Virus record (IMG/VR): IMGVR_UViG_3300032236_001081
Coordinates: 1-64,000 of that record
Reading direction: 5' to 3' (one strand)
Origin: a virus
DNA: 64,000 nucleotides
The position numbers were made by a program, and so were the translations under genes. How positions within the stretch are numbered: position 1 is the first letter of the stretch; each line of letters begins with the position of its first letter. Positions 1 through 64,000 of the stretch are shown piece by piece. The notes beneath the pieces were generated by a model, which searched no databases, was not told the origin of the DNA, and worked only from the letters and a program-made list of their open reading frames with translations.

Positions 1-114
1 AAAATGAATGGTGCAAATGGAGAAGGTGCTACTATTGGTGCAAATGTTGGGGATGGCGTTTCTTTGAATCGTCAAGCATCAGGTTCTAATCAACGTGCTC
101 TGTGTGGTGTATAG
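1..114 (+). CDS. 3' end of a hypothetical protein (truncated by window edge)
   Basis: Frame +1 is open from base 1 to TAG at 112-114 (..GANVGDGVSLNRQASGSNQRALCGV*), just before the first promoter cassette. Confidence 0.6.
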   Translation, partial: KMNGANGEGATIGANVGDGVSLNRQASGSNQRALCGV

Positions 115-147
115 TTTAATTTGTCCCACACGAGTCCAATGATGAGA

Positions 148-205
148 TGTGCCAGTTGTAGCACTGGCACAATAAACGGGCACAGACCCCAATCCGTGCT
201 ATGAT
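148..205 (+). promoter_or_regulatory. Palindrome promoter cassette, copy 1
   Basis: TGTGCCAGT-TGTAGC-ACTGGCACA at 148-171; TGcTATGAT extended -10 at 197-205; no TTGACA. Confidence 0.8.
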
Positions 206-235
206 AAGAGGACACAAGCAAAGGAAAGGAACTTG

Positions 236-409
236 ATGACGACCGCACAAAAGTTGGAAAAAGCATTTCTTTTGAATGTTTTTTCTCTGGTGAATGAAGT
301 TCAAGGTAAGCACAAACTTCCTTCGCAGATTCATTCTAATCGTAAATCAACTTGGGTGAAGCAAAATCATAATCCCAAGCAAAAGAAAGATGCTCTTTCC
401 TGTGTTTGA
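236..409 (+). CDS. Hypothetical early protein, 57 aa (MTTAQKLEKAFLLNV...); not in ORF track
   Basis: ATG at 236 after AAGGAAAGGA Shine-Dalgarno, directly downstream of cassette 1; TGA at 407-409. Confidence 0.7.
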   Translation: MTTAQKLEKAFLLNVFSLVNEVQGKHKLPSQIHSNRKSTWVKQNHNPKQKKDALSCV

Positions 410-437
410 ATTAAACTAATCCATTTCTTTTTCTTTT

Positions 438-638
438 ATGTCTTCTTCTTCCTCTTCTTCTGGTGGTATCGGTTTCACTGGTTTGCTGACTGTATTGTTT
501 GTCGGTCTCAAACTGACTGGTCATATTACTTGGCCTTGGTTGTGGGTATTGTCTCCCATCTGGATTAGTGTTCTGATTGGTATTGCTTTTCTTATTCTTC
601 TTCTTATTGCTGCTATTGTTGCTGGACTCTTCAAATAA
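438..638 (+). CDS. Small membrane protein (phage family resembling TMEM185/Fragile-X-F repeat)
   Basis: Two hydrophobic segments; LKLTGHITWPWLWVLSPIW motif. Confidence 0.7.
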   Translation: MSSSSSSSGGIGFTGLLTVLFVGLKLTGHITWPWLWVLSPIWISVLIGIAFLILLLIAAIVAGLFK

Positions 639-687
639 ACTTCTCTGATTTACAATAACTCTTTACCCACTCATTCTTTCAAATCAA

Positions 688-858
688 ATGCTAGTCAAAA
701 CCACTTTTGATATTCACACTCATCAGCCTGTGTATGCAATCTGTGATGTTAGAAGTAATCAGTGTCTGATGCTTACTACTTCAATCACACAAGCAATCAA
801 AGGGGCACAATGTAAGTCTGCTCATAAAGTTAAAGAGATGCTTTCTAAATCAAACTAA
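688..858 (+). CDS. Hypothetical 56 aa protein, paralogue of 5038-5166; not in ORF track
   Basis: MLVKTTFDIHTHQPVYAICD...LTTSITQAIK aligns with the 5038 ORF. Confidence 0.7.
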   Translation: MLVKTTFDIHTHQPVYAICDVRSNQCLMLTTSITQAIKGAQCKSAHKVKEMLSKSN

Positions 859-872
859 ACTTCAAATGCACA

Positions 873-995
873 ATGAGTAAAGATATGTATCTTATCCTGT
901 TTGTACTTATTGCAATACAAACAGGATTTGCAGTCTCACATAATGCTGATAAATTACTAAAAGAAACTTGTCATTTATCAGTATGTCAGAGATAA
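873..995 (+). CDS. Small hypothetical membrane peptide, 40 aa
   Basis: MSKDMYLILFVLIAIQTGFAV...; fills the gap between neighbours and overlaps the next start. Confidence 0.45.
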   Translation: MSKDMYLILFVLIAIQTGFAVSHNADKLLKETCHLSVCQR

Positions 996-1174
996 CATTT
1001 GCAAAAGGAATTGAAGTTTATTATAATGGAATGTATGGAGTCGTTGATTTCATTTGCGAACAATACATTACAGTTTGTGTAAGAGTAATGAATCATAAAT
1101 CTAGAGATGTGTGTATATTAGTTTATCCAGATAAATTTCATTTAGTAAAACTAGCAAAAGAATCTGAAAAATGA
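983..1174 (+). CDS. Hypothetical protein
   Basis: ORF track 968-1174; first ATG is at 983 (MSEITFAKG). Confidence 0.6.
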   Translation: MSEITFAKGIEVYYNGMYGVVDFICEQYITVCVRVMNHKSRDVCILVYPDKFHLVKLAKESEK

Positions 1175-1281
1175 ATCCTCATATAATCACACTCATAATA
1201 TGGAATTGTAAAATGATGATAGAATGTCCCGGTGATGGTTGGATTCCTGGTCGCGGAAAAATAAAAGAATGCGAATAGAAT

Positions 1282-1341
1282 AGAGACACTTAAACAACTG
1301 GCACACAGGGATCCCCAATCCCCCTGTGGATACCCTATAAT
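1282..1341 (+). promoter_or_regulatory. Degenerate palindrome promoter cassette, copy 2
   Basis: GACACTTAAACAACTGGCACA with right arm intact, ending at 1305; TATAAT at 1336-1341; GAGGAGG Shine-Dalgarno downstream. Confidence 0.6.
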
Positions 1342-1369
1342 ACATTCATACACAGAGGAGGTTCTCCAA

Positions 1370-1807
1370 ATGGTTCGCGTGGTCTACAACAGTTGCTACG
1401 GTGGGTTCGGTCTTTCCAAAGAAGCATGTCAGCGTTACTGGGACATCAAAGGTCAACAAGTTTGGATTGAAAATGATACTCAGTTCAAATCACTGGAACT
1501 ATTCACTGTTTGGTTGGTTGCACCAGAAGACCGTATTCCAGCAAAAGATAGAGATGAGTTTTGTGCTATGACTATGGATGAACGGGTTGCTTACAATCAA
1601 GCATATTCCAAACAAACTTGGTATTATAATAATGTTGATCGACATGATCCTGTTCTGGTTCAAGTTGTAGAAGAACTTGGAAAGAAAGCAAATGGAAGTT
1701 TTGCAAATCTACAAATTGAAGAGGTTGATGGTCCTTATCGTATTGATGAGTATGATGGCAACGAATCAGTACAAACTGCTGGTTCTTATGATTGGATTAC
1801 CCCATGA
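1370..1807 (+). CDS. Conserved phage hypothetical protein
   Basis: NSCYGGFGLS...RHDPVLVQVVEELG...EYDGNE pattern of a widespread phage family; strong Shine-Dalgarno. Confidence 0.8.
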   Translation: MVRVVYNSCYGGFGLSKEACQRYWDIKGQQVWIENDTQFKSLELFTVWLVAPEDRIPAKDRDEFCAMTMDERVAYNQAYSKQTWYYNNVDRHDPVLVQVVEELGKKANGSFANLQIEEVDGPYRIDEYDGNESVQTAGSYDWITP

Positions 1808-2142
1808 ATAAACTTCTATTCCTTCTTCTACTTCTACCTACTCCTGTATTTGCAGCACCATTCAAGTATCAAACTCCTTGTACTTTAGATTCACAAAACA
1901 CTCTTACAGAAGATGTATGTACTGTGGTTGAAGTTCGGGAGAAAGGTGGAGCACTCAAATCACGCAACATCTATTCAAATAAGTTCTCATTGACGGTTAA
2001 AATGACCTATAACAAGGAGAAAGGATTTATGACATGGGATTCATTCAATAAGATTGAATACTCTTGGGAGTACAAAATAGACCCACTCAAGGGCACATTA
2101 GTAATGCCTGGGTTGTATGTTAAAGAAGTTTCCTGGGATTAA
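1804..2142 (+). CDS. Hypothetical exported protein with signal peptide
   Basis: MNKLLFLLLLLPTPVFA^A signal-like N-terminus; ATGA overlap with upstream stop. Confidence 0.7.
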   Translation: MNKLLFLLLLLPTPVFAAPFKYQTPCTLDSQNTLTEDVCTVVEVREKGGALKSRNIYSNKFSLTVKMTYNKEKGFMTWDSFNKIEYSWEYKIDPLKGTLVMPGLYVKEVSWD

Positions 2143-2152
2143 GTGATACTAC

Positions 2153-2211
2153 TGTGCCAGTTGTAAAGGTGGCATACTATATCCCCAAACCACACTAAAG
2201 CCTGCTATAAT
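2153..2211 (+). promoter_or_regulatory. Palindrome promoter cassette, copy 3
   Basis: TGTGCCAGTTGTAAAGGTGGCATA at 2153-2176; TGcTATAAT at 2203-2211; downstream GGACACAAGCAAAGGAAA is identical to copy 1. Confidence 0.8.
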
Positions 2212-2238
2212 AAGGGGACACAAGCAAAGGAAACCAAA

Positions 2239-2514
2239 GTGAATCTTAACAATCTCTTTCCTTATGTTGATATTGATGAAAGTTCTTTGGGTGAAAGTAC
2301 CTCTAAGTTCATTAAAATCTCATTAGACAACAAAGAAGATTGGTCCTACGGAATATATCACAACTCACGCTATGCTATATTTTGTATAAGGGATGAAAAG
2401 ATGGAACTTATAACAAAGCATTTCAATATGCCAAAGTTCAGAAAGTGTAATGTCAAGAGTGATGCTGATGTTGCGAATAAACTGATTAAGTATCATTCTT
2501 TATCTAATGGATGA
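2239..2514 (+). CDS. Hypothetical early protein (GTG start)
   Basis: Single-gene module between cassettes 3 and 4, with AAGGA Shine-Dalgarno. Confidence 0.7.
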   Translation: MNLNNLFPYVDIDESSLGESTSKFIKISLDNKEDWSYGIYHNSRYAIFCIRDEKMELITKHFNMPKFRKCNVKSDADVANKLIKYHSLSNG

Positions 2515-2528
2515 GTTAGTATAGTCGG

Positions 2529-2587
2529 TGTGCCAGTTGTAGCACTGGCACATAACACTCCCAAACCCCACCAATCCGTGCTATGAT
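2529..2587 (+). promoter_or_regulatory. Palindrome promoter cassette, copy 4
   Basis: TGTGCCAGTTGTAGCACTGGCACA at 2529-2552 (identical to copy 1); CCAATCCGTGCTATGAT also identical to copy 1. Confidence 0.85.
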
Positions 2588-2610
2588 TACGGAGTAATCA
2601 AGACAAAACG

Positions 2611-2817
2611 ATGAAGTTTCAAGTTACTGAAATTGAGTTTGATTTCACCACCGATGATGGTGAGTATGAACTTCAACTTTCCAAACAAAAACAAATCACT
2701 GCTGACACAATCGGTCAAATCTGGGATGCTGATGATGAAGATGATTTAGTAGAAGAAATTACTTGTGCCACTGGTTGGTGCATTAAGTCTATTGATTATC
2801 GTTACATTCTTTCCTGA
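2611..2817 (+). CDS. Acidic hypothetical protein
   Basis: ORF track; first gene after cassette 4. Confidence 0.75.
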   Translation: MKFQVTEIEFDFTTDDGEYELQLSKQKQITADTIGQIWDADDEDDLVEEITCATGWCIKSIDYRYILS

Positions 2818-2842
2818 ACCTCCAAACAAACAACAAAAACCA

Positions 2843-3007
2843 ATGATAACCTTCAACTACACCGTTGCTCTTTATCGTTTTGCTTATGGTGTAGTTAGTA
2901 TGTCCGAACAAGACAACATTCGGTATAGTTATGGTGAGTGCCTTGATTGTAACATTGGAATTGATATTTTTCATAATAATGTAAACCGTGCCCTGTGCGC
3001 CATCTAA
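2843..3007 (+). CDS. Hypothetical protein
   Basis: ATG at 2843 after an A/C-rich leader; stop shared with ORF track 2765-3007. Confidence 0.55.
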   Translation: MITFNYTVALYRFAYGVVSMSEQDNIRYSYGECLDCNIGIDIFHNNVNRALCAI

Positions 3008-3030
3008 TTCTCCCCACAACAAACAAACAA

Positions 3031-3264
3031 ATGATTCTTGACATTTTTCATTACACCACTTCTCGTTGGGATTGGCAGAATGGTGATGTAAACCAAATGT
3101 GGATTCAAGAGATTGAAGAAGCACCTGATTGTTATAGTTACATTGCTGTTGCTTACAATCCTCGCAAGGATACAAGTATGGTGATGTCTAATCCTCGTGG
3201 GTATTTTGATACTCTACAATGGATTCAAAACTTCTGTGGTTCATTCTCTCTTCTTCCTAACTGA
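3031..3264 (+). CDS. Hypothetical protein
   Basis: ATG at 3031 after AACAAACAAACAA leader (MILDIFHYTTSRWDW). Confidence 0.7.
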   Translation: MILDIFHYTTSRWDWQNGDVNQMWIQEIEEAPDCYSYIAVAYNPRKDTSMVMSNPRGYFDTLQWIQNFCGSFSLLPN

Positions 3265-3290
3265 TAATTCTAAACTCAATAAACACACAA

Positions 3291-3491
3291 ATGAACTATC
3301 AAACCGAAAAAACAATCAAAGAAGTTGCGGTTTATGCTTTGACTTGGGGTGTGATTATGTTACTTCTTGTTTTTAGTGTAGTTCTCACTAAACACGAGAA
3401 TGTTGGAATTGAGGCAAGATGTCAAGCAGCAGGTGGGCAAGTATTACAATCACAAGGGAATATCAGTAAGTGCCTTCTACCTGTCAAATAG
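3291..3491 (+). CDS. Small membrane protein
   Basis: One transmembrane segment, then C-x3-GG...C. Confidence 0.7.
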   Translation: MNYQTEKTIKEVAVYALTWGVIMLLLVFSVVLTKHENVGIEARCQAAGGQVLQSQGNISKCLLPVK

Positions 3492-3515
3492 TTCTATCCA
3501 CAATCAACAAACAAA

Positions 3516-3806
3516 ATGAAAAAGTACGAACAACTGGAATCTCAGATTCAAGAACTTCAGAAAGAAGTTGAAAGACTGAAACAAGAAGAAACCGAAAATA
3601 AACTTCCTAATCTCTTTAAGATTGATGATGTAAAAAAACTACTTGATACTGGTGAACTTGAATACATTGAGTATGCCTTTGATTGGTCTGATACTTCACA
3701 AGGTTTTGGCTATTGGTATAGCATCTTTTGTGCGGATGAACCACTAACTGATAAGGACATCATTCAACTTCAAAAGTGGGTGATTATCTATCTGGAACAA
3801 AAGTAA
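3516..3806 (+). CDS. Hypothetical protein with N-terminal coiled coil; paralogue of 4261-4728
   Basis: MKKYEQLESQIQELQKEVERLKQEE; C-terminal DTxQGxxYW...QKWVI shared with the paralogue. Confidence 0.8.
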   Translation: MKKYEQLESQIQELQKEVERLKQEETENKLPNLFKIDDVKKLLDTGELEYIEYAFDWSDTSQGFGYWYSIFCADEPLTDKDIIQLQKWVIIYLEQK

Positions 3807-3839
3807 AAGTAATTTTATCTCTTTCTACACACAAAACAA

Positions 3840-4214
3840 ATGAAAATTCACAAAAATCGCATCATTAGTATGAATGGTGATGTATTTGGTCATTTTATTC
3901 TTCATACCATTGCCCTGATGGGTAATAAAGGTTTCGAAATTGCCAATCCGGATATTGAAGAATATGATGTGTCTCTGACAATCAATGGCGTAGAGATTCC
4001 AGTGGAAGAAGTTATTATGAGTTGGCACGATAAACTTGATAATAGTGTGGAATATCGCTCCGAACAACTTTTTTACGAAAAGTTTAATGATGTTGGGAAA
4101 ATCTATAGAAATCTTGCTGATGAAATTCGCATTATGATGAACGATATGATGAACGATGCACAACTGGAAATTTGCAATAAACTGAATATCGAATACAATC
4201 CTATTGATCTGTGA
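3840..4214 (+). CDS. Hypothetical protein
   Basis: ORF track; A/C-rich leader. Confidence 0.7.
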   Translation: MKIHKNRIISMNGDVFGHFILHTIALMGNKGFEIANPDIEEYDVSLTINGVEIPVEEVIMSWHDKLDNSVEYRSEQLFYEKFNDVGKIYRNLADEIRIMMNDMMNDAQLEICNKLNIEYNPIDL

Positions 4215-4260
4215 TTTTCTATTAAAAACACTCATTTATCCAACACAACTAACAAACAAA

Positions 4261-4728
4261 ATGAAAAAGTACGAACAACTGGAATCACAGATTCAAGAAC
4301 TTCAAGCAGAAGTTGAAAGACTGAAACAAGAAGAAAAGGCAGAACAAATTGATCTTTCAACTTGTATTATGGGTCAATTAGTTCAACTTCGCAATGGTAA
4401 TTTTGAGTATTACGAACGTAAAAATAGTGCAGGTTTTTATGTTGTTGGTGGTGATTATTATAAGCAGGATGGAAGTTATCATAGTCACTTAACTACTTTC
4501 TATGATGTAGTCAAAGTATTTCCTGTGGAGATTCCGGTTCCTGATTCATTTAATGTTTCTCGTGCCAAGGAAGTTCTAAAAGGAGATATTTCTTTTCTTG
4601 GCTATTCATTTAATTTTGTTGACACTCCACAAGGAGTTCAATACTGGAAAGATATTTACGAGGGTAAAACTAATCTCTCTTTTGGTGATATGATTTTCAT
4701 TCAGAAGTGGGTAATTCAATATTGGTGA
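4261..4728 (+). CDS. Hypothetical protein; paralogue of 3516-3806 with an extra central domain
   Basis: Start placed at ATG 4261 by identity with the 3516 start region. Confidence 0.8.
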   Translation: MKKYEQLESQIQELQAEVERLKQEEKAEQIDLSTCIMGQLVQLRNGNFEYYERKNSAGFYVVGGDYYKQDGSYHSHLTTFYDVVKVFPVEIPVPDSFNVSRAKEVLKGDISFLGYSFNFVDTPQGVQYWKDIYEGKTNLSFGDMIFIQKWVIQYW

Positions 4729-4778
4729 ACGGTTAGCATACATAAGGGATGCTGATGTCTCTAACAACCGTAGACCCC

Positions 4779-4807
4779 TTGACAACCACCCCCAAAGGTG
4801 CTATGAT
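4779..4807 (+). promoter_or_regulatory. sigma70-type early promoter
   Basis: TTGACA (4779-4784), 17 bp, TATGAT (4802-4807), with TG extension. Confidence 0.85.
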
Positions 4808-4831
4808 AAGGGGACAGACAAACAAAGGCAA

Positions 4832-5005
4832 ATGAGTGAGTTTCAAAAAATCATTCAAGAAGCAAACTTTCAATCAAACTCAAAGAACCAATTTATTCAA
4901 GAACTTTTGAAAGATAAAGTGTTCTGTTCATTGATGATTGAATCTTGTTTGATTGGATTTGTAGATGGTGTGGTAGAAGCTATATTTCCCGATAAAGATA
5001 ACTAA
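4832..5005 (+). CDS. Hypothetical 57 aa protein; not in ORF track
   Basis: ATG at 4832 directly after the promoter; MSEFQKIIQEANFQ... Confidence 0.65.
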   Translation: MSEFQKIIQEANFQSNSKNQFIQELLKDKVFCSLMIESCLIGFVDGVVEAIFPDKDN

Positions 5006-5037
5006 TCTCTCACTCTCACTCACTTAAAACACTCTAA

Positions 5038-5166
5038 ATGACAACTCGTTTCACTTACGACATTCAAACTCAACAACTTGTTTATGCTATTGTTGATAAA
5101 GATGGTACTTGTGTGTATATGACTACTTCTATTGTTGATGCTATCAAACTCACTCAACAGAACTGA
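5038..5166 (+). CDS. Hypothetical 42 aa protein, paralogue of 688-858; not in ORF track
   Basis: MTTRFTYDIQTQQLVYAIVD...MTTSIVDAIK. Confidence 0.7.
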   Translation: MTTRFTYDIQTQQLVYAIVDKDGTCVYMTTSIVDAIKLTQQN

Positions 5167-5167
5167 A

Positions 5168-5479
5168 ATGACTATCACCGCAAACGAACTTCTTCAACTC
5201 TTCGATAAAGTTCAAACACTTGGTTATACTTATGAAAGGTATCAAGATGAAGATGGTGGTTATACAATTCTAATTCGGTATTGGGATAAAAGAAAAACGA
5301 CTGTAGAACTTTATATTAGTAAAAACTCCGATAGGTGGAATGGTAATAATGAGTATGCTGAATTCAATGAAGTGATGGAAGACCTTGATAGTCAACTAGA
5401 AGCAAGGGTGATTGATAAAGAGAAAGAAGAACGATTCGAACAGTATCTGAAACTAAAAGAGGAGTTTGCAAATGACTGA
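5168..5479 (+). CDS. Hypothetical protein
   Basis: ATG at 5168, one base after the upstream stop; shares an EYAxFxxVMEDLDxQLxARV block with the next gene. Confidence 0.75.
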   Translation: MTITANELLQLFDKVQTLGYTYERYQDEDGGYTILIRYWDKRKTTVELYISKNSDRWNGNNEYAEFNEVMEDLDSQLEARVIDKEKEERFEQYLKLKEEFAND

Positions 5480-5798
5480 CGAACAAATCCTAAAAAATGT
5501 AAAAGAATACTGGATTAACAAATTATCTACAATAAGTCCTTCTTATGATTTTGAATCTTATATGTATCAATTATTTCTTAGATTTGCATCTTTAGAAGAA
5601 CTAGAAGGAAACTATGTTCTTTATAGCACACTCAAGAAAATTGAAACTTATCAAGAACTACAAAATGATGAGTATGCTGATTTTTATTATGTGATGGAAG
5701 ATTTAGATAGACAACTAAACGCAAGAGTGAAGGAGTTTATAGATGTAAGTATAAGTCGCAAGGCACAAGAGTTACTTCAATCTAACAAACTTTCATAA
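5472..5798 (+). CDS. Hypothetical, apparently chimeric protein
   Basis: Starts MTDEQIL like 5807; C-terminal block like 5168. Confidence 0.7.
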   Translation: MTDEQILKNVKEYWINKLSTISPSYDFESYMYQLFLRFASLEELEGNYVLYSTLKKIETYQELQNDEYADFYYVMEDLDRQLNARVKEFIDVSISRKAQELLQSNKLS

Positions 5799-5806
5799 AC
5801 AAACTT

Positions 5807-6004
5807 ATGACTGACGAACAAATCCTGCAAATGGTAAAAGAACATTTCATAGAGGAGGAGGTTGATGAGGATGGTGATTGTTGGATTGAATTTGCCGGAA
5901 AACCAAATGCCTTCTTAAAGTTTGCCAGAGCAATGTATGAGAAAGGCAATCGAGAAGGATATGCTGAAGGATGTATTGATGCTTATAATGAATACAACAC
6001 ATAA
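5807..6004 (+). CDS. Hypothetical protein
   Basis: ORF track; MTDEQILQMVKEHF. Confidence 0.75.
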   Translation: MTDEQILQMVKEHFIEEEVDEDGDCWIEFAGKPNAFLKFARAMYEKGNREGYAEGCIDAYNEYNT

Positions 6005-6028
6005 ACTTAATTCACTTACTAAACTGAA

Positions 6029-6127
6029 ATGAAAAGGAAGGAAAAGTTCAAGCTATTAAACAAAGCACAAGATGGTAATGAGTTAATACTGATTGCTTAT
6101 GCTATTGTTGTCTCTCAAGGTAAATGA
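6029..6127 (+). CDS. Hypothetical 32 aa peptide, similar to 7252-7404
   Basis: KLLNKAQDGNELILIAYAI vs SMLRKGQNGNQILDILNAI. Confidence 0.55.
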   Translation: MKRKEKFKLLNKAQDGNELILIAYAIVVSQGK

Positions 6128-6128
6128 A

Positions 6129-6344
6129 ATGAGCTTTGATTATGATAGGTTTTTACATGATGCAAATGCAAGTTTTATTACTCATGTAGGTGATTTAAGG
6201 TATGGTCAGTATTTGATGAATGAGCTTAATCAACAGTATCCAGAGGTGAGTATTCCAGAGGAGTATGATTGCTTCTATGATAATGATAAAGTTCCTGATT
6301 TCTTGAGGTATATTTCTCAGTATCAATCTATGGGACACATTTGA
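6129..6344 (+). CDS. Hypothetical protein
   Basis: ATG at 6129; LRYGQxxxNxL...DxFYD pattern seen in phage small proteins. Confidence 0.7.
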   Translation: MSFDYDRFLHDANASFITHVGDLRYGQYLMNELNQQYPEVSIPEEYDCFYDNDKVPDFLRYISQYQSMGHI

Positions 6345-6534
6345 ATGAATGTAGTGTAGAATACATTATTTGATGGTTCAAATATGCTATTTGAAACTAT
6401 CATAAATAGACTCTTTTTATGTTGGTATCGTAATAATAATATACAATAAAAAGGTTTAAATAAATATAGTCCTTTGTTCTATTGTTATTACTATTGCTTA
6501 TCTAAAAAGAGGTATTGTTCAGTATGTCTTAAGT

Positions 6535-6592
6535 CTTATTAGCTACTCATTTCTTATGTTCTTATCCCTTATTAGCTACTCATTGCTTATGT
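6535..6592 (+). repeat. 25-bp direct repeat, 2 copies, period 33
   Basis: CTTATTAGCTACTCATT(T/G)CTTATGT at 6535-6559 and 6568-6592. Confidence 0.85.
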
Positions 6593-6641
6593 GTTGATAT
6601 CTCATTTAATGCTCTTATTTCTAGCCGTCTAGGCCCGCATA

Positions 6642-6670
6642 AGTATACCACACCTCTCAAAATTTGTCAA
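6642..6670 (-). promoter_or_regulatory. Minus-strand sigma70-type promoter firing into non-coding DNA
   Basis: Reverse complement reads TTGACA-17 bp-TATACT with TG extension. Confidence 0.75.
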
Positions 6671-6739
6671 CCCCCGAAATCCGAGTTATCAGGATTACTT
6701 ATGAGAGACCCACCAATCTTCAGTAAGACTTATAGCTCA

Positions 6740-6797
6740 TGTGCCACTTGTAGAGCTGGCACAGTAAACGGGCACAGCGCCTAAAATGTGGTATTCT
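6740..6797 (+). promoter_or_regulatory. Palindrome promoter cassette, copy 5
   Basis: TGTGCCACTTGTAGAGCTGGCACA at 6740-6763, then GTAAACGGGCACAG, then TGgTATTCT. Confidence 0.8.
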
Positions 6798-6851
6798 TAA
6801 GGAGTGGGAGGAGCAAGTCCCACATTAGTCTCAATCTTTATTCTTTTCATC

Positions 6852-7115
6852 ATGAACGACGACTACAAATTCAACTCTAACAACAGCAACAAACTTCCTT
6901 CTGAGATTGATACTTTAGATGATGCGATTGCTTATCTACAAGTGGCACGAGAGACTATGGGTGGAAATGCTAAGTTTCGTATGGTAGCTGATGGTGAAGA
7001 GACTGATACTGATTGCTATTACCGAGTTAACGATGTAGTGCTCACTGGCAATAAGTCTCTGATGGCAAAGTCTCGTTTTAATGATAACAGAGATTATGTT
7101 CTGTTTCTTTACTGA
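6852..7115 (+). CDS. Hypothetical protein
   Basis: ATG at 6852 (MNDDYKF); single-gene module between cassettes 5 and 6. Confidence 0.7.
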   Translation: MNDDYKFNSNNSNKLPSEIDTLDDAIAYLQVARETMGGNAKFRMVADGEETDTDCYYRVNDVVLTGNKSLMAKSRFNDNRDYVLFLY

Positions 7116-7139
7116 ATCTCACAGTAAGTCTCAGACACT

Positions 7140-7197
7140 TGTGCCACTTGTAGAACTGGCACAGTAAACGGGCACAGACGCCAAATTGTGCTATTCT
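7140..7197 (+). promoter_or_regulatory. Palindrome promoter cassette, copy 6
   Basis: TGTGCCACTTGTAGAACTGGCACAGTAAACGGGCACAG, 400 bp after copy 5; TGcTATTCT. Confidence 0.8.
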
Positions 7198-7251
7198 AAG
7201 GGGGTGGAGGGACGCCCCCAACACATTCAATACACCAAATTAACCAACACA

Positions 7252-7404
7252 ATGACTAACGAATTCAACCGCGACCTGATGATTTCTATGCTCCGTAAGG
7301 GTCAAAATGGCAATCAAATCCTTGACATTCTAAATGCAATTACTCCTGATAACGATGTGCAGGCAGATGTGACTGTGGAGGATGCTGAACTGATTGAAGC
7401 CTGA
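7252..7404 (+). CDS. Hypothetical 50 aa protein
   Basis: ATG at 7252 after an A/C-rich leader (MTNEFNRDLMISMLRKGQNGNQ). Confidence 0.7.
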   Translation: MTNEFNRDLMISMLRKGQNGNQILDILNAITPDNDVQADVTVEDAELIEA

Positions 7405-7975
7405 TTTCGTGAATAAGTATTCACTGCTACTTCGTGTAGAGTGAATACTTTGATACGGGGGGAGGGTTCGTTATTCTGTGCAAACAGTGGTGTTTACTTC
7501 GTGGTAATTAGCACTGTTTGCATACTTATCCTCCCTACTTCGTCCTGTTGAGCTACATAAACCACAGTCTACTTCGTCGCAGTTCTTTATATCCAATTTT
7601 GGATACGGGGGGAGGGTTAGCTATTATGTGCAAACAGTGCTACTTAGTTCGTTATATGCACCCCTAAATGTAAACAATTCGGCGCAATCACTTCGTGATT
7701 AGAATAGCTGAGAAGTTGACATTACTTCGTGATACTGATAGAATGTGAATTGCGATTGATAGTTACTTCGTGTTACTTTCAGTTGCAATTCTTCGTTTAT
7801 TTGATACGGGGGGAGGGTAGTGTATTTTAATCAAACAGTGTTACTTAATTCGTTATTTTGGCACTTCGTGTATTAGAATAAACAATTAATCGCAGTTCTT
7901 CGTGTATTAGAATTACAGTGTATTATGATTGTTGGGTATTATTAACCCTTACCGATGCCCCCCCCTTATATAATT
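7405..7975 (+). repeat. Non-coding repeat and hairpin tract (candidate replication origin or structured RNA)
   Basis: GATACGGGGGGAGGGT-N13-CAAACAGTG at 7452, 7602 and 7803; 14 TTCGT motifs; long inverted repeats; no ORF. Confidence 0.85.
7716..7744 (+). promoter_or_regulatory. sigma70-type promoter inside the repeat tract
   Basis: TTGACA (7716-7721), 17 bp, TAGAAT (7739-7744), with TG extension. Confidence 0.75.
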
Positions 7976-8135
7976 TCAATGTACTACCCTAAGCTATAAA
8001 CTACCAAATTCGCTAATATATTACATGTCTTCAAAAAAAATTCCCCAGGAAAAAAATATTGATAAAAGTGTTTTTTGTGAGAACTTTGAAATCATATATA
8101 ATTTTTAAACGCCCCCATTGAGAATAGGTAAAACA

Positions 8136-8285
8136 ATGAAAATAGATTTTGATGAATATGAGAAAGATATTCTCTTAGAGACACTTCAATATAGAATTGA
8201 GAATGACGAGAGATTAATACTTAGCGAAGGTATTAAAGATGATATTCAAGAACTTTTAAGAAAAGTAGAAGATGAATACTTATAA
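8136..8285 (+). CDS. Hypothetical 49 aa protein; not in ORF track
   Basis: MKIDFDEYEKDILLETLQYRIE...; AGGT upstream; overlaps the next start. Confidence 0.6.
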   Translation: MKIDFDEYEKDILLETLQYRIENDERLILSEGIKDDIQELLRKVEDEYL

Positions 8286-8436
8286 TATTTCGGTGGAAGG
8301 AAAAGTAGTATTAACTCAAATACCCACTGAAAATATTGAAGAAAACTTAAAGATTATCCGAGGGTTAGTTTGGACACACGGAGGGTCAGATAAGGATATT
8401 ATGGTTTCTATAAATACCAACGAATTGCACTCATAA
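8272..8436 (+). CDS. Hypothetical 54 aa protein; not in ORF track
   Basis: MNTYNISVEGKVVLTQIP...; TAA at 8434-8436. Confidence 0.6.
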   Translation: MNTYNISVEGKVVLTQIPTENIEENLKIIRGLVWTHGGSDKDIMVSINTNELHS

Positions 8437-8458
8437 AATTGACTAGGAGTGCTATAAT
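8409..8458 (+). promoter_or_regulatory. T4-type late promoter plus extended -10 upstream of the GT-like gene
   Basis: TATAAATA at 8409-8416; TGcTATAAT at 8450-8458. Confidence 0.55.
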
Positions 8459-8484
8459 AATCACGTTACATACTTGAAAACAAT

Positions 8485-9243
8485 ATGGCAAAAGGATTTA
8501 CAGTAAAGGCAAAGCCACCTGAGGCAAAGCCCCTTGAGGATGAATTTGATTTACAGGCAGCAAAGGAATTAATTAAAGGAAAGACAATTGTATTTTGTCT
8601 ACCTGGAAGAGGAGTTTCATATGTTTATCTGAAGAACTTTGTTCAACTATGTTTTGACTTAGTTCAAGCAGGAGCTGCCATTCAGATTTCACAGGACTAT
8701 AGTTCAATGGTAAACTTTGCACGTTGTAAGTGCTTAGGAGCCAATGTTCTGAGAGGACCAGACCAAATTCCTTGGGATGGAAAACTTCCTTATGACTACC
8801 AGCTATGGATTGACTCTGACATTGTGTTTAATACCGAGTCTTTCTACCGTCTAGTTGCAATGGATAAAGATATTGCAGCTGGTTGGTATTGCACGGAAGA
8901 TGGACACACTTCCTCAGTAGCTCACTGGTTGGATGAAGATGATTTCCGAGGCAATGGTGGTGTGATGAATCACGAAACCTTGGAAACTATGAGTAAGCGT
9001 CGGAAGCCTTTCACAGTAGATTACACTGGATTTGGTTGGACTTTGATTAAGCATGGAGTATTTGAACATCCTGGGCTAAAATATCCATGGTTTGCTCCAA
9101 AAATGCAAGTTTTTGAGTCTGGAGATGTTCAAGATATGTGTGGAGAAGATGTAAGTTTCTGTTTAGATGCAATTGCAGCAGGTTTTGAAATTTGGTGCGA
9201 TCCTAAAATCCGTGTCGGACATGAAAAAACTCGGGTAATCTGA
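8485..9243 (+). CDS. Conserved cyanophage protein with GT-A (GT2-like) glycosyltransferase motifs
   Basis: WIDSD (DxD), TGFGWTLI, GEDVSFC, C-terminal GHEK; MAKGFTVK start typical of cyanomyovirus core genes. Confidence 0.75.
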   Translation: MAKGFTVKAKPPEAKPLEDEFDLQAAKELIKGKTIVFCLPGRGVSYVYLKNFVQLCFDLVQAGAAIQISQDYSSMVNFARCKCLGANVLRGPDQIPWDGKLPYDYQLWIDSDIVFNTESFYRLVAMDKDIAAGWYCTEDGHTSSVAHWLDEDDFRGNGGVMNHETLETMSKRRKPFTVDYTGFGWTLIKHGVFEHPGLKYPWFAPKMQVFESGDVQDMCGEDVSFCLDAIAAGFEIWCDPKIRVGHEKTRVI

Positions 9244-9254
9244 GAAAATCGTCT

Positions 9255-9283
9255 TTGACAAGCCTATAAGGCTATGATAGAAT
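9255..9283 (+). promoter_or_regulatory. sigma70-type promoter
   Basis: TTGACA-17 bp-TAGAAT with TG extension. Confidence 0.75.
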
Positions 9284-9323
9284 GCTTTGAAAGGAACCAA
9301 ACCACCTTTCAGAGCATTTTTTT
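9281..9323 (+). terminator. Intrinsic terminator overlapping the -10 box
   Basis: ATGCTTTGAAAGG / CCTTTCAGAGCAT stem followed by a T-run. Confidence 0.75.
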
Positions 9324-9406
9324 GTTTCTTTGAAACGTTATAAAATTTTTATGCGTTTTAGAAGCGTAAATGTGCGTAAAAAACCCCCAAATAAGAGAAA
9401 AATTCA

Positions 9407-9544
9407 ATGGCAATGAATAAAAAAACAATGCAAATTGAAAGTAAGCCAAAAAGCACTAGGCAAGGTCAAGGAAAAAACACAAAATACTCCGCAACTAGTC
9501 GGAATAAAGCTAAAAAAGCTTATCACCGACAAGGAAAAGGATAA
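9407..9544 (+). CDS. Small basic 45 aa protein (cyanophage conserved type); not in ORF track
   Basis: PKSTRQGQGKNTKYSATSRNKAKKAYHRQGKG; very K/R-rich. Confidence 0.75.
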   Translation: MAMNKKTMQIESKPKSTRQGQGKNTKYSATSRNKAKKAYHRQGKG

Positions 9545-9570
9545 ATAATATACAAAAAAGACAAGAATTT

Positions 9571-9601
9571 AAATCTATAGAAGAAATTCTATAGATTTTT
9601 T
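9571..9601 (+). terminator. Hairpin, probable terminator
   Basis: AAATCTATAGAA-GAAA-TTCTATAGATTT perfect stem, then T-run. Confidence 0.6.
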
Positions 9602-9633
9602 CTTTTAATCCAAATTCATAGAGGTATTCGGAA

Positions 9634-9975
9634 TTGGAACAGTTTTCTATGGGGTCTCATCTTCTTTTAGAAGTATACGACGTAGAATTTAATCTTCTAA
9701 ATGAAGAAAAACCTCTTTTAGAGGCTATTATTCGGGCGATTTCTCTTGCGAAGATGAATATCTTGAATACTTTCAGTCATTGCTTTAATCCTCAAGGTAT
9801 TACGATTGTAATTGCACTGTCTGAGAGTCATTGTTCTTTACATTCTTGGCCTGAAAATGGATGTGCATCAATAGATGTCTATACTTGTGGTGAAGGTAAT
9901 CCAAAACTTATTGTATTAGAGTTATTGAAATATTTTAACACTGATAATTACACACTAAGAGAATTAGATAGATAG
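9634..9975 (+). CDS. speD: S-adenosylmethionine decarboxylase proenzyme
   Basis: GxHL...F.PQG.T....LSESHCSLHSWPE...DVYTCG; ESH self-cleavage motif; TTG start. Confidence 0.92.
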   Translation: MEQFSMGSHLLLEVYDVEFNLLNEEKPLLEAIIRAISLAKMNILNTFSHCFNPQGITIVIALSESHCSLHSWPENGCASIDVYTCGEGNPKLIVLELLKYFNTDNYTLRELDR

Positions 9976-10041
9976 TTTTTAGGAGATAGGAACCTCCTTT
10001 ATTAAAAGTTCTGTTTTACCCCCTTAAAACAGGAGAATCAA

Positions 10042-10299
10042 ATGTCTAATTTACCCGTAAGTAGAGACCCCGAATATATGAAAAAAATGTGGGGAACTGT
10101 GAAACTAGTTACCGATTACAATAGTACCCCCACAAATCGAGTAATTCAAGAAGTAATGCACGACCTTGCACCTAAGCATAATTTTGCAAAGCCATCTGAA
10201 CTTCATGAGAAAATTCGTAATGATGAAGATTATGATGACTGGGAGTATGGTATGGAGCCAATCTATGGGAAATCTAATAAAAATCTTCTATCAGAATGA
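10042..10299 (+). CDS. Conserved cyanophage hypothetical protein
   Basis: ORF with AGGAG Shine-Dalgarno; YMxxMWGT...DEDYDDWEYG; usual position before g25. Confidence 0.75.
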   Translation: MSNLPVSRDPEYMKKMWGTVKLVTDYNSTPTNRVIQEVMHDLAPKHNFAKPSELHEKIRNDEDYDDWEYGMEPIYGKSNKNLLSE

Positions 10300-10330
10300 A
10301 TAAATAATATACGATTCAAATCCCATATAA

Positions 10331-10732
10331 ATGGCTGCTCAAATATCAAGGAGTTTTAGAGATATTAGTTTATCCTTTGCAAGAAATCCTGTAACTAATG
10401 ATATTCTAGCTCTGAGAAATGAAGATGCCATTAAGAAAGCTGTAATTAATTTAGTGAAGACTCAGATAGGAGAGAGGTTCTTCAATTCATTATTGGGAAC
10501 CTCTACAAATAGTCTGCTTTTTGAATTAAATACAATAGAAGTTTCTTCAGTATTAGAAGAACAGATTACAACTTTATTAGATAACTTTGAACCTAGAATT
10601 AGAGTTAGAAGTATAGTAGTCTCTCCTATAGATGACACAAATGAACTGAATGTAATCATAAATTATGATATTGTTGGATTGCCATTCCCGCCACAAAATA
10701 TAGAGTTCATCTTACAACCGACTAGAATATAA
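10331..10732 (+). CDS. g25: Baseplate wedge subunit gp25
   Basis: FRDISLSF..NPVT.D, GERFF, FEPRI motifs; ATAAATA late promoter at 10300. Confidence 0.93.
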   Translation: MAAQISRSFRDISLSFARNPVTNDILALRNEDAIKKAVINLVKTQIGERFFNSLLGTSTNSLLFELNTIEVSSVLEEQITTLLDNFEPRIRVRSIVVSPIDDTNELNVIINYDIVGLPFPPQNIEFILQPTRI

Positions 10733-12609
10733 TGGCTTTTAATCAATTTACAAATTTAGATTTTAACGATATTCGTACTCAAATTAAAGATTATTTGAGA
10801 GCGAATAGTAATTTCACTGACTTTGATTTTGAAGGGTCTAACTTTTCTAACATCATTGATATTTTAGCATATAACTCATATATCACTTCATTCAACACCA
10901 ATATGGCGGTGAATGAAAGTTTTATTGATAGTGCAACTCTTCGTGAAAATGTAGTATCCTTAGCAAGAAATATCGGCTATGTGCCCCGTTCAAAACGGGC
11001 AGCAAGGGCAATTGCAAACTTTTCGGTAGTCTCGCCCAATAACAAAACTATAACCCTCAAATCGGGCATTGTAGCACTAGGTTCAGTTCAGGGCGGAAAT
11101 TATATATTCTCAATTCCAGAAGATATTATATCCCCAGTGGGGGATGATGGAGTTGCGTATTTTAATAATATAGAAATTTTTGAAGGTTCATATTTTACAA
11201 AATCATATGTAGTTGATAGCTCTCAATTAAATCAAAAGTTCTTAATTCCAAACCCAGGTGTAGATACCTCAACAATCAGAGTTAAAGTATCTACAACTAC
11301 AGTAGAAGAATATAAACAATATCAAAATATATTTGAAGTTAATAAAAATACTAGATTATTTTTAGTTCAAGAAATATTGGATGAAAAATATCAAATTCTA
11401 TTTGGAGATGGCCTTCTAGGAAAGGCGCCAGAGAATAATAGCACGGTTACAATCAGTTATATTATTACTAATGGAATTTCGGGCAATGGTGCGTCTAACT
11501 TCACATTTTCAGGAATTTTAAAGGATAATGAAGATAATACAATTACTGAGGGAATTTCACTATTAACTACAATTCAATCCTCAGAGAATGGAGATTCAAT
11601 TGAACCAGTTGATGCAATCAAATATCTTGCACCTAGAGTTTATTCATCGCAGTATCGTGCAGTTACTGCAAGTGATTATGCTGGATTAATTCCGTATCTA
11701 TTCTCAAATGTAGAGTCGGTAACTGCATATGGAGGAGAAGAGTTGGACCCGCCTCAATATGGAAAAGTATTATTATCAGTAAAGCCAAAGAATGGTTCTT
11801 TTTTATCTCAAGCAACTAAAGAAAGAATTTTAAAACAACTTAAACAGTATAGTGTAGCCGGAGTTAAGCAAGAACTGATAGATTTGAAGTATCTTTATGT
11901 AGAGTTAAATACAAATGTTTACTATAACAAATCAAAGGCTTCGGATGTCAATACATTAAAAACTAATATTCAAAATGCAATTACGAGCTATTCTAAATCT
12001 TCTGATTTGAATAGTTTTGGTGGAAGATTTAAATATAGTAAATTTGGCTCTTTAGTTGATAATGTAAGTGATGCAATTACTTCAAACATTACTAAAGTAA
12101 AAATAAGAAGAAATATAACTCCAGCATATAATAAACTTGCTAATTATGAATTATGTTTCGGAAATCGCTTTCATCTTCAAAAAAATAATTTAAGTGATAA
12201 CCGAGGATACAATATCAAGTCAACTGGATTTAATATTAATGGCGTAGCTTCAACAGTATATCTAAGCGATTCCCCAATAAATGGCACTACCGGAAATGTA
12301 TTCTTTTTTACATTAGATACTGGAATTCCGTTTATTGTGAGTAATAATGCGGGAATTGTTAATTATAAAACAGGAGAGATAAAATTAAATCCAGTAAATA
12401 TTACTAGAAGCGTAGTTGGCTCTGAAATACAAGTTGAAGCAGTTCCTGAATCAAATGATGTCATTGCTTTAAGGGATATATATTTAGACCTTAATATTCA
12501 AAATACAGTCGTAACTATGATAGAAGATACTATATCTTCTGGTGAAAATCTTTCTGCTAGTTCTTATGCAGTAACTTCAAGCTATTCCAACGGTAATTAT
12601 ATTCGTTAA
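10732..12609 (+). CDS. g6: Baseplate wedge subunit gp6
   Basis: LDF..I...K.YL...FTDFDFEGS, QYRAVTASDY, PPQYGKV. Confidence 0.95.
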   Translation: MAFNQFTNLDFNDIRTQIKDYLRANSNFTDFDFEGSNFSNIIDILAYNSYITSFNTNMAVNESFIDSATLRENVVSLARNIGYVPRSKRAARAIANFSVVSPNNKTITLKSGIVALGSVQGGNYIFSIPEDIISPVGDDGVAYFNNIEIFEGSYFTKSYVVDSSQLNQKFLIPNPGVDTSTIRVKVSTTTVEEYKQYQNIFEVNKNTRLFLVQEILDEKYQILFGDGLLGKAPENNSTVTISYIITNGISGNGASNFTFSGILKDNEDNTITEGISLLTTIQSSENGDSIEPVDAIKYLAPRVYSSQYRAVTASDYAGLIPYLFSNVESVTAYGGEELDPPQYGKVLLSVKPKNGSFLSQATKERILKQLKQYSVAGVKQELIDLKYLYVELNTNVYYNKSKASDVNTLKTNIQNAITSYSKSSDLNSFGGRFKYSKFGSLVDNVSDAITSNITKVKIRRNITPAYNKLANYELCFGNRFHLQKNNLSDNRGYNIKSTGFNINGVASTVYLSDSPINGTTGNVFFFTLDTGIPFIVSNNAGIVNYKTGEIKLNPVNITRSVVGSEIQVEAVPESNDVIALRDIYLDLNIQNTVVTMIEDTISSGENLSASSYAVTSSYSNGNYIR

Positions 12610-12611
12610 AA

Positions 12612-15600
12612 ATGTCAGAAATAAAAAGAATAAAAATTCAGAATCTTATAGAGTCTCAAATCCCAGAATTTTTAAACGAGGAATCTCCACTTTTTCAAGA
12701 ATTTCTAAAACAGTATTATACTTCTCAGGAATATACTACAGGATTAAATGACCTTGCAATCAATTTAAATCAATATAAGGGAATTGAGAACTTCAACGCA
12801 GAGACATTTTATAATTCTTGTAAGTTAAGTTCAAATGTATTGTCTTTTGATAATGAAATTTCGGTCAATAGCACTTTTGGATTTCCTAGTTCATACGGAC
12901 TCTTAAAGATAGATAATGAGATTATTACCTATACTGGAATTACTACAAACTCTTTTACTGGATGCGTTCGTGGATTTAGTGGTATTGATGCCAATTCAGA
13001 CCATTCGGAATTAATATTCAAATCAACTTCGGTAGAAGAACATTCTTCTGGAAGTAAAGTATTTAATTTAAATTTACTATTTTTTAGTGAAATATTTAAA
13101 AAGTTTAAGTCTCAATATCTTTTAGGATTTGAAGACCGTAAGTTTTATTCACAGATAAGTTTACAAAATATATTAACCAGAGCAAAAGACTTCTACGCTT
13201 CAAAGGGAACTGATACTTCATATAAGTTGCTATTTAAAGTCTTATATGGTAAAGACATAAGTATCGTTGACCCTAAAAATTTTACAATAAAACCATCTAA
13301 CAATCCAGCTCTAGTTACTAAAAATATTGTTGTTGAAAAAATTAGTGGAGTTGGTGACCCTATAGATTTAATTGGAAAAACTATATCTCAAGCTATTCCT
13401 GGAGGAAGGACTGCTAGTGCTGCAATTTATAATGTAGAGTATAGAAAGACTGATAACAGAGACTTATATGAAATCTCATTAGATTCAGAAAGTTTTATCT
13501 ATAATTTTATTCCTACAAAAAAAACTAATGTAGTAGAGACTATTAATATTAACTCTACTTCTATTTCCGTAGATTCAACTGTTGATTTTCCAAGCTCTGG
13601 TACTGTTTATATAAAACCGGCCAATAGCTTTACTTCTATTCCAATTAATTACCAAAATAAAAGTGCAAATCAATTCCTAAATGTAAGTGGAATTAATATT
13701 GAAGTTCCTTTCAATAGTGATATTATTGAAGATAATTTTGCATACTCTACTTTAGATAATGGCAATATTCTTAAGTTTAGAATATTTAATATTATAGAGT
13801 CTGTTGATTATTCAAAGACTTCTAATTTGAGAGTCGGGGATAAAATTTATCTATCTTCTTTTGGTGAAAATTATCAGGATTTCCCTGAGTATAATAGTTG
13901 GATGTATAATCTTCCAACTTACCATAATATATCAAATATTAATGGTAACATAATTACCACGGTAGATAATATTTTACTTTATAAGGGAGATACTATTGTA
14001 TTATCAGACACTACAATTCCAAATAATCCTACATTAATAGTTCCAGTAGATAGTATTATTTCTAAAAATAAATTTACTGTCTTAGGAGTATTACCTAATA
14101 TTAGGTATAATCGGATTCAAAAAGTTATCAATAAGAGTAGATTAAATCCTAATATTTCCTCCAGAATTCAAAATACTTATATTGACACCTCAACTGATAA
14201 TATAGTTACATTATCTTCAGGACTTCCTGATTACAAAGATATTGTATTAGATAATAGAGAAGTAGGATTAACAATCACAGGAGTTGGAACATATATATTC
14301 TCCACTACTGATACACACTACTTCTATACTGGAGAGAAGATTCATTTTACTCCAAGTTTAGGGTTCAGTGGACTTTCTACTGGAACTTATTTTGTAAATA
14401 GATACTCTAACACTTCAATATCATTAGCTTACAGTTATAGTAATCTTTATGCTAATAATTACATAGGAATTCAAACTAGTATATCAAATATTGGAACCAT
14501 CGTAAAATTAGGGTATGAGGGAAAAAATGACTCAATCCTAGACCATCAAAAATTATTAAAAATATTCAATATCAATAATAAAAATAATGAGGATACAACT
14601 TTAAGTAAAAATACGATTGGCAAGTCTCTAGGATTACTTATTAATGGAGTTGAATTATATTCATCTGCTATATTTAATGAAGGGTATTATTATGGTCAGA
14701 TTAATGATATTGCAATTTCAAATTCAGGGAAGGATTATGATGTCATAAATGCCCCCACAATTCAAATTAGTGACGAAGGGGGGGAAGGTGCTGGAGCACA
14801 AGTTTATGCCAATATGAGAGGCACAGTGAGGGCAATCCGGGTGATTTCTCCAGGAATTGGCTATCAAGTTAAACCTAAGATTTCTATAATTGGTGGAAAT
14901 GGATATGGTGCAGTGCTTGAAAGTAATTTAGTACAGTCACCTATTATATCTTACTTCTTAGGTTCTGCAATATCATTAAATGTGATTACTTTTGCAGGCA
15001 CTCATAAGTTTCAAGATACAGAACAAGTAATTTATCAAAATAATTCAAATCCAGAATTAGTGGGATTAACTAACAACTCCACTTATTATGTTGGTGTTAT
15101 AAATTCAACTCAAATTAAACTATACCGAAATAGAGATGATTCTATCAATAAGACTAATGCAATTGTTATTGGAAATAATGACACTGGAATTTATTATTTA
15201 ACGACTGTTGATATTAAAAATACTATAACTGAAGTATATGTAAAAGATAGTGGAAAAAATTATTCAAGTAAAACTATTAAACTTTCATCTTCAGAATATA
15301 TTGATGATACTACAGTTGGAATTAGCACTTTTGATAACTACATACTTGTTAAAAATCACAATTTAAGAGAGAAAGATATTGTTGTATATTCAACTACGAA
15401 TACAGTAATTTCAGGATTATCTACAACTAATCAGTATATTGTAAGTGTAATTGATACTAATAAGTTTAGATTAGCAGAAGCTGATTCTACAGATTTTTAT
15501 TATAATTATTCAAACAATAGATTTGTAAATCTGAATTCTATTGGTTCAGGAACACATACTTTTAAATATCCACCTATTCAAGTGGTGGTAGAAACTACCT

Positions 15601-18600
15601 CTGGGATATCTTCAACTACAATTTCTCCAGTATTTACCCCTATTGTACTAGGAGAATTTGAAAGCTTATTTATAGAAAATTATGGCACTAACTATGGTTC
15701 TTCTGATATTATAAACTTCAATAGAAGGCCAAATGTAAAAATTCAAACTCCATCTATAGACGCACTACTTAATCCAATTATACTTGAAGGAAAAATTGTT
15801 GGAGTTCAGATTTTATCTGGTGGAGCTGGATATGGAAAAGATATTGATATTGTAATTGAGGGTTCTGGAAAATATGCGCTATTAATTCCTACCGTTGAAA
15901 ATGGTAAAATTATAGATGTGACTGTAGTAAATTCTGGACTTGGGTATGTAAATAAAAAAACTAGCCTTCAAGTTGTAAAAAGAGGAAATTCTGCTAAATT
16001 TATAGCAAATCTAACAAAATGGACTTTAAATCAATACAAAAAATATTCAAATAAAATAAATGAGCTTACAGGAGAAGGAATTCTTATACCAAGTAATAAT
16101 GTTAAAAAAACTTTACAGTATATTAATTTTTATCCGCCAAAGAAATTAAGAGATGAAGTTGGAGATACTTCTGGAAATGCTTCTCCTATTTTAGGATGGG
16201 CTTATGATGGAAATCCGATATATGGACCCTATGTGAATTTACCTTCATCAACTTCTCCTTCAAAAGTTAGAAGTAGTTATCAATTATCTAATATAAATGT
16301 TAATACTATAAGTAGTATAAGGCCTGTCCAGTGGAATAACGGGGATTTCATAGAAGATTATAAGTATATTCCAAATTTTGGAGATTTAGATGAACATAAT
16401 GGAATGTTCATCAAAACTAATGAATTTCCTAAAGGAATATATGCGTATTTTACAACATTAGATGGTTTAAATTCTCCAGCATATCCATATGCAATAGCTA
16501 CGGAATTTAAAAATACGCCAATAATTAAAAATTTTAACGGATATGTTAATCAAGATTTAAATTTAGATTCTATTAATTTTATTAGAAATACTGGACCATA
16601 TTATCTAAATTCCGAAAATTCCGGATATTTACCAATAAGTAAAATTGAGCCAAAATATAAGCAAGAATTTATAGTAAATAATATTATTAAGTCTGGAATA
16701 GATTCTATTGGTATAGTATCTCCAGGTGATAATTTTATGGTTGGAGATAGGCTTCAATTTGAAAATATTCCAAATACTATTAGTCCAAGCTGCTCCGTAT
16801 CAAATATTAATGGAGTTCCTTTAACTAATATAGCAGTAGGTATTTCTACTTTAAAAAATGTAACATTTAAAAATAAAAATAATATAATTACAGGTATTAC
16901 GACAATACCTCATAATTTAGTATCAAATGATGTTGTTGTGATATCTTCAATTTCTTCTAATCAATATTCATCTTTAGAAGGAAGTAAAACTATTTCAGTA
17001 AGTCAAAAAACAACCGGGATTACAGTAGGCATCTTATCATCAACAGATACTGGAGTATCTACTGCGATTTCCGTCAATGATGTTTCTGGATTTAATATTG
17101 ATGATTATATTAAAATTGATTCTGAAGTATTGAAAATTAGAGATATTAAAATCAATCAATCTCAACTACTTGTAGATAGAAGTAATGATGGAGGAATTCA
17201 TACTGCTGGCGTATCTTTAGTTAATCTTCTTCCCACTAAATTTACATTTAATGAGCCTAAATTTAATGCCAATTTAAAAAGTAATTCTGTTGTATATTTT
17301 AATCCTTCAAATAGTATAGGGTTAGGAACTACTGGAACTACTTATATTGATTATGGCAATACAACTTATTTTGCTCCAGCCCAATCAATCTATATTGAAA
17401 ATCACAAATATTATACAGGTCAGCCCCTAACATATAAGGTGGGAATTGGAGGAACTGGATTGGTCGTGTCAAATTCTCCAACTTCACCTCAATTTAAATT
17501 AATTGATGGTCAAATAGTATATGCAGTAAATTATGGTGCTAACTTTGTAGGTCTATCTACATTAGGATTTACTACCAGTACTGGAATAGGTGTTAGTTAT
17601 AATTCATTATACTTTAGAGATAATAGCAATTCCCTAGGAAATTCTCATAACTTTACTACTCAATATGATTTAATCAGTGGAACAACTGAAAGATATACTA
17701 TAACTGCTAATACAAAATCTCCACATTTATTATCAACTAATGATATAATTGATTTTAAAGTGATAACCTCCGATGCAGTTGATGTTGAATTAAATTATAA
17801 TTCAACTATTCGTAAAATAACTACTCCGCCTCTTACTTTTAATGCATCAACTGAAGTTAATGTTACAACATCTACAATTTATATTTCAGATGATTCGCTT
17901 CAAACTGGGGATAAAGTTGTATATACGAATTCAACCAATCCTTCTATTGGTGGATTAGTTGATAATGAAAGATATTTTGTATTAAGAGAAAGCCCAAATG
18001 CAATCAAATTGACTCAATATTATGATGACATATCTAAAAATAATTATGTCAAGTTAACTAGCACTAGTACTGGCACCCATTCAATTGCAAAAGTAAATCC
18101 ACTAATTTATTTAAATAAAGGAAATAAATACGAATTTATAGGAATTGGTACATATATTAAACTATACAAAGATTCAAATTACTTCTACGAATTGGAACCA
18201 TATAGGTATACCTCATTTACCTTAGATACCATTAATCAAGAGTACCCACAGGAGTTATATTATACTTTATCGCCTTTATCCGGGAGACCAGTATCTTTAG
18301 ATACTGATGTAATATCTGGAGGTAGAATTGTACTACTTGAAAATTCATATGATGGTAGATATTCAGTAATTCCAACTTCTGATACTTCATTCAGATTGAA
18401 CTTAAAAAATAAACCTCGTTATTTGGGAACTATTAATTTTAATAAGGCAACATATTCTACAACTTCAAAAACTGCTAAAGGTCCCATAAAAACTATTAAA
18501 GTAAATCAAAAGGGGAAATTTTATAATAAAATACCTAAAATTACTTCAATACTCACAACCTCTGGAAGTGGTGAATTATTAACTACAGTTTCTAGTACGA

Positions 18601-21600
18601 TAGGAAAAGTTGATACATTAGAAAGAGTTAAAGATGGATTTGATTATCCCACAGATGGCACACTATTGCCAAAATTATCTATACCTACTATTGCAATATT
18701 AAATAAAGTTTCTAATGTTAAATCCGTAGATGTGCTTTATGGAGGAAAAAATTATAATACTCCACCAAACTTGAAAGCAATTGGAAATAATGTATTACAA
18801 TTAACTACAGAACTTAAAGGAAATAGTGTATCTAAGGTAAGTATTATAGTAAATGATAATTCTCTTGATACACCACTATCAATAGTGCCTGTAAATAATT
18901 CTAATGGATTTGATATTATTGGAATAACAACTTCATCAACTAGAAATAGTATTGAACTAGACACTACATCTTATCCTTCATTATCTGGTGTGTTCCCATT
19001 TAGTGTGGGAGATGAAATTTTTATAGAAAACTGCAGTATCACCTCAGAGGTTCAAAAGAATTATAATTCTAAAGATTATAATTATAGATTTTTTAAAGTA
19101 ACCTCAGTAAATCAGAATACTTCAACTATAGAATATGATATAACTGGATTATTTGGATTTGGTACTTACACTTTAGAAAAGGGCTATGGTACGGTAGTTA
19201 ATCGTAAAGATATGGCTACTTTTAAGATGAATATAACTGATGATATTAATTATATTTCTGGTGAAAAACTAATTGGATTTAATACTACTGGAAATCAAAC
19301 CTTTACTGGATATGTAATGGAAGATGGGTGGGATAGTAAAATAAAGCAGATAAGAATTAATAAGTCTGAAGGGGAATTGGATATTGGATACCGATTGAAA
19401 GGAGAATTATCAAATCTCAAGGGAGAAATTACAAATGTAAATAATTTCAATCTAAAATCAAAATTAGGAGTATCTAGAGATAAAATAAATTATACTCAAG
19501 ATGATATTGGAGATTTAAATAATTCATTACAAAAAATATCGGATAATAATTATTATCAGAATTTTTCTTATGCTATAAGAGGTGAGGTTCCATATAGTGA
19601 TTGGAAAGAACCTGTACATTCAGTAATTCACCCTTCAGGATATAGAGAATTTTCAGATTTAGAAGTTATTAGTCAGGCAGGTAAACCTGTTGGAATGAAG
19701 ACTACTACTAACAATGAAGTAACTTTAATCGTAAAAATAGATAATGAAGTATCATTGCATACTCGTGATAATTTTGCAATTGCTTATGATGAAACCCAAC
19801 TTAATCAGTCATATGCTGAAAGAATAAGTTTTGGTGCAATTGAGCCTTGGAATGTTGCTGGAGTTGGGTTAACTGCAATTAAAGGTATTGACTTATTGCC
19901 TTATATTTTAAATAATACAAATAAAGTAATTGAAATTGATGATATTAGTGAGCAGTTTACTGGAACTAATGCTGAAATAAACATACAATCTAATATACCA
20001 GTAACTTTTAATCCACAATATCCATATAACTTAGGAGTATCTACTGCGGGACTATCAGTTGGAGATATTGTTGGTTATTCTACTTATCATACATATCCAG
20101 AAAATACTGGTATTACTTCAATCGGAATTGAAAGTGTATTTACATTATATCCACATAAGTCATATTCAGGAATAGTGACTGAGAGTTTAAGTTTTTCTAG
20201 AAGATTAAATGGAAATATAGTATCTGGAATTAGTTCATTTAAATTAACTAATAAAACTACTCCTCTTTTCAGTAGGACTTTTAATTCTAATGATAGTTCT
20301 ATTGTAAATTTAACCACATACAGTTTTAATATTAATAATCATAACTTACAAACTGGTCAAAAAATATTCTATTCTTATCAGGGTGGAACTCCTATTAGAA
20401 TTGCTACTACTAATTTAGTTTTAGGTGGAATATCTACAAATATACTACCTTCAACTTTATATGTCAATAAAATTAATGATAATAGTTTCCAAGTGGCTGG
20501 GCTATCTACATCTATAAGATTAGAATTGACTAGTTTGGGAATAGGAACTCATAAATTTACTGTGGACAATCCAAATGTTAATGCTTTAATTTCTATTGAT
20601 AATATCATACAGAAACCAATTTACAATAGACCAATTACTTTAGGGTTAGTAAATAATGCTAATGTGGGAATAACTTCAATTTATGTGAATTCTGGAATAA
20701 GTTCTATTTCAACTATTGATATTCTTAAAATTGATGAGGAACTTCTAAAAATAATTAATGTAGGTATAGGTTCAACTAATGTAATAAATGTTAAACGAGG
20801 GTTCCTAGGAACTCAGGAGAAGAACCATACATCTGGGTCTAGTATTAATATCATTAGAGGTGACTATAATATTATTGAAGATACTATATTCTTTACATCT
20901 CCTCCACAAGGTCCTACTGGATTAGAAGGTCTAAAAGTATCGTCTTCTTTCTCGGGTAGAGTATTCAGTAGAAAATTTGACCCTACATATCCAGATGATA
21001 AAAATATTATTTTTGATGATATATCGGACCAGTTTACAGGACTATCTACATTCATCTTAAAACAAAATCAAAATAGTATAACGCAAATTTATAATAATAG
21101 GAATTATGGAACTGATGCAAGTAATAACCCACTGATATTCATAAACAATATATTACAAGTTCCTGAAACTGATTTTACAATTCAAAATAATAGTGTAAAT
21201 GAAATTAGTTATCTAACGGGAATTCCAAATTCTGGTAAGATTTTAAATGTTGGTATCAATACAGCCTTCGGCTATGTGCCTCTTATAGGTGCTGCTGCAA
21301 CCGTTTCGGTGTCTGGATTTGGCACTATCTCCAATGTGTATCTTACAGGGGCAGGGACTGGCTATAGAACTCCTCCATACATTAGCCTAGGCTCTACAGT
21401 TGGGCAAGGAGCTTCTATTATTGCTAATGTAGGTACATCCGGAACTATTACTGGGTTTACTATCGTAAATCCAGGAAGTGGTTATACTTCAACTGCAGTT
21501 CCTATTGTAAATATTGATACTCCTCTACCATACTATAACTTAGATGTGGAATATGCCCCAGGAAATTCTGGATTAGGTACAGGAGCCAAAGTATCAATTT

Positions 21601-23090
21601 CAGTTGCAAGTGATACAACTATCGGTAGTTTCTTATTAAATGACCCAGGTTCCCTATACAAAGTAGGAGATATCTTAAAAGTAGTAGGATTGACTACAAA
21701 TCCTACTGTAGGAAACTTATTTGATGAGTTTAGATTAACTGTAACTGAAACTGTTTCTGATATTTTTAGTGGATATTATCCTGGACAATTTATACAATTT
21801 AATGATATTTCAAATAAGTTTAATGGTTTTGAAAGATTATTTGACATAAAAACTCCTGTAAATGGGATTGATACTAGGATTACATTTAAAGTTCCTCCTG
21901 GTTCAGATTTAGTTATTGAAAATAATTTCTTTATTCTTATTAATGGCATCTTACAAGTGCCAACTGTAGCATACAGATATTTTGCTGGAAGAATACAATT
22001 TACAGAGCCTCCATCTTCTGGCTCTACTTGCACTATATTATTCTATAGAGGTTCTAGCTCTGATGTGGAGGAAGTTACTCCAGTCCAAACTATAAAAGAT
22101 GGTGATATTTTACAATCTAGACAAAATGTAACTTCTACAGTAACTACCGAACAGCTAGAACGAGTTGTTAAAAGAATAGTACAATCAAATACTTTAGATA
22201 CTTTTGTTTATACTGGATATGGTATTACGAATACTGCTAGACCTTTAAGTTGGACTAAACAAACTGCTGATAGAATTATTAATGGCTCTTTGATTTCCAA
22301 ATCAAGAACAACTTTAAAATCTAATATTACTCCGAACACATTCTTAATTAAATCTGTAGGTATCACTGATACTGCAATTTATGTAAATGATGCATTCCCA
22401 TATTTCAGTGAATTGGATTCTGGTCCGACTAAATTACCAGAATTCAAGAGAAATATTAATATTTTAGATTATACTTCTTTAGACTTAATAAAATATGAAA
22501 AACTAGTCTCAGTGAAAGTTAAAGGTGATTATGGTACTATAGTTGGAATTAATACATTTATATCTTCTGTTGGAATACAAACAGGAAGATTAGAATTTAA
22601 ATTAAAATCAAATACATATAACAATAATGATTTAGGAATTGGATATAGTTCTTTAAATACTTTTGGAATTAATTCAAGTCAACTAGAAATTGGGGACTAC
22701 TTTGTAATTTCTAATAGTAATGTAATATGCGGACACGCACTGACTGGAATAACTGATAGTTTAGGGGGAATGTCTAATTATCCAAATTCAAAAGTTGGAA
22801 CTGCAAGAAGTTTTATTGATGGTGTTTATAGAGTGGAGGGGGTAACTGCTGCAAATGCCGGAATTGTTACTGTTAGTTGTAATTTTGTTGCTGTAGATGG
22901 TGGACTATCTGTAAATATTGCAGGATTATCTCAAACTACTTTCTATGGAAATTATAGTTGGGGTAAATTTTACGATTATGATAACCGACAATTGGGAACT
23001 CCTAAGCAATTTGATGTGAATACTAACGATGGGCTAATTGGACTATCTACTTCATCTCAGGTTTCTAGAACAGTACCTCTATTACTTTGA
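12612..23090 (+). CDS. g7: Baseplate wedge initiator gp7-like giant protein, 3492 aa
   Basis: Between g6 and g8; DFYASKGT..SYKLLF..LYG; DNNYYQNFSY.I...W...V..HPSG. Confidence 0.85.
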   Translation: MSEIKRIKIQNLIESQIPEFLNEESPLFQEFLKQYYTSQEYTTGLNDLAINLNQYKGIENFNAETFYNSCKLSSNVLSFDNEISVNSTFGFPSSYGLLKIDNEIITYTGITTNSFTGCVRGFSGIDANSDHSELIFKSTSVEEHSSGSKVFNLNLLFFSEIFKKFKSQYLLGFEDRKFYSQISLQNILTRAKDFYASKGTDTSYKLLFKVLYGKDISIVDPKNFTIKPSNNPALVTKNIVVEKISGVGDPIDLIGKTISQAIPGGRTASAAIYNVEYRKTDNRDLYEISLDSESFIYNFIPTKKTNVVETININSTSISVDSTVDFPSSGTVYIKPANSFTSIPINYQNKSANQFLNVSGINIEVPFNSDIIEDNFAYSTLDNGNILKFRIFNIIESVDYSKTSNLRVGDKIYLSSFGENYQDFPEYNSWMYNLPTYHNISNINGNIITTVDNILLYKGDTIVLSDTTIPNNPTLIVPVDSIISKNKFTVLGVLPNIRYNRIQKVINKSRLNPNISSRIQNTYIDTSTDNIVTLSSGLPDYKDIVLDNREVGLTITGVGTYIFSTTDTHYFYTGEKIHFTPSLGFSGLSTGTYFVNRYSNTSISLAYSYSNLYANNYIGIQTSISNIGTIVKLGYEGKNDSILDHQKLLKIFNINNKNNEDTTLSKNTIGKSLGLLINGVELYSSAIFNEGYYYGQINDIAISNSGKDYDVINAPTIQISDEGGEGAGAQVYANMRGTVRAIRVISPGIGYQVKPKISIIGGNGYGAVLESNLVQSPIISYFLGSAISLNVITFAGTHKFQDTEQVIYQNNSNPELVGLTNNSTYYVGVINSTQIKLYRNRDDSINKTNAIVIGNNDTGIYYLTTVDIKNTITEVYVKDSGKNYSSKTIKLSSSEYIDDTTVGISTFDNYILVKNHNLREKDIVVYSTTNTVISGLSTTNQYIVSVIDTNKFRLAEADSTDFYYNYSNNRFVNLNSIGSGTHTFKYPPIQVVVETTSGISSTTISPVFTPIVLGEFESLFIENYGTNYGSSDIINFNRRPNVKIQTPSIDALLNPIILEGKIVGVQILSGGAGYGKDIDIVIEGSGKYALLIPTVENGKIIDVTVVNSGLGYVNKKTSLQVVKRGNSAKFIANLTKWTLNQYKKYSNKINELTGEGILIPSNNVKKTLQYINFYPPKKLRDEVGDTSGNASPILGWAYDGNPIYGPYVNLPSSTSPSKVRSSYQLSNINVNTISSIRPVQWNNGDFIEDYKYIPNFGDLDEHNGMFIKTNEFPKGIYAYFTTLDGLNSPAYPYAIATEFKNTPIIKNFNGYVNQDLNLDSINFIRNTGPYYLNSENSGYLPISKIEPKYKQEFIVNNIIKSGIDSIGIVSPGDNFMVGDRLQFENIPNTISPSCSVSNINGVPLTNIAVGISTLKNVTFKNKNNIITGITTIPHNLVSNDVVVISSISSNQYSSLEGSKTISVSQKTTGITVGILSSTDTGVSTAISVNDVSGFNIDDYIKIDSEVLKIRDIKINQSQLLVDRSNDGGIHTAGVSLVNLLPTKFTFNEPKFNANLKSNSVVYFNPSNSIGLGTTGTTYIDYGNTTYFAPAQSIYIENHKYYTGQPLTYKVGIGGTGLVVSNSPTSPQFKLIDGQIVYAVNYGANFVGLSTLGFTTSTGIGVSYNSLYFRDNSNSLGNSHNFTTQYDLISGTTERYTITANTKSPHLLSTNDIIDFKVITSDAVDVELNYNSTIRKITTPPLTFNASTEVNVTTSTIYISDDSLQTGDKVVYTNSTNPSIGGLVDNERYFVLRESPNAIKLTQYYDDISKNNYVKLTSTSTGTHSIAKVNPLIYLNKGNKYEFIGIGTYIKLYKDSNYFYELEPYRYTSFTLDTINQEYPQELYYTLSPLSGRPVSLDTDVISGGRIVLLENSYDGRYSVIPTSDTSFRLNLKNKPRYLGTINFNKATYSTTSKTAKGPIKTIKVNQKGKFYNKIPKITSILTTSGSGELLTTVSSTIGKVDTLERVKDGFDYPTDGTLLPKLSIPTIAILNKVSNVKSVDVLYGGKNYNTPPNLKAIGNNVLQLTTELKGNSVSKVSIIVNDNSLDTPLSIVPVNNSNGFDIIGITTSSTRNSIELDTTSYPSLSGVFPFSVGDEIFIENCSITSEVQKNYNSKDYNYRFFKVTSVNQNTSTIEYDITGLFGFGTYTLEKGYGTVVNRKDMATFKMNITDDINYISGEKLIGFNTTGNQTFTGYVMEDGWDSKIKQIRINKSEGELDIGYRLKGELSNLKGEITNVNNFNLKSKLGVSRDKINYTQDDIGDLNNSLQKISDNNYYQNFSYAIRGEVPYSDWKEPVHSVIHPSGYREFSDLEVISQAGKPVGMKTTTNNEVTLIVKIDNEVSLHTRDNFAIAYDETQLNQSYAERISFGAIEPWNVAGVGLTAIKGIDLLPYILNNTNKVIEIDDISEQFTGTNAEINIQSNIPVTFNPQYPYNLGVSTAGLSVGDIVGYSTYHTYPENTGITSIGIESVFTLYPHKSYSGIVTESLSFSRRLNGNIVSGISSFKLTNKTTPLFSRTFNSNDSSIVNLTTYSFNINNHNLQTGQKIFYSYQGGTPIRIATTNLVLGGISTNILPSTLYVNKINDNSFQVAGLSTSIRLELTSLGIGTHKFTVDNPNVNALISIDNIIQKPIYNRPITLGLVNNANVGITSIYVNSGISSISTIDILKIDEELLKIINVGIGSTNVINVKRGFLGTQEKNHTSGSSINIIRGDYNIIEDTIFFTSPPQGPTGLEGLKVSSSFSGRVFSRKFDPTYPDDKNIIFDDISDQFTGLSTFILKQNQNSITQIYNNRNYGTDASNNPLIFINNILQVPETDFTIQNNSVNEISYLTGIPNSGKILNVGINTAFGYVPLIGAAATVSVSGFGTISNVYLTGAGTGYRTPPYISLGSTVGQGASIIANVGTSGTITGFTIVNPGSGYTSTAVPIVNIDTPLPYYNLDVEYAPGNSGLGTGAKVSISVASDTTIGSFLLNDPGSLYKVGDILKVVGLTTNPTVGNLFDEFRLTVTETVSDIFSGYYPGQFIQFNDISNKFNGFERLFDIKTPVNGIDTRITFKVPPGSDLVIENNFFILINGILQVPTVAYRYFAGRIQFTEPPSSGSTCTILFYRGSSSDVEEVTPVQTIKDGDILQSRQNVTSTVTTEQLERVVKRIVQSNTLDTFVYTGYGITNTARPLSWTKQTADRIINGSLISKSRTTLKSNITPNTFLIKSVGITDTAIYVNDAFPYFSELDSGPTKLPEFKRNINILDYTSLDLIKYEKLVSVKVKGDYGTIVGINTFISSVGIQTGRLEFKLKSNTYNNNDLGIGYSSLNTFGINSSQLEIGDYFVISNSNVICGHALTGITDSLGGMSNYPNSKVGTARSFIDGVYRVEGVTAANAGIVTVSCNFVAVDGGLSVNIAGLSQTTFYGNYSWGKFYDYDNRQLGTPKQFDVNTNDGLIGLSTSSQVSRTVPLLL

Positions 23091-23116
23091 TAAATATATG
23101 AAAGTATTAAGTTAAA

Positions 23117-24667
23117 ATGCCTGCAATTATATCAGACCAATTTAGAATAATGAATGCAGAAACTTTTGTTAAATCACTAGTTTCTATTGGTAGCACTGCA
23201 AATAAATATTATACTTTTATAGGTCAGCCAAATTCATTAAATCCAGAAGCAGGAGGAGATGTAACTTGGCAAGCATCTCCTCCGCCACCATTGGATAGTT
23301 TTGTATATGAAAATAATATAAAAGATACGATAATAACTTTAAAAAAAATATTAACTTCAGATGTCTCTAGAGTTATTAGAAAGGAGCAGTGGACATCGGG
23401 AACTACTTATGAGATGTATAAAAATGATTATAGTGCATATAATGTTTCACCTATAACAAATGAAACTACTTTATATAATGTAAATTATTATGTAATAAAT
23501 GAAGATTTTAGAGTTTATATTTGTTTAAACAATGGTGCTACTCCAGAAAATCCAAAAGGAAACCCATCATTAGAACAACCAACATTTGTAGGATTAGAAG
23601 CAAGCCCAGCTGGAACTAGTGGGGATGGATATATTTGGAAATACTTATATACAATTAAACCTATTGAATTTGTAAAATTTGATAGTGTAAATTATATTCC
23701 TGTTCCCGAAAACTGGGGAAGTAGTGGGGAAAGTATTTCAATAAAGAATAATGCAACTGATGGAAAAATAGAAGTGGTGTCCATCAGAGATAGAGGAGTG
23801 GGATATACAAAATCTACCACTTATAATAACATCCCTATATTAGGAGATGGCACTGGAGGAAAGGTTACAATTGTAACTAATTCTTTTGGAGAGGTTTCGG
23901 AGATTATCGTTACGAATGGGGGAATAGGATATACTAGAGGTATTATTAAATTTGAACCAGGAGCCCCTGGAATTCCTTCAACTCTAAGTCTGGAAAATAG
24001 AAATAATTCCGCTCAATTTGATGTGATTATACCACCCAAAGGAGGACACGGGTATGATGTGTATAGAGAACTTGGAGCATATAGAGTTTTAGTATATTCT
24101 CGTTACGAAACTGACCAAGATAACCCCGATGCAATTGTTGGAAATGATTTTGCTACTGTTGGAATTATAAAAAATCCAACAGTTAATACCGATAATACTT
24201 ATGCAAGTGGATTAAAATCTTTAAAATTAAAGACTACTTCAACTAATACAGACTATCCAGTAGATAATGTAATTACTCAAACTATAAGCACTGGGACTAC
24301 TGCTATTGGATTTGTTGCATCTTGGGATAATATTACTGGAGTATTGAAATATTATCAACCTGTAGGACTAGCTAAAAGTGAAGTTAGTTATGTTATAAAT
24401 GATTTTAGTTCAACTGTTGGGGTAGGAGGAAGTACTCTTATTAATTGTAGTTCTACTCCTTCTCCATTATCAATTGATACTTCATTTAGTGGAATTTCTA
24501 CCACCATAAATAATAAAATCTATCGTCTAGGAACTACTTTCAAATCAGGCATTTCTTCCTCAGAATATGTAAGAGGTTCCGGGGAACTACTTTACATAGA
24601 TACCAGGCAAGCAATTCCAAGGTCTGTAAGTCAAAAAGAAGATATCAAAATAATACTGGAGTTCTGA
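23117..24667 (+). CDS. g8: Baseplate wedge subunit gp8
   Basis: MPAIISDQFRI, VYICL.N, DGYIWKYLYTI, QKEDIKIILEF. Confidence 0.92.
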   Translation: MPAIISDQFRIMNAETFVKSLVSIGSTANKYYTFIGQPNSLNPEAGGDVTWQASPPPPLDSFVYENNIKDTIITLKKILTSDVSRVIRKEQWTSGTTYEMYKNDYSAYNVSPITNETTLYNVNYYVINEDFRVYICLNNGATPENPKGNPSLEQPTFVGLEASPAGTSGDGYIWKYLYTIKPIEFVKFDSVNYIPVPENWGSSGESISIKNNATDGKIEVVSIRDRGVGYTKSTTYNNIPILGDGTGGKVTIVTNSFGEVSEIIVTNGGIGYTRGIIKFEPGAPGIPSTLSLENRNNSAQFDVIIPPKGGHGYDVYRELGAYRVLVYSRYETDQDNPDAIVGNDFATVGIIKNPTVNTDNTYASGLKSLKLKTTSTNTDYPVDNVITQTISTGTTAIGFVASWDNITGVLKYYQPVGLAKSEVSYVINDFSSTVGVGGSTLINCSSTPSPLSIDTSFSGISTTINNKIYRLGTTFKSGISSSEYVRGSGELLYIDTRQAIPRSVSQKEDIKIILEF

Positions 24668-24673
24668 TAAAAA

Positions 24674-27600
24674 ATGGCTCAAAATACAAATCTCAACATT
24701 TTTCCATATTATGATGATTTTGACCCTTTAAAAAATTATTATAAAGTACTATTTAAACCAGGAGTTTCCATTCAAGCAAGGGAAATTACTACATTACAAT
24801 CTATCTTACAAAATCAAATTGAAAGATTTGGTAATCATTTTTTTAAAGAAGGTTCTGTAGTTATACCTGGGCAAATTGCTTATGATTTTAATTATACTTG
24901 TGTTGAAATTAACGATTCTCATTTAGGTATTCCAGTATCTGCATATATTGATAAGCTTGTAGGTAAATTGATTCAGGGGGAAACTAGTGGAATTAAAGCA
25001 AAAATAGATAATTATATTACTAATGTAGATTCAGATAGATCAAATTATACCCTTTATATAAAGTACCAAAGTTCTGATACTACTAATTTCAAATTAAGTA
25101 AATTTAATGATACTGAAAATTTGATTGTCCTTGAGGATGTTGATTATTCATTATCTTCATTGCGAGCAAATTCTACTTTTGCAACTACAATTTCTTCAGA
25201 ATCTACTTCCGTAGGAACTGCTGCGAAAATAGCAAAAGGTATATATTTTATTAGGGGATATTTTGTAGAAGTTTCATCACAAACAGTCATTTTAGACCAA
25301 TACACGAATACTCCATCATATAGAATTGGACTATCAATTCAAGAAGATTTTGCTGTAGCATCTAATGAATATGATGACCTATTTGATAACGCTCAGGGAT
25401 TTTCAAATTATACATCATCAGGTGCAGATAGATTAGTTATTAATACTACTTTAATTAAAAAATCGTTAAATGACTTTAACGATGAGAATTTTATTGAATT
25501 ATTGAGAGTAAGAAATGGTATTGTAGAGAAAATTACAAAAACTACAACTAATAACTTATTAACTGAGGAACTTGCAAGAAGAACTTATGATGAGTCTGGA
25601 GACTATTATGTGAAACCATTTAAAGTTGCATTAAATGAATCATTAAATAATAAAATTGGAAATAATGGCATTTATAATCTCGGTCAACAAACTAAAAGTG
25701 GAGGAAGCCCTTCTGATGATTTAGCCTGTCTCAGTATAGATGTAGGTAAGGCATATGTTAGAGGATATGAAGTAGAACCTCCTACTGCTTCTCAAATTGA
25801 TATTAATAAGCCTAGACAGACTGCCACTGCAGTTAATGAGTCTGTGCCATTCAGCATAGGTAAACAAATAATATTAAATAATGTATATGGAAGTATTCCT
25901 GTTGGAATCAATACAACTTCTATTGTAAAATTATATAGTGATAGGACTTCAAGTGCTGGCTCTCCGTCTGGAACCGAAATTGGGGTAGCACGAGTATATG
26001 ACTTTAAACTTAAAAATTCCGAGTATGTTGATAAATCTACAAAATTTGAATGTTCTTTATATGATATTCAAACCTATACTAATATTACTTTAAATTCAAA
26101 TATTTCTTCTATAACTACTCCTGCTTTTATTGAAGGCAAAAATGGTGGAGCTTCTGGATATCTAGTATCTAATGTAACAGACTCAAATGCAGTATCATTA
26201 TATCAAGTTTCTGGAACTTTCCTAATAGGAGAGCAAATCAAAATTAATGGTATAGATGACACCAGAACTATTAGAACTGTTAGAGATTATAGTATTTCTG
26301 ATATTCATCAATTATATCAAACTGGGTTTACTGCTGATGTATTATTATCTAAGGTAGTAATACTAGGTTCTTCTAGTTCATTTTCAATTTCAGATGGGAC
26401 TTCTGGAATAAGCACAGTAACTAGTTCAAATCAAAATTTCTATTCGGGAATAAATGTAGGAGATATAGTATCATACACTATTGGAAATTCTAAATTATCC
26501 ACATATAGTAAAGTATCTACTATTAGTTCAACACTGAAATCAATAACAATTGTTCCTACGGTAGATGTGCCTAATGTATGTTTAGGTAGTTTACCAACTA
26601 CAGTATCTACTGTAAATGATTTTAAAAAAATTACATTAGAATTATTGAATACACCTAATGCTTATTTGTATTCTGAATTACATAATAAAAATATTTCAAA
26701 TTTAAACCTTAAAAGTTCTGATGTAATTATCAAAAAATCATATAATATTGCTCCCAATAGTCTTACTTCGGGTTCATATAGTGTAACATTAGAGTCTAAC
26801 CCCGATTTAACTTTAGAACCATTTGATGAAGAAGACTATACTTTAACTTTTTCAAATGGAGTTATAGTTTCATTAGATAATCAAAAATTAATACCCAACA
26901 ATAAAACTATAACAATTCAAGGTATACCTTCTGGGAATGCGAATGCGGCTACACTTACGGTAACATTTAAAAAAGTTAATACAAAGACTCGTAAAAAAAT
27001 ATATAATCCTTGCTCCACATTAATTATTAATAAAACTAGCTCAGGAGTATCTACTTCCACGAATGGACTAACTCTTAGTAATGTATACGGACTGAGAGTA
27101 GAAGATAAAGAAATATCATTAAATATTCCAGATGTTGAGTCGGTTTTAGCGATATATGAATCTTCAACTACTAATGAACCAGAACTACCATCAATTACTT
27201 TGACTGATTTAAATTCTAGTATCTTAAATTCTAGTATTGGTGAAAAAATTATTGGGACTACAAGTAATGCAGTTGCTACATTAGTTTCAATTACTAGTAA
27301 TAAAGTTAATTTAGTATATTTAAATGAAAATAAATTTGTTGCTAATGAAGAGGTTACATTTCAAGTATCTAATATAAAGGCAACTGTGTTTTCAGTTGCA
27401 TTAGGAGACAAAAATATTAGAAATTCTTATGTTTTTGATAATGGATATAGAAAAGAATTTTTAGATTTCTCAAGAATTATACGAAATTCTAACGCTGAAA
27501 GTCCAACCCGAAAACTTAAAATAGTCTACAATAATTATACTATTAAATCTGATGATGATGGTGATTTTGTTGGAGTGAATTCATATGATAAAGATAGATA

Positions 27601-30600
27601 TTCATTTAATATACCAGTATTTGATGCAATAAGGTCTACCGATATTATTGATTTAAGACCAAGAGTTTCCGCATACTCAGGAAGTAAGTCTCCATTTGAA
27701 TTCAATTCAAGAGTATTTTCTTCAGAGAATGGGTCATCTCCCTATATCTTTGCTAAAGATAAAACAATAAACTTATCATATTCATATTATTTACCAAGAA
27801 TTGATAAATTATTTTTAACTAAAGATGGTGATTTTATTATCAATAGCGGAGTTCCTTCAATAACTCCAAAATTACCCAATACTTTAGATTCAGCACTAGA
27901 GGTTGCCACAATTTATTTACCTGCATATCTGTATAATGTAAATGATTGTAATATTATACTATCTCCACATAAGAGATATACTATGAAAGATATTTCTAAT
28001 ATAGATGATAGAGTATCAAATGTAGAGTATTATACTTCATTATCTTTGTTAGAGACTGATACAAAAAATTTAACTATTAGAGATTCTCAAACTAATTTAA
28101 ATAAATTTAAGTGTGGATTTTTTGTAGATAATTTTAAGAGCTTAGATGGTGGAGATTCTAAGAATATTAATTTTAAAGCAAGTATTGATTTAGAGAATGA
28201 GACATTAAGACCACAGCATTATACTACTTCTCTTGATTTATTACTCGGGTCTGAGTTAGTAAGTGGTACTGGTATAGTATATAACCCAGAGGCAGACCCT
28301 AGATATGTTAAAGATTTAGGTTCCCCAAATATTAAAAAGGTAGGTGATATAGTTTGTTTAAACTATAAAGATGTGGAATATGTTGCAAACAGATTCTCGT
28401 CTAGAGTTGAAAATGTAAATCCATTTAATGTTATCAATTGGTTCGGCTCTGTGGTATTACATCCATCTAGTGATAGTTGGTTTGAATCTAAACTCATCGG
28501 AAGTAATACAGTAAATGTGGAAGGTAATTATAATTCAACTATATCCCGATTAGGTGCAGACAGTAACACTGGACTTGCTCCGGCACAGTGGAACTCTTGG
28601 AATCAATCAACTACCACACTAGATGGTGGAGGTGGAAGAAGATTAGTATCAGATATAACAACTGTTAATAGAGCTGGAACTCAAGTTCAAGTAAAGGAGC
28701 AGTTCGTTGCAAATACTTCTACTAGTATAAATTCTCAGAGTATTATTCTTGGAATGAGGTCTAGAAATATTGAAGTTGTTGCAAAAAGATTAAAGCCAAA
28801 TACTAGATTCTATGGATTTTTTGATGGCAAAGATATGAATTCATACTTTATTCCAAAACTTTTGGAAATAAAGATGGTAAGTGGGACTTTCCAAGCAGGA
28901 GAAACTGTAACTGGAATATTGGGTGCTAAAAATATTTCATTCAGGCTTGCTTCTCAAAATCACAAATATGGTCCATATAATGCACCTACGGAAACTTATA
29001 AAACAAATTTATATCAAGCTACATCTGGACTATCTAGTGTTTATTCATCTACATCTACATTATTGAATGTAGATACATTTAGTTTACAATTGAAATCTAC
29101 TTCACAATTTTATGGTTGTGTTTCTATTGGTATGCAACTAGTTGGAGGAACAAGTGGAGCTATAGCTACCATTTCAGATTTAAGATTAATTTCAGATTCT
29201 AGTGGTACTTTAATTGCATCTCTCTTTATTCCTGATTCTAATCTACCCTCTACTCCAACTTTCTCTACTGGAAGTAAGACATTAACGCTAACTAGTAGCT
29301 CATCAAATTCTCAAATTGCTGGAATTTCTGATAGTTCTGCAGATGCAGTATTTACTTCAAGTGGAACTTTAAATAACACTCAAGAAACGACTCTTAGAAT
29401 TAGAAATGCAACAACCACAACAAATAACATTTTTGATTCTAATACTACAACTACGCAGAGATGGGTAGACCCTCTAGCACAATCGTTTGAAGTAGCAGAT
29501 ACTAATGGGGTATTCATTACAAAATGTGATATATTCTTCCGTTCAAAAGATACTAATAATATTCCAGTTACCTTGCAGATTAGAACTATGCAAAATGGAA
29601 CTCCTACTCAACAGATTTTGCCATTTGCTGAAACTGTTATGGAGGCAAAAGATGTAAATATCTCGGAAGATGGAACAGTTCCTACTACTTTTGTATTCCC
29701 TTCTCCAATATATTTAGAACAAACAGGTAGTGGATATGCATTAGCATTAGTCTCAGCATCTGATTCTTATACTGTTTGGATTTCCAGAATGGGAGAGACT
29801 GATGTTTCTACTATTAACAAGCCAGATTCTGAAAAAATTATAATCTCTCAACAGCCAAGCCTTGGGTCCCTATTTAAGTCTCAGAATGGTTCTACTTGGG
29901 AACCAAGTCAATTAGAAGACTTAAAATTTGTATTATATAGAGCTGACTTTAATACTTCAGGTACTGTAAGATTTTATAATCCAGAGTTAAATATTGGAAA
30001 TCATCAAATAGTATCACTGTCTTCTAATCCAATTTCTGCATATTCTCAATCTGCTATTGTAGGGTTAGGTAATAGTTTAACTTCAACTGATATTTCAAAG
30101 CTAAAAGTTGGTGTAGGAATTACTCAATTAAATAATCCTTACTTCTCAGGTAGATTAGTTTCTATATTAGGGGCTATCGGAATAGGAAGTACATTATCCA
30201 TAAATAATTCTGGGAATGGTTTTACTACCTCTACAACTTATTCAAATGTAGACATAGTAAATATCACAGGAAATGGAAGTGGAGCAAAGGCAACTCTGGT
30301 CACTAATGCTTCCGGTATTGTAAGTTCAGTTACAGTAAATTCAGGTGGTTTTGGATATGCTATCGGAGATACATTAACTATAGACTATAATGACACTAAT
30401 AATTTTGGTAAGAATTTAGTTCTCAGTATACCTAATAATGTAGGAATTATCTCTGCATTTAACTCAATTAGAATTGATAATATTCAAGGAACTGTTGATA
30501 ATAATACTAATGTATCCGTAGATTATATTATTTCCAATGGAATTACAATTACAAATGCATATGTAAGTTCATATTCTCCAATCAATAATGGAACCTATCT

Positions 30601-31951
30601 AAAAGTATCACATTCAAATCACGGAATGTATTCGGAAAATTCTATTGTTTCTTTAAGTGGAATAGAATCTGATGTCCCTCCAGCTATTCTTTCTACTGAA
30701 TATTCTTCATCATCAAATGCAGATATTAAATTATCTAATGTAAGTAGTTTTACTACTTTTGAAAATATTTCAGTTGGGCCAGGAAATCCTGGTTATATTT
30801 TGATGGGTGATGAAATTATTAAATATACTAGCGTTGATACTAATACCAATACTCTTGGGGGAATACTTAGAGCCATAGATTCTACTAAATTAAATTTACA
30901 TAAACAAAATGATTTGGTATTTAAATATGAATTTAATGGAATATCATTAAGAAGAATTAATAAAACTCATACTATACAAGCTCCTATTGAAATTGATAGT
31001 TATCATATTCATCTTGATATGGCTTCAGGTGGAGTTAATAGGACATTAGATAATAATATTACAGGTCCTAAACTATTCTTCAATTCTACAAAATCAGGCG
31101 GGTCTTATCTCTATACAATTCCACAAACTGATTCATTAGTTGGACCAAAGGCAACTCAAAATATTGCTTTCAATGTAGCAAAACCAAATGTTCAGACATT
31201 ACTGCCAAATTCCACTAATATTGAAAGTAGAATTAGAACCTTCTCTGGGACTAGTGTAAGTGGAAATGAAGTTCCATATATTGATAATGGATATGAAAAT
31301 ATTTCCTTAAATTCTAACAACTATCTTTCTAGCACTAGAATCATTTGCTCTAAAGTAAATGAAGAAGCTAGACTTGTAGATTTCCCAGGTAAAAAGTCTC
31401 TTACATTGGAAATGGTGTTATCAACTAAGGATTCTAAAGTATCACCGATGATTGACTTAGACCGAGTTAATTTGATTACAGTAATGAATCGTATTGATAA
31501 TCCAGTATCTGATTTTACACTTGACGCAAGAGTAAATGGAATTGACACAGACCCGAATTCTGCAATTTATATTTCTAAGCAAGTAACTCTTGCAAAATCT
31601 GCAGATAGTCTAAAGGTTCTATTAGATGCATATAGGCACTCTAGTAATGAAATTAAAGTTATGTATAGATTATTCAGAAATGATAGCCCAAATGAAGAAC
31701 AAAATTATGAGTTATTCCCAGGATATACCAACTTAGATGAGAATGGTAATGTTATAAATTATTCCAAAAATACTGGAAATGCTGATACTTTTGTATCGCC
31801 TTCAGTTAATTCTAATGATTTTAGAGGTTATGAATATACTGCTTCTAATTTACCAGTGTTTAATGGATTCCAAATTAAAATTATAATGACTGGAACCAAT
31901 CAATCATTTGTCCCCGAAATTAAAAATCTGAGGGCAATAGCAACACTATGA
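24674..31951 (+). CDS. Large virion structural protein (VrlC/DUF4815-like), 2425 aa
   Basis: PYYDDFD...VLFKPG..IQARE.T.LQS.LQ.QI, ARRTYDESGDY, DPLAQSF, SLFKSQNGSTW. Confidence 0.85.
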   Translation: MAQNTNLNIFPYYDDFDPLKNYYKVLFKPGVSIQAREITTLQSILQNQIERFGNHFFKEGSVVIPGQIAYDFNYTCVEINDSHLGIPVSAYIDKLVGKLIQGETSGIKAKIDNYITNVDSDRSNYTLYIKYQSSDTTNFKLSKFNDTENLIVLEDVDYSLSSLRANSTFATTISSESTSVGTAAKIAKGIYFIRGYFVEVSSQTVILDQYTNTPSYRIGLSIQEDFAVASNEYDDLFDNAQGFSNYTSSGADRLVINTTLIKKSLNDFNDENFIELLRVRNGIVEKITKTTTNNLLTEELARRTYDESGDYYVKPFKVALNESLNNKIGNNGIYNLGQQTKSGGSPSDDLACLSIDVGKAYVRGYEVEPPTASQIDINKPRQTATAVNESVPFSIGKQIILNNVYGSIPVGINTTSIVKLYSDRTSSAGSPSGTEIGVARVYDFKLKNSEYVDKSTKFECSLYDIQTYTNITLNSNISSITTPAFIEGKNGGASGYLVSNVTDSNAVSLYQVSGTFLIGEQIKINGIDDTRTIRTVRDYSISDIHQLYQTGFTADVLLSKVVILGSSSSFSISDGTSGISTVTSSNQNFYSGINVGDIVSYTIGNSKLSTYSKVSTISSTLKSITIVPTVDVPNVCLGSLPTTVSTVNDFKKITLELLNTPNAYLYSELHNKNISNLNLKSSDVIIKKSYNIAPNSLTSGSYSVTLESNPDLTLEPFDEEDYTLTFSNGVIVSLDNQKLIPNNKTITIQGIPSGNANAATLTVTFKKVNTKTRKKIYNPCSTLIINKTSSGVSTSTNGLTLSNVYGLRVEDKEISLNIPDVESVLAIYESSTTNEPELPSITLTDLNSSILNSSIGEKIIGTTSNAVATLVSITSNKVNLVYLNENKFVANEEVTFQVSNIKATVFSVALGDKNIRNSYVFDNGYRKEFLDFSRIIRNSNAESPTRKLKIVYNNYTIKSDDDGDFVGVNSYDKDRYSFNIPVFDAIRSTDIIDLRPRVSAYSGSKSPFEFNSRVFSSENGSSPYIFAKDKTINLSYSYYLPRIDKLFLTKDGDFIINSGVPSITPKLPNTLDSALEVATIYLPAYLYNVNDCNIILSPHKRYTMKDISNIDDRVSNVEYYTSLSLLETDTKNLTIRDSQTNLNKFKCGFFVDNFKSLDGGDSKNINFKASIDLENETLRPQHYTTSLDLLLGSELVSGTGIVYNPEADPRYVKDLGSPNIKKVGDIVCLNYKDVEYVANRFSSRVENVNPFNVINWFGSVVLHPSSDSWFESKLIGSNTVNVEGNYNSTISRLGADSNTGLAPAQWNSWNQSTTTLDGGGGRRLVSDITTVNRAGTQVQVKEQFVANTSTSINSQSIILGMRSRNIEVVAKRLKPNTRFYGFFDGKDMNSYFIPKLLEIKMVSGTFQAGETVTGILGAKNISFRLASQNHKYGPYNAPTETYKTNLYQATSGLSSVYSSTSTLLNVDTFSLQLKSTSQFYGCVSIGMQLVGGTSGAIATISDLRLISDSSGTLIASLFIPDSNLPSTPTFSTGSKTLTLTSSSSNSQIAGISDSSADAVFTSSGTLNNTQETTLRIRNATTTTNNIFDSNTTTTQRWVDPLAQSFEVADTNGVFITKCDIFFRSKDTNNIPVTLQIRTMQNGTPTQQILPFAETVMEAKDVNISEDGTVPTTFVFPSPIYLEQTGSGYALALVSASDSYTVWISRMGETDVSTINKPDSEKIIISQQPSLGSLFKSQNGSTWEPSQLEDLKFVLYRADFNTSGTVRFYNPELNIGNHQIVSLSSNPISAYSQSAIVGLGNSLTSTDISKLKVGVGITQLNNPYFSGRLVSILGAIGIGSTLSINNSGNGFTTSTTYSNVDIVNITGNGSGAKATLVTNASGIVSSVTVNSGGFGYAIGDTLTIDYNDTNNFGKNLVLSIPNNVGIISAFNSIRIDNIQGTVDNNTNVSVDYIISNGITITNAYVSSYSPINNGTYLKVSHSNHGMYSENSIVSLSGIESDVPPAILSTEYSSSSNADIKLSNVSSFTTFENISVGPGNPGYILMGDEIIKYTSVDTNTNTLGGILRAIDSTKLNLHKQNDLVFKYEFNGISLRRINKTHTIQAPIEIDSYHIHLDMASGGVNRTLDNNITGPKLFFNSTKSGGSYLYTIPQTDSLVGPKATQNIAFNVAKPNVQTLLPNSTNIESRIRTFSGTSVSGNEVPYIDNGYENISLNSNNYLSSTRIICSKVNEEARLVDFPGKKSLTLEMVLSTKDSKVSPMIDLDRVNLITVMNRIDNPVSDFTLDARVNGIDTDPNSAIYISKQVTLAKSADSLKVLLDAYRHSSNEIKVMYRLFRNDSPNEEQNYELFPGYTNLDENGNVINYSKNTGNADTFVSPSVNSNDFRGYEYTASNLPVFNGFQIKIIMTGTNQSFVPEIKNLRAIATL

Positions 31952-32139
31952 TACCAGTAAAGGGGCATAGTGAACTTTACCGAGATGAAAATAGCAATGC
32001 AATTTTAAATTGCAGTGATATAGAATATAATGAATATCTAAAAGTTAAGAATATTATTATAAATCAAAAAACTGAAATTGATACTATCAAAAAAGATATT
32101 GAAGAAATTAAATTACTTTTATATTCTTTAGCCAATTAA
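31948..32139 (+). CDS. Small conserved structural-module protein
   Basis: V.GH..LYRD..S.AI.N plus coiled coil; ATGA overlap. Confidence 0.75.
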   Translation: MIPVKGHSELYRDENSNAILNCSDIEYNEYLKVKNIIINQKTEIDTIKKDIEEIKLLLYSLAN

Positions 32140-32184
32140 CATACTTATAAATATAAAAAAAGGGATTTTTAAATCGGTAATCCT

Positions 32185-32751
32185 ATGCTTACATACGTAT
32201 CCAATATAACAATTCCGGCAGGAACTGATTATAGTTCTACATTTGTTTATATAGACCCAATTAGTAAGTCTCCTGTTAATTTTACAGGATATTATGCTAG
32301 GGCTATGTTGAAAAAAAATCCATACTCCTTAACGTTTACAGCAGAATTTGAAGTAACAATTAATAATACTGAGATTACTTTATTTTTACCTTCAACTATT
32401 ACATCTGGACTTAGAAACGGAAGATATTCATATGATATTGTAGTAAATGATGGTATTACTATAAGCAGAATTTTTGAAGGAAGTGCAATTGTGAGTGGTT
32501 CAGTGACTACTAACCCAACTCCACCTCCGATAATTCCAAGCATTGATATTACAGATATGAAAGATAAGTATGTATTAATGTATGATGATACTATTAAAAA
32601 ACTTAAATTTGTCAATCCAGATGAAGTCTTGAATGCAGCCGCAGAAACTGAAACTACTCAGCCAGGTTTAGTTGGTTTTGCAACAGCATTTTTAAATGAA
32701 TTAGATGTCGATTTAGATAATAGAATTGATATGGATGCTGGGCAATTTTAA
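32185..32751 (+). CDS. Virion structural protein (Ig-like N-terminal domain)
   Basis: NFTGY.A...L..GRY.YD....RI.EG; ends DAGQF; TATAAATA at 32146. Confidence 0.7.
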   Translation: MLTYVSNITIPAGTDYSSTFVYIDPISKSPVNFTGYYARAMLKKNPYSLTFTAEFEVTINNTEITLFLPSTITSGLRNGRYSYDIVVNDGITISRIFEGSAIVSGSVTTNPTPPPIIPSIDITDMKDKYVLMYDDTIKKLKFVNPDEVLNAAAETETTQPGLVGFATAFLNELDVDLDNRIDMDAGQF

Positions 32752-32845
32752 AATATAAATAATAGTGTTTGAATAGACGATGATAATAATTTATTGTGTA
32801 TTTGATTTTTTGTAATTTACTAGTACTTTACACTTTTTAACAAAT

Positions 32846-34324
32846 ATGGCATCCCCAACAATTCAATTTAAGAGAGGTCTAGTTCAGAATCTTCCTGCCC
32901 TTCGTGCAGGAGAACCTGGATTTGCGACCGACAGATCAGATTTTTATGTAGGTCTTAATAGCACCACCGAAGGAAATAAGTTTTTTGGTTCAAGTAGATA
33001 TTGGATTAGAGAAGACGGAACTAATTCACTTAAGTTAAACCTTGTAGATAAAAGTGGCAATAATGGAGTAAGATTAGCGGCTCCTGATACCCTTTCCGGT
33101 ATTACCACCTATACTCTTCCTGCAACTCCAACTGCTGGATATTTCCTGAAGACAGATGCAAACGGTGTACTTTCGTGGACTAGCGTAACTGCAGGTGCAA
33201 CTTTTGAAAATGCAGTTCTGACTGGTGTTACCACCATCACAAATGCTGTTATCCAAAGTGGTTCAATTAATGGCACAACTGTTGGTTTAACTACAGCAGC
33301 TGCCGCTCAGTTCACTACACTTGGTGCAGATTCACTGAATGTTAGCGGTATTGCTACCGTTGGTTCACTCAGCATCGGTTCAACTCAAGTTGTAAGCAGT
33401 GCTTTCCAACTTAAGAATATTGCATCATTAGACGCAACAACAACAGCAACTATTGAAGCTGCTATTGCAAATGCTCCTAATACTTTCACTGATCTTTCAG
33501 TTACTGGTATTTCAACATTTACTGGCATAGTAAATGCAGGAAATATCAATGCTACTGGCATTGTTACCGCAAGCAGCTTCGTTGGAAATGGTGCTAGTGT
33601 AACTAATCTTACATATAGCAATATCACAGGAGTTTCTACTGCTGTTCGTAATGAAGTTTCTGCTACCAGTTCAGACCTAGGCTCTTTAGTCTATACTGCT
33701 GCTACTGGAGTATTTGCATATACTGGAGTTACTACTAGTCAGATTAGAGACCAGTTCTCTGCTGGTACTGGTGTTTCTTACTCTAGTGGTGAATTCAGCA
33801 TCGGTCAAGATGTTGCAACTACTTCTGACGTAACTTTCAATTCAGTTTCAACTGGAGAAGTTAAGGCAAATGATGGTGCTTCAGCTATTACTATTACTGA
33901 TGTTACTGGTGCAGTTGGAGTTTCTAGTGACCTTACCATTTCTGGTAATCTTTATGTAAATGGAACCACAACTCAGGTAAATACAACTTCATTAACAGTT
34001 GAAGATACCCTGGTTGAACTGGGTATGGTTGATGGCAATGCGCCTGCGTCCGACTTAAATAAGGACCTTGGATTACTTCTTAACTACTTCTCTGGTAGTG
34101 CTAAGAAGGCTGCAGTCTATTGGGATGACAGTGTATCTAGAATTGCTATTGCATCGGAAGTTTCCGAAGCAGCAAGCGTTCTAACTGCTGCTGCATATGC
34201 TGCACTTGAAGTCGGTTCACTTTATATCAACAATGCTTGTACTGGAGGAGTGCAAGAGGTTATTGGTTGTACTGCTGGTCAATTGACCCTTTCCAACATT
34301 GTAGTTGACGGTGGTTCTTTCTGA
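32846..34324 (+). CDS. Fibre-like virion protein
   Basis: IQFKRG...L..GEP N-terminus, GNLYVNGTTTQVNTT..VED, ends DGGSF; TATAAATA at 32754. Confidence 0.75.
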   Translation: MASPTIQFKRGLVQNLPALRAGEPGFATDRSDFYVGLNSTTEGNKFFGSSRYWIREDGTNSLKLNLVDKSGNNGVRLAAPDTLSGITTYTLPATPTAGYFLKTDANGVLSWTSVTAGATFENAVLTGVTTITNAVIQSGSINGTTVGLTTAAAAQFTTLGADSLNVSGIATVGSLSIGSTQVVSSAFQLKNIASLDATTTATIEAAIANAPNTFTDLSVTGISTFTGIVNAGNINATGIVTASSFVGNGASVTNLTYSNITGVSTAVRNEVSATSSDLGSLVYTAATGVFAYTGVTTSQIRDQFSAGTGVSYSSGEFSIGQDVATTSDVTFNSVSTGEVKANDGASAITITDVTGAVGVSSDLTISGNLYVNGTTTQVNTTSLTVEDTLVELGMVDGNAPASDLNKDLGLLLNYFSGSAKKAAVYWDDSVSRIAIASEVSEAASVLTAAAYAALEVGSLYINNACTGGVQEVIGCTAGQLTLSNIVVDGGSF

Positions 34325-34352
34325 TAAGACCTCCACATTAACTTAATAAATA

Positions 34353-34377
34353 GGGGAGAGTAATCTCCCCTTTTTTT
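34353..34377 (+). terminator. Intrinsic terminator
   Basis: GGGGAGA-GTAA-TCTCCCC followed by T7. Confidence 0.85.
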
Positions 34378-34590
34378 ATGACAGAACAAGAACTTAAGAA
34401 TTTAATTGGAATTTATCAACAAAAAACTACAGATTTGATGTCGCAATGTGTGGCACTAGAAGCTCAACTTATGAATTCAAATCAAGTCATTGAATTACTT
34501 ACCAATAGAGTAAATGAATTAAAAGAGGAAAATAAAATATTAAGTGCTCCAAAAACAAGAAAGACTAAAGTTAAAGAAGATTTTACTTAA
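34378..34590 (+). CDS. Small coiled-coil protein
   Basis: Heptad pattern; lies before g13. Confidence 0.65.
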   Translation: MTEQELKNLIGIYQQKTTDLMSQCVALEAQLMNSNQVIELLTNRVNELKEENKILSAPKTRKTKVKEDFT

Positions 34591-34628
34591 TAATATAAAT
34601 ACTAACAGGATTTCAATTAGCGACAATA

Positions 34629-35444
34629 ATGTCTAAACCAAGTTCAAGAGAAGAGTTAATTGAATACTGTCTAAGACAGTTAGGATATCCGGTCTTAGAA
34701 ATTAATGTGGAGGATGATCAGTTAGATGATAGATTGGATGATGCCTTACAATATTTCCAAGAAAGACATTTTGATGGAATTGAAAGATGTTTTTTAAAAC
34801 ATAAACTATTGTCTGGAGAAAGAGCAATAATTACAAAGAGCCCAAAGTATACTACAGGAAGAGCAGATGAGGGGATAACCACTGCATTAATTGAAGAGGC
34901 GCAAAATTTTATTCCACTTCCAGATACTGTTATTGGGGTTAATAGTGTGTTCAAATCTGATTCAAATACTATTACCAGTGGAATGTTTAATGTTAAATAT
35001 CAAATATTTTTAAATGACTTATATAATTATGGGGCATTAGACCTATTAAATTATGCTATGACTAAAACATATCTAGAAGATATTAGTCGTATTATTACTC
35101 CAGATGTGCAGTTAAGATTTAATAAGAAGCAGCATAGATTATATTTAGATATTGATTGGCAAATGGTAGATATTAATTCATATATCATTTTAGATTGCTA
35201 CCGAATTGTAGACCCAGAGCAATTTACATCAATATATAATGATTACTGGATTAAAAGATACTTAACAGCTACTATTAAAAAGCAGTGGGGACAAAATTTA
35301 ATCAAATTTAATGGAGTTCAACTCCCCGGTGGAATTTCATTTAATGGAAGACAAATCTTTGATGATGCAGTAAGAGAAATTGAAGAAATTGAGAAGCAAT
35401 TAAGGGATGAATATGAATTGCCACCACTAGGACTAATTGGATAA
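34629..35444 (+). CDS. g13: Neck protein gp13
   Basis: YCLR.LG.PV.EINV..DQ; KKQWGQNL.KF.GVQLPGG. Confidence 0.95.
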   Translation: MSKPSSREELIEYCLRQLGYPVLEINVEDDQLDDRLDDALQYFQERHFDGIERCFLKHKLLSGERAIITKSPKYTTGRADEGITTALIEEAQNFIPLPDTVIGVNSVFKSDSNTITSGMFNVKYQIFLNDLYNYGALDLLNYAMTKTYLEDISRIITPDVQLRFNKKQHRLYLDIDWQMVDINSYIILDCYRIVDPEQFTSIYNDYWIKRYLTATIKKQWGQNLIKFNGVQLPGGISFNGRQIFDDAVREIEEIEKQLRDEYELPPLGLIG

Positions 35445-35453
35445 GGATATAAT

Positions 35454-36815
35454 ATGACACTTAATTCTTATTTTTTAAATGGTTCTAATTCAGAACAAAA
35501 GTTAGTTCAAGATTTAATAAATGAACAGATAAGAATGTATGGGCAAGATGTATATTATATGCCCAGAAAATTTATAAAAGAAAATAAAGTAGTAAGAGAG
35601 GTAATTTTATCAAAATTTGATGAAAGTTTTATAATTGAAGCTTATATTTCAACTGTAGATGGATTTGGAGGACAGGGGGATATTTTAAGTAAATTTGGCG
35701 TTAGAAGCACAGATGAGATAACTTTTATTATATCAAAGGAAAGATATCAAAGTCTTATAACTCCATTTATATTGGATGACCCTAGGGTAAAAGTAGTAGA
35801 GAGACCCCAAGAAGGAGATTTAATTTTTTTACCTTTAGATAATGCTTTGTTTGAAATTAAGTATGTAGAAGGAAAGAGACCATTCTATCAACTTAATGAC
35901 CTTTACATCTATGAACTTAGATGTGAACTTTATGAATATGAGGATGAAATTATTAGCACTGGAGTAGATGCAGTTGATAAAAATATTCAAGATTTTAAAT
36001 ATGTAACTACAATAACTATGGTAGATAATTCCGCATCTAGCGCAGTTTTGGGAATTGGATTGACTCAAAATAAATCAGTACAATATGTGGATATTATTAA
36101 TGGTGGATATGGATATAAATCAACCCCTTCTGTTAAATTTACTAAAGCTCCTTCAGGAGGAGTAACTGCAACCGCTGTTGCAATATTACAAAATCAAGGA
36201 AATAATTCTACTGTAGACAGTATCTTAATCACAAATCCAGGAGCAGGATATACTATTCCTCCTAATGTAAGTATAGTCTCATCATCTGGTTCAGGTTTTA
36301 TAGGAACTTCAATAATTTCTAGTGGAGTATTAGGTCCTATCAGAATAATTAATGGTGGATATAATTATCCTACACCACCAAATATATCAATTTCTACATC
36401 ACCTACAGGTCAAAATGCACAAGCTATTCCAGTATTAAATACTTTAGGAATAGTAACTTCAATTAGATTTGTAAATGCGGGAGCTGGATATACTCAAACT
36501 CCAACAATACAAATAGATAGCCCAGTTGGAATTTATACTGGAAATTATCTTTATGATGAAATAGTAAAAGGTGTATCTACAGGAACTAGTGCATATGTTA
36601 AGGATTGGAATTATGATACTAGAATATTAAAAGTATCCACAATCAACGGAGATTATGAATTAGGTGAGATAGTAGTTGGAGCTGGAGCAAGCTACAGAAT
36701 ATTCTCTATGAATAATGATGATTTAAATAATCCATATGCAGATAATGATACTATACAAGAACAAGCAGATATGATATTAGATTTTGATGAAAAAAATCCC
36801 TTTGGAGATTTTTAA
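35454..36815 (+). CDS. g14: Neck protein gp14 with inserted repeat domains
   Basis: EQ.L.QDL..EQI.MYG.DV.Y.PR, P.EGDLI, PFYQL, F.E.NPFG. Confidence 0.93.
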   Translation: MTLNSYFLNGSNSEQKLVQDLINEQIRMYGQDVYYMPRKFIKENKVVREVILSKFDESFIIEAYISTVDGFGGQGDILSKFGVRSTDEITFIISKERYQSLITPFILDDPRVKVVERPQEGDLIFLPLDNALFEIKYVEGKRPFYQLNDLYIYELRCELYEYEDEIISTGVDAVDKNIQDFKYVTTITMVDNSASSAVLGIGLTQNKSVQYVDIINGGYGYKSTPSVKFTKAPSGGVTATAVAILQNQGNNSTVDSILITNPGAGYTIPPNVSIVSSSGSGFIGTSIISSGVLGPIRIINGGYNYPTPPNISISTSPTGQNAQAIPVLNTLGIVTSIRFVNAGAGYTQTPTIQIDSPVGIYTGNYLYDEIVKGVSTGTSAYVKDWNYDTRILKVSTINGDYELGEIVVGAGASYRIFSMNNDDLNNPYADNDTIQEQADMILDFDEKNPFGDF

Positions 36816-36844
36816 TCTAAATAAATATAGAACTCTAATTAAAA

Positions 36845-37897
36845 ATGTTTGAAAACTCTTCATATCATCAAATTATCCGAAAGACGATAATCTCTTTCGG
36901 AACACTTTTTAATAACATTTATATTCATCACAGAGATGAAAATGCAGAAGATGTTAGTGTAATTAAAGTTCCCATTAGATATGGTCCTATTCAAAAATTT
37001 CTGGCAAGATTGGAAGAAAAGCCAGATTTAAGAAAAAGGCAGGCAATAACCTTACCTAGAATGTCTTACGAAATCGGAAAATTATCGTATGATAGTTCTC
37101 GTAAAACTTCAAAAATGCAAACATTTAATGCAGTTACAACTGGAAAAACTCCAGCTAAATTGTATATGCCTGTTCCCTATAATTTGCCAATTGAATTATC
37201 TATCATTACAAAGTTTAATGATGATATGTTTGAGATTATAGAACAGATACTACCTTATTTTACTCCGGAATTAAATGTCACTATAGATTTAATTAAAGAG
37301 ATTGGTGAAAAGAGAGATATTCCAATTGTATTAAATGATGTCTCTGCGCTTCAAGATGATTATGAGGGGAATTATCAAACTCGTAGAAATTTAATATGCA
37401 CTCTGAGTTTTACTGCTAAAATATATCTATTTGGCCCAATCCCATCTGACAATAATGGAAATATAATCAAGAAAGTTCAAGTAGATTATCACACTGGAAC
37501 AAATGTTAAAAACTCATCTAGGCAGTTAAGATATATTGCTACTCCTAGGGCAATTAGAGATTATAATAACGACCAGACTACTACATTGGCACAAGACATA
37601 GATGAAACTAAATTATCATTTAATGTTTCTGATGCTACTTCATTAATTCCTAATACTTATATTTCAATAGGTAATGAAGAAATGCTGATTAAGGATATCT
37701 CAGGTAATACTCTTGTGGTAGTCAGAGGAGCTGATGGAACCCTCCTTAGCACTCACGAAGAAGGTTCTGCGGTTAATGTTATAACTACAGCAGATGATGA
37801 GTTGATACCACCTACAGATGATTATGAATTTAATGAAGAAACTTTTGATTTTGGTGATGGAAAAATTTATAGTCCTAGAAAGGGTATGGATGTATGA
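36845..37897 (+). CDS. g15: Tail sheath stabiliser / terminator gp15
   Basis: FGTLFNNI, VPI.YGP.QKFLAR, LPRMS.E, EQILPYF.P. Confidence 0.93.
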   Translation: MFENSSYHQIIRKTIISFGTLFNNIYIHHRDENAEDVSVIKVPIRYGPIQKFLARLEEKPDLRKRQAITLPRMSYEIGKLSYDSSRKTSKMQTFNAVTTGKTPAKLYMPVPYNLPIELSIITKFNDDMFEIIEQILPYFTPELNVTIDLIKEIGEKRDIPIVLNDVSALQDDYEGNYQTRRNLICTLSFTAKIYLFGPIPSDNNGNIIKKVQVDYHTGTNVKNSSRQLRYIATPRAIRDYNNDQTTTLAQDIDETKLSFNVSDATSLIPNTYISIGNEEMLIKDISGNTLVVVRGADGTLLSTHEEGSAVNVITTADDELIPPTDDYEFNEETFDFGDGKIYSPRKGMDV

Positions 37898-38316
37898 ATA
37901 ATAATTTTGATAAAATAGACGAAGTTTTAGATATCAATGCGAAAGAATTATCTAAAGAGATAATTAAAAAGGAAAAAGTAGAATTAACAAAACCAATAGA
38001 AGGAACTATTGATAATGATGAAAAGTATACTCGTGATAATTTATATGAGTTAATGGAAATGGGGCAACACGCTGCATATGAAATGTTTGAGATAGCAAAG
38101 GAAACTCAAAAAGCAAGAGATTTTGAAGTTGTCGGTCAACTATTAAAAACAGTTGGAGATATTTCTGATAAATTACTAGATAATCAACAAAAAATGAAGA
38201 AGTTGAAGGAAGATGAGAGTAAAACAAATATTACTAACAATACTACAAATGCACTATTTGTCGGTTCTACTGCAGACCTTCAAAAATTCTTAAAAAATAG
38301 TATGAAAGATAAATAG
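37894..38316 (+). CDS. g16: Terminase small subunit gp16
   Basis: Y.R.NLY.L...G, R..EV, NALFVGST.DLQK.L. Confidence 0.92.
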   Translation: MNNNFDKIDEVLDINAKELSKEIIKKEKVELTKPIEGTIDNDEKYTRDNLYELMEMGQHAAYEMFEIAKETQKARDFEVVGQLLKTVGDISDKLLDNQQKMKKLKEDESKTNITNNTTNALFVGSTADLQKFLKNSMKDK

Positions 38317-38327
38317 TCAAAAATGCA

Positions 38328-38885
38328 ATGAAAAGTTTTACTGAATTTATTTTAGAAGCTACTTCAATATGCAACCAATCCGGTGAGGGAAAATATTGTC
38401 CCTCTCACGGAAAGGAGAATTGCTCCAAATTAAAATCATATAAAACAGTTGAACAGATTGCTAAAAAGCATCGTCTTGATATTTCTTTTGTAAAAAATCA
38501 ACTTGAGATGGGAATTCCAATTGAGCACGAACATACTAAAGATAAAATGTTAGCAACGGAGATTGCACTTCAACATCTTGGTGAAATCCCAGATTACTAT
38601 ACCCGTTTGAAAAAAATGGAAGCATCAGCTAAAAAAGAACACAAAAAATTTAAAGATGTAAAAGAAGATTATACTGTAATACAATCTCGTGGTTCAACTT
38701 ATACGGTTTTATTAAATTGGAGAGGTCAACATCTTTCAGTTCAGATATTTTTCCCTAAATCATCAAGACCCACTAAAGATGAAGTCGTATTTGAGATAAG
38801 AAAAATATATCCAAATGCAATGGTCTTTTCATATGCACCATCAATTAAAGACCCAACTAAACCATTATTATTTACAGGTATATGA
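38328..38885 (+). CDS. Putative internal head protein with DUF5661-like domain
   Basis: MKSFTEFILEA N-terminus; C-x8-CPxH-x4-C; GIPIEHEHT...EIALQHL.E.PDYY.RL. Confidence 0.65.
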   Translation: MKSFTEFILEATSICNQSGEGKYCPSHGKENCSKLKSYKTVEQIAKKHRLDISFVKNQLEMGIPIEHEHTKDKMLATEIALQHLGEIPDYYTRLKKMEASAKKEHKKFKDVKEDYTVIQSRGSTYTVLLNWRGQHLSVQIFFPKSSRPTKDEVVFEIRKIYPNAMVFSYAPSIKDPTKPLLFTGI

Positions 38886-40540
38886 GCCCTTCTGAACAGT
38901 ATCTAGGTAATCCCCATCTAAAGAAAGCAAATACGAGATTAGAATTCACCTCTGAACAAATTGCTGAGTATATAAAGTGCAATAAAGACCCTATATATTT
39001 TTGTAAAAATTATGTGAAGATTGTAAGTGTTGATGATGGGGTAGTTCCTTTTAAAATGAGAAAGTTTCAAGAGAAACTAGTTCAAAGATTTCATAAAAAC
39101 AGATTTAATATCTGTAAAATGCCTAGACAGTGTGGCAAAACAACTACTGTTACTTCATATATCTTACATTATATACTATTCAACGATAATGTAAATATAG
39201 CTATTCTTGCAAACAAAGCGCAAACTGCTAAAGAAATTTTAGGTAAGCTTCAACTTGCTTATGAAAATCTCCCTAAATGGATGCAGCACGGGGTTAAGAT
39301 ATGGAATAAAGCGTCATTAGAACTAGATAATGGTTCAAAAATAATTGCAGCCTCTACATCTGCTTCTGCTGTTCGTGGTGGTGCATACAATATTCTAGTA
39401 TTAGATGAATTTGCGTTTATTCAAAATAATATCGCAGAAGACTTTTTTAGTTCGGTATATCCTACGATTACTTCAGGTAAGAATACAAAAGTTATAATCA
39501 TTTCTACCCCCAAAGGTATGAATATGTTTTATAAGATGTGGATAAATGCGGAACGAGGTAAAAATGAATATGTTCCTACAGAGGTGCATTGGTCTGAAGT
39601 CCCAGGAAGAGATGCTAAATGGAAAGAGCAGACTATTGCAAACACATCAAAGGAACAGTTTGAACAAGAATTTGAATGTAACTTCTTAGGTTCTATTGAT
39701 ACTTTAATTACTGCAGCAAAACTTAAAACCTTAATATTTGATGAACCTATTACTAAAAATGCAGGATTGGATATATATGAAACTCCTAAAGAAGACCATA
39801 ATTATTTAATGACTATTGATGTATCTAGAGGAACTGAAAATGATTATCACGCATTTATAATATTTGATATAACTAGTATTCCATATAAAATAGTGGGAAA
39901 ATATAGAAATAATGAAATTAAACCTTTTGTATATTCAACTGTTATTGAAAAAGTTGCAAAGTCTTATAATAACGCATATTGTTTGATTGAGGTGAATGAT
40001 ATTGGGGAGCAAGTAGCAAAAGAGCTTCATATGGATTTAGAGTATGATAATGTTCTGATGTGCTCTATGAGAGGTCGTGCAGGTCAAGTTGTTGGACAAG
40101 GATTCTCTGGACGAAAATCCCAATTTGGAATAAAGATGTCTAAGCTGGTAAAAAGAGTAGGATGCTCTAATCTCAAAACTATCATAGAAGATGATAAACT
40201 GTTGATAGGAGATTATGATATTATAAGTGAGCTTACCACATTTATTAGCAAAAATAATTCATTTGAAGCAGATGACGGATATAATGATGACCTTGCGATG
40301 TGTTTGGTAATTTTTTCTTGGTTAATAGTTCAGCCATATTTTAAGGAGATAACGAATAATGATGTTCGTAAAAGAATATACGAAGAGCAGAAAGACCAGA
40401 TTGAACAAGATATGACACCGTTCGGATTTATAGTAGATGGACTAAATGAAGAAGAAAAAATTTTTATGGATGATGACGGAGATACTTGGATTACTGCTGA
40501 TGCCAGGGAAGATACTTCATATATGTGGAACTATTTGTAA
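38882..40540 (+). CDS. g17: Terminase large subunit gp17
   Basis: PRQCGKTT Walker A, LDEFAF Walker B, ISTP.G.N, DDL.M. Confidence 0.97.
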   Translation: MSPSEQYLGNPHLKKANTRLEFTSEQIAEYIKCNKDPIYFCKNYVKIVSVDDGVVPFKMRKFQEKLVQRFHKNRFNICKMPRQCGKTTTVTSYILHYILFNDNVNIAILANKAQTAKEILGKLQLAYENLPKWMQHGVKIWNKASLELDNGSKIIAASTSASAVRGGAYNILVLDEFAFIQNNIAEDFFSSVYPTITSGKNTKVIIISTPKGMNMFYKMWINAERGKNEYVPTEVHWSEVPGRDAKWKEQTIANTSKEQFEQEFECNFLGSIDTLITAAKLKTLIFDEPITKNAGLDIYETPKEDHNYLMTIDVSRGTENDYHAFIIFDITSIPYKIVGKYRNNEIKPFVYSTVIEKVAKSYNNAYCLIEVNDIGEQVAKELHMDLEYDNVLMCSMRGRAGQVVGQGFSGRKSQFGIKMSKLVKRVGCSNLKTIIEDDKLLIGDYDIISELTTFISKNNSFEADDGYNDDLAMCLVIFSWLIVQPYFKEITNNDVRKRIYEEQKDQIEQDMTPFGFIVDGLNEEEKIFMDDDGDTWITADAREDTSYMWNYL

Positions 40541-40601
40541 AGGAAAGTTTATTTTTTTATAAATACCAATAGATAAATAGACTTCTTCAAGAGGTAATCA
40601 A

Positions 40602-42725
40602 ATGGCAGTAAATTTAGTATCCCCTGGAGTTAATATAAGAGAAGTTGACTTAACTGTAGGGGGAACAATAGCAGGGAATGCCCAAGTTGCGGCATTATGT
40701 GGTCCATTCCAAAAAGGTCCAGTAAATACTCCTGTTAGTGTTAGAACTGAGCAAGAGTTATTGAATATTTTTGGAAATCCAGTTTTGACTAATAATCAAA
40801 ATGAATATTGGTTATCTGCCACTAATTATCTTAGCTATGGTGGAGAATTAGTAGTTGTAAGATGTGACAGTTCTTCAGCTGGAACATTAATTAACTCTAA
40901 TGCCGCAGTTGGTGGAGGGTCTACTAATATACAAATTAACTCTGCAGTTGATTATAATTTAAACTCAGGTAGTTATTCTGGTTGGTATTATGCTTCAAGA
41001 AACCCAGGCTCTTGGGCAAATGGACTTAAAGTTTGCACTATTGACGCATATGCAGACCAAATTATAAGTGGCATCAATACCACTTCAGTAAATGTTGGAT
41101 ATGGAGTCACTGTAGGAATTAATACAACATATGCTGGAATTGGAACTGTTGTTACTGAAACTGGGTTCTTAAAAGGTATCGTTACAGGAGTTGGTAAGTC
41201 TTCAATTGATGTAAAAATAGTTTCAAAGTATAATAATACTACTAATGAGTATGTTACTGTTGATTACTCTGAAAATACTATCACATCTATAAAATCTGGT
41301 AATATAGTTATTAAAAATAACTCCGGTGCTGGAGTATTAACTACTTCTTCATATACTACTTCCGATTGGTATAATAATCAAATTTTAGAGCTAGATAACT
41401 CTAAAATTTATTGGAAATCTATTGCTCCAAAACCAAAAACTTCAGAATATGGTCGTGCAAGAAATTCTACTAATGATGAAATCCATATCGTAGTAGTTGA
41501 TGATTCTGGAGCAATTACTGGAACTTCTGGAAATATTGTAGAAAAGTTTCCAAATTTATCTAAAGCAATTGATGGTAAGTTATCTCCTGCTCAACAAATC
41601 TACTATAAAAACTATATTGCAGAAAATTCTGCTTATCTTTTTGTAGGAGAGGGTGAACAAGGAGTTGCCACTGGATTTGATACACTATCTTCTAATGCGG
41701 AAGGAGATACTGGAAATTGGGGAACTCTAACTCAAGGAACTACATTCTCGGCTGTTGGAAATAAATCATATTCTATGACAGGTGGAACTGATTATACAGC
41801 TGCAGTAGGAAACTATGGAGTAACTTTAAATGATATTGTTACTGGATATAGAGTATTCTCAAATCCTGCAGAATATAGAATTGATTTCTTACTTGCAGGA
41901 CCTTCCGGTGGAATTACTTCAATAGAGTGTCAATCTAAAGCAAATGAATTAATCAACATAGCAACTACAAGGAAAGATTGTATCGCAGTTATATCTGCAC
42001 CAAAAGAAGCTGTATTGAATACTTCAGATAGTAATGTTCAAACAGCAAATATTATAAATTTCTTTGCTGGAGTTACTCCAAGTAATTATGCTGTATTTGA
42101 TAGCGGTCATAAGTATACTTATGATAGATTTAATAGTCAATTCTTATACCTTCCTTGCAATCCTGATGTTGCAGGAGTAATGGCTAGAACTTCAATCGTT
42201 CAGTATCCTTGGTATTCTCCCGCAGGAGCAAACCGAGGTGTAATTAATAATGCAATTAAACTTGCATATAATCCATCTCAGAGTCAAAGAGATTTACTTT
42301 ACTCTAATGCAATAAACCCAATTATTGCTTCTCCAGGTCAGGGAATTATCTTATTTGGGGATAAAACCGCGTCTAATGTTGTATCTGCATTTGATAGAAT
42401 TAATGTTCGTAGACTATTCCTTACTATTGAAAATCAAATTGGAAGAGTAGCAAGAGCCCAATTATTTGAATTCAATGATGTGATTACAAGAAATAATTTT
42501 GTAAATATCGTTGAGCCATATCTCCGTGATATTAAAGCAAAAAGAGGTATTACTGATTTTCAAATTGTTTGTGATGAAAGTAATAATACTCCAGATGTTA
42601 TTGATTCAAATCAATTTAAAGCGGATATTTATATCAAACCCGCTAGGTCTATTAACTACATCAATCTTACATTTGTTGCTACAAGAACCGGAGTATCATT
42701 CTCTGAGATTGTAGGTACGGTTTAA
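40602..42725 (+). CDS. g18: Tail sheath protein gp18
   Basis: SPGV.IREVDLT, PWYSPAG..RG, FDRINVRRLF; TATAAATA at 40558. Confidence 0.97.
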   Translation: MAVNLVSPGVNIREVDLTVGGTIAGNAQVAALCGPFQKGPVNTPVSVRTEQELLNIFGNPVLTNNQNEYWLSATNYLSYGGELVVVRCDSSSAGTLINSNAAVGGGSTNIQINSAVDYNLNSGSYSGWYYASRNPGSWANGLKVCTIDAYADQIISGINTTSVNVGYGVTVGINTTYAGIGTVVTETGFLKGIVTGVGKSSIDVKIVSKYNNTTNEYVTVDYSENTITSIKSGNIVIKNNSGAGVLTTSSYTTSDWYNNQILELDNSKIYWKSIAPKPKTSEYGRARNSTNDEIHIVVVDDSGAITGTSGNIVEKFPNLSKAIDGKLSPAQQIYYKNYIAENSAYLFVGEGEQGVATGFDTLSSNAEGDTGNWGTLTQGTTFSAVGNKSYSMTGGTDYTAAVGNYGVTLNDIVTGYRVFSNPAEYRIDFLLAGPSGGITSIECQSKANELINIATTRKDCIAVISAPKEAVLNTSDSNVQTANIINFFAGVTPSNYAVFDSGHKYTYDRFNSQFLYLPCNPDVAGVMARTSIVQYPWYSPAGANRGVINNAIKLAYNPSQSQRDLLYSNAINPIIASPGQGIILFGDKTASNVVSAFDRINVRRLFLTIENQIGRVARAQLFEFNDVITRNNFVNIVEPYLRDIKAKRGITDFQIVCDESNNTPDVIDSNQFKADIYIKPARSINYINLTFVATRTGVSFSEIVGTV

Positions 42726-42759
42726 TCTAATCTAATTTAATTCAAAAGGAGGATTCAAA

Positions 42760-43383
42760 ATGGCTCAAATAGGTGGATACAATTCAAGAACTATTACTGA
42801 CTTTAAATCTAGATTAGTGGGAGGCGGGTCAAGAGCTAACCTTTTTGAAGTAGAATTATATTTTCCTGCGGGATTGAATATAGTTACTAACGAAGTATTT
42901 AGATTTATGGTTAAAGGTGCAGAACTCCCAGGGTCAACTGTAAGTGCTATTAGCATTCCATTTAGAGGAAGACAGCTAAAAGTTTCTGGAGATAGAACTT
43001 TTGCTCCTTGGACGATTACAGTCATCAATGATACTAATTTTACACTAAGAAATTCATTTGAAAAGTGGATGAATTTTATGAACCGTAATGATGACAATGC
43101 AGGGGTTATCACTCCCACTCAATATCAAACAAATATGTTAGTTCACCAATTAGGTAGAGGATTGCAAAATGCCAATACTCTTCCTGGAACTGGAGACCAA
43201 ATTCCTATTCATAAGAGTTATAAATTTTATGGAGCATTTCCTACAGATATTACTCCTATCGCATTATCTTATGATTCCGTTGATACAGTTGAAGAATTCT
43301 CAGTGACATTTGAGTATCAGTGGTGGGATACTTATGAAGCAGGGTCGGATGCAAGTATGCTTGGTACTGGCGAGACTGCATAA
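42760..43383 (+). CDS. g19: Tail tube protein gp19
   Basis: GG.R.NLFEV, PFRGR.LK..GDRTF..WT.TV.ND. Confidence 0.96.
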   Translation: MAQIGGYNSRTITDFKSRLVGGGSRANLFEVELYFPAGLNIVTNEVFRFMVKGAELPGSTVSAISIPFRGRQLKVSGDRTFAPWTITVINDTNFTLRNSFEKWMNFMNRNDDNAGVITPTQYQTNMLVHQLGRGLQNANTLPGTGDQIPIHKSYKFYGAFPTDITPIALSYDSVDTVEEFSVTFEYQWWDTYEAGSDASMLGTGETA

Positions 43384-43414
43384 ATAATGCTATAGTTGAA
43401 TTTTATTATAACTA

Positions 43415-45097
43415 ATGGCTAAAATATTTGGTTTTAAAATTGAAGGAACTGGGGAAGATAAATCTAAACAGATTCTTTCTCCAGTTCCTCGTAATGATGA
43501 AGATAAATCAGATTATTATGTCCAAAGTGGATTTTACGGTCAGTATGTAGATATAGAAGGCGTTTATAAAAACGAAGCAGACTTGGTGAGAAGATACAGA
43601 GAGATGTCTCTACACCCAGAATGTGATAGTGCGATTGAAGATGTAATTAACGAAGCAATTGTATCAGATTTAAATGATAGTCCAATAGAGATTGAACTAT
43701 CAAATTTACCAGCATCTGATAAATTAAAAGAAATTATCCGAAAAGAGTTCAAATACCTCAAAGAGGCTATGGACTTTGACAAAAAAGCACACGAAATTTT
43801 TAGAAATTGGTATGTGGATGGAAGGGTTTTTTATCATAAAGTAATTGATATAAAAAGACCTTCTGATGGAATCAAAGAAATTAGATATATTGACGCTCTT
43901 AAAATTAAATTAGTTCGCAAACTTAAAAAACCAGGACAACAAAATACATTAAGTAAGCAAGTAAGCACTCTTCTTAAACAAAATGCAGACCAAAATTATG
44001 TTTCTCCTGAAATAGAAGAATATTATTTGTATGACCCAAATATAGGTAAGGGGTCAACTCAATCTAATCTACAAACTAGTTTTACTCAATCTCAAGCGAT
44101 TAAATTATCTTCTGATTCTGTTGTATATGTTACCTCAGGATTAGTAGACAGAAATCGTCAAACTGTATTGTCTTATTTGCATAAAGCAATTAAAGCACTC
44201 AATCAACTAAGAATGATTGAAGATAGTATTGTTATTTACAGACTATCTAGAAGTTCAGAAAAAAGAATCTTTTATATTGATGTTGGTAATCTTCCAAAGA
44301 TTAAGGCAGAACAATATATGAGAGATGTGATGAATCGTTATCGGAATAAACTAGTATACAACGCAGATACTGGTGAAATCCGTGATGATAGAAAATATAT
44401 GGCTATGCTTGAAGACTACTGGTTACCTCGTAAAGATGGAGGTAGAGGAACAGAAGTTACTACTCTTCCAGCAGGACAAAACTTAGGAGAACTAGCTGAT
44501 ATTGAGTATTTCCAAAGAAAACTTTTTAAAGCTTTGGGAGTACCATCAACTCGTCTGGATGCAGGCGGTGGATTCAATCTGGGCCGTTCTTCTGAAATTC
44601 TTAGAGATGAACTTAAGTTCACTAGATTTGTAGGCAGATTAAGAAAAAGGTTTGCTCAAATCTTTATAGATTTACTGAAAACTCAACTTATTCTTAAAAA
44701 TATCGTTACTCCTGAAGATTGGGAAATTCTTTCGGACCACATTCAATTTGATTTCTTATATGATAATCACTTTGCTGATTTAAAGAAGAATGAAATAATG
44801 AATGACAAACTAGGAGTGGTTGCAGCAATGGAACCGTACCTTGGTCGTTATTTCTCAGCAGAATATGTAAGGAAAAATATCTTAGGGCAATCTGATAGTG
44901 AAATTCTGGATATTGATAAGCAAATTAAAAAAGAAATTGAAAAAGGAATCATTGCAAATCCTAAGGCAATGATGATGCCACCTACAGCAGGACAACCTCC
45001 CGCAGAAGGGCAGCCTCCTGCAATGGGTGCTCCAATGCAAGAGCCAGAAGTTGGCAATGGAGGAATGGGTGCAGGTAAAGATATAGGTCAAATTTAA
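43415..45097 (+). CDS. g20: Portal vertex protein gp20
   Basis: RIFYIDVGNLPK.KAEQY, EDYWLPR..GGRGTE.TTLP. Confidence 0.97.
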   Translation: MAKIFGFKIEGTGEDKSKQILSPVPRNDEDKSDYYVQSGFYGQYVDIEGVYKNEADLVRRYREMSLHPECDSAIEDVINEAIVSDLNDSPIEIELSNLPASDKLKEIIRKEFKYLKEAMDFDKKAHEIFRNWYVDGRVFYHKVIDIKRPSDGIKEIRYIDALKIKLVRKLKKPGQQNTLSKQVSTLLKQNADQNYVSPEIEEYYLYDPNIGKGSTQSNLQTSFTQSQAIKLSSDSVVYVTSGLVDRNRQTVLSYLHKAIKALNQLRMIEDSIVIYRLSRSSEKRIFYIDVGNLPKIKAEQYMRDVMNRYRNKLVYNADTGEIRDDRKYMAMLEDYWLPRKDGGRGTEVTTLPAGQNLGELADIEYFQRKLFKALGVPSTRLDAGGGFNLGRSSEILRDELKFTRFVGRLRKRFAQIFIDLLKTQLILKNIVTPEDWEILSDHIQFDFLYDNHFADLKKNEIMNDKLGVVAAMEPYLGRYFSAEYVRKNILGQSDSEILDIDKQIKKEIEKGIIANPKAMMMPPTAGQPPAEGQPPAMGAPMQEPEVGNGGMGAGKDIGQI

Positions 45098-45126
45098 TAA
45101 ATAGAACTGACATCTAATTACAACAA

Positions 45127-45348
45127 ATGGAAGACTTAGTGAATTTAATTGCAACTAATCAATCTGCTTCTGATATTTCAGATAAGATTAAAGAAATTCT
45201 TTATACCAAATCAGCAGAAAAAATCAATGAGGTAACTCCTTATGTTTCTGCTTCTATGTTTGGTCAGGAAGTAGATGAAGAGGATTACGAAGAAGAAGAT
45301 GAGTATGAAGATGAAGAAGATGATGAAGATGAAGATGAGGAGTATTGA
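45127..45348 (+). CDS. Prohead core protein (gp67/gp68 position), acidic tail
   Basis: Directly after g20; long D/E-rich C-terminus. Confidence 0.65.
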   Translation: MEDLVNLIATNQSASDISDKIKEILYTKSAEKINEVTPYVSASMFGQEVDEEDYEEEDEYEDEEDDEDEDEEY

Positions 45349-45391
45349 TATTTGTCCTTATTTATAAATAACTAATAATTAGTATATTATA

Positions 45392-45949
45392 ATGTCTTTT
45401 AAAATTGTTCAAAAAATACCCACTATTTCTATTGCATCTTCTGGTGGGATTTCAACTTCCGTTCCAATTGCAATGAAAACTGGATACCTTCTGATTACCC
45501 CAGAAGATAATGCTTATGTTGAAATCAGTCCAAATCCACAAGTAGATAATGTATCAAGTCTTTGGGTTCCTGGTGGAAACTCTGTAGTTATCAAACAGGA
45601 ATGGGGGTCTAGGTCTTTTATTGGAATCCAAACAGGTTCATCTACAACAATTATCTTTGAGTCTGGAACTGCTGCAGGATTTGAAGTTGGGGATGTAGTT
45701 TCAATTAGTGGAGTATCTCCAGTTGGAGTAAATACTAGTTTCACTACAGTAAATAGTATTGAAACTAGCACATCTTATGATAGTTATTATAATACAAGAA
45801 TGACTGTGAATTGGAATACTTCTGGAATTGCCACAGTTACTAGCCCAGTCGGTGAAGTTCGTAAAGTTACAAAAGTTTCTGCATATAATGCAGGAAGTGG
45901 TGCGAATAAAATTCACATTACAGAAATCCAAGCAAACGCATACGCATAA
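45392..45949 (+). CDS. Hypothetical virion-module protein
   Basis: TATAAATA at 45363; beta-rich, S/T/G-rich. Confidence 0.7.
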   Translation: MSFKIVQKIPTISIASSGGISTSVPIAMKTGYLLITPEDNAYVEISPNPQVDNVSSLWVPGGNSVVIKQEWGSRSFIGIQTGSSTTIIFESGTAAGFEVGDVVSISGVSPVGVNTSFTTVNSIETSTSYDSYYNTRMTVNWNTSGIATVTSPVGEVRKVTKVSAYNAGSGANKIHITEIQANAYA

Positions 45950-45953
45950 ACTA

Positions 45954-46607
45954 ATGAAACTAATCACCGAAGAAATAGACCAGGTAGAAGTTATCGTTGA
46001 AGAAATCAACGGTAAAAAATCTCTTTATATTGAAGGAATTTTCCTTCAAGGTGATATGTGTAATCGCAACAAACGATTATACGAAATGGATACTTTAAGA
46101 GAAGGAGTAAAAACCTATACTGAAAGATATCTCAGTAAAGGTAGGGCAGTTGGTGAATTGGGACACCCTCAAGGACCTGCTATCAATTTAGATAGAGTTT
46201 CTCATAATATTATATCACTAAAAGAATCTGGAAAAAACTTTATAGGTAAGGCTAAGATTTTAACATCTTTACCTATGGGTAAAATTGCTGCCGGTCTTTA
46301 TGGAGAAGGAGTAAAGCTTGGGGTATCTTCTCGTGGTGTTGGTTCATTAGTTCCAACATCAAAGGGATATAGCGTAGTTGGAAGAGATTTTATGCTTTCA
46401 ACTGCTGCAGATATCGTTCACGACCCATCTGCACCTGATGCATTTGTAAATGGCATTATGGAAGGTGTTAGTTGGTTGTATGATAGCAAGCAACAGATTT
46501 GGATTTCTGAAAATATTAAAAAGAGAATTGAAAGTGATTCATTCACTAAACAATTAACTGAAGAAAGAAAACTTCAGCATTTTGAAAATTATTTAAAATT
46601 ACTTTGA
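45954..46607 (+). CDS. g21: Prohead protease gp21
   Basis: MKLITEEI start at 45954; GELGHP, LDRVSH, GVSSRG.GS, D.V.DPSAPDA. Confidence 0.96.
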   Translation: MKLITEEIDQVEVIVEEINGKKSLYIEGIFLQGDMCNRNKRLYEMDTLREGVKTYTERYLSKGRAVGELGHPQGPAINLDRVSHNIISLKESGKNFIGKAKILTSLPMGKIAAGLYGEGVKLGVSSRGVGSLVPTSKGYSVVGRDFMLSTAADIVHDPSAPDAFVNGIMEGVSWLYDSKQQIWISENIKKRIESDSFTKQLTEERKLQHFENYLKLL

Positions 46608-46673
46608 ATAATATCATAAAATATAAAAATTATAAATAAACATAGAATATACAAGGTTATTCGGAGAGTTCAA

Positions 46674-47903
46674 ATGTCTCGTGGTAAGAATTTACAAGAA
46701 ATGGAAATAGGCACTAAACAATCTAACACTGCGGTAAATGCAGGTGCAAAGTCGGGAGACTCAATGCCTAAGTTGACCACAGGTATTCCCGATGGTCAAT
46801 CTGGTAGCTGGGAGGACCTAGGTGGTCCAACTCCAGAAAATTATACAAACGACCCCGAAGGTCCAGCAAAACTTAAGGATGCTGCTGCAGTTTTACAACA
46901 GGTAAGAAATGTAGTTAATGCTAAAGCAAAAGCTGCAGACCCTATGCCTACTATGAAAAAGCCAGTAGATGAAGAATCCGAATACGATGATGAAGATGAA
47001 ATCGTAGAGGCTAAAGAAGAAGATGATGAAGATATGGAGGATGAAGCTCCTAAATCTAAATCAAAGAAAAAAGGAATGATGAAAGGTAAAAAAGAAGAAG
47101 ACAAAGAAGATGATGAAGAAAGCTGTGGGGACGACGAAGAAGTAAAAGAAGAAATTCAAATGATTGAAGACCAGATTGAAGAAGATGTAGCCGCTCTTCT
47201 TTCTGGTGAGGACCTTTCTGAAGAGTTTAAGTTCAAGGCAAGAACTGTTTTTGAAGCAGCTCTTAATGCCAGAACTGAACAAATTGAAGAGGCAATCATT
47301 CGTCAGTATGAAGAACAGCTTTCTGAAGAAGTTCAGGAAATTGTTGAAGCACTCACTGACCGTGTAGATGCTTATCTTGAGTATGTTGCCGATGAGTGGA
47401 TTAAAGAAAATGCACTCGCAATAGAGACTGGACTCAAGGCTGAAATGACCGAATCATTCCTAAATGGAATGAAGGAACTTTTTGAAGATCATTATGTAAC
47501 AATCCCTGAAGATAGATATGATGTACTTGAGAGTATGGTAGAAAAACTAGATGATATGGAGACAAAACTCAACGAGCAAATTGAAAGAAATGTTGCTCTA
47601 AACCAAAGATTAGCAGAGTCAGCAACTGATGTAATTTTTGCAGAAGTAGCTGAAGGACTTGCAATTTCTCAAAAAGATAAGCTTGCCTCTCTTGCTGAAA
47701 ATGTTGAGTTTGATGGTGAAGGAGAATATCGTGAGAAACTAGTCACTCTAAGGGAATCTTATTTCCCTGCATATGCTAGTGCTCCAACCAGAAACAGACA
47801 AGATTATCTTGTTGAAGAGACTACTGATTCTGTTCCATATTCTGCTCCAACTGGAGTTATGGAAGCTTATGTCAATGCCTTCGCAAAAGTTTCTAAAAAG
47901 TGA
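46674..47903 (+). CDS. g22: Prohead core scaffold gp22
   Basis: LSEEFK.KA.T.FEAA, VD.YL.YV..EW..EN; TATAAATA at 46631. Confidence 0.93.
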   Translation: MSRGKNLQEMEIGTKQSNTAVNAGAKSGDSMPKLTTGIPDGQSGSWEDLGGPTPENYTNDPEGPAKLKDAAAVLQQVRNVVNAKAKAADPMPTMKKPVDEESEYDDEDEIVEAKEEDDEDMEDEAPKSKSKKKGMMKGKKEEDKEDDEESCGDDEEVKEEIQMIEDQIEEDVAALLSGEDLSEEFKFKARTVFEAALNARTEQIEEAIIRQYEEQLSEEVQEIVEALTDRVDAYLEYVADEWIKENALAIETGLKAEMTESFLNGMKELFEDHYVTIPEDRYDVLESMVEKLDDMETKLNEQIERNVALNQRLAESATDVIFAEVAEGLAISQKDKLASLAENVEFDGEGEYREKLVTLRESYFPAYASAPTRNRQDYLVEETTDSVPYSAPTGVMEAYVNAFAKVSKK

Positions 47904-47958
47904 TTTTTAGATAATATCAAATCAAACAACAAACTATTTTTTAAAAGAGGTAAATCAA

Positions 47959-49353
47959 ATGCAAATGTTCAATGCAGAACAATTGCAAGAAAAGTGGGCA
48001 CCGCTCCTTGATTTCAATGGAGTAGAATCTATTGGAGATTCACACCGTAGAGCTGTGACTGCTATCTTGCTAGAGAACCAAGAAAGAGCACTCAGAGAAG
48101 AAAGAGAGTTTCTTTCAGAATCACCCACTACTAATACTCAAGGAGCACCTGGTGCTGCTGGTTTCAGTTATGGTGCTGATGCAACTGGACCCGTAGCTGG
48201 TTTTGACCCTGTTCTTATCAGTCTCATTCGTCGTTCAATGCCTAACTTGGTCGCATATGACCTAGCTGGCGTTCAACCAATGAATGGTCCTGTAAGCTTG
48301 ATCTTCGCAATGAGATCGCGCTATAAGAACCAGTCTGGTGCTGAAACATTCTACAATGAAGTAGATACAGCATTCACTGGACAAAATTCTAGCTTTGATA
48401 ATACTGACGGTTGGGTTGATGGTGCGGTTGGACTTGGTACTACTGCACAGTCAGGCGGAAACCCCGGTCTTCTGAACCCTGATGGTAGTGGTGCTTACAA
48501 TGTAGGACAAGCTATGAGCACTGCTGAGGCAGAAAGTCTCGGTAGCACCTATGACAATAACAACCAGTTCAATGAAATGTCTCTCAGCATTGAGAGAGTG
48601 TCCGTTACTGCGAAGTCACGCGCCCTGAAGGCTGAGTACAGCTTAGAGCTTGCACAAGACCTCAAGGCTATTCACGGTCTGAATGCAGAAGCTGAATTAG
48701 CTAACATTCTCTCAACTGAAATCCTTGCTGAAATCAACAGAGAAGTTATCCGTACTATCTACGGAATTGCTAAGCCTGGTGCTCAGAACAATGTTGCAAC
48801 TAGAGGCATTTTTGACCTTGATGTTGACAGCAACGGTCGTTGGTCAGTTGAGAAGTTCAAAGGTCTTATCTTCCAAATCGAGCGTGATGCTAACCTCATC
48901 GCACAAACCACTCGTAGAGGAAAGGGTAATATCATTATGTGCTCTGCAGACATCGCTTCTGCTCTTGCACACGCTGGTATTCTTGATTATACCCCAGCAC
49001 TTAATGCAAACTTGACTGTTGATGACACCGGAAATACTTTCGCAGGCGTTCTTCAAGGTAAGTTCAAAGTTTATATTGACCCATATGCTGCTAACAACTC
49101 TGGTACTCAGTACTATGTTGCAGGATACAAGGGTTCTTCCCCTTATGATGCTGGTCTATTCTATTGCCCTTATGTTCCTCTCCAAATGGTTCGTGCCGTT
49201 GGTGAGAGAAGCTTCCAGCCAAAAATCGGATTTAAGACCCGTTATGGTATGGTTGCTAACCCATTTGCAGGCGGTCTTGACCAGGATATGGGAGTTATTA
49301 AGAGAAACAGCAATAACTACTACCGTAGAGTTACCGTAAAGAACTTAATGTGA
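47959..49353 (+). CDS. g23: Major capsid protein gp23
   Basis: KW.PLL, DPVLISL.RR.MP, GVQPM.GP, AKSRALKAEY..ELAQDLKAIHG, FQPKIGFKTRYG. Confidence 0.98.
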   Translation: MQMFNAEQLQEKWAPLLDFNGVESIGDSHRRAVTAILLENQERALREEREFLSESPTTNTQGAPGAAGFSYGADATGPVAGFDPVLISLIRRSMPNLVAYDLAGVQPMNGPVSLIFAMRSRYKNQSGAETFYNEVDTAFTGQNSSFDNTDGWVDGAVGLGTTAQSGGNPGLLNPDGSGAYNVGQAMSTAEAESLGSTYDNNNQFNEMSLSIERVSVTAKSRALKAEYSLELAQDLKAIHGLNAEAELANILSTEILAEINREVIRTIYGIAKPGAQNNVATRGIFDLDVDSNGRWSVEKFKGLIFQIERDANLIAQTTRRGKGNIIMCSADIASALAHAGILDYTPALNANLTVDDTGNTFAGVLQGKFKVYIDPYAANNSGTQYYVAGYKGSSPYDAGLFYCPYVPLQMVRAVGERSFQPKIGFKTRYGMVANPFAGGLDQDMGVIKRNSNNYYRRVTVKNLM

Positions 49354-49374
49354 GTTCAGTTTACATTTAACTTC

Positions 49375-49402
49375 AGGACCTCCCAAAAGGGGGTCCTTTT
49401 TT
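49375..49402 (+). terminator. Intrinsic terminator after g23
   Basis: AGGACCTCC-CAAAA-GGGGGTCCT followed by a T-run. Confidence 0.88.
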
Positions 49403-49439
49403 ATTGGAATAAATAGGTATGATTGAATAAATTGATAAA

Positions 49440-49982
49440 ATGTCGGGAAATCCTTGGCCTAATCAGATTACAAATAGAAACTTTCTATCTCCAATAGGAT
49501 TTAAATTTTCTTTGGTAAAGAAGCCAAAAATAGATTTTTTTTGTAATGCTGCAAATCTACCAGGTCTAAATCTAGGAGTTGCAATCCAATCTAATCCACT
49601 TAAACCAATTCCTATTCCAGGAGATACCTTATCTTATGAGGATTTAACTCTTCGTTTTATGGTAGACGAAGATATGGTGAATTACCTAGAAGTTTATAAT
49701 TGGTTGGTTCAATTCGGATTTCCAGATAACTTCGGACAATACCAGCAACTATTGAATGAAGATGAAAATAGTAAAGGAAAACAAAATGCAATTTCCGGTA
49801 TGTCGGATGGAACTCTTTTTGTTTATAACAATACTTTCAATCCAAATTTAAAAGTTGTTTTTAAAGACTTATTCCCAGTTTCTCTAAGTGGTATTTCATT
49901 TGATAGCACTTCAAATGATGTGAATTATGTGACAGCACAGGTCACTTTCAAGTATACTATATTTGATATTATTAAACTATAA
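49440..49982 (+). CDS. g3: Tail tube terminator / completion protein gp3
   Basis: NFLSP.GFKF, PGD...Y.DL.L.F.VDE...NY, FPVSLS. Confidence 0.9.
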   Translation: MSGNPWPNQITNRNFLSPIGFKFSLVKKPKIDFFCNAANLPGLNLGVAIQSNPLKPIPIPGDTLSYEDLTLRFMVDEDMVNYLEVYNWLVQFGFPDNFGQYQQLLNEDENSKGKQNAISGMSDGTLFVYNNTFNPNLKVVFKDLFPVSLSGISFDSTSNDVNYVTAQVTFKYTIFDIIKL

Positions 49983-49985
49983 TTT

Positions 49986-50414
49986 ATGAACATTAATGAA
50001 ATTGAAAGTCTCTGGGAAGAAGATAGTAAAATAGACCCAGATAATCTACATCTTGAAAGTATTAAAATTCCTTCTCTACACTCTAAGTATCATCAAATTC
50101 ACAATAATATATCATTACTTAAAAAGATAGAAGAAAATAAATTAGCAGTTATTGAGAAAGAAAAATGGTTATATTATTCAGGGAAAGCAAGTCCAGAAGT
50201 CTATAAAGAAACCCCATTTGACCACAGAGTGATGAAACAGGACTTAGATAAGTATCTACGGTCAGATGAAGATATTGTCAAAGTTATCACTAAAATTCAA
50301 TATTTCCAACTAATGTTGGACTATCTTGAAAGTATTCTCAAGACTTTACATAATAGAACTTTTGTAATTAAAAATGCAATTGATTGGTCTAAATTTTCTG
50401 CAGGATATGATTAA
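49986..50414 (+). CDS. uvsY: Recombination mediator UvsY
   Basis: W..DS.ID...L..ES..IP.LH.KY, YYSGK, IKNAI.W..F.AG. Confidence 0.92.
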   Translation: MNINEIESLWEEDSKIDPDNLHLESIKIPSLHSKYHQIHNNISLLKKIEENKLAVIEKEKWLYYSGKASPEVYKETPFDHRVMKQDLDKYLRSDEDIVKVITKIQYFQLMLDYLESILKTLHNRTFVIKNAIDWSKFSAGYD

Positions 50415-50416
50415 TT

Positions 50417-51889
50417 ATGTCAGATATTATTATTTCAAAAAAGAATGAGGTATACCTCAAACTCAAATGTGAGCCACATATTCTTTATGAATTGGCACCA
50501 TATTTTACATTTGAAGTTGAGAATGCCAAATTTATGCCTCAGACTAGAAGAAGGAACTGGGATGGAGTTATTCATCTACTTAGCACTCATACTGGAGAAC
50601 TTTATGTTGGTCTTCTTGATAAGTTAATTGAGAAGATAAAGTCTCACGAATATACCTATGAATTTGAAGATAGTAAATTCTATGGCCTTCCTTTTGAAGA
50701 AAATGAAATGATTTCTTTTGAAGGAGTTAAATCCTATATGAGGTCAATTCTTTCTTCAAAGTATGAAGCAAGAGATTATCAGATTGATGCAGTAACTGAT
50801 GCACTTAAATATAATCGTAAACTTCTTCTTTCTCCTACGAGTAGTGGTAAATCAATGATGATTTACACACTTATCCGCTATTACACTCAAAAGGGGCTTA
50901 AGACGCTTCTAATTACGCCTACAACTTCCCTTGTAGAACAAATGTATAAAGACTTCCACGATTATGGTTGGGACTGTGAGGAGTTCATACACCGGGTGTA
51001 TTCAGGCCGTGCTAAGCAAACAGATAAGCAAATTATGATATCTACTTATCAAAGCATTTATGATTTAGATAAAAAATATTTTAATGAGTTTGATGTTGTG
51101 ATTGTTGATGAAGCCCACACTGCAAAATCAAAGTCAATTACGGGTATTATGAATAAAATGCATAATACAAAATATCGTTTTGGATTTACTGGAACTTTAG
51201 ATGGAAGCACTACTCATAAATGGTGTCTAGAAGGAATGTTTGGTCCTACTTATAAAGTAACTCAAACTAAAGAGTTAATGGATAAGGGAAATATTGCTCA
51301 ACTTCAAATTCAAGTTCTTGTTCTTCAACATAAAGGACAAAAGTTTGAAACTTATGAAGATGAAATTCAGTATTTGATTACTCACGAGAAAAGAAATAAC
51401 TTCATCAAAAATCTTACTTTAGATTTAAAAGGTAATACTTTAATTCTTTATAGTCGGGTAGAAACTCACGGAGCAATCTTATATGACCTAATAAATAGTT
51501 CAGTGCCCGATGAACGAAAAGTATTTTTTGTTTTTGGTGGAGTTGACACTGAAGAGAGAGAGAAAATAAGGGAAATTACCGAAACTGAAACTGATGCAGT
51601 TATTGTTGCTTCTTATGGTGTTTTTAGCACTGGTATCTCCATAAAAAATCTTCATAATCTTATTTTTGCAAGCCCTTCCAAATCAAGAATAAGAAATCTT
51701 CAAAGTATTGGTAGAATACTTAGAAAGTCAAATACTAAAAATAAAGCAGTTCTTTATGATATTGCCGATGATTGCACTTATAATTCAAAAAAGAATTATA
51801 CACTAAACCACCTTATTGAAAGAATAAAAATTTATTCTGAAGAACAATTTAATTATCAATTACACAAAATTAACTTTAAAGAAAAATGA
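50417..51889 (+). CDS. uvsW: SF2 helicase UvsW
   Basis: SPTSSGKS, DEAH, GFTGTL, QSIGR.LR. Confidence 0.95.
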   Translation: MSDIIISKKNEVYLKLKCEPHILYELAPYFTFEVENAKFMPQTRRRNWDGVIHLLSTHTGELYVGLLDKLIEKIKSHEYTYEFEDSKFYGLPFEENEMISFEGVKSYMRSILSSKYEARDYQIDAVTDALKYNRKLLLSPTSSGKSMMIYTLIRYYTQKGLKTLLITPTTSLVEQMYKDFHDYGWDCEEFIHRVYSGRAKQTDKQIMISTYQSIYDLDKKYFNEFDVVIVDEAHTAKSKSITGIMNKMHNTKYRFGFTGTLDGSTTHKWCLEGMFGPTYKVTQTKELMDKGNIAQLQIQVLVLQHKGQKFETYEDEIQYLITHEKRNNFIKNLTLDLKGNTLILYSRVETHGAILYDLINSSVPDERKVFFVFGGVDTEEREKIREITETETDAVIVASYGVFSTGISIKNLHNLIFASPSKSRIRNLQSIGRILRKSNTKNKAVLYDIADDCTYNSKKNYTLNHLIERIKIYSEEQFNYQLHKINFKEK

Positions 51890-52311
51890 ATGAAGAAGAA
51901 TTCTATGCAACAATCAAATTAGTCTCTGGGGAAGAAATATTTGCAAAAGTATGTCCTTTTGATGAAGAAGATAAAACAATTTTAGTTTTAGATAATCCGA
52001 TTACAATAGAAACAATATATGTTCCTAGGTTTGAAGGTTCTATTGCAAAAGTGCATCCTTGGATTAAATTAAGTGACGATACTATGTTTATTATCAATTT
52101 AGATAAAGTTATTACTATGACAGAAGTGTTTGAAAGTTCTCTTATTAAGATGCATAAAAAATACAGCAGAGAACGGTTTAAGAGTTCTAATAAATCTGAA
52201 ATTACTCCTAATATGGGATATGTTTCATCTATTACTGATGCCCGTCGGGACCTAGAAAAAATCTATAACCTAGAGAGTTCTAAAAGTAATTTAGATAATA
52301 TAAAGGAATAG
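51886..52311 (+). CDS. Conserved cyanophage hypothetical protein
   Basis: YATIKLVSGEEI.A pattern; usual position between uvsW and g55. Confidence 0.75.
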   Translation: MNEEEFYATIKLVSGEEIFAKVCPFDEEDKTILVLDNPITIETIYVPRFEGSIAKVHPWIKLSDDTMFIINLDKVITMTEVFESSLIKMHKKYSRERFKSSNKSEITPNMGYVSSITDARRDLEKIYNLESSKSNLDNIKE

Positions 52312-52335
52312 AGTTATTTTCAACTCACAGAAGTT

Positions 52336-52420
52336 ATTATACTTACTTTAGAGTATGCCGTCAATAGGTATAAATACTCATCTTTTAAAATTGACTTATG
52401 TGGTAAGGTCTTGTTAAGAT
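52336..52420. promoter_or_regulatory. g55 control region with three promoters
   Basis: Minus strand TTGACG-17-TATAAT at 52336-52364; plus strand TATAAATA at 52369-52376; plus strand TTGACT-18-TAAGAT at 52391-52420. Confidence 0.65.
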
Positions 52421-52443
52421 ATTCACAAATAAAAGTATGTAAA

Positions 52444-52911
52444 ATGATTAAAAAACAAAAAAATATTCATTATGTAAACAATAAAGAATTTCACGAAGCA
52501 CTTATTGTTTATAAGAACAAATGTAATATAGCAAAAGAGAAAGGAGAGCCGAAACCACAAATTTCAACTTATCTCGGGGATTGCTTTCTAAAAATTGCTA
52601 CTCACTTATCATATCGTCCTAATTTTGTGAATTATATGTTCCGTGATGATATGATAAGTGATGGAGTTGAGAATTGTCTGCAGTATATTCATAACTTTGA
52701 TGTAGAAAGGACAAATCCATTTGCTTATTTTACTCAAATCGTATACTACGCATTTCTACGCCGTATAGGTAAAGAGAAAAAACAAGTAGAGATTAAAGAG
52801 AAAATTCTAGAAAGAACTTCATTTGATGAAGTCTTTACTGCCGACGAACATTTTAGTAGTTCAGATTACAACTCAATTAAAGAGGGTCTTTATTCTAAAC
52901 ATCGTTATTGA
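52444..52911 (+). CDS. g55: Late transcription sigma factor gp55
   Basis: HYVNNKEF, KIATHLSYRPNF.NY, NPFAYFTQI..YAFLRRI..EK; ATG at 52444. Confidence 0.96.
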   Translation: MIKKQKNIHYVNNKEFHEALIVYKNKCNIAKEKGEPKPQISTYLGDCFLKIATHLSYRPNFVNYMFRDDMISDGVENCLQYIHNFDVERTNPFAYFTQIVYYAFLRRIGKEKKQVEIKEKILERTSFDEVFTADEHFSSSDYNSIKEGLYSKHRY

Positions 52912-52913
52912 TT

Positions 52914-53963
52914 ATGAAAATTGCTTTAATTACGGACACTCATTTCAATTTTAAAAAATCAAATCAGATTTATCACGACTATTTTGAAAGATTTTATACA
53001 GATATCTTCTTTCCTACTCTAGAAGACCGTAGAATTGATACTGCTATTCATTTGGGGGACGCATTTGATAATCGCAAAGGAGTGGATTACTGGGCATTAG
53101 ACTGGGCACAGAGGGTGTTTTATGACAGACTTAATGATTTAAATATTAATCTTATTCAAATTTGTGGAAATCACGATAGCTTTTATAAGAATTCAAATAA
53201 AATTAATGCAATTGATACTCTTTTAAGAAGTTATAAAAATATAAATTCATTCTCATCACCTGGTGAAATTAAAATAGGAAATTTGCAGTGTTTAATTGTT
53301 CCTTGGATATGTGCTGAAAATGAAGAAGAAACCTTTACTTTGATGGAAAAGACCAAAGCGAAAGTTTTATTTGGTCATTTGGAACTTCAAGGGTTCACTT
53401 TATTTCCAGGAAAAGTGAATACTCACGGATTAACAACCGAAAGGTTTGAAAAGTTTGACAGAGTATACACTGGCCATTATCACGCTCGTAGTAATAATGG
53501 CAAAATCTTTTATCTTGGAAATCCATATCAAATGTTCTGGAGTGATGTAGACGATATGAGAGGATTTCATATCTTTGATACTGAAACTTATGAACTAGAG
53601 TTCATTCCAAATCCCTATAATCTATATGAAAGATTTTACTACGAAAATACTGATTGGAAGACTTTTGATTATTCAATTTTTGAAAACAAAAATGTAAAAA
53701 TAATTGTTAAAGAAAGAACCAGTCAAAGTGATTATGACAAGTTTATATCTAAAATTCTTGAAACTAATATCGTTGATTTGAATATAGTTGAATTAATTGA
53801 CCTTAATGATACTAATGTTAATTTTGATGATATTGAACCAGAAGACACATTCGCAGTTTTATCTAAATATGTAGAAGAAGCAGATTTTTCTTTAGATAAA
53901 GATATGATAAAAAATATTCTCCATAACACTTATAAAGAGGCATTAGAACTGGAGGCAGTGTAA
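52914..53963 (+). CDS. g47: Recombination endonuclease gp47 (Mre11/SbcD-like)
   Basis: ITDTH, HLGD.FD, GNHD, GHLE, GHYH. Confidence 0.95.
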   Translation: MKIALITDTHFNFKKSNQIYHDYFERFYTDIFFPTLEDRRIDTAIHLGDAFDNRKGVDYWALDWAQRVFYDRLNDLNINLIQICGNHDSFYKNSNKINAIDTLLRSYKNINSFSSPGEIKIGNLQCLIVPWICAENEEETFTLMEKTKAKVLFGHLELQGFTLFPGKVNTHGLTTERFEKFDRVYTGHYHARSNNGKIFYLGNPYQMFWSDVDDMRGFHIFDTETYELEFIPNPYNLYERFYYENTDWKTFDYSIFENKNVKIIVKERTSQSDYDKFISKILETNIVDLNIVELIDLNDTNVNFDDIEPEDTFAVLSKYVEEADFSLDKDMIKNILHNTYKEALELEAV

Positions 53964-54247
53964 TGTATATAATCGCTATTGCTGACTGTGTGGATGAAGG
54001 TGCATATGGAGTAGTAGACGAATGTGGTGAGAAGGCATTATGTTTTTTTGAGTCTGAAGATGATGCAATTAGATATGCAGGACTTTTAGAAGCAGATGAC
54101 TTCCCTGAAATGCAAGTAGTGGAAGTTGAAGATGAGATAGCAATTGAAACTTGTGAAAATTATAATTATCACTATGTGATAGTGAACCCTAATGAATTTG
54201 TAATCCCCCCAAAACAAAATGTTGAATATTCAGAGAATAAAATATAA
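53963..54247 (+). CDS. Conserved acidic hypothetical protein
   Basis: EGAY.V....L.FF...DDA.RY...LE; between g47 and g46. Confidence 0.75.
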   Translation: MYIIAIADCVDEGAYGVVDECGEKALCFFESEDDAIRYAGLLEADDFPEMQVVEVEDEIAIETCENYNYHYVIVNPNEFVIPPKQNVEYSENKI

Positions 54248-55934
54248 AAATATATTATCGGCAGGAAATCAATTTACAGAAGTTAATTTTACCGATACTA
54301 AAACTACTTTAATCGTAGGAGCAAATGGAAATGGTAAAAGTCTGATTATCACTGCTCTTATTTTTGCTCTATATGGTAGGTCCAATCGTGGGACCACTAA
54401 AAGTCAATTAGTCAATAGCACAAATAAAAAAGATTGTGTCGTTGAATTGGAGTTCTCAATAAAGTCAAAACAATATAAAGTGATAAGAGGGATATCTCCA
54501 AATATATTTGAAATATGGGTAGATGGAGTAGTGCAGAACCAACTTGCATCTGTAAAAGACCAACAAAAATATTTGGAGCAGTCTGTGCTCAGGATGAGTT
54601 ATAAGACCTTCATTCAAGTTGTTGTGCTTGGGAGTAATAACTTTGTTCCATTTATGCAACTATCTTCCTCTGACCGTAGAGACCTTGTAGAAGAACTATT
54701 GGATATTAAAATATTCTCATCTATGAATTCAATTCTAAAAGATAAGATTAAAAATTTAGAAAGAAAAAGGCAAGAAATTAATTACAATAAATCTGCTGTA
54801 ATTGATAAAATTGAAATGCAAAAGAATTTTATCAAAACTCTTAAAGAAGAAGGGGAAGTGATTATTGCAAAAAAGCAAAATAAGATTACTGAAATACAAA
54901 ATGAAAGTGAGAGTATTAATAGCGGAATTTCAACTACATTAAAAGATATAGAAGTTAAGCAAAAAGAATTGGAAAGTATTTCTTTTTCTTCTAAAAAACT
55001 TAAACAACTCATAGGTATTAAAGGTAAATTACAGCAGAAGTCTTCTATTCTTGAAGATGATAAAATATTCTTTCAAAATAACGATGTATGCCCAACTTGT
55101 AAGCAGGACTTACAGATTGAATTCAAAGATGAAATGATAGTAAAACTAAAAGATGAACTATCCGGAATTTCCAGAGGGTTCGTTGAATTAGAACAAGTCA
55201 TAGAAGAAGAGGAAACTAAAGAAAATGAATTTACTAAACTGTCTAGGAATATAACATCTTTAAATAATGAAATTTCTAACCAACAATCTCAAATACTTCG
55301 TAATGGCAAACAGATAAAAGAACTTGAAATTGAAATTGAAGAAACTTCAAACAAATTAAAAAATCAAAGTCAAGAAGCAAAAGTTCTTCGTGCATTGATG
55401 AAAGATGAAGATGCTTTAGATAGAGATAGTTCAAAGTGTAATGAAACAATACACTACTTTGAATTTGCACATCTTCTTATGAAAGATGGAGGAATTAAGA
55501 CAAAAATTATGCAGAAATATCTTCCTCTTCTTAATTTGCAAATTAATAAGTATTTGCAAATGATGGACTTTTATATTAATTTTACTCTTGATGAGGAGTT
55601 TAATGAAAATGTAAAAACTCCAATTCACGAAGATTTTTCTTATGGTTCTTTTAGTGAAGGAGAGAAGCAAAAGATTAATCTTGCAATTCTTTTTGCTTGG
55701 AGAGATATTGCAAAGATGAAAAACTCAATCAACTGTAATTTAATGATACTTGATGAAACTTTTGATAGTTCTTTAGATACCGAAGGTTCAGGAAATCTTT
55801 TAAAAATCTTGAACTATGTAATTAAAGACACCAACATATTTGTAATTTCTCATAGAATAGATGAGTTGATTGATAAATTTGATAGAGTGTTGGAAGTCAA
55901 AAAGATTAACGGGTTCTCTAAAGTTCTAAGTTGA
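54219..55934 (+). CDS. g46: Recombination ATPase gp46 (Rad50/SbcC-like)
   Basis: GANGNGKS, CPTC zinc hook, FSEGEK, LDETFDSSLD. Confidence 0.96.
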   Translation: MLNIQRIKYKNILSAGNQFTEVNFTDTKTTLIVGANGNGKSLIITALIFALYGRSNRGTTKSQLVNSTNKKDCVVELEFSIKSKQYKVIRGISPNIFEIWVDGVVQNQLASVKDQQKYLEQSVLRMSYKTFIQVVVLGSNNFVPFMQLSSSDRRDLVEELLDIKIFSSMNSILKDKIKNLERKRQEINYNKSAVIDKIEMQKNFIKTLKEEGEVIIAKKQNKITEIQNESESINSGISTTLKDIEVKQKELESISFSSKKLKQLIGIKGKLQQKSSILEDDKIFFQNNDVCPTCKQDLQIEFKDEMIVKLKDELSGISRGFVELEQVIEEEETKENEFTKLSRNITSLNNEISNQQSQILRNGKQIKELEIEIEETSNKLKNQSQEAKVLRALMKDEDALDRDSSKCNETIHYFEFAHLLMKDGGIKTKIMQKYLPLLNLQINKYLQMMDFYINFTLDEEFNENVKTPIHEDFSYGSFSEGEKQKINLAILFAWRDIAKMKNSINCNLMILDETFDSSLDTEGSGNLLKILNYVIKDTNIFVISHRIDELIDKFDRVLEVKKINGFSKVLS

Positions 55935-55959
55935 CTTCTTTCCAATTGATTGCTAAACT
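55931..55959 (+). promoter_or_regulatory. sigma70-type promoter
   Basis: TTGACT-17 bp-TAAACT with TG extension. Confidence 0.6.
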
Positions 55960-55981
55960 AACTCCGATGATTGACATTATT

Positions 55982-56281
55982 ATGGAAGAAAATACAAATG
56001 CTAATGGTTTCTGGAAATACAACGAAGATAAAATCCTGAAACAACTTGAAGAATATATTGCTGGCACTTATAGACAGCATTATGTTGATAGGACTGGTGG
56101 TGGAACAGAACAAACCATTGATAAGATTAAACATAATCGTCGTGAAGGATTTTGTGCTGGTAATATTACCAAGTATACTGACCGATATGATACTAAAGGA
56201 ACTCCTCGTGCTGACTTGTTTAAAGTTCTGCACTATACTATTCTTTTAATTAATCATCTCAATCTTGTTGAAAATAAGTGA
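55982..56281 (+). CDS. DUF3310/SaV-like protein (possible nucleotide kinase)
   Basis: HY...Q.ID....FC.GN..KY..RY..K....D..K..HY; ATG at 55982. Confidence 0.65.
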   Translation: MEENTNANGFWKYNEDKILKQLEEYIAGTYRQHYVDRTGGGTEQTIDKIKHNRREGFCAGNITKYTDRYDTKGTPRADLFKVLHYTILLINHLNLVENK

Positions 56282-56298
56282 AAATTAACCCTCAAATT

Positions 56299-56967
56299 AT
56301 GAAACTATCTGATAATACGATTAACATTCTAAAGAACTTTGCTACCATTAATCCCAGTATTCTTATTCGGAAAGGCAATACAATTAGAACTATTGCACTT
56401 TCAGGAAACATTGCAGCAAGTGCTGTTGTTACTGAGGAATTTGATACTGAATTTGGAATTTATGATTTAAACCAGTTTTTGAATGGATTAAAACTGTATG
56501 ATAATCCTGAACTAGACTTCTCTTCCGATGGATTTGTTTATATCCGACAAGGTAAGCACAGAATTAAATATAGATTGACGGAATCTATGTTGATTACCGC
56601 TCCAGAAAACCGTGATATGAAACTTCCTTCTCAGGATGTATGCTTTCAAATTGATGAAGCGCAGTTTGATAAATTAGTAAAAGCAAGTTCGGTATTTGGA
56701 CTTCCCGATTTGTCAGTTATTGGGGAAGATGGTGAGATTAAACTTGAAGTCCATCAGAAGGAGAATGTAACTACTAATGTAGTGTCTATTGATGTGGGTA
56801 AAACTGATAAGGAATTCTGCTTGAATTATAAGATTGAAAACTTGAAAATTATTCAAGGTTCCTATAATGTAGTTATTTCTGAGCAATTGGTATCTCAGTT
56901 TATTAATCAAAATTTTGATTTGACTTATTTTGTCGGATTGGAAAGCGACAGTTCATTTGACTCCTAA
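56299..56967 (+). CDS. g45: Sliding clamp gp45
   Basis: MKLS..T..ILKNFA.IN.S, F.IYDL.QFL; ATG at 56299. Confidence 0.95.
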   Translation: MKLSDNTINILKNFATINPSILIRKGNTIRTIALSGNIAASAVVTEEFDTEFGIYDLNQFLNGLKLYDNPELDFSSDGFVYIRQGKHRIKYRLTESMLITAPENRDMKLPSQDVCFQIDEAQFDKLVKASSVFGLPDLSVIGEDGEIKLEVHQKENVTTNVVSIDVGKTDKEFCLNYKIENLKIIQGSYNVVISEQLVSQFINQNFDLTYFVGLESDSSFDS

Positions 56968-56983
56968 TTTATAAATTTTTATT

Positions 56984-57928
56984 ATGCGTGAAGAATTCTT
57001 ATTTGTTGAAAAATACGCTCCGAAAAGCGTTAGTGAATGTATTTTACCTAAAGGATTAAGAGATTTCTTCGTTGAGGTTGGGAATTCTAAACAGGTTCCT
57101 AACCTTATTCTTTCTGGTCCTTCGGGTATCGGTAAGACCTCAACCATTAAAGCACTTGCAAATGAGTTGAAAATGGACTTTATGATGATAAATGGGTCGG
57201 AAGAAGGACGGTATATTGATACTATTCGCAATAAAGTACAGACATATGCATCTACAGTGTCTCTATCTAATAGTAGCGGTAAAAAAATTCTATTAATAGA
57301 TGAGGCAGATAATCTAACACACGATGCACAAAAGGCTCTTTTGGGGGTTATAGAGAAGTTGCAAAATAATTGCACTTTTATTTTTACCTGCAACTATAAA
57401 AATAAAATCTTACCTGCTCTACATTCTCGTTGTTCCTTGTTGGATTTTACAATTCCATCAAAAGAAAAGCCAAAACTTGCAAAAGCATTCTTTGAAAGAA
57501 TTATCAATATTCTTGAAACTGAAGGAATTGACTATGATAAAAAAGTTTTGGTAGAACTGGTTCAAAAATATTTTCCAGATTTTCGTAGAACTTTACACGA
57601 ACTGCAGAGATTTAGTGCTTCTGGGAACTTAGATATTGGGGCAATCACATCAACCTCAAATGCAAATATTAAAGAATTAGTTTCTCTTATGAAAGAGAAT
57701 AACTTTGGTGGAGTCCGTAAGTGGGTAGTTGAAAATCTAGATAACGAGGTAAATAAAATTCTTCGTCAGATTTATGATGAACTCTATAATGAACTTGTTC
57801 CATCTACGATACCATTTGCAATTCTTGTAATTGCAAAATATCAATATCAGTCTGCTTTCTGTATGGACCAAGAAATCAATCTTATGGCTTGTCTAATTGA
57901 AATTGTGAGAGAGTGTGAATTTCAATGA
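56984..57928 (+). CDS. g44: Clamp loader large subunit gp44
   Basis: EKY.P, GPSGIGKT, DEAD, LHSRC, PDFRR. Confidence 0.96.
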   Translation: MREEFLFVEKYAPKSVSECILPKGLRDFFVEVGNSKQVPNLILSGPSGIGKTSTIKALANELKMDFMMINGSEEGRYIDTIRNKVQTYASTVSLSNSSGKKILLIDEADNLTHDAQKALLGVIEKLQNNCTFIFTCNYKNKILPALHSRCSLLDFTIPSKEKPKLAKAFFERIINILETEGIDYDKKVLVELVQKYFPDFRRTLHELQRFSASGNLDIGAITSTSNANIKELVSLMKENNFGGVRKWVVENLDNEVNKILRQIYDELYNELVPSTIPFAILVIAKYQYQSAFCMDQEINLMACLIEIVRECEFQ

Positions 57929-58314
57929 CACATAATGTATGGGATATGGTGAACTCTGTCAGCGACACTAAGAAAAATTTATTGGAAGAGGATGTAGAAA
58001 ATATAAAAACCTATGAACCTTATTTGGTAAACAAATCGTTGTCATATCACAACGATGCATTGATGTATGCAAATGAAATGAATAGAAACTTTTTTATTGA
58101 TAAGGATATGCAATATAACTTTTATATAAATATTCTAAGAAAAAGGAAGAGATTCTCCTCCTGGATTAAAAAAGAAAAAGTAGATGATTTGGAATGTATC
58201 AAATCTTATTATAATTATAGTAACGAAAAAGCTCTCCAAGCATTAAAAATTCTTTCTGAAGTCCAAATTAACTTTATAAAGAAACAACTTGATACAGGTG
58301 GTATAACTAAATGA
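57925..58314 (+). CDS. g62: Clamp loader small subunit gp62
   Basis: Y.PY.VN..LS...D....ANEMN, Y.YS.EKA. Confidence 0.92.
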   Translation: MTHNVWDMVNSVSDTKKNLLEEDVENIKTYEPYLVNKSLSYHNDALMYANEMNRNFFIDKDMQYNFYINILRKRKRFSSWIKKEKVDDLECIKSYYNYSNEKALQALKILSEVQINFIKKQLDTGGITK

Positions 58315-58751
58315 ATAACTCTAATGAACCCCAGGTGAACTGGACTCCCAATATGATGGTAGAAGTTTTACTGAATGAACCTGATGACTTTCTTAAGGTT
58401 CGTGAAACTTTAACTCGTATTGGAGTAGCTTCACGAAAAGAAAAGAAACTATATCAGTCAGTTCATATTCTTCATAAACAAGGTAAGTATTATCTTACCC
58501 ACTTTAAAGAGCTATTTGCTCTTGATGGTAAGTATGCAAATATTACCGTTAATGATATGCAAAGACGCAATCGTATAGCACAACTAGTTGCTGATTGGGG
58601 CCTGGTATCAATTGTAAATGCAGACTCAGTTTCAGATATTGCTCCACTAAACCAAATTAAAGTTCTTTCTTTTAAAGATAAGGCGGATTGGATGCTTGAA
58701 AGTAAGTATTCTATTGGTAAAAAAGTAAAACCCGAAACCGAAGATAAATAG
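58311..58751 (+). CDS. regA: Translational repressor RegA
   Basis: PDDFLKVRETLTRIG.AS, LYQS.HILHKQG.YY..HFKELF.LDG. Confidence 0.96.
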   Translation: MNNSNEPQVNWTPNMMVEVLLNEPDDFLKVRETLTRIGVASRKEKKLYQSVHILHKQGKYYLTHFKELFALDGKYANITVNDMQRRNRIAQLVADWGLVSIVNADSVSDIAPLNQIKVLSFKDKADWMLESKYSIGKKVKPETEDK

Positions 58752-58818
58752 ACACTAATCCGAATATAGAATGGGGGGGTTATACTACTCCCTTTTTTTA
58801 TGGTTTTATGTTATATAC

Positions 58819-58877
58819 TAATGATGTTGCCTTCGGGGACATTATTAACTTACAGACGCTTTAGGAGGTCTATTATG
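58819..58877 (+). promoter_or_regulatory. Structured hsp20 5' UTR, ROSE-like RNA thermometer candidate
   Basis: C(UUCG)G hairpin at 58819-58847, then a hairpin at 58854-58871 occluding AGGAGG. Confidence 0.6.
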
Positions 58878-59318
58878 TTTGGAACAGAATCATTTACGCT
58901 TACAGTGCCACAAACTGCAAAGTATTTGTTGGATATACAAAAGAATAGTATTGGAATGGATGAGTGGTTTAAGAGATTTGATAGTGCTTTTGAGACGCAC
59001 ACTAACTATCCGCCATACAATTTAGTTAAAGATAGTAGTGTAGATTTTAGATTAGAAATTGCCCTTGCTGGATACAAAAGAGAAGATATTGAAGTTACTA
59101 CTGAGTGGAATAAACTTTTTGTAGAAGCAAAGAAAGTGGGAGACTCTACTGATGAATATCTACACAAAGGACTTGCAAAAAGAGCATTTATACGAACTTG
59201 GACTTTATCAGATGATGTAGTTGTTGGTGATATTTCTTTTGAAGATGGATTACTCACAATCAAACTAAATAGAGTCATTCCAGAGCATCAAAAGAAAAAA
59301 GTTTATGAAATTCTATAA
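58875..59318 (+). CDS. hsp20: Small heat shock protein (IbpA-like)
   Basis: NYPPYN, EIALAG, YLHKGLA.R.F, DGLL.I.L...PE; ATG at 58875 after AGGAGG. Confidence 0.95.
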   Translation: MFGTESFTLTVPQTAKYLLDIQKNSIGMDEWFKRFDSAFETHTNYPPYNLVKDSSVDFRLEIALAGYKREDIEVTTEWNKLFVEAKKVGDSTDEYLHKGLAKRAFIRTWTLSDDVVVGDISFEDGLLTIKLNRVIPEHQKKKVYEIL

Positions 59319-59361
59319 TACGAATAAATAATTAGGGGCTACTCCCAATTATTGTCGTCGC

Positions 59362-59420
59362 AAAAAGAGACTAATTCTGACTAAGGCCAGAATTGACAGT
59401 CTCTTTTTTTATGCTATAAT
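59362..59420 (+). terminator. Terminator hairpin overlapping a sigma70-like promoter
   Basis: AAAAAGAGACT..AATTCTG / CAGAATT..AGTCTCTTTTTTT; TTGACA at 59393-59398 and TGcTATAAT at 59412-59420. Confidence 0.7.
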
Positions 59421-59442
59421 ACTATGAAATTATGAGATAACT

Positions 59443-59769
59443 ATGGAAGGAATTGTGTTGACGGATGGGAGAGTTTTGGTATCTGAAATAGTCGCAGTGG
59501 AAATTGACCCAGATGCAGTGGGTGTTGTAGACTGCAAATTAATCAATCCTTGTATAATAATTAAAGATAAACTAGTTAAACTTTTAGGTGGGTATACAGA
59601 ACAGACTGAGTTTTTAATAAATTCGGATAAAATATTTACGATGTTTGCTCCTAATACTGAATTAAAAATAGAATATATTAAACTTACTGGATATGTAGAA
59701 CCTGTTGTTCCAGTTGAAGTTGAATCGGACGAAGAAATTGAAGAAATTTACGAAGGAGAGGGCGTTTGA
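59443..59769 (+). CDS. Hypothetical protein
   Basis: ORF track; DCKLINP pattern of small genes preceding g43. Confidence 0.7.
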   Translation: MEGIVLTDGRVLVSEIVAVEIDPDAVGVVDCKLINPCIIIKDKLVKLLGGYTEQTEFLINSDKIFTMFAPNTELKIEYIKLTGYVEPVVPVEVESDEEIEEIYEGEGV

Positions 59770-62258
59770 GATTTTACACAAATGCTTATCAAAAATACGA
59801 TAAGATTTTAGTAAGAGGATATGAAAATGGAAAAAAATTCAAAGAAGAGGTAAACTTTTATCCAACATTATACGTTTCAAGTAAAAAACAAAGTAGTTAC
59901 AAAACCCTTGATAATCTTTGGGTTGAACCTATTCAGCCTGGGTCTATTTCTGATTGTAGAGAATTTTATAGAAAATACTCTCAAGTTCAAGGATTTAAAA
60001 TTTATGGAATGGATAATTATACATTTCAATATATCTCAGATAATTATTCTGAACAAATTGAGTATGATTTAACAAAAATAAAATTATTTTCTCTTGATAT
60101 TGAAGTTTGTTCCGAACAGGGATTTCCTAATGTGTTTGATTGTGCTGAAGAAATGCTCTTGATTTCTATACAAGATTATAACACTAAGCATATTACAACT
60201 TTTGGAGTTAGGCCATATGATAATAAAAGAGATGATGTAACTTATATTGAATGTAGCGATGAAATAGAATTATTTGATAAGTTCCTAGCATTTTGGGAGG
60301 AAGAAAATCCTGACCTCATTACTGGATGGAACCTAGAATTATATGATATTCCCTATCTTGTAGGTAGAATGTCAAGAATTCTTGGAGACAAAGAAACTGG
60401 TAGACTATCTCCGTGGGGGATAGTAAAAACAAAAGAGATTGAAATCTCAGGAAGAGTTCAACTTCAGTGTGAAATTGCCGGTATTTCTATTATTGATTAC
60501 CTTAATCTTTATAAAAAATTTACTTATGTAAATAGAGAAAGTTATGCTTTGAACCATATTGCAGAAGTAGAACTCGGTATGGAAAAGTTAGACCACTCTG
60601 AGTTTGATACTTTCAAAGACTTTTACACTAAAGATTGGGATAAGTTTGTTCGCTATAATATAATTGACGTTGAGCTTGTTGACCGATTGGAACAAAAGCT
60701 GAAGTTGATTGAGCTTTGTATTATGATGGCATATAACGCAAAGACAAACTATACCGATGTATTCTATCAAGTGCGAATGTGGGATGCCATTACTTACAAT
60801 TATTTAAGAGAGAGGAATATCGCAGTTCCTCCAAAAGAAATTACAAGTAAAACGGAGAAGTTTCCAGGTGCTTATGTAAAAGAGCCCAAGCCTGGAATGT
60901 ATGATTGGGTTGTAAGTTTTGACTTAGCATCACTATATCCTTCTTTATTGATGATGTATAATATCAGTCCAGAGACTTATATAGAAAAACGGCATCCTAA
61001 TATTACTATTCAGGGAGTTCTAGACCAAACTGTAGATACGCAATCGTATTCTGATTATACAGTATGTCCAAATGGAGCAATGTATCGTAAAGACATTCGT
61101 GGATTTTTCCCCGAACTGACTGAGAAGATGTTTAATGAGAGGAAACTTTATAAGAAAAAGATGCTTGAGGCAGAACAAGAATATGAAAATAACCCGTCAA
61201 TAGAACTTCGTAATACAATTTCAAAATATCATAATCTTCAACAAAACTTAAAAATTTGTTTGAATAGTCTGTATGGTGCTTTGGGAAATCAATATTTTAG
61301 GTATTATAAACTAGAGAATGCAAAGGCAATTACTTTTTCAGGACAAACTACCATTAAATGGATTGAGAGTAGGTTGAATGCATATTTAAATAAAATTGTA
61401 GGGACTAAAAATCAAGATTTTATTATTGCACTTGATACTGATAGCAATTACTTAAATTTTGGACCTTTAGTAGATAAAGTTTTTAAAAATAAAAATCCTA
61501 CAAAGGAAAAGGTTGTGGATTTTCTAGATAAAATCTGCGGAACCACATTTCAAGATTTTATTAATGAGTGCTTCCAGGAACTTTCTGATTATACCAATGC
61601 ATATAATAATGCTCTTTATATGAAAAGAGAAGCGATTTGTGACAGAGCAATCTGGACTAAAAAGAAAAGGTATATTCTAAATGTTTGGGATAATGAAGGG
61701 GTTCGTTATGAAACACCAAAGGTAAAAATCAAAGGACTTGAGGCAATTAAGTCTTCCACTCCTGCAGTTTGTAGAAAGATGATTAAAGATGCAGTTCCTA
61801 TTATGATGAACCAGACTGAAACTGATATGATACAGTATATCCAAGAATGTAAAGAAAAATTTATGAATTTTTCAATTGAGCAAATCTCATTCCCTCGTTC
61901 TGTAAATAATCTGGAAACCTACAGTTCAAATGCCACTATTTACACAAAAGGAACTCCTATGCACGTTAGAGGAACTTTACTTTATAATTATCATATAAAA
62001 AAGAATAAACTTGACAATAAATATCCAATCATTAATAATGGGGAAAAGATTAAATACTGTGCCCTTAAAGTTCCAAATCCTATTCATCAAGATGTAATCT
62101 GCTTCATTCAAAACTTTCCAAAAGAGCTTGAATTGGAAAAATATGTAGATTATACTACTCAGTTTAATAAATCTTTCTTAGAACCTTTGAAGATTATCTT
62201 AGATGCAATTGGGTGGAAAACAGAAAAAACTGTAAACTTATCAAGCTTTTATGTATAA
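59766..62258 (+). CDS. g43: Family B DNA polymerase gp43 (TTG start)
   Basis: DIE exonuclease motif, SFDLASLYPS, K...NSLYG.LG, DTDS, KKRY. Confidence 0.97.
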   Translation: MRFYTNAYQKYDKILVRGYENGKKFKEEVNFYPTLYVSSKKQSSYKTLDNLWVEPIQPGSISDCREFYRKYSQVQGFKIYGMDNYTFQYISDNYSEQIEYDLTKIKLFSLDIEVCSEQGFPNVFDCAEEMLLISIQDYNTKHITTFGVRPYDNKRDDVTYIECSDEIELFDKFLAFWEEENPDLITGWNLELYDIPYLVGRMSRILGDKETGRLSPWGIVKTKEIEISGRVQLQCEIAGISIIDYLNLYKKFTYVNRESYALNHIAEVELGMEKLDHSEFDTFKDFYTKDWDKFVRYNIIDVELVDRLEQKLKLIELCIMMAYNAKTNYTDVFYQVRMWDAITYNYLRERNIAVPPKEITSKTEKFPGAYVKEPKPGMYDWVVSFDLASLYPSLLMMYNISPETYIEKRHPNITIQGVLDQTVDTQSYSDYTVCPNGAMYRKDIRGFFPELTEKMFNERKLYKKKMLEAEQEYENNPSIELRNTISKYHNLQQNLKICLNSLYGALGNQYFRYYKLENAKAITFSGQTTIKWIESRLNAYLNKIVGTKNQDFIIALDTDSNYLNFGPLVDKVFKNKNPTKEKVVDFLDKICGTTFQDFINECFQELSDYTNAYNNALYMKREAICDRAIWTKKKRYILNVWDNEGVRYETPKVKIKGLEAIKSSTPAVCRKMIKDAVPIMMNQTETDMIQYIQECKEKFMNFSIEQISFPRSVNNLETYSSNATIYTKGTPMHVRGTLLYNYHIKKNKLDNKYPIINNGEKIKYCALKVPNPIHQDVICFIQNFPKELELEKYVDYTTQFNKSFLEPLKIILDAIGWKTEKTVNLSSFYV

Positions 62259-62264
62259 ATTTAT

Positions 62265-62387
62265 ATGAACTTACCTATTAATGAAAAAGACTTAAAATTT
62301 ATTTTAGAAAAAGTTAAGCACAATACAGAACTTTATAATAAATTATGGTCTTTTTGGTTTAAAATGCAAACAACAAAGGATAACTAA
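62265..62387 (+). CDS. Hypothetical 40 aa peptide; not in ORF track
   Basis: MNLPINEKDL...LYNKLWSFWF; fills the g43-uvsX gap. Confidence 0.6.
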   Translation: MNLPINEKDLKFILEKVKHNTELYNKLWSFWFKMQTTKDN

Positions 62388-62389
62388 CT

Positions 62390-63394
62390 ATGGATTTTTT
62401 AAAAGATATTGTAAAAGAAATCGGCGGAGAATACACACAACTTGCATCAGATATTGATGAGACTGAAACTTATGTGGACACGGGTTCGTACATATTTAAT
62501 GCTCTTGTATCTGGGAGTATCTTTGGTGGCGTATCTGGTAATAAAATCACTGCAATCGCAGGTGAAACTTCTACAGGAAAAACTTTCTTTAGTCTGGCAG
62601 TGGTCAAAAATTTTCTTGATAATAATCCTACTGGATACTGTCTGTATTTTGATACTGAAGCTGCAATCACCAGATCTTTATTAGAGGGGAGAGGCATTGA
62701 CACAACAAGATTGGTTGTTGTCAATGTGGTCACAGTTGAAGAGTTTCGTGGTAAGGCACTGAAGGCAGTTGACCTTTATTTGAAAAAACCCGAAGGGGAA
62801 CGCAGTCCTTGTATGTTTGTTCTGGATTCTCTTGGTATGCTTTCAACCAGTAAGGAGATTAATGATGCTCTGAATGATAAGGAAGTTAGGGATATGACTA
62901 AATCCCAACTAATTAAGGGTGCATTTCGTATGCTTACCCTGAAACTTGGTCAGGCAAATATTCCAATGATAGTGACTAATCACACTTATGATGTTATCGG
63001 TGCTTATGTTCCAACAAAAGAAATGGGAGGCGGTAGTGGTCTTAAGTATGCAGCATCTTCTATCATCTATCTTTCTAAAAAGAAAGAAAAAGATGGAACT
63101 GATGTAATTGGAAATATTATTAAGTGTAAAACTGCTAAATCACGTTTAAGTAAGGAGAACCAAGATGTTGAAGTTCGTCTTTATTATGATGAACGAGGTC
63201 TTGATAGATATTATGGTTTGCTTGAACTTGGGGAGCTAGGTGGAATGTGGAAGAATGTGGCAGGACGTTATGAAATAGACGGTAAGAAAATTTATGGAAA
63301 ACAAATTCTTGCAGAACCAGAAAAATACTTTACAGAAGAAGTAATGCAAAAACTTGATGTAATTGCCAAGGGTGAGTTTAGTTATGGGGTATGA
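62390..63394 (+). CDS. uvsX: RecA-like recombinase UvsX
   Basis: GETSTGKT, YFDTE, LDSLG, NHTY, MGGGSGL.Y. Confidence 0.96.
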   Translation: MDFLKDIVKEIGGEYTQLASDIDETETYVDTGSYIFNALVSGSIFGGVSGNKITAIAGETSTGKTFFSLAVVKNFLDNNPTGYCLYFDTEAAITRSLLEGRGIDTTRLVVVNVVTVEEFRGKALKAVDLYLKKPEGERSPCMFVLDSLGMLSTSKEINDALNDKEVRDMTKSQLIKGAFRMLTLKLGQANIPMIVTNHTYDVIGAYVPTKEMGGGSGLKYAASSIIYLSKKKEKDGTDVIGNIIKCKTAKSRLSKENQDVEVRLYYDERGLDRYYGLLELGELGGMWKNVAGRYEIDGKKIYGKQILAEPEKYFTEEVMQKLDVIAKGEFSYGV

Positions 63395-63942
63395 AGAATA
63401 TTCGTATCATAAAAACTGGAGTTGATGTATCCAAGATACTAGAACAACTCAAACAATATCCAGAGGATTGGGGGTCTCAGAAGAATATTAAAGATAAGAA
63501 TATAGAACAACTTGACCCCTCACAATATACTGTTACTGTTGATGTTCTTCAATTGATAATAGGTGGAATAGAAAAGGAAGGGCAGTATGTTGGTGATACT
63601 GAAATCTGTATTCAAACTCCAGCATATCAGAAACACACAGAGATTCTTACTTACTTGGAAAAGTATTTTAAGAAACTCCGTCGTTGTGGATTTCTAGCAC
63701 TTCCTGTTGGGCAAATAGTTGGAACTCATATTGATGAAGGAACCTACTACCTTACAAAAGATAGATATCACCTTTCCATTCAGGGAGTGTATGAGTATAC
63801 TGTTGGAGATGAAACTATTGTTGTGAAACCTGGAATTCTTTTTTGGTTTAACAATAAACTTCCACACAGTGCAGTGAATATTGGAGAGGACGTTAGAATT
63901 ACTTTCGTATTTGATGTCCCTCACCACAAACGTAATCTTTAA
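63391..63942 (+). CDS. 2OG-Fe(II) oxygenase, Asp/Asn beta-hydroxylase-like
   Basis: HID iron motif, RYHL, WFNNK.PH.A.N...R...VFD. Confidence 0.85.
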   Translation: MKNIRIIKTGVDVSKILEQLKQYPEDWGSQKNIKDKNIEQLDPSQYTVTVDVLQLIIGGIEKEGQYVGDTEICIQTPAYQKHTEILTYLEKYFKKLRRCGFLALPVGQIVGTHIDEGTYYLTKDRYHLSIQGVYEYTVGDETIVVKPGILFWFNNKLPHSAVNIGEDVRITFVFDVPHHKRNL

Positions 63943-63953
63943 TTTATTAAGTA

Positions 63954-64000
63954 ATGGAAAAAATTGAAACAACTATTCTTAGAAATTTGTTATTTAATAA
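63954..64000 (+). CDS. g41: 5' end of replicative helicase gp41 (truncated)
   Basis: MEKIETTILRNLLFN, in the usual position after uvsX. Confidence 0.75.
   Translation, partial: MEKIETTILRNLLFN

Follow-up and report, generated by a model that had tools for sequence, protein, structure and literature searches.

Comparison with related phages indicates that a gene-free stretch of 730 bases in the partial genome of an uncultured T4-like cyanomyovirus (a 75.7-kb contig) is a real, conserved control region composed of short boxes, three modules and a promoter. It is dominated by 14 TTCGT boxes that all lie on the + strand; this field had no place in the original prediction made for this DNA. Our leading interpretation, to which we give somewhat less than even confidence, is that the sequence features describe a single-copy docking and control cassette, possibly of an origin type like T4 oriE; from the same features, a function as a replication or control site is plausible. 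The stretch lies within the window, i.e. the whole 64-kb piece of DNA that was analyzed. On the 5' side it adjoins a zone in which tiny genes and recurring promoter cassettes are found, and on the 3' side a conserved group comprising two tiny genes, a phrog_1574 gene, the gene for a SAM decarboxylase, and baseplate gp25.

The claim that positions 7405-8110 contain no ORF is borne out. The reading frames there comprise just 30-49 aa and differ in extent among relatives, and nearly all indels that separate the relatives across the stretch are 1 nt long; because frame extents are not conserved and the indels are of this kind, we regard the stretch as non-coding. Tiny ORFs spanning the modules were considered as well and are ruled out by the same 1-nt indels. 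An Rfam search of positions 6500-9000 (cmscan, E-values up to 10) returned only chance hits of the snoRNA type, far below the gathering scores, and a search of the window for tRNA and tmRNA genes gave none. Blastn of the region and of its counterpart in a sister lineage (see below) against 50,697 phage records found no match. The nearest cultured relatives, the Synechococcus phages S-T4, Sf-CH5 and ACG-2014f, are 83-85% identical in the phrog_1574 protein; the TTCGT field is absent from all three, which contain no similar DNA. A literature search did not find any account of an element with a TTCGT field and modules. Seven contigs of the same lineage, metagenomic or from IMG/VR (L001, L098, L123, L101, L100, L109 and L085), were recovered by pattern scans and a protein-anchored scan. 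Alignment of relatives, a check proposed along with the original prediction, finds the region kept in all seven, with nucleotide identities of 73-86%.

The boxes of the field (7406-7903; consensus (A)(C)TTCGT(G/T)(A)(T)) start at positions 7406, 7431, 7467, 7498, 7539, 7573, 7648, 7692, 7726, 7767, 7792, 7849, 7865 and 7899. Such a field occurs only once on the 75.7-kb contig: the mean density of TTCGT on its + strand is 0.38 per 500 nt, whereas the bin 7501-8000 holds 10 boxes. Likewise, the 8-mer ACTTCGTG is present in six copies in the window, all of them inside the field, where 0.62 copies are expected. The spacing of the boxes is uneven (16-75 nt), with no helical phasing apparent by eye from the positions, and their core of 5-8 nt is shorter than classical iterons. 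In the alignment with the seven relatives, the boxes mostly coincide with invariant columns; local gains and losses notwithstanding, each relative of this lineage possesses 13-16 of them. Invariant columns are formed not only by the boxes but also by the module blocks, TATT, CAAACAGTG and TTGACA, while the intervening sequence is free to vary. Invariant blocks at fixed spacing, separated by variable intervals, are a pattern typical of recognition sites.

Several possible identities of the TTCGT motif were tried and rejected. The motif does not qualify as a -35 element, since no -10 hexamer follows at the proper distance when the sequence is read by eye. Nor is it a UUCG tetraloop, because the G is always followed by T and a C-G closing pair is impossible. 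Matches to the tRNA T-loop and to the RpaB HLR1, NtcA and IHF motifs, judged by eye only, were unconvincing.

The modules stand up to closer inspection in their arrangement, if not in every detail of their sequence. As originally described, the 64-kb window contains exactly three copies of GATACGGGGGGAGGGT (7452, 7602 and 7803, all on the + strand), with CAAACAGTG coming exactly 13 nt after each of them (7481, 7631 and 7832). No extra copies of GATACGGGGGGAGGGT appear when up to 3 mismatches are allowed; shuffled sequences contain 0.07 copies on average, and none out of 100 shuffles reaches three. The relatives reveal a composite module of 40 nt, (TTTC)ATACG-[G/T]GG[G/A]G-AGGGT-N4-TATT-N5-CAAACAGTG. 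In this phage, module 1 (7449-7489, + strand) takes the form TTTGATAC-GGGGGGAGGG-T-N4-TATT-N5-CAAACAGTG, and the same composite motif constitutes module 2 (7599-7639, + strand) and module 3 (7800-7840, + strand), at spacings of 150 and 201 nt. The fixed blocks and their spacing are intact in all of the approximately 20 copies printed from relatives, and the N positions vary. The run of six G residues, on which the original prediction centered, is not constant: relatives read GGGGGG, GTGGGG or GGGGAG. What every module copy of this lineage retains is a pair of G tracts of at least three residues (G4-6 plus G3) on the + strand, i.e. the non-template strand.

A sigma-70-type promoter, TTGACA-17-TAGAAT, is located at 7716-7744 on the + strand and agrees with the consensus at 11 out of 12 positions. 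This internal promoter was part of the original prediction and gains support from the alignment, in which none of the seven relatives departs from TTGACA or from the 17-nt spacing. A TTCGT box that lies within the spacer is likewise invariant in all seven. The -10 hexamer stays within TAnnnT among the seven relatives (TAGAAT, TAGGAT, TAAGAT, TATGAT, TATTGT, TATATT and TATGTT). Judged by this pattern of conservation, the promoter looks genuine, behaving like a real sigma-70-type promoter of the early type. Module 3 is the sole module downstream of it and presents G6 A G3 on the + strand at 7808-7817. No terminator was found for the stretch.

At 7940-8001 (+ strand) lies an older conserved block, AACCCTTACCGATG-C8-TTATATAAT followed by ACTACCCTAAGCTATAAAC (7983-8001); its C8 run is present at 7958-7965, as had been stated. 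Further downstream, an A/T-run tract (A8TT...A7; 8033-8106, + strand) ends in a promoter-like TTGTGA-16-TATAAT (8075-8102) for the small genes. The C8 run, the TATATAAT that follows it, ACTACCCTAAGCTATAAAC and the A/T runs (A7-8/T) are conserved in all lineages, including the field-less cultured S-T4. Since the block with C8 and ACTACCCTAAGCTATAAAC is also found in field-less phages, it is not specific to the module array, and the occurrence of both the C8 run and the A/T tract in phages without modules speaks against the original view that they belong to a module-linked origin. They represent an older, separate element, which probably serves the downstream genes as promoter and leader. As for an unwinding element, the A/T tract begins about 290 nt downstream of the -10 hexamer of the 7716 promoter, not immediately after it, and its low duplex stability places it just among the top 2-8% of windows. 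Cumulative GC skew, another suggested check, is monotone, and the contig is partial, so that it is uninformative. Outside the stretch, a block at 6388-6500 ranks within the top 0.1-0.5% for meltability; it is situated downstream of a consensus minus-strand promoter (6670-6642).

The two tiny genes that follow the stretch are of interest because of their distribution. Gene A (8136-8285, + strand) encodes an acidic protein of 49 aa that is predicted to be helical (model pLDDT 80). Gene B (8272-8436, + strand) encodes 54 aa with an invariant RG(L/I)VWT.GG motif, and the model of its product has a predicted beta-beta-alpha-beta fold (pLDDT 91). We compared 49 loci that were found via the phrog_1574 gene and whose upstream flank measures 1.3 kb or more. 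Five of them are field-bearing, defined as at least 11 boxes per 600 nt, and the remaining 44 have at most six; genes A and/or B are present at all five field-bearing loci and at none of the 44 field-less ones. As the genes are exclusive to field-bearing loci, field and genes form one cassette. Neither gene has a Pfam or PHROG match, and fold searches with protein B yielded nothing above noise (best Foldseek E-value 0.8; best VIA Z-score 5.2, with an rmsd of 2.1 over 48 residues). On these grounds, A and B were rejected as recognizable DNA- or RNA-binding proteins. Nor is a Rep-like initiator recognizable beside the field, A and B being without family match and protein B without informative fold match. 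The two proteins are candidate box-binding factors; simple linkage could alone explain their co-occurrence with the field.

A more distant sister lineage (L012, L051, L070 and L128-L148; more than 20 contigs) proves most informative for the interpretation of the stretch. Its members carry 12-14 same-strand TTCGT boxes at the corresponding position ahead of the phrog_1574 gene, as well as three modules, each consisting of a G:C run and, 14-21 nt further on, CA(A/C)ACAGT. Several members show ACCCACCCCCC(A/G)TAT on the + strand, i.e. the ATACGGGGGGAGGGT of this phage in reverse complement; other members read CTCCCAGGGGGG, and contig L130 is without any run. The strand flip implies that the G tract is not kept on the non-template strand: the homologous sister element lies on the opposite strand or, in one member, is absent. 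Across the two lineages, what the alignments indicate to be conserved is a duplex G:C tract, not a G-run of the transcript. Furthermore, consensus folding of the sister region (alifold, n = 16, 73% mean identity) gives -2.4 kcal/mol for the + strand and -4.5 kcal/mol for the - strand, with no conserved structure, and the sister boxes are not positioned at hairpin tips. The lack of conserved RNA structure in the sister lineage, together with its G:C element on the opposite strand, favors recognition at the level of the sequence or the duplex.

Directly upstream of the sister field, more than 20 contigs have six to eight perfect TTTTCCACA sites in a fixed layout with both orientations. These sites interleave with the first TTCGT boxes in the form TGTGGAAAAC-TA-TTCGTTAT. 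The sequence TTTTCCACA is the cyanobacterial DnaA box (PMC4674748). In the window, a DnaA-box cluster is absent; matches with one mismatch occur at background level, and none of them falls within 6300-8200. The place of the DnaA array is taken in this phage by a 50-aa gene (7252-7404). Thus, the idea of an origin survives in part: its context is origin-like, given the DnaA boxes beside the sister field, and its G-quadruplex and R-loop specifics are not sustained.

In the docking and control cassette that we favor for this small clade of T4-like, uncultured cyanophages, boxes and modules would be multi-site docking points for a sequence-specific factor of phage or host origin, and the G:C tract would act as a duplex element regardless of strand. 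The model needs no G-quadruplex formation. Rightward transcription, which would start at the 7716 promoter and also read through from the cassette upstream, would cross the field and produce a hairpin-rich transcript. The likeliest job of such a cassette would be the control of initiation at an origin site of the T4 oriE kind and/or the control of early promoters that feed the downstream operon; we would place an origin-type or initiation-control role first because the cassette sits where sister phages recruit host DnaA. The irregular spacing of the boxes, their short core and the lack of DnaA boxes in this lineage are points against this interpretation. In addition, covarying hairpins on the + strand are not explained by binding to double-stranded DNA alone and point to a role of RNA or single-stranded DNA.

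The latter observation leads to the chief alternative, which we consider possible, if rather doubtful, namely that the stretch functions at the RNA level. A hairpin-rich early leader or ncRNA would display UUCGU many times, either at the tips of hairpins or in AU-rich sequence that stays open. An RNA-binding protein would dock at multiple sites on this transcript, which would serve as its platform or sponge and be built like CsrB/RsmZ. All boxes lie on the transcribed strand, a conserved promoter is located inside the region, and several hairpins of the + strand expose boxes. Hairpin 1 (7415-7450) is formed by the arms AAGTATTCACT / AGTGAATACTT, and its inner stem CTAC/GTAG carries a TTCGT cap; the hairpin is present in four out of seven relatives, with compensating arms GGTATTCTCG / CGAGAATACC in L001. 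In hairpin 2 (7479-7522), the CAAACAGTG of module 1 pairs with CACTGTTTG, and a ACTTCGTG box forms the tip. A mini-hairpin at 7687-7699 (ATCAC-TTC-GTGAT) likewise has a box at its tip and is followed by TAGAAT. Directly downstream of the promoter, hairpin 5 (7747-7791) combines arms of about 12 bp with a ACTTCGTG tip. The helices of hairpins 2 and 5 are the best supported ones: helices 1-3 of hairpin 2 are 93-97% paired and include three pairs with changes on both sides, and helix 7 of hairpin 5 shows changes on both sides in 6 of its 12 pairs.

Taken over ten local helices of a structure derived from the same alignment on which it was tested, 93.8% of the cells pair, compared with 33-48% when partners are slid. 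Ten pairs have changed on both sides, as opposed to 5.3 ± 1.3 in shuffles, of which only 1 out of 500 reaches ten. Cells that deviate from Watson-Crick pairing comprise 60 G·T and a single A·C. Because G·T is common and A·C nearly absent, selection acts on the fold of the + strand, be it RNA or single-stranded DNA. Consensus local folding is accordingly stronger for the + strand (-34.3 kcal/mol) than for the - strand (-14.0 kcal/mol). Single-sequence folding compared with shuffles gives z-scores of -6.5 and -6.1 for the two strands; strong values on both are expected, as the region is rich in inverted repeats. Boxes are unpaired more often than the background (0.58 vs. 0.37, p about 0.002).

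A function at the RNA level explains this strand-specific folding better than the docking cassette does. However, the sister lineage has the same field without conserved structure and with its boxes off the hairpin tips, a terminator and an Rfam match are lacking, the global covariation term is weak (-1.55), and the tested structure came from the alignment itself. The RNA-level alternative also leaves the strand flip of the G:C element and the interleaved DnaA boxes unexplained. A structured ncRNA, with covariation as its check, had been offered as the second option of the original prediction; local covariation on the + strand is indeed found, but the structure does not extend to the sister lineage. 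Long-distance pairs between the G-rich elements on one side and the C8 run and ACCCT on the other involve invariant columns throughout and hence obtain no covariation support.

We think it unlikely, on the sequence features described, that field and modules together are a replication-initiation platform in which a phage factor, perhaps A or B, binds the boxes. Early transcription would open the region, with the + strand hairpins arising either in the RNA or in the strand that is displaced. Host DnaA would be an interchangeable accessory on such a platform, the DnaA array of the sister phages replacing the small gene of this phage.

There is only a slim chance, in our estimation, that the stretch is debris of promoters and cassettes in a hyperplastic region, and that the modules are weak sigma-70-like promoters with no collective function. 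The modules would then be read as TTGATA-16-TATTCT, transcription starting at the A's of CAAACAG, and the hairpins as PeSL-like remnants minus the small genes. A promoter scan does flag the three modules, each with 9 out of 12 matches and the correct geometry. Sister modules have good -10 hexamers (TACAAT, TAGAAT, TATAAT), in one case as TTGACC-18-TAGAAT around the G6 run. Moreover, the region adjoins the zone of tiny genes and recurring promoter cassettes described above, and the field has a patchy distribution (5 out of 49 loci). However, about one third of the printed module copies end the -10 in C (TATTTC), the TTG of the -35 is not conserved, and the G-rich spacer and CAAACAGTG are conserved far beyond the needs of a promoter. 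The maintenance of box number in two lineages indicates selection, contrary to decay, and the stem-loop form of PeSLs is not seen in the modules.

Very improbable, finally, is the mechanism at the core of the original prediction, i.e. that a transcript from 7716 would form a persistent R-loop with a hybrid G-quadruplex at G6AG3 and prime near the C8 run and the A/T tract: the promoter is conserved, the + strand that an R-loop would displace is selected to fold, the G4-6 plus G3 of every lineage copy equals the minimum for a CSB II-type hybrid (PMC3488243, PMC4176368), and T4 oriF and oriG do operate via a promoter plus an unwinding element, but the model fails the comparative test, since the G-run varies and flips strand or is missing in the sister lineage, and it fails further because four-tract quadruplexes (tracts of at least three, loops of at most 12 nt) number zero on either strand of the 75.7-kb contig, only one of three modules is downstream of the promoter, the distant A/T tract melts unexceptionally, the C8 run and the A/T tract are older and shared with module-less phages, and GC skew gives no information.

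T4-like cyanophages are major killers of aquatic cyanobacteria. To our knowledge, neither their replication origins nor their early regulatory circuits have been mapped. The testable sites at the locus described here, consisting of boxes, modules, a promoter and two linked tiny genes, form a compact set that is conserved and occurs in single copy. As sister phages combine the field with host DnaA boxes, a relation to the start or timing of replication is directly testable. Our analysis also corrects a G-quadruplex reading that was attractive yet unsupported.

Among known systems, CsrB and RsmZ are protein-sponge RNAs with a repeated GGA motif. The stretch resembles them in having many short motifs 15-75 nt apart over about 500 nt, roughly half of them on hairpin tips; it differs in its UUCGU motif, in the lack of a terminator and of a known partner protein, and in a structure that is not conserved in the sister lineage. 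PeSLs are units of about 70 bp in which a stem of G-run, loop and C-run is followed by TTGACA-N17-TATAAT and which head a small gene (PMC2839356, PMC4122927). Common to both are repeated cassettes of sigma-70-like promoters and stem-loops in a hyperplastic region of a T4-type genome. Unlike PeSLs, the stretch has no stem of that form and no genes between its units, and what is conserved are the boxes and the module with its G:C tract.

The mitochondrial CSB II (G5-6 A G7-8) is conserved on one strand and forms a hybrid G-quadruplex/R-loop primer (PMC3488243, PMC4176368). The stretch shares with it the order of G-run, A and further G-run, located in both cases downstream of a promoter and on the non-template strand, but the stretch has G3 as its second tract and a variable first run, and its element flips strand between lineages. 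T4 oriF and oriG comprise MotA-dependent middle promoters with an unwinding element immediately downstream (PMC3016281). Similarly, the promoter of the stretch fires into DNA that includes an A+T-rich tract, and by this analogy a transcript-primed mechanism is conceivable. In contrast to oriF and oriG, however, the promoter is of the early type and the A/T tract is distant and unexceptional; a better combination of promoter and AT block is found at 6388-6670.

Origins that depend on an initiator plus DnaA, such as P1 oriR, RK2 oriV, pSC101 and R6K gamma, are built of repeats and DnaA boxes, with iterons of 17-22 bp. The sister lineage shows the layout that is classical for them, its DnaA boxes being immediate neighbors of arrayed direct repeats and of small genes, whereas the window has no DnaA boxes and its repeats are much shorter than 17-22 bp.

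T4 oriE consists of direct repeats and an early-mode promoter, and no function has been demonstrated for its repeats (PMC3016281, Kreuzer and Brister 2010). Its repeats are 12 nt long and evenly spaced, while the stretch has cores of 5-8 nt at distances of 16-75 nt plus three modules of 40 nt; the two share no sequence similarity. The likeness is one of architecture: as in T4 oriE, non-coding repeats of the same orientation lie beside an early-mode (host sigma-70) promoter, at a single locus near baseplate genes.

The TTCGT field of the sister lineage is directly adjoined by, and interleaved with, a DnaA-box array. Such arrays, each comprising 6-8 perfect cyanobacterial boxes (TTTTCCACA) that lie in both orientations and whose arrangement is fixed, occur in more than 20 related phage contigs (L012, L051, L070, L128-L148); an example is found at L070:2800-3022.

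In the original prediction, the promoter at 7716-7744 fires towards a C8 run and an A/T-run tract. A better candidate pair of promoter and unwinding element is found at 6345-6670. Here a consensus promoter on the minus strand (TTGACA-17-TATACT, 6670-6642) points into an AT-rich block without an ORF, whose stability at 6388-6500 falls within the lowest 0.1-0.5% of contig windows; counterparts of this promoter are present in the same-lineage relative L001 (2578-2550) and in the sister contig L070 (2543-2515). As to the promoter at 7716-7744, one relative (L109:650-1235) carries a 64-nt insertion of two 32-nt tandem units directly past the promoter spacer (alignment A2, columns 366-429), and TTGACA-17-TATGTT is still kept there. 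A second TTGACA-17-TAGAAT promoter, with a TG extension but no TTCGT box in the spacer, precedes the SAM decarboxylase gene at 9255-9283.

Upstream of the field, a cassette of about 100 nt is present in two copies (6720-6830 and 7120-7230), each consisting of the palindrome TGTGCCA-N10-TGGCACA followed by TATTCT and a G-rich hairpin (GGGGGTGGAGGGACGCCCCC), with a tiny gene downstream. Two further tiny genes, which overlap at 8136-8436 and encode 49 and 54 aa, are limited to loci with the TTCGT field (5/5 with the field versus 0/44 without, among 49 loci found through the phrog_1574 gene). In the protein of 54 aa, the motif RG(L/I)VWT.GG is invariant, and structure prediction gives a beta-beta-alpha-beta fold with confidence; fold searches with this model returned no informative match.

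Between the field and these genes, the block AACC.TTACCGATG-C8-TATATAAT ... ACTACCCTAAGCTATAAAC ... A8TT..A7 (7940-8061) is kept in every lineage examined. At the position of this block, the sister contig L131 shows a C9 run and then five tandem GGTATAAA units, about 310-350 nt past the anchor 20-mer TGTGGAAAACTATTCGTTAT. The block probably either serves the genes downstream as promoter and leader or forms a separate conserved non-coding element; it is also found in the cultured Synechococcus phage S-T4 (L081:3585-3780), which has no TTCGT field.

What the first reader, a model, noticed from the sequence alone, without database searches (positions are those of the whole stretch)
7406..7903. 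Fourteen same-strand TTCGT motifs, quasi-periodic, several capping hairpins (GAA triloops on the minus strand)
Seen: TTCGT at 7406, 7431, 7467, 7498, 7539, 7573, 7648, 7692, 7726, 7767, 7792, 7849, 7865 and 7899, all on + and mostly 25-44 nt apart, usually as ACTTCGT. Several sit at hairpin tips: AAGTATTCAC/GTGAATACTT (7415-7450), TGCAAACAGTG/CACTGTTTGCA (7479-7522, extended by GGGAGG/CCTCCC), and AATCAC-TTC-GTGATT (7686-7700). Known: the complement AC-GAA-GT is a C-GNA-G mini-hairpin, which is unusually stable in ssDNA and used in N4 virion RNA polymerase promoters. T4 primase makes pppACNNN pentamers, and TTCGT would template pppACGAA. Inference: these are iterated recognition signals on ssDNA (primase, initiator or helicase loader), or UUCG-like loops of an RNA scaffold.
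Basis: partly seen in the sequence, partly recalled or inferred. Interest (0 to 1): 0.75.

Follow-up and report, generated by a model that had tools for sequence, protein, structure and literature searches.

The report
Co-oriented TTCGT word field in cyanophage
A 500-base gene-free stretch of this T4-like virus of cyanobacteria holds 14 same-direction copies of the word TTCGT; the array is real, is kept in related viruses inside their candidate replication and early-control region, and most likely docks an unidentified sequence-specific protein rather than forming the hairpin or primase signals first proposed.

Summary
There are 14 TTCGT on the + strand and none on the - strand in 7406-7903, against about 0.4 expected. 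The window is a T4-like cyanomyovirus (Kyanoviridae-like). The field is non-coding and single-copy. It lies between a backward-facing promoter with an AT-rich tract (6345-6670) and the forward genes that lead to gp25/gp6.

About 10% of relatives carry such a field at the same place, always in the gene-sense orientation. In eight of them it touches 3-8 perfect cyanobacterial DnaA boxes; the window has none.

The words survive while the spacers diverge. A second co-oriented word, ACAGTG, keeps fixed offsets to TTCGT. In 8 of 10 strong promoters inside the arrays, a TTCGT lies within the spacer.

Four hairpins that display TTCGT are real and are kept by compensation in the closest relative. Across the family, however, TTCGT is not enriched at hairpin tips. 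G-runs are not consistently on its strand, and only 47% of words fit the T4 primase rule.

Best reading (about 0.45): an iteron-like or operator-like docking field for an unknown protein in the origin/early-control region.

This scan had already found TTCGT fields and DnaA-box modules in other cyanophages. I found no published description.

The parts
7406..7903 (+). Field of 14 co-oriented TTCGT words (extended consensus a-C-TTCGT-(T/G)-a-T-w)
7449..7502 (+). 54-nt module, copy 1: ATAC + G6AG3 block + TAT-box + CAAACAGTG + TTCGT. Copies 2 and 3 are at 7599-7652 and 7800-7853.
   Evidence: family D1: 100, 85 and 78% identity; kept in L001
7415..7450 (+). Hairpin H1 with TTCGT in the loop
   Evidence: the L001 homologue refolds with a changed stem
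7459..7536 (+). Hairpin H2: G-rich block pairs with CCTCCC; inner stem GCAAACAGTG/CACTGTTTGC; TTCGT lies in the apical part
7686..7700 (+). Hairpin H3, 6-bp stem with a TTC triloop; identical in L001
7747..7791 (+). Hairpin H4 with TTCGT in the loop, directly downstream of the 7716 promoter. The stem is kept in L001 through one compensatory change and four G-U type changes.
7716..7744 (+). Strong sigma70-type promoter TTGACA-17-TAGAAT with TTCGT inside the spacer
   Evidence: conserved in L001
7484..7920 (+). Second co-oriented word, ACAGTG, at 7484, 7634, 7835 and 7915. Offsets of 14-17 nt to TTCGT recur in distant relatives.
6642..6670 (-). Backward-facing sigma70-type promoter TTGACA-17-TATACT. 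A counterpart lies left of the field in every array-bearing relative.
6345..6641 (.). ORF-free, AT-rich tract downstream of the backward promoter (82% AT at 6388-6467); candidate unwinding element
7252..7404 (+). 50-aa ORF just upstream of the field. It is widespread in relatives with or without a field, so it is not specific to it.
7905..8117 (+). Highly conserved non-coding block (C8 + TATAAT, A-runs, promoter-like site at 8075-8102), shared by nearly all relatives
8136..8285 (+). Small acidic ORF A49, linked to the field in most relatives
8272..8436 (+). Small ORF B54, overlapping A49; beta-beta-alpha-beta fold with no known relative; linked to the field in most relatives
8485..9243 (+). 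Conserved anchor gene (phrog_1574; called glycosyltransferase in phage Sf-CH5), used to find homologous loci

Best explanation
The TTCGT field is an iteron-like or operator-like docking array on double-stranded DNA. An unidentified sequence-specific protein, phage or host, recognises an asymmetric site of about 8-10 bp centred on TTCGT, possibly together with the co-oriented word ACAGTG. It occupies many sites across the gap between the two divergent early promoters of the cyanomyovirus control region. Occupancy would set the activity of the embedded rightward promoter, because a TTCGT lies in its spacer. Because the field occupies the same slot as the host DnaA boxes in relatives, it would probably also help to start or time replication from the adjacent backward-promoter/AT-rich module. 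Shown: the array, its strand bias, its conservation, its single-copy status and its placement. Inferred: protein binding, promoter control and the link to replication.
For: There are 14 words against 0.39 expected, all on one strand. Arrays of 9-14 words occur at the same place and in gene-sense orientation in L001, L005, L012, L051, L070, L215, L231, L252, L295 and L298. The words are conserved islands: 12 of 14 are kept in L001 (84% identity in words vs 75% elsewhere). None of the 36 listed variant positions within the array in three other metagenome runs hits a word, where about 5 are expected. Neither TTCGT nor ACAGTG occurs on the + strand in any other non-ORF stretch of the contig, so this is a dedicated local grammar and not a general promoter class. 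TTCGT lies inside the spacer of 8 of 10 strong + promoters within arrays, against 0.30 expected (p 0.0015), at varying offsets. In eight relatives the field abuts or surrounds 3-8 perfect TTTTCCACA boxes, the cyanobacterial DnaA box (PMC5987646). Each of the 11 array-bearing loci has a strong backward promoter to its left, and in 7 of them the AT-richest tract lies beyond it. That is the layout of iteron origins: Rep sites + DnaA boxes + DUE (PMC4980987). T4 oriE likewise combines direct repeats with an early promoter (PMC3016281). From my own recollection, not checked in a source here, oriE lies just upstream of baseplate gene 6.
Against: No cognate binding protein was found. Neighbouring ORFs have no DNA-binding domain, and the linked small ORFs A49 and B54 are acidic or of unknown fold. 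The invariant core is only 5 nt, with weak flanks. Spacing is irregular and helical phasing is weak, unlike the 17-22-bp phase-dependent iterons. The window itself has no DnaA box. Cumulative GC skew shows no switch here. About 90% of relatives, including the cultured phages S-T4, Sf-CH5 and ACG-2014f, lack the field, so it cannot be essential. Four hairpins conserved by compensation are not explained by simple duplex binding.
Confidence: 0.45

Rival explanations
1. The field acts on the + strand as a single-stranded nucleic acid. Either it is a structured leader or non-coding RNA that shows repeated UUCGU words, some in hairpin loops, to an RNA-binding factor. Or it is the DNA strand displaced when rightward transcription forms an R-loop, with the words serving as start or loading signals for primase or helicase.
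For: Strict strand bias, always in gene-sense orientation. The + strand as RNA folds best (z -5.1, against -4.0, -3.75 and -3.4). Four hairpins show TTCGT in their loops and refold in L001 despite changed stems; H4 is kept through G-U type changes that pair only on the + strand. Rightward promoters lie upstream of and inside the field. G6AG3 runs lie on the non-template strand in this lineage. T4 oriF and oriG work through R-loops (PMC3016281).
Against: Across 135 words in 11 arrays, hairpin-tip placement equals that of control 5-mers. G-runs lie on the word strand in only 4 arrays, and 5 arrays have C-runs instead. Only 47% of words have the T that the T4 primase rule needs. There is no terminator-like site and no Rfam match. 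Words lie both upstream and downstream of the internal promoter.
Confidence: 0.22
2. The words are part of a local cluster of unusual promoters: a TTCGT element just upstream of a -10-like TAT-box, with ACAGTG at the transcript start. These would fire many short transcripts, for example primer RNAs, or soak up host RNA polymerase.
For: A TAnnnT hexamer follows within 0-4 nt of 30% of words, against 19% of control positions (p 0.004). The unit TTCGT / TAT-box / about 6 nt / ACAGTG recurs in distant loci, with offsets of 16-17. The three 54-nt modules score as weak sigma70-like sites.
Against: Seventy percent of words have no such hexamer. The -35-like parts of the modules are not kept in L001, and the TTCGT of the module is itself lost in two of three copies. 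Sites 13-17 nt apart in L070 could not all be promoters. The unit heads no gene anywhere else in the contig.
Confidence: 0.13
3. The field has no function of its own. It is a pile of decayed promoter/stem-loop (PeSL-like) cassettes left by gene loss in a hyperplastic region, and TTCGT is merely a shared remnant.
For: The region borders a hyperplastic block of tiny ORFs with repeated promoter cassettes. Promoter plus hairpin units resemble PeSLs (PMC4122927). Most relatives lack the field. Its content turns over fast.
Against: The same 5-mer is kept at 9-14 copies in lineages whose spacers no longer align. Natural variants avoid the words. The other cassettes of the window (palindrome type) do not carry TTCGT, and no non-ORF TTCGT lies outside the field.
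Confidence: 0.1

Closest known systems
Bacteriophage T4 oriE (Kreuzer and Brister 2010, PMC3016281)
   Same: A T4-type phage; a cluster of short direct repeats plus an early sigma70-type promoter; the role of the repeats is unproven in T4 too. From my own recollection, not checked in a source here: oriE lies just upstream of baseplate gene 6 and is followed by the small early genes repEB and repEA. In the window the field is followed by two small ORFs (A49, B54) and lies about 2.4 kb upstream of gp25-gp6.
   Different: The T4 repeats are 12 nt and evenly spaced; here the core is 5-10 nt and the spacing is irregular. A49 and B54 have no detectable likeness to any PHROG, so no RepE match was found. 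T4 has no host DnaA boxes there.
Iteron-type theta origins with host DnaA boxes (RK2, P1, F, pSC101; PMC4980987)
   Same: Arrays of co-oriented initiator sites beside host DnaA boxes and an AT-rich element; the position and orientation of sites matter. Relatives L012, L051, L070, L215, L231, L252, L295 and L298 show words + DnaA boxes + a strong backward promoter, with the AT-richest tract beyond it in 5 of these 8.
   Different: Iterons are 17-22 bp, regularly spaced and bound cooperatively in helical phase, and a Rep gene lies beside them. None of these was met here.
Cyanobacterial oriC / DnaA-box clusters (TTTTCCACA; PMC5987646)
   Same: Relatives carry 3-8 perfect boxes in or beside the field.
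   Different: The window has none within one mismatch in 6345-8137. TTCGT bears no likeness to the DnaA box.
Heptad or iteron operator arrays of small repressors (omega of pSM19035, ParR/parC of R1); recalled from memory, not tested
   Same: Many short co-oriented sites overlapping promoters; a TTCGT lies in the promoter spacer.
   Different: Those sites are contiguous or evenly spaced, and the small repressor gene is adjacent and basic. Here the spacing is irregular and the adjacent small ORFs are acidic.
PeSL promoter/stem-loop cassettes of T4-type phages (PMC2839356, PMC4122927)
   Same: Early promoter joined to a stem-loop at the edge of a hyperplastic region (promoter 7716-7744 with H4).
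   Different: PeSLs flank ORFs and are scattered. They are not defined by a repeated 5-mer, and here 14 words lie in one gene-free field.
N4 virion-RNA-polymerase hairpin promoters and GNA mini-hairpins
   Same: One site (7686-7700) is a 6-bp stem with a 3-nt loop.
   Different: This is a T4-like phage with a baseplate-type giant ORF after gp6. The other 13 words lack such a stem, and the family shows no hairpin-tip enrichment.

Membership tests
Iteron-type replication origin | Several direct repeats of 17-22 bp, regularly spaced, with helical phase needed for cooperative Rep binding (PMC4980987) | tested here: not met
   Information is confined to about 5-10 nt. Spacings run from 4 to 175 nt, and Rayleigh R is about 0.2 at 10-10.5 nt.
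Iteron-type replication origin | Host DnaA boxes and an AT-rich unwinding element beside the repeats | tested here: inconclusive
   DnaA boxes are present in 8 array-bearing relatives but absent from the window. The AT-rich tract 6345-6641 lies about 750 nt away, beyond a backward promoter.
Iteron-type replication origin | An adjacent gene for a winged-helix Rep initiator that binds the repeats | tested here: not met
   No DNA-binding domain was found in 29 neighbouring ORFs by Pfam or PHROGs. B54 has no structural relative in the PDB.
T4 oriE | [quoted passage not shown] | tested here: inconclusive
   An early-type promoter and two small downstream ORFs are present. The repeats are neither 12 nt nor evenly spaced, and A49/B54 match no PHROG. 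Replication activity is not testable here.
N4-type hairpin promoter | Hairpin with a 5-7 bp stem and 3-nt loop at each site, in a phage that carries a virion RNA polymerase (from memory) | tested here: not met
   Only 7686-7700 fits. Tip placement over 135 words equals the controls. The genome is T4-like.
T4-type primase start site (5'-GTT/GCT on the template, pppAC primers; from memory) | T directly 3' of the GT of the word | tested here: not met
   4 of 14 words in the window; 64 of 135 (47%) over 11 arrays. The specificity of the cyanophage primase itself is unknown.
Protein-sponge or scaffold RNA (CsrB-like; from memory) | A discrete transcript with its own promoter and terminator, and the motif preferentially in hairpin loops | tested here: not met
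   No terminator-like site; no loop enrichment across the family. Expression could not be tested, because no RNA run holds the stretch.
Any Rfam family / tRNA | Covariance-model or tRNA match | tested here: not met
   Only one chance-level hit outside the field (E 0.69). No tRNA anywhere in the window.
General promoter class of this phage | The motif recurs upstream of genes across the genome | tested here: not met
   No + strand TTCGT or ACAGTG in any other non-ORF stretch of the 75.7-kb contig.

The most novel reading that the evidence does not exclude
Cyanomyoviruses have a modular origin/control region whose recognition module is swappable. At one slot between divergent promoters, some lineages carry host DnaA boxes, some carry private word arrays such as TTCGT + ACAGTG, and some carry both. 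The TTCGT field would then be the binding array of an undiscovered phage- or host-encoded initiator or timer that can replace or assist DnaA. Alternatively it would be a set of programmed priming or loading signals on the strand displaced by transcription.
Probability: 0.2. Interest if true: 0.8.

Novelty: new variant of a known kind. Interest (0 to 1): 0.5.

Why it matters
The replication origins of T4-like cyanophages, among the most abundant viruses in water, have never been mapped. Only a single theta origin has been predicted, for Syn9 (PMC2984593). A conserved single-copy field of strand-specific words, occupying the same slot as host DnaA boxes in relatives and overlapping an early promoter, gives a concrete and testable handle: a short probe for pull-down of the binding factor, and a defined element to delete. 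If the binder is a host protein, the field would be a second example, after DnaA boxes, of these phages docking host regulators. If it is a phage protein, it would point to a new initiator or repressor family. If the field proves dispensable and unbound, it documents how fast short-word arrays turn over in phage control regions.

Tried and rejected
1. IMG/VR scan for three spaced CTTCGT. The dense hits outside cyanomyoviruses were acidic Asp/Glu-repeat coding sequence on the opposite strand, with spacings in multiples of 3, or a 7-nt microsatellite. They are unrelated.

2. Scan of 185,579 prokaryote genomes for three spaced ACTTCGT. No cyanobacterial non-coding array was found. The one Prochlorococcaceae hit (L427) is a coding repeat. 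So there is no sign of a host regulon or host oriC using the word.

3. BLAST of the region and of relatives' regions against cultured phages. Only the downstream conserved block matches, in phage DSL-LC03. Nobody has annotated the field.

4. Scan for the G-rich module core. Only the L001 contig has it, so no further close relatives were available for covariation.

5. Sequencing runs. No RNA holder is listed, so expression could not be assessed.

6. Candidate binders. A49 and B54 are linked to the field in most loci, but there are exceptions both ways (L298 and L252 lack them; L011 and L241 have them without a field). B54 folds confidently but matches nothing in the PDB. Pfam and PHROGs found no DNA-binding domain in the neighbours.

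7. Helical phasing is weak.

8. Hairpin-tip enrichment is absent across the family. The higher unpaired probability of the words is trivial, because their complement is absent from the field.

9. G-run strand coupling is not conserved, which weakens the R-loop/G-quadruplex reading of the same stretch.

10. Column-wise covariation on the MAFFT alignment is unreliable for H1 because of an indel. It was replaced by independent folding of the L001 homologues.

11. Literature searches for cyanophage + DnaA box, iteron or origin found no description of this element. The T4 oriE primary paper is not held.

Full report
**What the window is**

PHROG matches identify a T4-like myovirus: gp25 and gp6 baseplate wedge, tail sheath, portal, large terminase and gp43-type DNA polymerase. 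All large ORFs are on the + strand, at about 32% G+C. The conserved 252-aa gene at 8485-9243 is 83-85% identical to genes of Synechococcus phages S-T4, Sf-CH5 and ACG-2014f, all Kyanoviridae. In those phages it also lies upstream of gp25-gp6. The assembly held is one 75.7-kb contig.

**The observation**

- From the contig's own frequency, 0.39 copies are expected in this stretch.
- No other 500-nt window holds more than 3.
- Eight copies are ACTTCGT.
- The stretch 7405-8135 has no ORF of 50 aa or more, no tRNA and no Rfam match.
- The field also contains three copies of a 54-nt module: a G6AG3 block, a TAT-box, CAAACAGTG and TTCGT.
- It holds one near-consensus promoter, TTGACA-17-TAGAAT, at 7716-7744.

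**Conservation**

I used the anchor protein to fetch 80 IMG/VR loci. Of the 50 with enough upstream sequence, five (L001, L005, L012, L051, L070) have 10-13 + strand TTCGT within 500 nt of the same gap. Most of the others have 1-5.

A second scan, ascertained only on paired DnaA boxes, brought in five more field-bearing loci: L215, L231, L252, L295 and L298. In all of them the words are on the gene-sense strand.

Against the closest relative, L001, 12 of the 14 words are kept while the spacers have diverged. Identity is 84% in the words and 75% elsewhere. In contigs of three further metagenome runs, none of the 36 listed variant positions inside the field falls within a word, where about 5 are expected. 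Unaligned contig ends there also carry TTCGT.

**False leads**

Pattern scans of IMG/VR and of prokaryote genomes returned mostly acidic coding repeats read on the opposite strand, or microsatellites. The element is confined to cyanomyoviruses, and no host array was seen.

**Context**

In L012, L051 and L070 the field abuts 7-8 perfect TTTTCCACA words within about 200 nt. This is the cyanobacteria-specific DnaA box (PMC5987646). The independent DnaA-box scan showed that many cyanomyoviruses carry 4-7 such boxes in this same gap. Some have a TTCGT field as well, and some do not: L247, L230, L314 and L250. The window has no box within one mismatch here.

Every field-bearing locus has a strong backward-facing promoter (TTGAC[A/T]-17-TAnAnT) to the left of its field. 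It lies 68-736 nt away, except in L298, where it overlaps the field's first word. In 7 of the 11 loci the AT-richest 80 nt lies further left still. DnaA boxes, where present, lie between that promoter and the field, or inside the field.

In the window this module is the - strand promoter at 6642-6670, firing into the ORF-free tract 6345-6641. Two small ORFs separate it from the field. The field therefore occupies the space between divergent early promoters, the same slot as the DnaA boxes.

**Grammar of the field**

Over 104 words from eight arrays, the consensus is a-C-TTCGT-(T/G)-a-T-w, with little information beyond that. Spacing is irregular, with only weak 10-10.5-nt phasing.

A second word, ACAGT(G), is also co-oriented: 42 copies on + and 11 on - over 11 arrays. 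The offsets TTCGT to ACAGT (16-17 nt) and ACAGT to TTCGT (14-16 nt) recur in loci that no longer align. Neither word occurs on the + strand in any other non-ORF stretch of the contig. So this is a private, single-locus grammar and not a promoter class used for genes.

In 8 of the 10 strong + strand promoters inside arrays, a TTCGT lies within the 16-18-nt spacer, at varying offsets. The expected fraction is 0.30 (p 0.0015). That is what an operator looks like.

**Structure**

The field folds better than shuffles on both strands and in both chemistries. The + strand as RNA folds best (z -5.1).

Four hairpins carry a TTCGT at or near the tip: 7415-7450, 7459-7536, 7686-7700 and 7747-7791. All four refold in L001, two of them with changed stems. 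H4 keeps its pairing through G-U type changes that work only on the + strand. So these hairpins are real and selected in this lineage.

Hairpin display is not a family rule, however:
- Over 135 words, a stem of 5 bp or more around the word is no commoner than around control 5-mers (12.6% vs 13.6%).
- G-runs lie on the word strand in only 4 of 11 arrays, and 5 arrays have C-runs instead.
- Only 47% of words have the T that T4-type primase needs after GT.

The N4-promoter, mini-hairpin and primase readings are therefore not supported as general explanations. A + strand RNA or displaced-strand role remains a live rival for this lineage.

**Search for a partner**

The two small overlapping ORFs just downstream, A49 (8136-8285) and B54 (8272-8436), travel with the field in most loci, but with exceptions both ways. 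A49 is strongly acidic. B54 folds confidently as beta-beta-alpha-beta and matches nothing in the PDB. No neighbouring ORF has a recognisable DNA-binding domain. The binder, if there is one, is unidentified and may be a host protein.

**Verdict**

The best-supported reading is a docking field for a sequence-specific protein in the origin/early-control region. It is nearest in kind to T4 oriE (direct repeats + early promoter; PMC3016281) and to iteron origins with DnaA boxes (PMC4980987). It fails the defining tests of iterons: site length, regular phased spacing and an adjacent Rep gene. I therefore file it as 'works like', not as a member.

Evidence against an essential role:
- About 90% of relatives lack the field.
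- There is no GC-skew switch here.

**Earlier notes of this scan**

Earlier notes describe TTCGT-box fields in other uncultured cyanophages and DnaA-box origin-like modules in many more. My independent scans agree with both. Another reading of this same stretch as a G-quadruplex/R-loop origin is weakened by the strand inconsistency of the G-runs across the family. I found no published description.

Noticed in passing
L012:2165-2333, L051:482-653, L070:4200-4414, L215:394-460, L252:6807-6925, L247:581-882, L230 near 12909, L314 near 5023: Clusters of 4-8 perfect cyanobacterial DnaA boxes (TTTTCCACA) lie in the non-coding gap upstream of the anchor-gp25-gp6 block of many uncultured cyanomyoviruses, with or without a TTCGT field. 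I found no published description; earlier notes of this scan report the same on other genomes.
   Followed up: partly
window 6345-6670: A consensus minus-strand promoter (TTGACA-17-TATACT, 6642-6670) fires into an ORF-free tract with a 25-nt direct repeat and an 82% AT block (6388-6467). A strong backward promoter lies left of the field in every field-bearing relative.
   Followed up: partly
window 7905-8117: Non-coding block nearly identical in L001 and recognisable even in Synechococcus phage DSL-LC03: a C8 run followed by TATAAT, an A-run/TTCCCCAGG/A-run element, and a promoter-like site at 8075-8102. Its function is unknown; it is probably the promoter and leader of the anchor operon.
   Followed up: no
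window 8136-8436: Two small overlapping ORFs. A49 is very acidic and probably helical. B54 has AF2 pLDDT 90 and a beta-beta-alpha-beta fold, with no Pfam, PHROG or PDB relative. Both are found almost only in loci that carry a TTCGT field.
   Followed up: partly
window 7484, 7634, 7835, 7915, and the arrays of 10 relatives: ACAGT(G) is a second strand-biased word of the field (42 on + vs 11 on -), with recurrent offsets of 14-17 nt to TTCGT. Downstream of the arrays it also forms a conserved palindrome of the type AAACAG-N2-CTGTTT.
   Followed up: partly
L075:516-1179, L076:3952-4615, L064:3001-3543, L029:191-577, L004:333-811: Other relatives carry different over-represented short words in nearby non-coding gaps (TGACC/CTCAG, CCTGC, CACTG, TGTTT). 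This suggests that this control region collects lineage-specific word arrays.
   Followed up: no
window 148, 2153, 2529, 6740, 7140: Repeated TGTGCCA-N10-TGGCACA palindrome cassettes head small early ORFs; another first-stage note covers them. One copy also sits between the DnaA boxes and the 50-aa ORF in L252 (6950-6975).
   Followed up: no
window 12612-23090 and 24674-31951: Giant ORFs of 3,492 and 2,425 aa follow gp6. At this position ACG-2014f annotates a baseplate wedge subunit, so the first one is not an N4-like virion RNA polymerase.
   Followed up: no
runs X4, X5, X7-X9, X12, X14, X17 and X19: Runs that hold parts of this stretch are mostly lake or freshwater metagenomes, which hints at a freshwater or brackish source although the nearest cultured relatives infect marine Synechococcus. 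The shares are small and only X4 was laid.
   Followed up: no
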